Source: Candidatus Blackburnbacteria bacterium RIFCSPHIGHO2_01_FULL_43_15b (GTDB lineage: Bacteria; Patescibacteriota; Microgenomatia; UBA8517; UBA10165). Taken from it: a stretch of DNA of 24,000 nucleotides. The notes under the pieces are model-generated. The model was not told the DNA's origin. It saw only the letters and a program-made list of their open reading frames with translations, and did not search any database. Both the position numbers and the translations under genes were made by a program. The stretch covers positions 1 through 24,000 of the forward strand of contig MHBW01000006.1 of the NCBI GenBank assembly GCA_001816385.1. Reading direction: 5' to 3'. Positions within the stretch are counted from its first letter, which is position 1. The number at the start of each line of letters is the position of its first letter. Below, one piece after another: positions 1 to 24,000 of the stretch.

Positions 1-24
1 GTTGCGATTCAATCTGGAATGTAG

Positions 25-30
25 GTATAA
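25..30 (+). promoter_or_regulatory. Candidate -10 box (TATAAT) for the helicase gene, consistent with a leaderless transcript
   Basis: TATAAT at 25-30 is followed by 7 nt (tttcccc) and then ATG at 38. No Shine-Dalgarno site in between. The -35 region lies off or at the window edge. Confidence 0.35.
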
Positions 31-37
31 TTTCCCC

Positions 38-1522
38 ATGACCCCTGCTGTTAAACCAAAGGCTTACAGTGTTGAGGGAATTAGACAGACCTTTACTAAA
101 GCCTATGCTCAATGGACTGAGGAAGAAGACAATTTATTAAAAAGTGCCCACGAGGAGTTTGTTAAGTTAAATAAACCAGAGGAGAGTTTCATCTTAGAAT
201 ATGCCGAAAAGTTTGGTAGAAAGCCTGGTGGTATTAGATCCCGAATTGCTAAACTGCTAAACGGAGAAATTACCTATAAAAATAGTCGTCATCCTGCCGA
301 CAAAGTCGGGCGTATTCCACTTGTTTCAGTATCCTCAACTAAGATTACACTTCCAGACCATTTATCTTCTGACCAGAAATTTGTTTTAGAATCCTTACTT
401 TCTTGGATTAAAAATCCTAAAAATGGGTTTATTACTGTAGGAGGCTATGCTGGTACTGGAAAAACCACTATTACGGCAATTTTGCGAACTCTTCTTAAAA
501 AACAATCACCAAATTTATCAGTTAGCTTTGCTTGTTTTACAGGAAAAGCCAGCCAAGTTTTAAAATCTAAGTTACTTGAACAAAAAGCAATGTTTAAAGG
601 AGACAGTATTGGTACTCTTCATTCTTTAATGTATAAACCAAAAGTAGATAAAAATGGCCAGATTATTGGTTGGGGAAAAGTAAGTGATATTGATAGGGAT
701 TTAATTGTTATTGATGAGGCTTCAATGATAACCCAAGATATGTGGAGGGATATTTGCTCATATGGAGTTCCCATTATTGCTATTGGAGATCATGGTCAAC
801 TCCCACCTGTAGGAGACAGTTATAGTTTAATGAATAATCCACAGCTTAGGTTAGAAACCATCCATAGACATGCCCAAGATAATCCAATATTACAAGTTGC
901 CACTCTAGCCAGAACCACTGGTAAAATTCCGTTTCAAGATTTCTCCTCAACTGTGAGAAAAGTTGCCAGAGGTACCCAGGAAGCCCAAGAAATAATTGAT
1001 AAAATATTTAATAGCTTTGATGACAATACCCTGATCCTTTGTGGCAGAAATGCTACCAGGGTCAGACTTAACCAGCAAATCAGAAGTAGGCTAGATTTTT
1101 TATCTGATGAGCCAGTCATTGGTGAACAGGTTATTTGTTTGAAAAATAACTACAAAAATTTAACCAGACCTATTTACAATGGCATGATTGGCAAACTGAT
1201 TAAACTTGCTCTATCAGATAAACATTGGTATGAAGCAGAGATATTATTCCATGGTGAAGAAGTACCATACCAAGGTAGAATCTCCAGGTATCAATTTCAC
1301 AAAGAAAAATATTTAGCAGAAGTAAAAGGTATTCACTACAAAGAGATTGGTGACAGGTTTGATTTTGGCTATGCTCTGACAGTCCATAAATCTCAAGGCT
1401 CCCAAGCAGATAGAGTACTCCTTTTTGAAGAACCATCAACCTACTGGGAAGATGAGCTCTGGAGTAGATGGTTATATACAGCAGTTACCAGAGCAGTCAA
1501 AGAATTGTATATTATTGGGTAG
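38..1522 (+). CDS. SF1B (RecD/Pif1/Dda-like) DNA helicase with an N-terminal Myb/SANT-like segment
   Basis: ORF 2..1522. Motifs: Walker A GGYAGTGKTT, Walker B LIVIDEASM, GDHGQLPPV, and C-terminal YALTVHKSQGSQ with a WLYTAVTRA tail, typical of AAA_30/UvrD_C_2 helicases. The N-terminal ~80 aa carry WTEEEDNLL...GGIRSRIAKL. I prefer ATG at 38 (7 nt after TATAAT) over the TTG at 2. The gene could still extend off the window. Confidence 0.85.
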   Translation: MTPAVKPKAYSVEGIRQTFTKAYAQWTEEEDNLLKSAHEEFVKLNKPEESFILEYAEKFGRKPGGIRSRIAKLLNGEITYKNSRHPADKVGRIPLVSVSSTKITLPDHLSSDQKFVLESLLSWIKNPKNGFITVGGYAGTGKTTITAILRTLLKKQSPNLSVSFACFTGKASQVLKSKLLEQKAMFKGDSIGTLHSLMYKPKVDKNGQIIGWGKVSDIDRDLIVIDEASMITQDMWRDICSYGVPIIAIGDHGQLPPVGDSYSLMNNPQLRLETIHRHAQDNPILQVATLARTTGKIPFQDFSSTVRKVARGTQEAQEIIDKIFNSFDDNTLILCGRNATRVRLNQQIRSRLDFLSDEPVIGEQVICLKNNYKNLTRPIYNGMIGKLIKLALSDKHWYEAEILFHGEEVPYQGRISRYQFHKEKYLAEVKGIHYKEIGDRFDFGYALTVHKSQGSQADRVLLFEEPSTYWEDELWSRWLYTAVTRAVKELYIIG

Positions 1523-1762
1523 TACTTAAGTTAAAGAAGTGAATAGAAGAAAGACGCGAAAATTTCCCCAGCTCGAAAAGAATTTAACAAAATTAATGAA
1601 GTGAGCGAAGGCCGATCCCGAGCGAAGCGAGGGAGAGGCCTGAGCTTCGACAACGAATGCGATTTGTTTTTTGCGGTAGGATTTAGGTAGCGGTCGGAGT
1701 TGCGATTAAAGTTGGGAACAGATTGAGCTTGGCGTTGATGTTTTTGTTAGGAGAGAAGCGAA

Positions 1763-1818
1763 GGCAGCAGTCGGCAATTCCTTTTCCCCTTGAACCCCTT
1801 TTCCTTGCCGACGCTGCC
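1763..1818. other. Long imperfect hairpin in non-coding DNA, function unknown
   Basis: ggcagcAgtcggcaa (1763-1777) pairs with ttgccgacgctgcc (1805-1818), giving 14 bp with one bulged A. The 27-nt loop is pyrimidine-rich (ttccttttccccttgaaccccttttcc). Confidence 0.5.
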
Positions 1819-1841
1819 GTAGCGAACGTCAGTAATTTCTG

Positions 1842-2213
1842 TTAAAATAAGTTCGAGCAATTTGGTACAATGGCTCCAATCCCCGAGTTGGCGGGGCGGC
1901 GCGCAGCGCCGCCCATTGATTTACCTCTTTGCCACGGGCTTTTTGGTCGGAAAGAAAAAAGAAAGCCGAAAGATTCTTTATTTTGCCTGGAAAGCTGTTT
2001 TATTGTTTCTGGCAAGCTGTCAAAAGAACGAAGTTGCCCTATGTATTTTGAAATTTCGGTTCTGGTTTTGATGATGTAATGTGTGCCGCGGCTGCGTACA
2101 TCATTTTTAGAGATAGGCATTTTGTTTTCTTCTCTTAGTAACTTGTTGACTATCTTAACTCCAATTCTCAAGCTATCCGCAATAGTTCCATCAAAATCAA
2201 AGATGAAATTCAT
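1842..2213 (-). pseudogene. Truncated HAD-superfamily hydrolase (phosphoglycolate-phosphatase-like N-terminal part only)
   Basis: The minus ORF begins MNFIFDFDGTIADS, which is HAD motif I (DxDxT). HAD-like sequence continues to about LPETIKQLSRQNKESFGFLFS, then decays into GC-rich sequence (GGAARRPANSG). The ORF is ~123 aa, and I expect ~200+ aa for the family. No motif III/IV (K, GDxxxD) is seen. TATAAT on the minus strand (plus coordinates 2219-2224) lies 5 nt before the ATG at 2213. Confidence 0.55.
1894..1914. other. Perfect 9-bp all-GC hairpin at the point where HAD homology decays
   Basis: gggcggcgc-gca-gcgccgccc, a perfect inverted repeat. It is locally far more GC-rich than its surroundings and has no flanking T-run on either strand. 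Confidence 0.5.
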
Positions 2214-2246
2214 AGCCAATTATACATCGCGCCGCGCTACTTGTAC

Positions 2247-2274
2247 TTGACCACCTGATCCATTATGTTACACT
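2247..2274 (+). promoter_or_regulatory. Candidate sigma70-type promoter of ftsZ (TTGACC-16-TACACT), near-leaderless
   Basis: TTGACC at 2247-2252, a 16-nt spacer, and TACACT at 2269-2274. The ATG at 2283 is 8 nt after the -10 box, with no SD. Confidence 0.4.
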
Positions 2275-2282
2275 AGTGCCAG

Positions 2283-3497
2283 ATGGCACTTGTCAAGCCC
2301 GATACATCACGCCTTGCAAAAATTAAGGTTATTGCTGTTGGTGGTGGTGGCGGAAACTCAGTCAACCACATGATTGAGGAGTCTCATATTGAAGGTGTTG
2401 AATTCATTGCCGTTAACACAGACGCGCAAGTTCTTCTTAATAACCCCGCGGAAACTAAACTTCAAATTGGTGAAAAGTTAACCCGCGGGTTGGGATCAGG
2501 CGGAAATCCCGATATGGGCAAACAGGCGGCAGAAGAATCCAAAGAAAAAATAAAAGAGATGCTTTTGGATTCAGATATGGTTTTTTTAACGGCGGGAATG
2601 GGTGGAGGAACAGGCACGGGAGCAATATCGGTTATTGCCCAGGCGGCCAAAGAAGCTGGAGCTTTGACAGTTGCGATTGTAACCAAGCCGTTTGCGTTTG
2701 AAGGAACGCGGCGAATGGTTGTTGCCGAGGAGGGAATTGAGGCTTTGCAGCCTAATGTTGACGCATTGATTGTTATACCCAACCAGCGCTTGATGGATGT
2801 GATTGATCGAAGAACAACCTTGTCAGACGCGTTTAAAGTTGTTGATTCAGTTCTTTCTCACGGCGTGCAGGGAATTTCGGAGATTATTACTACTCCGGGA
2901 CTTATTAACGTTGACTTTGCCGATGTCCGGGCGATTATGAAAGATGCCGGTTCTGCTTTGTTGGGTATCGGAACTGGAGTGGGGGATAATCGGGCTCAAA
3001 TGGCTGCTCGGGCGGCAATTTCTTCTCCGCTTTTGGAAGTCTCGATCGAGGGTGCAAAAGGAATTTTGTTCAATATCGCCGGAGGGTTGGATATCACGAT
3101 GGCCGAAGTTGACGAAGCGGCAAGAATAATTTCGGAGTCGGCGGATGCTGATGCAAACATTATATTTGGAGCATCCATAAATGAGAAATTGTCAGATCAG
3201 ATGAGAATTACAGTTGTGGCAACTGGATTTGATGAAGTGCGCTCCCGTTTGGGGAGAATGGTTGTCCCAAAACCGGTTGTGCCAAGTGCTCCTCAGGGGA
3301 TTGTCAGTGCGCCGCCGCAGCCAGTTCCCAACCCTGCAACTTTTGCTGGCTCAATTTTTGCCAGACCCGTCCAGACCCAGCCCTGGGTGGAAAATAAATA
3401 TAGCGAAGAACGCAATAGTGTTGCTTTAGAAGATAGGGAAAAAGACGAGTGGGGCGAGAAGTTCGAAATCCCCGCTTTCTTGAGACAAGGAAGGTAG
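2283..3497 (+). CDS. ftsZ: Cell division GTPase FtsZ
   Basis: Motifs: GVGGGGGNSVNHM, the tubulin signature GMGGGTGTGA, GLGSGGNPDMG, and the C-terminal conserved peptide EIPAFLRQGR after a Pro-rich linker. Confidence 0.97.
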   Translation: MALVKPDTSRLAKIKVIAVGGGGGNSVNHMIEESHIEGVEFIAVNTDAQVLLNNPAETKLQIGEKLTRGLGSGGNPDMGKQAAEESKEKIKEMLLDSDMVFLTAGMGGGTGTGAISVIAQAAKEAGALTVAIVTKPFAFEGTRRMVVAEEGIEALQPNVDALIVIPNQRLMDVIDRRTTLSDAFKVVDSVLSHGVQGISEIITTPGLINVDFADVRAIMKDAGSALLGIGTGVGDNRAQMAARAAISSPLLEVSIEGAKGILFNIAGGLDITMAEVDEAARIISESADADANIIFGASINEKLSDQMRITVVATGFDEVRSRLGRMVVPKPVVPSAPQGIVSAPPQPVPNPATFAGSIFARPVQTQPWVENKYSEERNSVALEDREKDEWGEKFEIPAFLRQGR

Positions 3498-3532
3498 GAT
3501 ACCCCTCTAAGGTCTCGCCTTGCAAGAGCAGA

Positions 3533-3561
3533 TTGACATGAGAAGAGGATGGGGATAGAGT
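3533..3561 (+). promoter_or_regulatory. Candidate sigma70 promoter (TTGACA-17-TAGAGT) upstream of ileS
   Basis: TTGACA at 3533-3538, an exactly 17-nt spacer, and TAGAGT at 3556-3561. This predicts a ~190-nt 5' leader before the ileS ATG at 3760. Confidence 0.45.
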
Positions 3562-3759
3562 GACTCAAATATGCAATTTAGAGCTTTCCTTCGACCAGCC
3601 ATATCTATTATCATTAATAGGTAAACTTGTGCTGGTTTCTTGAAAAAGAACTAAATAGGAAACCAACTCGCCCAGGCTGGTATTTTTGTATCAAAATGAG
3701 CAGAGAAACATTGGCGCTGGAAAGGGAGGTTGAAGCCTTCTTAAGAAAACAAAGAGGTC
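3562..3759 (+). promoter_or_regulatory. Long structured ileS 5' leader, a possible cis-regulatory RNA of unresolved class
   Basis: accagc (3594-3599) can pair with gctggt (3631-3636), enclosing the hairpin ctatta-tcat-taatag (3605-3620). Alternatively it can pair with ggctggt (3675-3681). AGGCUGGUA at 3674-3682 resembles the T-box core GGGUGGUA. An AAGGGAGG stretch at ~3722-3731 and AAGAGG just before the ATG are both SD-like. Confidence 0.3.
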
Positions 3760-6660
3760 ATGGCTAAATTTCAACCCGTTGATCCAAAGGTAGATTTTAT
3801 AGCTTTAGAAAAAAAGCTTCTTTCGTGGTGGTATGAAAATGGAATTGTCGATAAATACCTTCACAAAAACGATACGTCTGACAAAAACTTCTCCTTTTTG
3901 GACGGGCCAATAACTGCAAATAACCCGATGGGTGTACACCACGCATGGGGCCGAACTTACAAAGACCTTTTCCAGAGGTTTAAAAATATGCAGGGCTATA
4001 AGCAGCGCTTCCAAAACGGGTTTGATTGTCAGGGACTTTGGGTTGAAGTTCAAGTGGAGAAAGACTTGGGGTTAAAATCCAAAAAAGATATTGAGAATCT
4101 GGTTGCCGGCGATGTTAAAGCAAGTATTGCCAAGTTTGTCGAGTTATGTAAAGAGAGAGTATACAAGTTTTCTGCGGTACAAACTGAACAATCCAAACGT
4201 TTGGGCTATTTTATGGATTGGGATAATTCCTACTTCACACTTTCTAATGACAATAACTACATGATTTGGACTTTTCTAAAAAAATGTCACGAAAAAGGTT
4301 TGATTTACAAAGGTCACGATTCTGTTCCCTGGTGCCCCCGTTGTGGTACGGCAATTTCCCAACATGAAATGTTGACGGAGGATTACAAAGAAGTTACACA
4401 TGAGTCGATTTTTGTGGAATACCCGATTGTGGGGCGAGAAAATGAATATTTACTGGTTTGGACCACAACCCCCTGGACTTTGCCTGCAAACGTTGCGACA
4501 GCTGTGGACCCGAATTTGGAGTATGCGGAGGTTGAAAAAGATGGCAAGTCGTATGTGGTTGCCAAAGGTGCGGTGGAAAGGGTGTTGGGTAAAGGTGGGG
4601 GAGTAAGGGTAGTCAGGGAATATAAAGGGGAAGACATTGCGGGATGGGAATATATGGGGCCTTTTGATCACTTGCCGCGCGTGCAAAAAACTATGAATGA
4701 ACAGCCGCACAAAGTTGTGGCAACTAATCCGATTGTTTTGCCGATCAACACAGAAGAAGGAACTGGCTTGGTGCATATCGCCCCTGGAGCCGGAGCAGAA
4801 GATTTCCAACTTGGGAAAGAGTTAAATTTGCCGGTTATTGACGCAATTGACGAAGAGGCGAATTATCTTCCCGGGATGGAAGAATTTTCCGGACAGAATG
4901 CAAAAGATCACTCGGAGATAATTTTAAACTATATTAAAGAGCTGGAAAACGGAAAGTACTTTTTCGACACACTAAAATATACACACAGGTACCCGGCCTG
5001 TTGGCGTTGCCATTCTGAACTTGTCTGGCGGGTTGTTGATGAGTGGTATATTTCGATGGATCCACTTCGTGACCCAATGAAAAAGGTTGCCAGGAAGGTC
5101 TCATGGATTCCTGAATTTGGGCTGAAGAGAGAACTTGATTGGTTGGATAACATGCATGACTGGCTGATTTCCAAAAAGAGATACTGGGGTTTGGCCTTGC
5201 CAATTTGGGAATGCCAAGTTTGTGGAGGGTTCCAGGTGATAGGTGATGAGAAAGAGCTTAGAGAAAAAACATTTGAAGGCTGGGATGAGTTCGAAGGACA
5301 CTCCCCTCACAGACCTTACGTGGATGAAATAAAAATAAAGTGTGAGAAATGTGGCGGTAAGACTGCCCGCGTTCCTGATGTTGGCAACCCATGGCTTGAC
5401 GCGGGAATCGTCCCTTTTTCAACAATGCCAAAAGAATGGTTTCCCGCAGATTTTATAACTGAAAGCTTTCCCGGGCAATTTAAAAATTGGTTTTATTCAT
5501 TAATTGCTATGAGCACGGTATTGGAAAATGAAGAACCATTCAAAACTGTTTTAGGTTTTGCGACTTTATATGCCGAAGACGGGAGGCCAATGCACAAAAG
5601 TTGGGGAAATATGATTGAGTTTAACGAAGGCGCAGACACAATCGGCGTTGATGTTATGCGCTGGATGTATGCCAAACAAGACCCCGCAACAAATATGCTT
5701 TTTGGCTACAAAGCTGGAGAGCAAACAAAGAGGCAATTTTTATTAATGCTTTGGAATATTTATAACTTTTTTGTATTAAATGCCAACGCAGACGAATGGG
5801 ATAACACGAATATTAGCGATTCGAAACATGTACTTGATCGATGGATTACGGCAAGACTGGGAGGGACTTTAAATGTGGTTACGGAATCTTTGGAAGGTTA
5901 TGACGCAAGAAGTGCGACTTTGGCTATTGAAGGATTTGTTCAAGATCTCTCTTTGTGGTATGTCCGCAGAAGCCGCGACCGGATTGGACCCAACGCAAGT
6001 GATATAACAGATAAAAGAAATCAGAATTTCTCTTCAACTCCGTATAAAAATAATTGCTACTCGACTCTCTATAATGTGCTTTTAACTCTCTCAAAAATTC
6101 TTGCGCCATTTATGCCATTTATATCGGAAGAAATATATAAAAATTTAAGTGGCGAGGAATCAGTTCATCTTGCTTCCTGGCCGGCTATGCACGAGAAATC
6201 CGCTGAAGAAAGTAAATTGGTTGAGCAGATTGAGCTTGCACGAACAGTAGTCGAAAGAGGACACGCGGCACGAAAGGTAGCTGGTATTCCTGTGAGACAA
6301 CCATTGGCCAAAGTAAAGGTAATTTATTCAAATGAAGCATTGCAAGATGATATACTTCAACTGATCAAAGAAGAACTTAACGTGAGAAGTGTGGCATGGG
6401 AAGTGGGAGATGTGAGTGAGCCGGAAGTAACTTTAGACACAAATATCACACCAGAACTTGAGGAAGAAGGAAAAGCGCGGGAGTTGGCAAGACTTATTCA
6501 AGATGAGCGGAAAAAGTTAGGCACTCCCTTGAGTGCAAAAGTTACAGTTATCGCGCCTTGGGTTCCGGAAAATCCACAAGTTGTCGAATGGTTAAAGAAG
6601 CGAACACTCTCTTCTGAAATTTCCAAAGGTGATACACTTTACGTAGAGTGGGAATCTTGA
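3760..6660 (+). CDS. ileS: Isoleucyl-tRNA synthetase (type-2-like/GxHH subfamily)
   Basis: 966 aa. Motifs: LDGPITANNPMGVHHAWGRTYKD (HIGH region), GFDCQGLWVEV, WLISKKRYWGLALPIW, a Cys-rich zinc knuckle CPRC...CWRC, GRPMHKSWGN (KMSKS region), and a C-terminal LEEEGKARELARLIQDERKK tail typical of IleRS. Confidence 0.95.
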   Translation: MAKFQPVDPKVDFIALEKKLLSWWYENGIVDKYLHKNDTSDKNFSFLDGPITANNPMGVHHAWGRTYKDLFQRFKNMQGYKQRFQNGFDCQGLWVEVQVEKDLGLKSKKDIENLVAGDVKASIAKFVELCKERVYKFSAVQTEQSKRLGYFMDWDNSYFTLSNDNNYMIWTFLKKCHEKGLIYKGHDSVPWCPRCGTAISQHEMLTEDYKEVTHESIFVEYPIVGRENEYLLVWTTTPWTLPANVATAVDPNLEYAEVEKDGKSYVVAKGAVERVLGKGGGVRVVREYKGEDIAGWEYMGPFDHLPRVQKTMNEQPHKVVATNPIVLPINTEEGTGLVHIAPGAGAEDFQLGKELNLPVIDAIDEEANYLPGMEEFSGQNAKDHSEIILNYIKELENGKYFFDTLKYTHRYPACWRCHSELVWRVVDEWYISMDPLRDPMKKVARKVSWIPEFGLKRELDWLDNMHDWLISKKRYWGLALPIWECQVCGGFQVIGDEKELREKTFEGWDEFEGHSPHRPYVDEIKIKCEKCGGKTARVPDVGNPWLDAGIVPFSTMPKEWFPADFITESFPGQFKNWFYSLIAMSTVLENEEPFKTVLGFATLYAEDGRPMHKSWGNMIEFNEGADTIGVDVMRWMYAKQDPATNMLFGYKAGEQTKRQFLLMLWNIYNFFVLNANADEWDNTNISDSKHVLDRWITARLGGTLNVVTESLEGYDARSATLAIEGFVQDLSLWYVRRSRDRIGPNASDITDKRNQNFSSTPYKNNCYSTLYNVLLTLSKILAPFMPFISEEIYKNLSGEESVHLASWPAMHEKSAEESKLVEQIELARTVVERGHAARKVAGIPVRQPLAKVKVIYSNEALQDDILQLIKEELNVRSVAWEVGDVSEPEVTLDTNITPELEEEGKARELARLIQDERKKLGTPLSAKVTVIAPWVPENPQVVEWLKKRTLSSEISKGDTLYVEWES
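6011..6049 (+). repeat. 39-nt segment inside ileS homologous to the tandem repeat at 22294-22364
   Basis: ataaaagaaatcagaatttctcttcaactccgtataaaa aligns to 22294-22333 (ataaaagaaattaagaatttctcttcaactgtgtataaaa). There are 36 identities, 1 indel and 3 mismatches, including a 17-nt exact core agaatttctcttcaact. In ileS it encodes roughly DKRNQNFSSTPYK. Confidence 0.7.
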
Positions 6661-7739
6661 AATCAGTTGATTGGTTTTTATTTGCTCCGGCTGTTTTTTT
6701 AGTGATTTTGGGCGGGTTGGTTTTGTCAAGTGTTTCTAAAAACGTATATCCCGAACACTTCATTTTTTTGTTCTTGGCTCTGGTGATATTTTTTATTGCG
6801 ACAAAAATTGATGTTGATTTTTTGTTTTCCATATCGGGGTTTCTCTATATTTTTTCTTTACTATTATTGGTTTCAACCTTAGCTTTGGGCATATTATATC
6901 CGGGCGTTGTGACCCGCGGCGCCAGCCGTTGGATTTATTTGGGCCCATTTGTTTTTCAGCCTTCAGAATTGATAAAGCCTGCGCTTATTTTATTTTTTGC
7001 CAACGTTGTTTCCTCGCGTACCGGATTTTTGCGATTTTTTCTGGCTCTGGCGACTTTTCTACCGGCCTTTATTCTTGTGGCGCTGCAGCCGGATTTGGGG
7101 TCTGCCATTGTTTTGTCTGCAGGATTTTTCGGGATACTTTTCTTCGGAGGAGTTTCCTTGCGTATGTTTGCAGGAGCCTTTGTTTTTCTGGCAGCAGTTT
7201 CACCTGCCGCCTGGCAGTTCTTAGCTGTATACCAAAAAACGCGAATTTTGACCTTTTTATCTCCAACGGCCGATCCGCTGGGAGCAGGGTATAATTCTTT
7301 GCAAGCTGTGATTGCAATAGGCAGCGGAGGCTTTTTGGGTCGCGGTTTGGGACAGGGGACTCAAAGCCAGCTGTCATTTTTACCAGAGCGCCACACCGAT
7401 TTTATTTTTGCTGCGCTGTCTGAGGAGTTAGGGTTTGTTGGAGCAATATTGGCAGTAGTTGCGTTCTGTCTAATTTTATACAGATTAATTGTAATAATTA
7501 GGCGGCAAGAGGATGTTTTATTGCAAAGTTTGCTGGGAGGCATATTTTTTATCTTTTTTGCCCATATTATTGTTAACGCGGGCATGAATATGGGTGTTTT
7601 ACCAATAACCGGAATCCCCTTGCCTTTTGTGTCCTCAGGAGGGTCTTCGCTTTTATCCATGTCGGTACTGTTGGGTATTGCGTCAGGAATTTCTTCCAGG
7701 TTGAAAACAGGCTCGATACGCGATACAATATTGATCTAG
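6648..7739 (+). CDS. SEDS-family peptidoglycan glycosyltransferase (FtsW/RodA)
   Basis: Polytopic membrane protein with LQPDLGSA, GSGGFLGRGLGQGTQS, LPERHTDFIFAALSEELGF and PLPFVSSGGSS motifs. The start is GTG at 6648, or TTG at 6657 overlapping the ileS stop as TTGA. Confidence 0.9.
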   Translation: MGILKSVDWFLFAPAVFLVILGGLVLSSVSKNVYPEHFIFLFLALVIFFIATKIDVDFLFSISGFLYIFSLLLLVSTLALGILYPGVVTRGASRWIYLGPFVFQPSELIKPALILFFANVVSSRTGFLRFFLALATFLPAFILVALQPDLGSAIVLSAGFFGILFFGGVSLRMFAGAFVFLAAVSPAAWQFLAVYQKTRILTFLSPTADPLGAGYNSLQAVIAIGSGGFLGRGLGQGTQSQLSFLPERHTDFIFAALSEELGFVGAILAVVAFCLILYRLIVIIRRQEDVLLQSLLGGIFFIFFAHIIVNAGMNMGVLPITGIPLPFVSSGGSSLLSMSVLLGIASGISSRLKTGSIRDTILI

Positions 7740-7741
7740 AT

Positions 7742-8059
7742 ATGCAAAGGTACGCAGTAATTCAGGCCGGGGGACACCAATACCAAGTTAACGAAGGAGA
7801 CGAACTGTTGTTGGACAAATTATCAGCAGGAGTTGGGGAGGCTATAGAATTCGACCATGTGGTTTTAGTTTCAAACGATGGAGAGGTTTCGTTGGGCAAT
7901 CCATTTGTTATTGGAGCAAAAGTTAAGGCGCAGGTCTTAGGGGAAGAAAAAGGAGAAAAAATTCGGGTTGCAAAGTATAAAGCTAAGTCCAGATACCGAA
8001 AAGTCAATGGTTTCAGGGCACAGTTAACCCGTGTGAAAGTTGAAAATATAGTCCTCTAG
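7742..8059 (+). CDS. rplU: 50S ribosomal protein L21
   Basis: MQRYAVIQAGGHQYQVNEGD... is the canonical L21 N-terminus. 105 aa, starting 2 nt after the SEDS gene stop. Confidence 0.95.
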   Translation: MQRYAVIQAGGHQYQVNEGDELLLDKLSAGVGEAIEFDHVVLVSNDGEVSLGNPFVIGAKVKAQVLGEEKGEKIRVAKYKAKSRYRKVNGFRAQLTRVKVENIVL

Positions 8060-8119
8060 CCTTAGAAAATCCCCTACTTTCTCTTCTCAAAGCTGTATAA
8101 CTACATCAAAATAGATGTA

Positions 8120-8148
8120 TTGACAGGTGTGAAAAAGAGTACTATATT
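8120..8148 (+). promoter_or_regulatory. Candidate sigma70 promoter (TTGACA-17-TATATT) between rplU and rpmA
   Basis: TTGACA at 8120-8125, a 17-nt spacer, and TATATT at 8143-8148, 15 nt upstream of the rpmA ATG. Confidence 0.45.
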
Positions 8149-8163
8149 TAACATGGTCATTCA

Positions 8164-8409
8164 ATGTCAAAGAAAAAAGCAGGCGGTAAAATTCGACAAC
8201 AAGCCAACGTTGCAGGTAAGCGTTTGGGGTTAAAAGTTTCCGGTGGAGAAAAAGTCCAAGCCGGAAATATTTTAATTCGTCAAAGAGGAACGGCGTATCA
8301 CGCCGGCCAAAACGTTCGAGTGGGCAGAGACCACACATTGTATGCCACAAGCAAAGGATCAGTTTCCTTTAAAGAGCGATCCGGGAAGTCAGTTATGGAT
8401 GTAGTCTAA
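8164..8409 (+). CDS. rpmA: 50S ribosomal protein L27
   Basis: MSKKKAGGK...GKRLGLKVSGGEKVQAGNILIRQRGTAYHAGQNVRVGRDHTLYA is the canonical L27 sequence. Confidence 0.95.
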   Translation: MSKKKAGGKIRQQANVAGKRLGLKVSGGEKVQAGNILIRQRGTAYHAGQNVRVGRDHTLYATSKGSVSFKERSGKSVMDVV

Positions 8410-8418
8410 AAATTAAAG

Positions 8419-9276
8419 ATGTCTTTTATAAATGCCCAAGTAGAAATGATTCCGGTTGACCAGCTTCAACCGAATCCCCTTCAACCTCGTGGCGTTATTA
8501 CGCCGGAGAGTTTAGTTGATCTTATCGATTCCATCAAAGAACACGGTGTTTTAGAGCCGCTCGTTGTTGCCAAAACACCCGCGGGATATCAAATAATTGC
8601 CGGTGAACGTCGTTGGCGGGCTTCAAAATACGCCGGTTTAACTCATGTTCCGTCGGTTATTAAAGAAACATCCCCCCGCGGCATGCTTGAATTGGCTATT
8701 ATTGAAAACGTTCAAAGAGTTGACTTAAATGCATTGGATCGTGCACGCGGTTTCCAGCGTTTGATGGATGAGTTTGGCTTGACTAATGCTGATGTTGCCC
8801 AAAGGATAGGTAAAAGTCCTGCTTATATTGCAAACTCTTTACGGCTTTTGAGACTTCCTGACGCATTAAAAGATGGTCTTTTATCAGGCTTAATAACCGA
8901 AGGACATGCTCGAGCGTTGGCTGCAATCGAAGATCACGCCTTAGTGGTTGAGGCATACAAAATCATTTTGCGCGAGTCGGGATCTGTACGGCGTGCAGAA
9001 GATTTAGCGCGAAGAATGAAAGTAAAATCTGGACAACCAAAGAAACTTACCTCTCCTATTCTGGCCCCAATAATTATAAGTGAAGAAGTTGACAGGATGG
9101 TGGTGGAATTTAAACAAAGACTAACGGATAGGCGACTTGAAGATAAGCCTACAAATGTTAAAATACTGCGCTCGCAAAGAGAGACAAAGCTGGTAATAGT
9201 TTTTAAAGGTGGTTTAGAAGAGACTGAGGAGCGTCTTCAAAAGCTTTATTCAAGCGTTTCCTCTGTGAATCTTTAA
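8419..9276 (+). CDS. parB: ParB/Spo0J chromosome partitioning protein
   Basis: ParB-box motifs: LQPNPLQPRG, GVLEPLVV, IIAGERRWRASKYAGL. An HTH segment follows (ADVAQRIGKSPAYIANSLRLLRLP). No adjacent parA in the window. Confidence 0.9.
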   Translation: MSFINAQVEMIPVDQLQPNPLQPRGVITPESLVDLIDSIKEHGVLEPLVVAKTPAGYQIIAGERRWRASKYAGLTHVPSVIKETSPRGMLELAIIENVQRVDLNALDRARGFQRLMDEFGLTNADVAQRIGKSPAYIANSLRLLRLPDALKDGLLSGLITEGHARALAAIEDHALVVEAYKIILRESGSVRRAEDLARRMKVKSGQPKKLTSPILAPIIISEEVDRMVVEFKQRLTDRRLEDKPTNVKILRSQRETKLVIVFKGGLEETEERLQKLYSSVSSVNL

Positions 9277-9815
9277 TGCACAACGCCTATTTTGTTGAGT
9301 GGCCAATAAGCAAACCAGGCTCGACCGACAATTTTTTCTCTTTTGACAGGTCCCCATCTTCTTGAATCGGACGAATTAGAGCGGTTATCCCCAAACACTA
9401 TGTATTCATTATCTCCAACTGTAATTTCTTTTCCCTCGGGCATAAAAGGTCCGGGAGAAGTAACAACACCTTGCGGGAGATAATCTTCTTTTAACGGTTC
9501 GCCATTAACATAAACTTTATTTTCACGAATGTCCACCTTATCTTTGGGTAAGCCAATAATTCTTTTAATATAGTCTTCGGTAGGTTCCGGGGGCGCTGCA
9601 AAAATTACGATATCTCCTCTGGCGGGTTGGCCGAATCTGTAGGACAACTTGTTGGTCAACAGGTATTCTTTGTCGTCAAAGTTGGGGTACATAGACTCGC
9701 CTCTGACTTGGTGGGGTTGGACTAGGAATAAGTAAACGATCAAAAAAATTGCAAATGCCAGAACGACTGTTTGCAATAGATCTAATATGAATGCTGCTGC
9801 TTTTGTTCCTGCCAC
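9273..9815 (-). CDS. lepB: Signal peptidase I
   Basis: An N-terminal TM helix, then RGESMYPNF (catalytic Ser box), DYIKRIIGLPKD (Lys box) and VFGDNRSNSSDSRRWG. GTG start. Its stop overlaps the parB stop in TTAA (9273-9276). Confidence 0.92.
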   Translation of the reverse strand: MAGTKAAAFILDLLQTVVLAFAIFLIVYLFLVQPHQVRGESMYPNFDDKEYLLTNKLSYRFGQPARGDIVIFAAPPEPTEDYIKRIIGLPKDKVDIRENKVYVNGEPLKEDYLPQGVVTSPGPFMPEGKEITVGDNEYIVFGDNRSNSSDSRRWGPVKREKIVGRAWFAYWPLNKIGVVH

Positions 9816-9894
9816 AAATGTAATTGTGGATTAAAGGAGGATAGGTGTCAACAGCTTATTGGACAAAAGAAAATTTTAGCTGTAACCTTTGTTT

Positions 9895-10848
9895 ATGCAC
9901 TTCCATCAAAAAGTTGCTCTTCTCGTTGCACTTGCCGCACCAACTTTGCTTGTAGCACTTATTGCTGGAAGTATTTTCATTCCTCAGCTCTTTGTAAGTC
10001 CAAAAACAGATTTTCTATATTTTATCGGGGATGATTATTCATGCTCCAATCAATATGTAGTTAAAAACAAAAGAGTAGTAAAAAGTGGAGCATCGACAAG
10101 CTCTTCTTCGGGAGTGGTTTACCAGCCGTGTGTTATTCGGGATTTAAATGACGGGAAAATCAAGGAAATCCATGCAGGATATCTTCCACAAAATAACCAT
10201 TGCCTCGACGAAAGACCTTTGACTCCAGACGATAAGGCGGTGTTAGAAGCGGAGAGAGGACGTTGGAGTTTAGAACCCGAACCATGTTATACACGCAATT
10301 CATATGCTGAATACGATAACATTGGTCGAATTGCCCGGTATCAGCTTGTGACAGGGGAGCACTGTATGACACCCACAGAGCTTTCAGGATATGAATGCTT
10401 TGTCAGCGGACCACAGAATGAGGTTAAGAAAGTTGAGTTATCTACATTGGATATTGGTTATTTCTGTCTGTCGAGCCAAAATTTAACTCCTGAGCAAATG
10501 ACTGAAGCTCGGGAAGCGTATAGCAAGGGCTTTGATCCTTTTAACGCCGATTCGTCTTGTAAGAAAGCGGACATATATATCCACAGCGTCAAAACAAACA
10601 AGAGTATTCAATTAAAACCGGAGCAAGCACAACAATATAATCTCAATGCTTCTCTAAAGTCTCCTGAAGGATATGAGGTAATCCAGGGTGCTTATGGTGG
10701 ATTCCCATTTAGGGGCTACCCTGATAATCACAAATATTATTTCTTGAAAGGAAAAAACATCGCTAAAAAACTGAACCTCGAATATTCTGAAAATAATGGC
10801 TACAAGCCGTACTATTTTAATTTCCTAGGTTGGGTAGAACAACAATGA
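9895..10848 (+). CDS. Hypothetical N-terminally anchored, Cys-rich extracytoplasmic protein
   Basis: ORF 9889..10848; I prefer the ATG at 9895. One N-terminal TM helix (VALLVALAAPTLLVALIAGSIFI), then ~290 aa with 8 cysteines. I recognise no family. Confidence 0.7.
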   Translation: MHFHQKVALLVALAAPTLLVALIAGSIFIPQLFVSPKTDFLYFIGDDYSCSNQYVVKNKRVVKSGASTSSSSGVVYQPCVIRDLNDGKIKEIHAGYLPQNNHCLDERPLTPDDKAVLEAERGRWSLEPEPCYTRNSYAEYDNIGRIARYQLVTGEHCMTPTELSGYECFVSGPQNEVKKVELSTLDIGYFCLSSQNLTPEQMTEAREAYSKGFDPFNADSSCKKADIYIHSVKTNKSIQLKPEQAQQYNLNASLKSPEGYEVIQGAYGGFPFRGYPDNHKYYFLKGKNIAKKLNLEYSENNGYKPYYFNFLGWVEQQ

Positions 10849-11846
10849 CTAAAGAAGATTTAATTTTGAAAATACAAGAAATGTCTTCCGCAGGAGAAAT
10901 CACCAAGGAAGAAATTGTTGAGGCATATGGTCATGGTCAGCTGGCAACTCCAAAAATACACGATACTGTTCCTGCAAAAAAGCTTACAATATCAGAGATT
11001 CTTTACTACATAGGAGGGGCAATAGTATTTGCAGGTATTGCAATTTTGGTGTTCCAAAATTGGGAAACACTTCCCTCGTTAAGCAAGGTACTTATAACCC
11101 TGGGATCGTCTGTTGTTGCTTATGTAGTGGGAGCATTACTTGCGCGTGATTTTAAGACTGATCCGATTGGCCACGCATTTCTTTTAATTGCAGCATTAAC
11201 AAGCCCAATAGGGCTTTTTGTAACATTTGATACGGCAGGGTTGGATCTTGCTAGCAGATATGTTCAAACTTTAATTCCTGCAATACTATTTGTAACTTTT
11301 CTTTTTTCATTTTTTGCCCTTAAGAAAAGTTTACTTCTCCTTTTTTTAATAATCTTTGGGACCTGGTTTTATTTCTCTCTTACCTCATTAATTTTTGCAA
11401 ATCAGGCAGTCTTTTCTGTCAAATTTTTTGAATACAGAAGTCTTGTTGTCGGAATAAGTTATATTCTATTAGGTTATACACTGGCCAATACACCCAGACA
11501 TTCCTTGTCGGGGTTTTTATATGGCTTTGGCGTCCTGGCTTTTCTTGGATCAATCTTTGCTTTGGGGGGTTGGTCGCCTAGTCAAAATATATTTTGGGAG
11601 CTTTTATTCCCGTTTGCGGTCTTTGGCGCAATCTTTGCCAGCATTTACCTTAAAAGTAAATCGTTTTTGGTTTTTGGGACAATTTATCTTATGGCGTATG
11701 TATTAAAAATTACGGTGGAGTATTTCTCGGAAGGCTTGGGGTGGCCAATTTCTTTAATGCTTGCCGGGCTTGGCCTTATTGGAATAGGTTATTTATCTTT
11801 TTATATCAATTCTAGGTACTTCAACAAAGCAACTGCATCTTACTGA
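10845..11846 (+). CDS. Hypothetical polytopic membrane protein with a soluble N-terminal segment
   Basis: ORF 10830..11846. The ATG at 10845 overlaps the upstream stop as ATGA, implying translational coupling. About 55 aa are soluble, followed by at least 8 hydrophobic helices. Confidence 0.75.
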   Translation: MTKEDLILKIQEMSSAGEITKEEIVEAYGHGQLATPKIHDTVPAKKLTISEILYYIGGAIVFAGIAILVFQNWETLPSLSKVLITLGSSVVAYVVGALLARDFKTDPIGHAFLLIAALTSPIGLFVTFDTAGLDLASRYVQTLIPAILFVTFLFSFFALKKSLLLLFLIIFGTWFYFSLTSLIFANQAVFSVKFFEYRSLVVGISYILLGYTLANTPRHSLSGFLYGFGVLAFLGSIFALGGWSPSQNIFWELLFPFAVFGAIFASIYLKSKSFLVFGTIYLMAYVLKITVEYFSEGLGWPISLMLAGLGLIGIGYLSFYINSRYFNKATASY

Positions 11847-11861
11847 ATAACTGCAGACTTG

Positions 11862-11934
11862 TGCACGCATCTGGACTTGAACCAGAGACCTCTGCAATGT
11901 GAATGCAGCGCTCTACCGGCTGAGCTATGCGTGC
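11862..11934 (-). tRNA. tRNA-Val (anticodon CAC)
   Basis: Manual cloverleaf on the minus strand: GCACGCA/TGCGTGC acceptor, GCTC/GAGC D-stem, CTGCA-TTCACAT-TGCAG anticodon arm, TCTGG-TTCAAGT-CCAGA T-arm, discriminator A. No encoded CCA. Confidence 0.9.
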
Positions 11935-12000
11935 CTGTCACGCTCTCAAACGAACTGTTTGATATGCGTGCTTGTCTTTGTGTATGATAGCATATCAGGT

Positions 12001-12009
12001 TGGTATACT
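12001..12009 (+). promoter_or_regulatory. Extended -10 box (TGgTATACT) for the GT2 gene, near-leaderless
   Basis: TGGTATACT at 12001-12009, then 8 nt, then ATG at 12018. No SD. Confidence 0.4.
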
Positions 12010-12017
12010 TGTAGAAG

Positions 12018-12788
12018 ATGATCTCTGTTGTAGTTTTAACCAAAAACGAAGAGAAAAATATTGAAGAATGCTTAAAAACTTTACAGTGGTGTGATGAGAT
12101 AGTAGTGGTTGATGATTTTTCCACAGATAAGACTGTAAGTTTGGCCAAAAGGCTTGGCGCAAAAATATTCGAAAGAAATTTAGAAGATGATTTTTCTCAA
12201 CAGAGAAATTTTGGTTTGGGAAAAGCGACAGGGGAGTGGGTTTTGTTTATTGATGCAGATGAAAGGGTTTCTCAGAACCTTGCAAGCGAGATAAGGGAAC
12301 AGGTGGCGAATCTGTCCCACCTTCCAGGTGGTCTAGGTACGCCACCTGGGGGGTATTATATAAGGCGGCATGATGTTATGTGGGGGAGGAAGTTAAAATA
12401 TGGTGAATGGGGAAGCCAGAATTTTTTAAGATTTGCCAGAAAAAATGCCGGGAAGTGGGCCAGACGCGTGCACGAGGTATGGGATGTGGAAGACAGCACT
12501 CAACTGCTTGAGTCTCCACTTCTCCATTATCCACATCAGACCATAGCGGCGTTTTTAAAAGATATCGATCGCTACTCGTCGCTTCACGCTCAAGCAAATT
12601 TGGAGGAAGGTAAGCATTCAAGCATTTTGAAATTTATCCTTTATCCAAAGTTAAAATTCTTGCAGAACTATATATTTAAATTGGGATTTTTAGATGGTGG
12701 GCAGGGATTTGTTGTCGCTATGTTGATGAGCTTCCATTCGTATTTAGCGTGGGGAAAGTTGTGGTTGTTACAACAAAGTAAGAAGTAA
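12018..12788 (+). CDS. Family 2 glycosyltransferase (small WaaE/KdtX-like type)
   Basis: ISVVVLTKNEEKNIEECLKTLQWCDEIVVVDDFSTDKT is a GT2 N-terminal Rossmann/DxD context, followed by FIDADERV. Confidence 0.9.
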   Translation: MISVVVLTKNEEKNIEECLKTLQWCDEIVVVDDFSTDKTVSLAKRLGAKIFERNLEDDFSQQRNFGLGKATGEWVLFIDADERVSQNLASEIREQVANLSHLPGGLGTPPGGYYIRRHDVMWGRKLKYGEWGSQNFLRFARKNAGKWARRVHEVWDVEDSTQLLESPLLHYPHQTIAAFLKDIDRYSSLHAQANLEEGKHSSILKFILYPKLKFLQNYIFKLGFLDGGQGFVVAMLMSFHSYLAWGKLWLLQQSKK

Positions 12789-12794
12789 CACAGT

Positions 12795-14018
12795 ATGCTT
12801 AATCTTCTGTTTTTATATCTGGCACTCTTCCCTTTTGGTCAGCTATTAAGTTTTCAGATCTTGCCTTCTGCTCGGATTCACGCAGTTGATATAGCAGCGT
12901 CACTTTTGGTATTTTTTTGGCTGCTGCGGGTTGTGAGAAACAGAAGAATACACCGTCCGCTTTTGGCGACTCCTATGCTTGCTTTTCTGGGAGTAGCTGT
13001 TTTTAGTTTGGTTTTAGGAAGCGTCGGGAAACCTCTTGCATCAGTTGTTGTAGGTGCCTCGTATTTAGCACGGCTGGGGCTTTATGCCCTTTTCTATTTT
13101 GCCGTAGCAGATTTTGTTAAAGCAACCATTTACAACAGCCTTATTGTATGCGGAACATTCTTTGCAATTCTGGGACTTTTGGGCTACATGGCTTATCCAG
13201 ACGCACGAGCCTTATCCGAATTTGGTTGGGACAACCATTATTACCGTCTAGTTGGGCCATTATTGGACCCGGCTTTTACTGGAATTATACTGGTGCTTTT
13301 TTTAATTCTGGTGACACTAAGGAAGTGGGTTGGCCGAAAAGAACAAATACTTGGACTGTTTTTGTTTGTGCTTGGGTGGATTGCCCTTTCTTTGACTTAT
13401 TCGCGTGCAAGCTATGCCGGGGCTTTAGCCTTTTTTGCCGCCGCTTTTATTGCGAAGAAAAATGTGGGATTTATTGTGGGAGGCGTATTGCTTTTTGTTG
13501 CCACTTTTTATTTGTTGCCGCATCCAAAAGCAAGCGCCGGAACCAATTTAGCAAGAACCCAAACTATTTCTTCACGGGTTAATAATTATGAAGAAGCGCT
13601 GCAGGTGGGTTTGAAAAATCCTGCCTTCGGCGTAGGGTATAATTTATACTCTTTAGCCTCGCCAGGTCGGACCTTGCAAGGCTCCGACAGTAAAATCACG
13701 CATACCGGTTCGGGGGTACATTCTAGTTTTCTTTTTGTGTTTGCAACAACAGGGATTGTCGGACTACTCGTTTATTCGTACTCGTGGTTTAAAATACTTG
13801 TCTTGGGGTGGAACAGACGAAAAACTATTACTGGCCTTGCCCTTTTTTGTTCAACTTCGGCATTGCTTGTGGAGTCAGTTTTTGACAACTCGCTCTTTTA
13901 CCCTTGGGTAATGGGATGGATGGGTATTTTGTTGGCAATGCAAAAAAAACGAACGGTGGATTGTGTACCTGCAACGAACGAGCCGATCTGTCATTCCCGC
14001 GAAGGCGGGAAACTATAG
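12795..14018 (+). CDS. O-antigen ligase/polymerase-like (Wzy_C-type) polytopic membrane protein
   Basis: About 10 TM helices. There is a central SLTYSRASYAGALAFF segment and a periplasmic-loop region (NNYEEALQVGLKNPAFGVGYN) typical of the O-antigen ligase family. The last ~10 codons (ICHSREGGKL) are supplied by a hairpin repeat element. Confidence 0.8.
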   Translation: MLNLLFLYLALFPFGQLLSFQILPSARIHAVDIAASLLVFFWLLRVVRNRRIHRPLLATPMLAFLGVAVFSLVLGSVGKPLASVVVGASYLARLGLYALFYFAVADFVKATIYNSLIVCGTFFAILGLLGYMAYPDARALSEFGWDNHYYRLVGPLLDPAFTGIILVLFLILVTLRKWVGRKEQILGLFLFVLGWIALSLTYSRASYAGALAFFAAAFIAKKNVGFIVGGVLLFVATFYLLPHPKASAGTNLARTQTISSRVNNYEEALQVGLKNPAFGVGYNLYSLASPGRTLQGSDSKITHTGSGVHSSFLFVFATTGIVGLLVYSYSWFKILVLGWNRRKTITGLALFCSTSALLVESVFDNSLFYPWVMGWMGILLAMQKKRTVDCVPATNEPICHSREGGKL

Positions 14019-14065
14019 AGATATTATAGATGTTGTATAGATTCCGTGTTTGACACGGAATGACA
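13990..14065. repeat. Composite palindromic repeat (GTCATTCC...GGAATGACA) between convergent genes
   Basis: gtcattcccgcgaaggcgggaaactatag ... tatagattccgtgtttgacacggaatgaca. There are two internal hairpins, ttcccgc/gcgggaa and attccgtg/cacggaat. The termini GTCATTCC and GGAATGAC are mutually complementary. Confidence 0.8.
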
Positions 14066-14088
14066 TAAAGGTAGGTTTTAAATTACTC

Positions 14089-14796
14089 TTATGGCACAAA
14101 AGTGACTGTTATACTTTTCTCCGCTTGATTGCCTGCTTGGTCAACTGAGGTTAAGGTTATAGAATTTGAGCCTTCATTTAGAGTGTATTTAATGGCAAAC
14201 GATCCATCATTCTGGACAATGCCAACCCGATCGCCAATCGAAATACTTGCTCCAGGTTCCGTTTTTCCTGTAATCGTCAGATTTTTTTCATATACCTGGT
14301 CATTATCTTTTGGGGATTCGATTTCGATTTGGGGAAGGTCTGGATCATAAATAATCCGTCCAGCAGGAGAGTGGTCCCCCTCATTGCCGCTTGGATCTAT
14401 AGCTGTTGCATAAATATAATTTTCCCCCTTACTTAAAGTGACGCGAGTTGAGAATTGAGAATTATCGTCAGTTTTTGTTTGAGTTACCACAGCATCATTA
14501 CCGTAAATTTTTACATTACTTTCAGTTTCAGCAAAACCACTAATATCTAACTGGTCAACCTTAGTGTATTTTGGCAGAGAGTCCCAATTATTCATTCTGG
14601 GAGGGCCGGGAGGGGTTTTGTCATTTGAAGCAGTCTGAGGCGTATCGCGCATGCTTCCAACGAATATCGCAAGTTTAGCAGCGCTTCCTACGCCAACAAA
14701 GATTAAAAACAGGAAAAGTGCAATTGAGGAGATTATTAGCAAAAAAGCTCGCCTGGCTTTTCTTTTTTCGTCAATTTGTGATCGCCTTGATATCAT
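14089..14796 (-). CDS. N-terminally anchored surface protein with two bacterial Ig-like domains
   Basis: ORF 14089..14802 has a TTG start; the ATG at 14796 is more likely. A basic N-terminus and TM helix (AFLLIISSIALFLFLIFVGVG) are followed by two beta-rich modules (ISGFAETESNVKIYGND...ATAIDPSGNEG and LTITGKTEPGASISIG...LTSVDQAGNQAEKSITVTF). Confidence 0.8.
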   Translation of the reverse strand: MISRRSQIDEKRKARRAFLLIISSIALFLFLIFVGVGSAAKLAIFVGSMRDTPQTASNDKTPPGPPRMNNWDSLPKYTKVDQLDISGFAETESNVKIYGNDAVVTQTKTDDNSQFSTRVTLSKGENYIYATAIDPSGNEGDHSPAGRIIYDPDLPQIEIESPKDNDQVYEKNLTITGKTEPGASISIGDRVGIVQNDGSFAIKYTLNEGSNSITLTSVDQAGNQAEKSITVTFVP

Positions 14797-14838
14797 ACTC
14801 AATTTTTGTAGAGCTTATCCCGAACCTGCCCTCAACTG

Positions 14839-14867
14839 CCATTCCGTGCTTGACACGGAATCTATAG
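14839..14867. repeat. Solo hairpin repeat unit of the same family
   Basis: ccattccgtgcttgacacggaatctatag. The 8-bp stem attccgtg/cacggaat is near-identical to the units at 14041-14060 and 18955-18975. Confidence 0.8.
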
Positions 14868-14900
14868 CGTATTCGCTTCTGAACAAAGTAAATATTTACA

Positions 14901-14928
14901 TAGATGCTGAATCGAGTTCAGCATGACA
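14901..14928. repeat. Hairpin repeat variant (same architecture, different stem) just downstream of tRNA-Thr
   Basis: tagATGCTGAAtcgagTTCAGCATgaca has the ATAG + 8-bp stem + 5-nt loop + stem + GACA layout of 14036-14065. It may act as a terminator for the minus-strand tRNA/GT-C transcript. Confidence 0.6.
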
Positions 14929-14940
14929 AAGAGCATTGGG

Positions 14941-15012
14941 AGCCGAGGGGGAGATTTGAACTCCCGACCTACTGTTTACGATACAGCCGCTCTACCACTG
15001 AGCTACCTCGGC
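14941..15012 (-). tRNA. tRNA-Thr (anticodon CGU)
   Basis: Manual cloverleaf on the minus strand: GCCGAGG/CCTCGGC acceptor, GCTC/GAGC D-stem, GCTGT-ATCGTAA-ACAGT anticodon arm, GGGAG-TTCAAAT-CTCCC T-arm, discriminator U. No exact encoded CCA. Confidence 0.9.
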
Positions 15013-15032
15013 GTAGAAGTATTTTACCACGA

Positions 15033-17990
15033 TTAATGGGTTTTGCGCCGAACGTCCAGGATAGTCGTGGCTGCGATGGTCAATAAAAGAAACACGAAAC
15101 CGGCAAATTCGAGATATTGGGGTAGATAAATTATTACCAGCTTACTGCCTGTAGGATTGTCTACTCTCCACCCGTTTTCCCAGTTGTTTACTAAAAAGTG
15201 GCTGGTCACCTTTTTACCAATAAATGGCGCAAGGTATAGTGGAGCAGAGGTTTCATACATCTGCCAGCCAGAGTTAAAGCCTTGAGACAAAACTATAGTT
15301 TTTGGCAATTGATCTTTTAAATTAACAACATAAGTTGCCTGGTTAGGATGTTTTGTTTCCAGAGCTTGTGTTTGAACCTGATTATTCTGTTCGTCTCCAA
15401 AATGTATTCCGGCCAAATATTTATAAGGGAATGTATATACATTAACGCTACCCAAATCGTTAATAGTTAAATCATTGCCCGTGGAACGATTTTCAATGTG
15501 CAGAGTATAGCCTACGCCATCATCTTCCATGGGAGGCTGGATTAAATAGGTTGTTTTTAAGTTGTTTGTTTTTGGTAAATAAACTTCTATATCCGCTTTC
15601 CTGCTTATTGGGTTTTCCAGCCAAAAAAACAAAGGTTGGCCTTTGCTGTTTTTGCTCTCGAGAGAGATTATGTAGGCAAAGTTATGCTGCAGATTAGGCA
15701 GCCAAACCGACAGGCCGCAGACGGCCCCTTTACTTTTCATCTCCAGAACATTTTTACCGTCAATAGTGACAGCTTTTGCACCGCTTTTATCGGGATCTTT
15801 ATCTGTGCAGTATTTGTTTTGCTGAGTAGTTTCTAAATCTATAGAGGCCGAAAAGTAGCCGGAAACTTTTGGAAAATTCACCTCAAGTTTGTTGTTCGAA
15901 ACTCGGGGCCGGGGCCCAAGATAGGCAACATTTCTTAAATCTTTCGGATCGGGTAAAGGCAATTCTTGGCTTTCATCGGGGAAAACAGGTGAGGCAGCAT
16001 TTGCCGGAACATTTGCAGAAATAGTATATGTATCAGTACTTTCAGAAATCTCAAAACTTTGGTCTCTAAAAGACCTGAAAGGGTAATAGTAGTTTTCTCC
16101 GGAAGAATAATGGCTGTTATGAGAAAATGTTTTATCTTCAAAAGCATAAACATGCTTTGGTCCTGCGCTGGGCAGGTTGTCGGCTGCAAAAACGAAGTTG
16201 TTAATTTGTGTGTCTAAATTAACTTTGTAGATGTCAATATTTCCGTATTGTTGGACAAGGGTTGCTTTGCCGGATTTTTCTAAAAGACCTTTCAACTCAT
16301 CGGTGTAAAGCGTTTTTTGGTTAATGGAACTGAAAACGTTTTTATCAACCAAAAGCCAGTTAACCTGGTATTTTTCTAAAACCTGGGATAAAGTTTGAGG
16401 CTTTTTTGAATAAAGCGCATAATTTAATTCCGAATAATAACCTTCGTTGTAATTGCTCCAGGGATCAAACGCGCGGTCTAAAATTGGCTGATTTATTCCG
16501 TACCACAAAAATCCTGAGCCTTCGTATCCCCACCAGTAATAATTCCAGCTCCAAAAAGTATATTGCGGAAAGTTGGCAATTCGGGTATTTTGATCTTGAT
16601 TTTTGAAAAAATCAAAAACTTGGAAATATTCTTGGGGGATTTTGCTTTGTTCCCGGACCCAAAACAACTTGCCGGTATATACAGGGAATAGGTACGTGAT
16701 TAACAAGAACAAGATAGCTCCTAGTGAAAGTCTTTTAAATAGTTTTCGCGAAGCGAGCTGAACTAAGCTTAAGCCTCCCACACCAAGGAGTAGTGAATAG
16801 GCCAATGAGGCTAATATCGAGAATTTGGTGAAGGGAAAACGAAAAGCCTCTGTGAAAAACGGAAGACTATTCCTGAAAAGTGTCACAATCCAGGAAAAAG
16901 GAGGAGTGCTAACCATAAGCATGGTGAAGGCAAAAATAAAGAGTGCAGCAGCCGTGATTTGCAAGCGGTTACGGCTTTTGAGGGCGGAATACAACCCAAA
17001 AATTATTAAACCGAAAGTTATCCATCCGGCTGCCTGGAAGGGCAAAGAGTACGAATAATCGCGCCAGTTTGCCATTAAATAACCTGTATTTCCTGAAAGG
17101 TTAATATCTGTGCGGTCAAACCACAAGCCCCGAAGCAGTGCTACATTTTGGATGTTCCCAAAGTTTTTATTTTCCAAAAAGACAGTTTGGGAGGACATTT
17201 GATTAATTTTGGCTGCCGGAACAACGGAAGCATTGGTGAAAGTAAAGTAGAGAAAAGGTAAAAGCCAGAATGAGTTTACGAGAACTGTGGACACGAAAAT
17301 CGTGGCCACGTTAAGTAATGCCTGTAAATTTTTTTGGTAGACAATGTGCACTAAGCTCAAAAGGCCCAAGGCTAAAAGTGTGACCAAAAATAATGTAGGA
17401 ACGTAATAGGAGGGTGTAGCGGCCAGAGAAACTAACATAAAGACCAATAAACTTTTCCAAGACTTGACAGACAGAAACCGCAATGCTGACCAGACGATCC
17501 AGGGTAAAAATGCAAAGTGAGCTGTAAAAGTTTCAAATGGGATGTAAAAAACCTGCAGAGTTGATAAGTTAAAGATATAAAAAATACCGGCGGTAGTGGC
17601 AGCTAACCTTTTAGGAAAGCTTGCCTCTTTGCCGGCAGAAAGAGTGGTTATAGAAAGTTGGTATGCCCCCAGGCCCCCAACAAGCAAACATAAAAAGGTC
17701 CAGGTGTACCTAAGAAGGTTTTGCGGAAGGATCAGGGATAAAATAAAAATGTATATCTGGTGTAACAAGCCGGCAGCATGACCCATTCCTCCAAGCAGTC
17801 CTACTCCCTGATATTCCTGCCAAACGGCAAAAATGGACCGCTTGATATTCATCCAAAAGTTAAACTCCGGATGTAAATTATCCCAGCCGGTCAAATAAGC
17901 TCCGCTTTTAAAGTTAGTGATATATAAAGCCGTGACAAGCGCAAAGATAATTAATTGCGGAAAATACAAAGAGGCTTTCTTATTGATCAT
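15033..17990 (-). CDS. Large polytopic membrane protein, GT-C-fold glycosyltransferase-like (AftD/YfhO-like), with a big extracytoplasmic C-terminal region
   Basis: 985 aa. About 12 or more N-terminal TM helices, with a first-loop GWDNLHPEFNFWMNIKRSIFAVWQEYQGVG segment resembling the Asp-containing loop of GT-C enzymes. A ~500-aa soluble region follows, then a final C-terminal TM helix. The family assignment is from pattern memory, not a search. Confidence 0.8.
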   Translation of the reverse strand: MINKKASLYFPQLIIFALVTALYITNFKSGAYLTGWDNLHPEFNFWMNIKRSIFAVWQEYQGVGLLGGMGHAAGLLHQIYIFILSLILPQNLLRYTWTFLCLLVGGLGAYQLSITTLSAGKEASFPKRLAATTAGIFYIFNLSTLQVFYIPFETFTAHFAFLPWIVWSALRFLSVKSWKSLLVFMLVSLAATPSYYVPTLFLVTLLALGLLSLVHIVYQKNLQALLNVATIFVSTVLVNSFWLLPFLYFTFTNASVVPAAKINQMSSQTVFLENKNFGNIQNVALLRGLWFDRTDINLSGNTGYLMANWRDYSYSLPFQAAGWITFGLIIFGLYSALKSRNRLQITAAALFIFAFTMLMVSTPPFSWIVTLFRNSLPFFTEAFRFPFTKFSILASLAYSLLLGVGGLSLVQLASRKLFKRLSLGAILFLLITYLFPVYTGKLFWVREQSKIPQEYFQVFDFFKNQDQNTRIANFPQYTFWSWNYYWWGYEGSGFLWYGINQPILDRAFDPWSNYNEGYYSELNYALYSKKPQTLSQVLEKYQVNWLLVDKNVFSSINQKTLYTDELKGLLEKSGKATLVQQYGNIDIYKVNLDTQINNFVFAADNLPSAGPKHVYAFEDKTFSHNSHYSSGENYYYPFRSFRDQSFEISESTDTYTISANVPANAASPVFPDESQELPLPDPKDLRNVAYLGPRPRVSNNKLEVNFPKVSGYFSASIDLETTQQNKYCTDKDPDKSGAKAVTIDGKNVLEMKSKGAVCGLSVWLPNLQHNFAYIISLESKNSKGQPLFFWLENPISRKADIEVYLPKTNNLKTTYLIQPPMEDDGVGYTLHIENRSTGNDLTINDLGSVNVYTFPYKYLAGIHFGDEQNNQVQTQALETKHPNQATYVVNLKDQLPKTIVLSQGFNSGWQMYETSAPLYLAPFIGKKVTSHFLVNNWENGWRVDNPTGSKLVIIYLPQYLEFAGFVFLLLTIAATTILDVRRKTH

Positions 17991-17997
17991 GGGAAAG

Positions 17998-18918
17998 CTA
18001 ATTCTGGGCGCCTAAAAGGAGGAGCGCTACTTTTTTAGTATATTGTATAGGAGCCCAAATGGGTAGAGACAGAGAGAAGCGCTTAATGCCTCGCATGTGA
18101 GCATACAAAGCGTATACAGCGCTATTTGGCAAGGCCAAGACGGCTAGAGCCTGCGCTAGGCATACGAAGACGCCCTTAAAAGTGGGTTTGTAGCCATATT
18201 TGGCGACAGCTCGAATTCTTACCTTAAGCGTCAAAAGAAAGCTTCTTTTGGGGTTCTTCATAGAAGATGAAGCCCGGTAAACGCGGTATTGCAAGACAAA
18301 GTCGGGAAGATTGGCAAATTGACCATTTCTAAAAAGCTTGAAAAGCATATCAAGATCGTCAACTGGATGAAGTTGACTATCAAGCTTAAGTGAGTCTTGT
18401 GACGCCAGCTTTCTGCGAATCATTATGGTTGGATTTTGAACAGACATGGAAGTAAACATCATTTTATAGATGTCTTGATGAGTTTTAGGATTGAGTTTTT
18501 CTCCTGTTATTTTGCCTTCCTCGTTTATAACCAAACATTGGCCGCCAACAAGGACTATTTTGGGATGAGTTTGAAGATAGCGGACTTGCTTTTCAATTCT
18601 TTCGCTAAGCATAATATCGTCTGCGTCCATGCGGGCGATATATTCTCCTCGAGCGGCAGATAAGGCTTTATTGGCTGTGTAGCCAATTCCACGATTTTTA
18701 TCATTGACAAAGACCTTGATCCTACGGTCGCTCAAGGCGTATTCGCGCAAGATCTTTAATGACTTATCGATAGAGCCGTCGTTAACGCAAATGACCTCAA
18801 AATTGTTATAAGTTTGCCCCAGGATGCTGTCCAAGCAGGCACGAAGATAGCCTTCGGCGCTGTAGACCGGAAGCAAAATGGAGACTAGGGGTTGGCTTGA
18901 GACAGTGTGCTTGTTCAT
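17998..18918 (-). CDS. Family 2 glycosyltransferase
   Basis: VSILLPVYSAEGYLRACLDSILGQTYNNFEVICVNDGSIDKS followed by ARMDADDI (DxD). Classic GT2_A. Confidence 0.9.
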   Translation of the reverse strand: MNKHTVSSQPLVSILLPVYSAEGYLRACLDSILGQTYNNFEVICVNDGSIDKSLKILREYALSDRRIKVFVNDKNRGIGYTANKALSAARGEYIARMDADDIMLSERIEKQVRYLQTHPKIVLVGGQCLVINEEGKITGEKLNPKTHQDIYKMMFTSMSVQNPTIMIRRKLASQDSLKLDSQLHPVDDLDMLFKLFRNGQFANLPDFVLQYRVYRASSSMKNPKRSFLLTLKVRIRAVAKYGYKPTFKGVFVCLAQALAVLALPNSAVYALYAHMRGIKRFSLSLPIWAPIQYTKKVALLLLGAQN

Positions 18919-18929
18919 GGTTTTAAGGT

Positions 18930-19016
18930 GTCATTCCGTGCCTGACCTTTCGTCATTCCGTGCTTGACACGGAATCTATATCAGTTTTTTGGATTCCTGC
19001 TTTCGCAGGAATGACA
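18930..19016. repeat. Cluster of hairpin repeats: one truncated half-unit plus one complete composite GTCATTCC...GGAATGACA element
   Basis: gtcattccgtgcctgac (18930-18946, partial), then gtcattccgtgcttgacacggaatctata (18952-18980) and ggattcctgctttcgcaggaatgaca (18991-19016). The cluster abuts the left edge of the high-GC segment. Confidence 0.8.
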
Positions 19017-19039
19017 AAATGACTCGTTTATTGAAAAAA

Positions 19040-19053
19040 TAAATTGTAAATTA
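19040..19053 (+). repeat. Left copy of the direct repeat bracketing the high-GC segment (TAAATTGTAAATTA)
   Basis: It matches 21631-21645 (TAAATTGTAGAATTA) at 14 positions with a single 1-nt indel. It sits exactly at the AT-rich to GC-rich transition. Confidence 0.6.
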
Positions 19054-19056
19054 AAG

Positions 19057-19130
19057 GGGAGGCAGGAGAGAATCTTGGGGCAATTGTCACTTGCGTGACG
19101 AATTGTCAACCAATATCTCTCCCACCTCCC
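19057..19130 (-). terminator. Two-tier hairpin followed by a T-rich tract, a candidate intrinsic terminator of the islet genes
   Basis: The outer arms gggaggcaggagaga (19057-19071) and tctctcccacctccc (19116-19130) pair at 13 of 15 positions. The inner stem caattgtcac/gtgac(g)aattg lies at 19081-19105. On the minus strand it is followed by ctttaatttacaatttatttttt, 22 nt after the stop of the 19152 ORF. Confidence 0.45.
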
Positions 19131-19151
19131 GGGGCATAGGGAAGGGTATGT

Positions 19152-20369
19152 CTACCCGCAGGAAACCAAGTGATCCTTCTGGATCTCCTGGGGGAACGGC
19201 ATCCGCCCGATGACGCCGCCCGAGACACTACCCGAGTTGGGAGCGCTTGCGTAGAAGCACATCCCCACTGGGTTTGGTGCACCATCCACCCTAATGAACG
19301 CGCCGAACACGGTCTCGCCCTTGTCGAAATTGACTTGGGCGTCACCCGTGCCGGTGAACCGCACTGGCCTGCCAGTAGGCGCAATGACGCCTCCGGTTGC
19401 GGGTTGCGGCGTGGCCGTGGGAGCGGGGGGTGCCTGGGCAGAGGCCAGGAATGGCTTGCCGCCGCGGGACTGGATCAGCTGCTCGTCGTGCGCCTTCTTC
19501 CAAAGGAGCGCAGCATGAGTCCAGTCACCAGCGGCTTGTTTCAGATACCCCTCCTGCGCATCCCCGGCCTGGCCGAAAAGGTGCTGCCCGTCCAGCGAGT
19601 AGCTGGTTGGTTCGAGAAGCTTGTAGCCCTCGAACACCTCCGGCTGAAGGGCCATCGTGGTAGAGCAGACTACCACGAATCCGTCCGTGATGGCCACGAT
19701 GTTGTTGCCCTCGTGGAAGGTTTGGCGAACCTTGCCTTCCATTCCGTCGATCGCCCAGCCGAACGCCAGCCCGATCTCGCCAGGAAGGACGAGAAAGCCG
19801 ATCGTTTTGGTCTCGCCCTTTTGAGTTTCCGTACCCCAGCGGCACTGCGAGAGATCGCGGTTGAGCATGACGTTGCTGACAGCGACGAACTGCGACTGTG
19901 CGGAAGCCGGGGACGATTCGGGCGCGGCTGTCTGGTCGGAAGCCGGTGCGGAGGCGTCGGTTGCTACAGCTGGCAGGTCGAGATAGCCGACGTACCGGCC
20001 GGTTTTGCCTGCGTGGTTGACCACCGCGTCGAGCGATGCCCCCTCGCAGAAGAAACCGGAGCTGACCTCGAACCCGAGGGGAAACGGTTCGGCGGTGTCG
20101 TTCTTCAAGACGATCCAGACCGGCTCGTTGTTGGGGCCAGCACGCCCATTGAGCGCGCCTCCCGCAACGACCGCGAAACGGCCTGGGAAGAGCGCTTGGA
20201 AAAGCGTCTCCGTCTGCCCGGCACCGGTGGCACCGTAGTTGGTGCACGTGTCAAAGGGGCGAAGGTCGTTGATCCCTACAGCGTGTGCGGGGATCGGAAC
20301 GGTGCCGATCAACATGGCGAGCGCCATAACGACGGCCGAGAGCTTGTGCAAGTGCTTCGTGTAGTTCAT
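19152..20369 (-). CDS. Hypothetical secreted three-module protein (islet ORF C)
   Basis: ORF 19152..20417. I prefer the ATG at 20369 (MNYTKHLHKLSAVVMALAMLIGTVPIPAHA-VG is a signal peptide with an AHA cleavage site), with GAGG 7 nt upstream. Three globular segments are separated by Ala/Pro/Ser/Thr-rich linkers (ATDASAPASDQTAAPESSPASAQ and ASAQAPPAPTATPQPATGG). I recognise no family. Confidence 0.75.
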   Translation of the reverse strand: MNYTKHLHKLSAVVMALAMLIGTVPIPAHAVGINDLRPFDTCTNYGATGAGQTETLFQALFPGRFAVVAGGALNGRAGPNNEPVWIVLKNDTAEPFPLGFEVSSGFFCEGASLDAVVNHAGKTGRYVGYLDLPAVATDASAPASDQTAAPESSPASAQSQFVAVSNVMLNRDLSQCRWGTETQKGETKTIGFLVLPGEIGLAFGWAIDGMEGKVRQTFHEGNNIVAITDGFVVVCSTTMALQPEVFEGYKLLEPTSYSLDGQHLFGQAGDAQEGYLKQAAGDWTHAALLWKKAHDEQLIQSRGGKPFLASAQAPPAPTATPQPATGGVIAPTGRPVRFTGTGDAQVNFDKGETVFGAFIRVDGAPNPVGMCFYASAPNSGSVSGGVIGRMPFPQEIQKDHLVSCG

Positions 20370-20397
20370 CTTTTTCCCTCTTCTGCACTTTGCAGAA

Positions 20398-20456
20398 ACA
20401 AAAAGGTGGTGCTCCAACTAGCCTCGGCAAGACTGCCAAAGTTTTGTCGAAGCACC
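20398..20456 (-). terminator. Weak terminator-like stem plus T-run between islet ORF B and ORF C
   Basis: On the minus strand, GGTGCTTC...GGAGCACC (7 of 8 bp, enclosing the inner hairpin ggca-gtct-tgcc) is followed by accTTTTTgTTTc. A separate perfect 7-bp hairpin ttctgca-ctt-tgcagaa (20381-20397) lies just before the ORF C ribosome-binding site. Confidence 0.3.
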
Positions 20457-20467
20457 TCTGTGCTGCT

Positions 20468-21136
20468 CTACCCGATGCGTTCCAGCTTCCTGGAACCTGG
20501 GTCGTATCGGTACCGGACGCCTCGAGACGTACGCCCTGAGGCTTTCTCGAAGCCGGTAACACGGTCTTGCCAGGCCCAGTCAACCCATTCTGTTGGAACG
20601 AAGCCCAGCTGTCCGTCTGTAACGACGAACTCTGCTTCCTCAAACGGGCACAGGATCTCGACGATCCCGGGGTTGCTGGAGAACAGGTTATTCCCTGCCA
20701 TCGCCAGGCTGACCGCATCTCCGAAGAAACGCCATCCGCCGGTTTGGCAGGATGCCTTAACCTTCGCCTGGAAGGGGACCCCCTGCATCAGCGGGCTTTG
20801 CGGCTTGCCTGTCTGCCAGGGCCCGTACCAACGCCGCGCACCGCCATCGAAGTTGTAGACCACCGTGTCAAGGATGGCTACGCCGATTTCACTGGCGGGT
20901 GCAGGTCCTGCCGGCGCATTCACGGGCGGTATGTCGACGTAGACCGTGCTTGGTGCCGGCGTAGCCGCGGGCGGGGCAGCGGTCGGCTGAGCGCCAGGAG
21001 CAGCCGTGGGGGACGCGACGCCTCTGCCGGGCGCAGGCCCAACGATGGGCTGTGTCCCCGGGATGGGAACGCCGCACTGTGCCAGAGCAACCGCCAGTAG
21101 AGCGACTACCCCGATCACTGCCAGGATGGTGCGCAT
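20468..21136 (-). CDS. Hypothetical secreted protein with a Pro/Ala-rich linker (islet ORF B)
   Basis: MRTILAVIGVVALLAVALAQCG is a signal peptide (ALA-Q cleavage, or a non-canonical lipobox with Cys21). A ~60-aa Pro/Ala-rich tract follows, then a ~140-aa Trp-rich globular domain. AGGAGG lies 5 nt upstream of the ATG. I recognise no family. Confidence 0.75.
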   Translation of the reverse strand: MRTILAVIGVVALLAVALAQCGVPIPGTQPIVGPAPGRGVASPTAAPGAQPTAAPPAATPAPSTVYVDIPPVNAPAGPAPASEIGVAILDTVVYNFDGGARRWYGPWQTGKPQSPLMQGVPFQAKVKASCQTGGWRFFGDAVSLAMAGNNLFSSNPGIVEILCPFEEAEFVVTDGQLGFVPTEWVDWAWQDRVTGFEKASGRTSRGVRYRYDPGSRKLERIG

Positions 21137-21152
21137 TTCTTCCTCCTAATCC

Positions 21153-21500
21153 CTAGTGCTTCTTGAGCCAGTCCCAGGCGTTCCTGAGACTGTCACGAAC
21201 ATCGTCCGCTGCTGCCGTTGTTCGGGTGGTCTCCTCCCTCACTTCCCTTACGGTTGTCCGTGTGGGACGTTTCGGAAGGGGGACACCAGCCCTGGTCATT
21301 TCGCCGGCGAGCTCCGTGCGCAGGCGCTTGGCCTCCGCGAGTTCTTCCTCGAGCCGGTTGACATCTTCGTCAGCCGCGAGGTACGCCTCCTGCATTTGAA
21401 TGCGGCGGCGCTCTCGGGCTTCACGAAGCTTGTTCAGCCGGTCACGCGGAGATTCGGCGTCAACGACTTCCGGGTCTTCGGGTGTGCCTGAACCTACCAT
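21153..21500 (-). CDS. Hypothetical small charged coiled-coil protein (islet ORF A)
   Basis: 115 aa, Glu/Arg-rich, with a heptad-like segment (RLNKLREARERRRIQMQEAYLAADEDVNRLEEELAEAKRLRTELAGEM). No signal peptide or TM helix. AGGAGG lies 8 nt upstream of the ATG. Its stop is 16 nt before the ORF B start. Confidence 0.65.
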   Translation of the reverse strand: MVGSGTPEDPEVVDAESPRDRLNKLREARERRRIQMQEAYLAADEDVNRLEEELAEAKRLRTELAGEMTRAGVPLPKRPTRTTVREVREETTRTTAAADDVRDSLRNAWDWLKKH

Positions 21501-21630
21501 TTTCTGTACCTCCTATTTTCCCTATGCCTTTGTTAAAGATCTTGTTCTACACTCAAGACTTTCGTCGAGCGCCCTGTCCAATTAAGGATGGGGAAGACGG
21601 TTGTGAAGTATACAGCCGTTTTCTCCGGCC

Positions 21631-21645
21631 TAAATTGTAGAATTA
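21631..21645 (+). repeat. Right copy of the direct repeat bracketing the high-GC segment (TAAATTGTAGAATTA)
   Basis: It matches 19040-19053. Its last 3 nt (tta, 21643-21645) are the reverse-complement stop codon of the DUF11-like gene. Confidence 0.6.
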
Positions 21646-22293
21646 TTTACCTATTCTTTTAACGCGGGCAAGTTTGTTGCCAATGAGTCCGAATAGACCT
21701 GAAGAAATTAAAATTGCGGCTGCCCCCTCTGCTCCGGCTTTTGGAAGTTCACGGGCGACCTTTTTCTCCACACAAACTTGTGTCGTATCACGGTCAACCT
21801 CATTTCCCGATTGAGCAACAGATGTGTTCACGTCACAAATAACGGTTTTGTCAGAAGGGAGCTTGTCAACATTAACAACCTTAGCTTTTAACTCTTTTTG
21901 AACAGAATCGCCTACTTTTAATGTATCAATTTGGAAAGAGTAGGGTTCGCCTGCAATTTGCTCCAAAAAGCTGGGCAAAGTATCAGTGACCTGAATGTTG
22001 GTCAATGTGTTATCACCAGTATTTTTGATCGTAATTCTAAATTTAACTTCGTCTTGAGGAGCAAAATTATGTCTTGTTGCCTCATCTAAAGTTATGTTGT
22101 CAACGAATTTGTTTACTTTGGGGTTAGGATTGAAGACTTCTTTGTTTACCTGTAGTTTATCAACGCTGACGCAAACTTGTCCATATTGTCCGCCATATTG
22201 GGCAACGCAAGAAACAGCGCCCACGACTGGGTTTGATGTAAGGGCAAGAGTTGTGGCGGCGGAAATTGTGGCGACTGCCAGCTTTTTATTCAT
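21643..22293 (-). CDS. Sortase-substrate surface protein with a DUF11-like repeat domain and a C-terminal LPKAG sorting signal
   Basis: Signal peptide MNKKLAVATISAATTLALTSNPVVGA. DUF11-like strand pattern FRITIKNTGDNTLTNIQVTDTLP. The C-terminus has LPKAG, then a hydrophobic stretch (AEGAAAILISSGLFGLIG), then a basic tail (NKLARVKRIGK). Confidence 0.85.
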   Translation of the reverse strand: MNKKLAVATISAATTLALTSNPVVGAVSCVAQYGGQYGQVCVSVDKLQVNKEVFNPNPKVNKFVDNITLDEATRHNFAPQDEVKFRITIKNTGDNTLTNIQVTDTLPSFLEQIAGEPYSFQIDTLKVGDSVQKELKAKVVNVDKLPSDKTVICDVNTSVAQSGNEVDRDTTQVCVEKKVARELPKAGAEGAAAILISSGLFGLIGNKLARVKRIGK

Positions 22294-22364
22294 ATAAAAG
22301 AAATTAAGAATTTCTCTTCAACTGTGTATAAAAGAAAGCTTACTTTCTCTTCAACTGCGTATAA
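22294..22364. repeat. Tandem 33-34-nt direct repeat (2 units plus a partial third) abutting the DUF11-like gene start
   Basis: Unit 1 is ataaaagaaattaagaatttctcttcaactgtgt (22294-22327). Unit 2 is ataaaagaaagcttactttctcttcaactgcgt (22328-22360), followed by ataa. On the minus strand each unit carries TTGAAG (-35-like) and TTATAC (-10-like). A third copy lies inside ileS (6011-6049). Confidence 0.75.
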
Positions 22365-22458
22365 GTATTCTTATAGACAATCAAGAAAGTATGACTAAAT
22401 TGGCAGGAAATATAGTTATGGGACGGATTATAGCAGCACAATATTGATCTGTCAAGTA

Positions 22459-23385
22459 TTAATTCAAACCTGTAACAGTTTGGGTTAGACTACCTCCGTA
22501 AACGCTTGTAGCAGAAGGAATTGGGTCAAGATAAGCAACGACAATTATTCTTTTCCAAACTGTCCCTGGAGGCCAGCAGCTTTGCAAAATTAGGCGCTGG
22601 TCACCTTCGCGGGAATTAAGAAGCCAGGAAAGATCGTCCCCCTCGACAATATGTTTCTCAGCGACTTTATATTTGTAGATCTTGCCCTGGTAAAAAACGT
22701 AAATCTCATCCTGGCTTTCAGGATCCAGCTCGCGCAATAGATAAAAAACAGCGTTATAGCGAGAGACGTTCCATGGCCCGTTTGTTGAATGGGCAAAGAC
22801 GTAAGTTCCCCCGGGCTGGTCGGGGTAAGAAGAGCCGTAGGCGTGCGCAACACCAACTTTTAAAGCTTCTGCATAAACTGATTGTTGACTGGAATCAACG
22901 TTGGCAATAACGGGCGCCTTGGCGTCAATTTTAGGGACATATATAGAAAAGTCGGTATTCGGGGCGCCAATTTGAGCGGCAAATTGCTTGGCGTACTCTC
23001 TTTGTTGAGTCTCTTCCTTGGCTTTCTTGATATTTTGCATATATTCGGTATTTGCTACTTTTTCTTGCACCAGGTTTTTAGCTTTATTGGTTTGGTAGGA
23101 AAATTCAGAGGCGACAATTGGCTTGGTAGTCAAAACTACTCCGGCCATTCCAAGGGTAACAAGTCCTGCCCCAACACCGCGGATAATGCCTATACCCAGG
23201 TCGTTTCCTAAAATGTTGTCCCTGGCTGCCAGAAACCTTTCAAATGGGATGGTTAGTGTAATACCCTGGCCTGTAACAACGATAACCTCGCCAGAAGTGT
23301 GTCCCCAGGAGGCATCATAAATAATACCGCGGTAAGTTCGCCATGGCCAATTAATTGGTAGATTGACATTCATATCCTGTAACAT
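22459..23385 (-). CDS. Sortase-family transpeptidase with an extended N-terminal region
   Basis: The catalytic triad context reads YVFAHST (His), RLILQSCWPPG (the TLxTC-equivalent Cys) and WKRIIVVAYL (Arg). A TM helix lies at ~residues 62-85 (GIGIIRGVGAGLVTLGMAGVVLTT). TAATAT (plus coordinates 23392-23397) lies 6 nt upstream of the ATG on the minus strand. Confidence 0.85.
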   Translation of the reverse strand: MLQDMNVNLPINWPWRTYRGIIYDASWGHTSGEVIVVTGQGITLTIPFERFLAARDNILGNDLGIGIIRGVGAGLVTLGMAGVVLTTKPIVASEFSYQTNKAKNLVQEKVANTEYMQNIKKAKEETQQREYAKQFAAQIGAPNTDFSIYVPKIDAKAPVIANVDSSQQSVYAEALKVGVAHAYGSSYPDQPGGTYVFAHSTNGPWNVSRYNAVFYLLRELDPESQDEIYVFYQGKIYKYKVAEKHIVEGDDLSWLLNSREGDQRLILQSCWPPGTVWKRIIVVAYLDPIPSATSVYGGSLTQTVTGLN

Positions 23386-23441
23386 TGTATCATATTATGG
23401 CAAGGCCGTTTGGCTGGAAGTGTGATAGAATATTAGAAATT

Positions 23442-23509
23442 GTCATTCTGGCTTGTCCAGGATCGATTCTGGTGTCCTCCACGCTTCGCTCTGAGTCCCC
23501 AGAATGACA
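23442..23509. repeat. Composite palindromic repeat with perfect 10-bp termini (GTCATTCTGG...CCAGAATGAC)
   Basis: gtcattctgg (23442-23451) is the reverse complement of ccagaatgac (23499-23508). There is an internal hairpin ctgg-cttgt-ccag. An internal cgcttcgctc motif also appears, reverse-complemented, at 1620-1630 (gagcgaagcg). Confidence 0.8.
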
Positions 23510-23537
23510 GTTTTGAGCTCGTGACGATGTTTTATAC

Positions 23538-23609
23538 GCGGGTGTAGTTTAGTGGTAAAATGCCTCCTTCCCAAGGAGGAGACCGGCGGTTCGAGTCCGC
23601 TCACCCGCT
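23538..23609 (+). tRNA. tRNA-Gly (anticodon CCC)
   Basis: Manual cloverleaf: GCGGGTG/CACCCGC acceptor, GTTT/AAAT D-stem, CCTCC-TTCCCAA-GGAGG anticodon arm, GGCGG-TTCGAGT-CCGCT T-arm, discriminator U. No encoded CCA. Confidence 0.9.
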
Positions 23610-24000
23610 CACTTTGTATCCGGTCGGGGTATAACGAAGGTTTGATTAGGGTAGATTAAATCCGGGTGGTTAGCGATAACTGTTTTGTTGGCTCTCCAGA
23701 TTTTTACCCATTGGAATCCATCCCCATAGGCTCGAACTGCGATCTTCCAAAGACTGTCGCCGCGGACAACGGTATAGCTTTCGCCTGGTATTGCCTGAGG
23801 CTGGGGCAAGATTTTTGGAGTTGGTGTAACGGTAAAGCTTGGGGTTGTGGAAGTTGGGCTGGGGACAGGTGAGATTTGGATTGTAAGCTGTCTAGTTGCA
23901 GTTTGGGGCATAGCCAACTCCTGACCTTCAGAAATTATGCCAGGGTTTGCCAACTTGTTAGCTCGGGCAATATCAGTCCAGTTGTATCCAGAGCCGTAAA
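23609..24000 (-). CDS. LysM-domain protein, 5'-partial (continues beyond the window end)
   Basis: The C-terminal LysM reads YTVVRGDSLWKIAVRAYGDGFQWVKIWRANKTVIANHPDLIYPNQTFVIP. The frame stays open upstream of the listed TTG start and reads YGSGYNWTDIARANKLANPGIISEGQELAMP, a second LysM, up to position 24000. The two are joined by a Pro/Thr/Ser linker. The stop abuts the tRNA-Gly 3' end. Confidence 0.85.
   Translation of the reverse strand, partial: YGSGYNWTDIARANKLANPGIISEGQELAMPQTATRQLTIQISPVPSPTSTTPSFTVTPTPKILPQPQAIPGESYTVVRGDSLWKIAVRAYGDGFQWVKIWRANKTVIANHPDLIYPNQTFVIPRPDTK

Follow-up and report, generated by a model that had tools for sequence, protein, structure and literature searches.

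Where does a block of GC-rich DNA in an AT-rich genome come from, and what keeps it GC-rich? The question is raised by a short islet (positions 19049-21630) in a 24-kb stretch of Candidatus Blackburnbacteria DNA, the whole of which is hereafter called the window.

Composition of the islet

The islet has a GC content of 61.3%, against 42.1% in the remainder of the window. Segments of the same size elsewhere in the window average 42.1% (SD 1.5%, maximum 45.4%), which places the islet about 13 SD above them, and it is the only stretch of the window with at least 54% GC. The abrupt change reported from hand counts in a preliminary description was recovered on recomputation (75% GC at 19381-19440 and 61.7% at 20101-20160, against 41.7% at 18001-18060), and the transition takes about 150 bp at either edge. 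GC skew along the islet is about 0 (-0.11 to +0.13).

In the three islet genes, named A, B and C, the shift is present at all codon positions (0.72, 0.48 and 0.66 GC at the successive positions in gene A). In the window, their GC3 is 0.66-0.77 as against 0.36-0.47 in flanking genes, and is uniformly high in every islet block of 40 codons. Islet coding sequences have 0.62-0.64 GC, versus 0.42-0.52 in the leader and spacers. At four-fold degenerate sites, nucleotide frequencies on the islet coding strand are C.40, G.29, T.17 and A.14, compared with C.22, G.18, T.35 and A.26 on the flank coding strand, that is, a plain W-to-S shift in which the host pyrimidine excess on the coding strand is retained. 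Ala, Gly, Pro and Arg are enriched in the encoded proteins and Ile, Lys, Leu, Asn and Tyr are depleted. On the upstream side the border is knife-sharp, as GC3 of the adjoining CLIPPER gene stays at 0.2-0.45 as far as its stop codon with no spill-over. On the downstream side, the raised GC3 (0.60-0.62) of the first 80 codons of the GT2 gene in the window hints at spill-over from the islet.

Genes of the islet and their neighbours

The three minus-strand ORFs announced in the preliminary description are present with their translations, and they are the only ORFs of the islet, which indeed lacks integrase and transposase genes. They were also rightly described as unassignable, as none has a Pfam, NCBIfam or PADLOC match, and a PHROGs search of the three proteins returned coiled-coil noise only. 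Gene A (21153-21500) encodes a 115-aa charged coiled coil without signal peptide, homologues of which form 3 clusters only. In other lineages its slot holds instead a non-homologous multi-pass membrane protein of about 140 aa, and the distribution of the two forms is discordant with the flanks. Gene B (20468-21136, minus strand) encodes a 222-aa protein, probably a lipoprotein judging from a signal peptide with a conserved Cys at its end. Beyond a variable linker rich in Pro and Ala lies a strongly conserved globular domain of about 140 aa, within which 80 alignment columns are invariant (alignment A2). Its homologues fall into five clusters, all from the same clade.

Gene C (19152-20369, minus strand) encodes 405 aa with a signal peptide and three domains, namely an N domain, a middle domain and a C-terminal module of about 70 aa with two Cys, joined by Ala/Pro/Gln linkers; its alignment (A1) reveals mosaicism at the domain level. 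When 1.84 billion representatives were searched with a profile, full-length relatives were confined to the clade, P0014, P0016 and P0017 had the middle domain, and repeats of the C-terminal module were present in about 70 other proteins. These distant relatives of the module are mostly Gly/Ala/Arg/Pro-rich (GARP/FYMINK ratio of at least 1.6 in 39 of 70). The AF2 model is poor for full-length C (pLDDT 48) and good for the module (pLDDT 92), which found no match in a fold comparison with the PDB. This two-Cys module is an undescribed domain family.

A structured non-coding RNA was considered as an alternative content of the islet and rejected: no Rfam match came near any gathering score, and it is at the protein level that the ORFs are conserved (dN/dS below 1).

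The neighbours are those given in the preliminary description, all on the minus strand. The GT2 glycosyltransferase gene (17998..18918; Pfam Glycos_transf_2, 4.1e-36) lies at the left, downstream of the islet. At the right are the gene of a CLIPPER/DUF11 surface protein (21643..22293; Pfam DUF11, 1.3e-9), which carries an LPKAG sorting signal, and a sortase gene (22459..23385; Pfam Sortase, 3.6e-19). A, B and C themselves lack sorting signals (B ends in KLERIG and C in LVSCG) and, because of this absence, they are not pilin subunits. The cell-surface setting proposed earlier is borne out by the Sec signal peptides, the lipobox-like Cys and the adjoining sortase, CLIPPER and glycan genes. The Pro/Ala linkers are a further, indirect pointer, and we infer a surface function of A, B and C, as predicted from signal peptides and neighbourhood.

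Distribution and origin of the islet

Twelve more lineages, Blackburnbacteria-like, divergent and sampled at several sites, also carry an islet of 2.45-2.95 kb and 58-61% GC. Together with the window they provide 13 loci, defined as full-length or middle-domain relatives with inspectable DNA, and in all 13 the islet (0.58-0.61 GC, against 0.40-0.45) lies in AT-rich flanks and is the sole stretch with at least 54% GC. The order sortase, CLIPPER, A, B, C, GT2 is shared by L015, L018, L021, L022, L023 and L026. L025 and L029 have the same slot with a rearranged gene order and different lipoproteins, and L028 carries the CLIPPER and islet unit in a different neighbourhood, next to a Y1 transposase and a TrwB/DUF87-type ATPase. 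CLIPPER precedes the islet in 11 of the 11 loci whose DNA extends upstream of it, and this conserved adjacency, the sole link between them, suggests that the islet belongs functionally with the CLIPPER protein. More broadly, the frame from sortase and CLIPPER to GT2/GT1-Wzy is conserved, and the flank trees agree with one another. The AT-rich CLIPPER gene has a phylogeny congruent with that of the sortase and is, on this evidence, vertically inherited.

These results bear on two explanations raised in the preliminary description. One was an assembly or binning chimera, in which a fragment of a high-GC organism would have been joined to a CPR contig. Composition alone points that way, as do four contigs that end near a junction (L010 and L012 at 18980-18981) or inside the islet (L009 and L011 near 20930-20976). 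However, contigs from several assemblers and runs span both junctions at 100% identity over islet and junctions (ERZ4903072, ERZ27254752, SRR2090153, SRR3989344, JGI 3300025323 and ANAN16 scaffolds), conserved regulatory hairpins bridge the junctions, and the same architecture recurs in the 12 divergent lineages, with different sequences in lineages from other sites, so that a chimera is extremely improbable and the worry can be dismissed.

The other was that the 2.6 kb islet had been acquired horizontally, once and recently, from a partner organism of high GC content. Candidatus Blackburnbacteria and its near relatives are the only source of homologues of B and C, which occupy one and the same site of the chromosome and share a GC content of about 60%; as same-lineage homologues thus have a similar GC content, this reading is unsupported. 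Nor does the islet look like a recent insert, as no empty site (GT2 adjoining CLIPPER) was found in the 13 loci. Other phyla yielded no homologue except of the repeated Cys module of about 70 aa, none came from a high-GC organism, and no relatives were found in phages or plasmids in IMG/VR, INPHARED and PLSDB. The nearest tRNA gene (Gly-CCC, 23538-23610) is 1.9 kb from the islet. Besides the abrupt compositional break, the mark that favours a recent insertion is an exact 9-bp direct repeat, TAAATTGTA, at both edges (19040-19048 and 21631-21639), as such a repeat arises in 179 of 20000 shuffles. This 9-mer partly overlaps a -10-like hexamer and the terminator U tract, and it is probably due to chance, since no edge repeat was detected in five other lineages (longest shared junction word of 5-7 nt). 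Given also the absence of mobility genes and of full-length homologues outside the clade, a recent acquisition is very unlikely. The ancestor of the clade may have acquired the islet long ago, but this would not explain the persistence of the high GC content. What calls for explanation is therefore the upkeep of the GC-rich block and not its arrival.

Non-coding elements and recombination mosaic

Conserved functional elements dominate the sequence of the leader and of the B-C spacer; all elements below lie on the minus strand. The upstream edge of the islet is formed by a hairpin, GGCCGGAGAAAACGGCTG ... AACCGTCTTCCCC (21590..21630), directly 3' of the CLIPPER stop codon. It is near-identical in the window, L015 and L022 and recognisable in L018, L021, L023, L025, L029 and L028, with both sides of the pair changed at 2 of 12 positions. 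No U tract trails it, and its possible roles are attenuation, processing or the anchoring of recombination. The remainder of the leader (21501..21589) contains a conserved CTTTAAC..AGGCATAGGGAA motif and the gene A ribosome-binding site, and has a GC content of only 0.42-0.47 in the 10 lineages compared. Between B and C (spacer GC content of 0.49-0.52), a long and conserved stem-loop (20402..20458) is followed by a T run; with a consensus fold of -34.3 kcal/mol and 21 pairs retained in 6 lineages, it resembles a terminator or attenuator within the islet. At the downstream edge, a 3' element (19035..19130) consists of a hairpin nested within an outer stem, with a U-rich tract after it. The outer stem of 15 bp (19057-19071 pairing with 19116-19130; inverted repeat I12) is retained in L015, L017, L018 and L019, with compensatory changes judged by eye, and the fold reaches -51.5 kcal/mol (z = -5.9). 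This element is probably an intrinsic terminator.

The flanks divide the window, L015 and L022 from L018, L021 and L026, and B-C spacer site patterns agree with this phylogeny. The three genes do not, and site-pattern counts concur with their discordance. For example, gene A of the window is 72% identical to that of L021 and 35% to that of L022, whereas gene B reaches 78% identity between L015 and L026 and 45% between the window and L022. In gene C, L015 and L018 share 83% aa identity, with up to 97% nt identity across about 225 nt, against 53-62% aa identity in their flanks. The borders of the mosaic coincide with those of the GC-rich block, and recombination does not extend beyond it. Slot occupants that are not homologous to those of the window, namely the membrane-type gene A and the L025/L029 genes, are equally GC-rich.

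Maintenance of the high GC content

Between lineages, dS in the flanks runs from 1.3 to values beyond measurement, synonymous sites being saturated, and islet GC3 is nevertheless 0.62-0.84 in all of them, against 0.32-0.47 in the flanks. Because it persists despite saturated synonymous divergence, a GC content of about 60% is a maintained state and not the fading mark of a foreign origin. The islet is native, syntenic and shuffled, and its GC content is maintained; we hold this descriptive core with high confidence. Substitutions polarised by parsimony (S>W to W>S) number 183:115 overall and, at third positions, 108:54; simulations of equilibrium and of decay alike give a ratio of about 2 at third positions, so that these counts do not tell the two apart.

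The explanation that we favour would be as follows. The islet would be a native transcription unit that Candidatus Blackburnbacteria and the CPR bacteria related to them carry at a fixed position. Of its three cell-envelope genes, the first would encode a small protein of the cytoplasm or membrane, the second a lipoprotein and the third a secreted protein that contains Cys and has several domains. Its coding sequences would form a pool of replaceable cassettes, of which whole genes and sub-genic tracts are swapped between lineages, presumably by uptake of DNA and then homologous recombination, for which the flanks and the conserved non-coding hairpins would serve as anchors, while CLIPPER, sortase and GT2 would be inherited vertically. 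Diversifying selection on exposed surface proteins, for host attachment or phage evasion, would retain the recombinants, and the force maintaining the composition would most likely be GC-biased gene conversion (gBGC) at a recombination hotspot. Patescibacteria keep homologous recombination and competence genes (PMC12455944), and recombining genes have a higher GC3 in most bacterial species analysed (PMC4450053). The GC content of the islet appears to be held up by a recombination-linked fixation bias from W to S, that is gBGC, or by selection. We would give this explanation as a whole an even chance; gBGC as the specific cause is more tentative and falls somewhat short of that.

Several points speak against gBGC. 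Its reported effects in bacteria are modest differences between classes of genes (PMC4450053), unlike a 35-point jump in GC3 over 2.5 kb. A purely regional bias should also raise the GC content of the non-coding parts of the islet, which is 0.42-0.52, unless hairpins, ribosome-binding sites and T runs constrain their sequence. Finally, the border on the CLIPPER side shows no spill-over.

Two other explanations are both rather unlikely. Cassettes might be imported from an unsampled GC-rich reservoir (such as GC-rich relatives, an episome or a host organism) and redelivered to the same slot of AT-rich lineages before amelioration. All three codon positions and the amino acid composition do resemble those of genes from a genome of about 62% GC, the gene histories show recent transfers between lineages, and the L028 unit with its Y1 transposase and ATPase, as well as the Gly/Ala/Arg/Pro-rich relatives of the C-terminal module, would fit such a source. 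However, the relatives lie in AT-rich flanks after a CLIPPER gene in 13 of the 13 inspectable loci, the 1.84 billion representatives gave full-length matches in the clade only, and IMG/VR, INPHARED and PLSDB gave none. Moreover, there is no integrase and there are no att-like repeats, and the conserved non-coding elements inside the islet go with the host lineage.

Alternatively, selection might act on the nucleic acid itself, for instance if a high GC content serves the stability or structure of the mRNA, protects from AT-specific nucleases, precludes spurious promoters, or throttles translation by codons rare in this genome. This would account for a GC enrichment that is concentrated in coding sequences and weaker in leader and spacers, that is common to non-homologous slot genes and that has a sharp border at the CLIPPER stop codon, and the authors of the Borrelia vls study likewise infer selection maintaining high GC (PMC11499132). 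But no specific benefit can be named, and ribosomal protein genes in the same window (region 7501-8500, 0.42 GC) show no high-GC bias. The accompanying shift in amino acid composition goes beyond codon choice and is of the kind that a pervasive bias yields, and the coincidence of the GC block with the recombination mosaic is left unexplained.

Implications

Why the GC content of bacteria exceeds mutational expectation is a long-standing question, for which selection and GC-biased gene conversion are the main candidates. It is conceivable, although we would not bet on it, that a CPR clade holds a surface operon of 2.5-3 kb, about 19 GC points high, as an extreme recombination hotspot, or that the mechanism of cassette exchange or of expression functionally requires the high GC content there, as argued for vls. 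If the hotspot reading is true, this would be the sharpest localised gBGC footprint seen in a prokaryote. On either reading the locus would be a natural experiment parting mutation bias from fixation bias within one small genome. The block of about 60% GC and its flanks of about 42% share one cell and one mutational machinery. It offers sharp borders, an independently visible contrast in recombination and replicates in at least 13 lineages. These fast-evolving, horizontally shuffled envelope proteins lie beside a sortase substrate in episymbiont-like CPR bacteria, and are candidates for host attachment or phage-receptor variation. Lastly, recent HGT or mis-binning is not a given for compositional islands in MAGs.

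Comparison with known systems

The islet shares with classical genomic islands an abrupt compositional break and genes without assignable function, but differs from them by the lack of integrase, tRNA/att junction, sporadic distribution, empty site and donor homologues. Its surroundings recall the sortase-dependent pilus clusters of Gram-positive bacteria, as a sortase adjoins an isopeptide-domain (CLIPPER/DUF11) substrate with an LPxxG signal, accessory genes follow and a hairpin lies 3' of the major subunit gene; unlike in these clusters, A, B and C are devoid of sorting signals.

With respect to composition, the closest parallels are gBGC and the Borrelia vls locus. As in bacterial gBGC (Lassalle et al. 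2015), a high GC3 accompanies evidence of recombination, an association that is not explained by selection for optimal codons (PMC4450053, Lassalle et al. 2015). Published gBGC is modest, genome-wide and seen between gene classes, whereas the islet is localised, extreme, long-lived and sharply bordered. Cassettes of Borrelia vls, an antigenic-variation locus for a surface protein, have 49.1% GC in a genome of 28.6%, across all strains, and their high GC content has been tied to gene conversion, with a strong maintaining pressure inferred (PMC11499132). The islet is likewise far above an AT-rich genome in all 13 loci. However, vls has an expression site with silent cassette arrays, a coding-strand GC skew of 0.52 and G runs, while the islet has no such skew and 0 G4 motifs on either strand, and its variation is seen between lineages. 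A tblastn search for silent copies of A, B and C in the rest of the window gave no match at E <= 1.

With respect to organization, the islet is best compared with replacement flexible islands. O-antigen rfb and capsule loci occupy a fixed position between conserved flanks, where alternative versions, divergent or non-homologous, encode envelope products; their gene trees disagree with those of the flanks, and their composition is atypical in all versions. The islet differs from them in a composition that lies above that of the genome (by about 19 points) and not below it, in a cargo of three small proteins instead of a sugar pathway, in exchanges that reach sub-genic tracts, and in its CPR hosts. 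By analogy, its single slot, conserved flanks, discordant cassettes and non-homologous versions would nonetheless place it among such islands, and our best reading of the islet is a replacement-type locus of surface-protein cassettes.

Composition and gene content of the islet

The GC-rich islet at 19049-21630 has 61.3% GC, against 42.1% in the other 21.4 kb of the window, which bears out the compositional break of the preliminary description; its three GC counts made by hand were also reproduced. Windows of the same length taken elsewhere in the window average 42.1% GC (SD 1.5%, maximum 45.4%), the transition spans about 150 bp at either edge, and the islet alone forms a stretch of at least 54% GC. 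Enrichment affects every codon position and is strongest at the third, with values of 0.72/0.48/0.66 in gene A, 0.67/0.56/0.70 in gene B and 0.63/0.49/0.77 in gene C, against about 0.50/0.36/0.42 in flanking genes. At 4-fold sites, frequencies are C.40, G.29, A.14 and T.17 in the islet, and C.22, G.18, A.26 and T.35 in the flanks. GC3 is evenly high along the whole length of each islet gene, and the amino-acid composition is tilted to Ala, Gly, Pro and Arg. The non-coding parts of the islet have 0.42-0.52 GC.

As initially described, the islet carries three unassignable ORFs, all on the minus strand and none matching a family in Pfam, NCBIfam or PADLOC. Gene A (21153-21500) encodes a charged coiled coil of 115 aa; its PHROG and PADLOC matches (E at least 0.008) were rejected as coiled-coil noise. 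Gene B (20468-21136) encodes 222 aa, comprising a signal peptide that ends in Cys, then a Pro/Ala linker and finally a globular domain; the lipobox-like Cys is conserved, within LAGC or LSAC in relatives. Gene C (19152-20369) encodes a protein of 405 aa if read from the MNYTKHL start, in which a signal peptide precedes three domains and Ala/Pro/Gln linkers lie between these. A search for homology between B and C found none, the two being unrelated, and neither carries a sortase signal. The neighbours are also those first reported, namely a GT2 gene (17998-18918) on one side, and a CLIPPER gene (21643-22293, of the family formerly named DUF11, with an LPKAG sorting signal) and a sortase gene (22459-23385) on the other. 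We infer that A, B and C would form a module of the cell envelope that is probably surface-exposed, given the signal peptides, the lipobox-like Cys of B and the linkers of wall-spanning type, the unvarying position beside an isopeptide-domain protein anchored by sortase, and the LysM, glycosyltransferase and Wzy genes around the islet.

A profile of C compared with 1.84 billion representatives gave 73 matches, among which full-length relatives come from this clade only. The middle domain occurs in three other proteins, and the two inspected occupy the same slot. The C-terminal part of C (19152-19370, residues ~335-405) is a module of about 70 aa with two Cys and the pattern F..GD.V.GA.I.L.DG...C....AP..G.V..GVI.PW..E...C. 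We counted 137 instances in 75 proteins (P0015-P0082 among them), none of them matching Pfam, and tandem copies, often two to four, separated by Pro/Ala/Thr linkers, occur in about 70 secreted-looking proteins. This two-Cys beta module is an undescribed family. An AF2 model built from 59 aligned instances shows a small beta domain with one helix (pLDDT 92), for which Foldseek found no significant match in the PDB (best PliG, E = 0.55); the AF2 model of full-length C is poor (pLDDT 48). One module carrier also bears an RNA-polymerase-alpha-CTD-like domain.

A plus-strand ORF of 562 aa (19170-20858) lies opposite C, the B-C spacer and one half of B. It was rejected as a real gene, as it is absent in all relatives, whose longest antisense ORFs have 160-290 codons, and is a shadow ORF, a by-product of coding DNA with high GC3. 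Such an ORF would mislead gene callers, and three of the compared contigs (L006, L013 and L014) carry minus-strand calls there.

Assembly integrity

The window is 100% identical across both junctions to contigs of several assemblies and runs retrieved by exact-protein look-ups, including two megahit ENA assemblies, Logan SRR2090153 and SRR3989344, JGI 3300025323 and Rifle ANAN16. These identical junctions, together with the recurrence of the architecture in divergent lineages, rule out a chimera. Two contigs (L009 and L011) end within 20866-20971, in the Pro/Ala linker of B, with clusters of mismatches, and the L006 scaffold has runs of N at about 20228-20254 and 21063-21067; breaks in the linker region suggest strain-level variation or assembly difficulty. 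Separately, the GTDB-representative contig CAYYLO010000011.1 (L019) is titled 'uncultured Gammaproteobacteria bacterium' and is syntenic with the Blackburnbacteria window at 74-92% identity; either the contig is mis-binned or its MAG mis-labelled, probably.

A conserved slot in divergent lineages

Homologue searches gave five clusters for B and seven for C among 5.8 billion, all from the same kind of organism. The order sortase - CLIPPER - A - B - C is found in L015 (GCA_016198465.1), L018, L021, L022, L023 and L026/L027, with GT2 next after C wherever the contig extends, and L017, L019 and L020 cover the C-GT2 side. In L025 and L029, the slot is rearranged: a C-like protein (sharing only the middle domain with C) comes first, a small membrane protein second and a different lipoprotein last. 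In L028, three genes come after CLIPPER, one for a membrane protein, one for a lipoprotein and one for a product made of four copies of the C-terminal module. The wider neighbourhood of L028 also differs: next to the unit lie a Y1 transposase (IS200/IS605-type) and an ATPase resembling TrwB/DUF87 coupling proteins, a possible lead to how the unit moves.

All 13 loci have a single stretch of at least 54% GC, the islet, which has 0.58-0.61 GC against 0.40-0.45 in the flanks and measures 2.45-2.95 kb where complete. Scans of genomes and metagenomes for an empty site, with the CLIPPER gene next to GT2, gave islet-bearing loci only. The hypothesis initially raised, acquisition from a high-GC partner, is therefore not borne out as a recent event: the homologues are genes of the same lineage, with similar GC and at a conserved site, and none of the 13 loci shows CLIPPER-GT2 adjacency. 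Phage or plasmid cargo was likewise rejected, as searches of IMG/VR, INPHARED and PLSDB gave no relatives.

Several features of individual loci deserve mention. Gene B of L015 (9244-9894) is called at only 133 aa, and an in-frame-looking start (MIRGLLAVIG...) lies in the 249-nt 'spacer' upstream; a frameshift, a pseudogene or a sequencing error is possible. A 985-aa membrane protein without a Pfam match (15033-17990 in the window) adjoins GT2 in all loci and its L017 orthologue has a weak GT-C/AftD match; the protein probably serves the envelope glycan cluster as a large glycosyltransferase or polymerase.

Conserved elements between and around the genes

A conserved hairpin without a U tract follows the CLIPPER stop codon (21590-21630, minus strand). 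It is near-identical in the window lineage (W), L015 and L022, even though synonymous sites are saturated, and recognisable in all lineages including L028, where (1-7626) a 696-nt AT-rich spacer separates it from the islet. In the B-C spacer, a stem-loop with a 13+8 bp stem, followed by a T run, is conserved in six lineages (consensus fold -34 kcal/mol), and site patterns there track the flank phylogeny. The element after C consists of a 15-bp stem around an inner hairpin, then a U-rich tract (fold -51.5 kcal/mol, z = -5.9), and paired changes in the stem can be seen by eye in other lineages. Rfam yielded no structured RNA in the islet. We read the three elements as an attenuator behind the CLIPPER gene and two terminators, one internal and one final, and they may also serve as anchors when the coding segments that they separate are exchanged by homologous recombination.

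The repeat TAAATTGTA, present at both edges, was considered as an att site or target-site duplication. Of 20000 shuffles, 179 produce it, but five other lineages lack it; it overlaps the U tract of the terminator and a -10-like hexamer, TACAAT (21634-21639, a consensus match only), and is treated as chance. The three tRNA genes of the window do not lie at the islet junctions. Short palindromic repeats between genes, GTCATTCC...GGAATGAC, are found at 13990-14064 (Wzy/Big_6 spacer) and 18930-19015 (GT2/islet spacer), their 8-mer occurring in 5 copies against 0.54 expected. Two contigs (L010 and L012) terminate within one of them, at 18980-18981, and analogous palindromes ending in GAATGAC occupy the same place in L015 and L019. 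These repeats look like REP/MITE-type elements.

Recombination mosaic

By their sortase and CLIPPER genes, the lineages fall into two flank groups, {W, L015, L022} and {L018, L021, L026}, with 72-82% identity within groups and 51-64% between them. No informative site pattern is more frequent in either gene than this split (28-32%). In gene C, the commonest informative split is instead {W, L022} versus the rest (35%), and the flank split is outside the top five. Gene A exists in two unrelated forms whose distribution does not follow the flank groups: one is a coiled coil of 105-119 aa (W, L015, L021 and L022), the other a multi-pass membrane protein of 134-148 aa (L018, L023, L026, L025, L028 and L029). 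Identity between coiled-coil A proteins is 72% for W-L021 and 35% for W-L022, and that between B proteins is 78% for L015-L026 and 45% for W-L022. For C, it reaches 83% (dS 0.60) for L015-L018, whose flanks are 53-62% identical with saturated dS, and is only 59% for W-L015.

Exchange also occurs below the level of the gene. In sliding windows along a six-lineage alignment, L015 and L018 are 87-97% identical in nucleotides across the middle domain of C, whereas sortase and CLIPPER give about 60% and A gives 30-45%, and domain-level mosaicism is visible in the C protein alignment. The mosaic runs from after the CLIPPER stop codon to before GT2, which is where GC shifts. Co-assembly artefacts are an unlikely source, because the samples come from different sites. 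Flank identity between the window and L019 is patchy as well, at 91.9% over GT2 and the 985-aa gene (14937-18936) but 73-77% in adjacent flanks, with the islet at 82.5%. Tracts of recombination thus extend to the genes downstream of the islet. The dN of islet genes is 3-5 times that of the flanks, many of these comparisons being between exchanged alleles.

Persistence and cause of the high GC

Flanking-gene dS (Nei-Gojobori) between the window and L015, L017 and L018 ranges from about 1.3 to unmeasurable, and third positions have therefore turned over. GC3 is nevertheless 0.62-0.84 in the islets of all lineages, against 0.32-0.47 in the flanks, and non-homologous occupants of the slot are equally GC-rich. 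DNA acquired once would have ameliorated, so that the high GC is maintained rather than left over. We hold with high confidence that the unit is native, syntenic and shuffled, and that its GC is maintained. Polarised substitutions (S>W 183 versus W>S 115 overall; 108 versus 54 at third positions) do not bear on this, as simulations show that the parsimony test has no power, its ratio at third positions being about 2 under equilibrium and decay alike.

Among the surviving explanations, we rank first GC-biased gene conversion (gBGC), in which a fixation bias linked to recombination would keep islet GC high. The GC block coincides with the mosaic block; the islet keeps the coding-strand pyrimidine excess of its host, so that the difference is a plain W-to-S shift; and there is a hint of spill-over into GT2, whose first 80 codons in W have a GC3 of 0.60-0.62. 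Recombining genes have higher GC3 in bacteria (PMC4450053), and recombination and competence genes are retained in Patescibacteria (PMC12455944). By a rough calculation, a scaled bias B of about 1.5 lifts equilibrium GC3 from about 0.40 to about 0.75. However, the effect would be far larger and sharper than any described for bacteria, non-coding DNA inside the islet has only moderately high GC, and GC elevation does not spill over at the CLIPPER border.

The concentration of the enrichment in coding sequences would fit direct selection for GC-rich coding sequence or mRNA, and the Borrelia vls locus offers a parallel, with 49% GC against 28.6% and an inferred selection tied to gene conversion (PMC11499132). 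Yet no benefit can be named, and GC is not high in the window's ribosomal protein genes, on which ground we rejected translational selection for high expression. We rank direct selection below gBGC and about level with continuous import from an unsampled GC-rich reservoir; the latter would account for the 'whole-genome-like' composition of the islet, but every inspected relative sits in AT-rich flanks and phage and plasmid collections contain none. The cause is testable with existing metagenomic reads, and the short gene B of L015, if a true pseudogene, would be a test of GC maintenance without coding constraint.

The three window tRNAs, Val-CAC (11861-11934), Thr-CGT (14939-15012) and Gly-CCC (23538-23610), all have C at the wobble position, each reading one G-ending codon only. 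ACG and GGG are used at 0.35 and 0.27 in the islet versus 0.12 and 0.18 in the flanks, and GTG is not enriched; this may be a coincidence.

Comparison with known systems

The islet fails four of the five features that define a classical mobile genomic island, and, since none of A, B and C is a sortase substrate, it does not strictly qualify as a pilus operon. It resembles Borrelia vls in its persistently high GC; a vls-like system was rejected, since GC skew, G runs, G4 motifs and, within the 24 kb, silent cassettes are absent. Closest in behaviour are replacement-type flexible genomic islands and surface-antigen cassette loci, which, like the islet, occupy a fixed slot in alternative versions, yield discordant trees, have an atypical composition whatever the version and encode envelope products. 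The islet differs from them in its upward GC deviation, its cargo of three small proteins and its sub-genic exchange. It is a compositionally deviant, recombining surface-gene cassette locus in CPR bacteria, with a GC elevation that is unusually large, sharp and long-lived, and is more interesting than a simple islet of horizontal transfer, for a reason other than the one first put forward.
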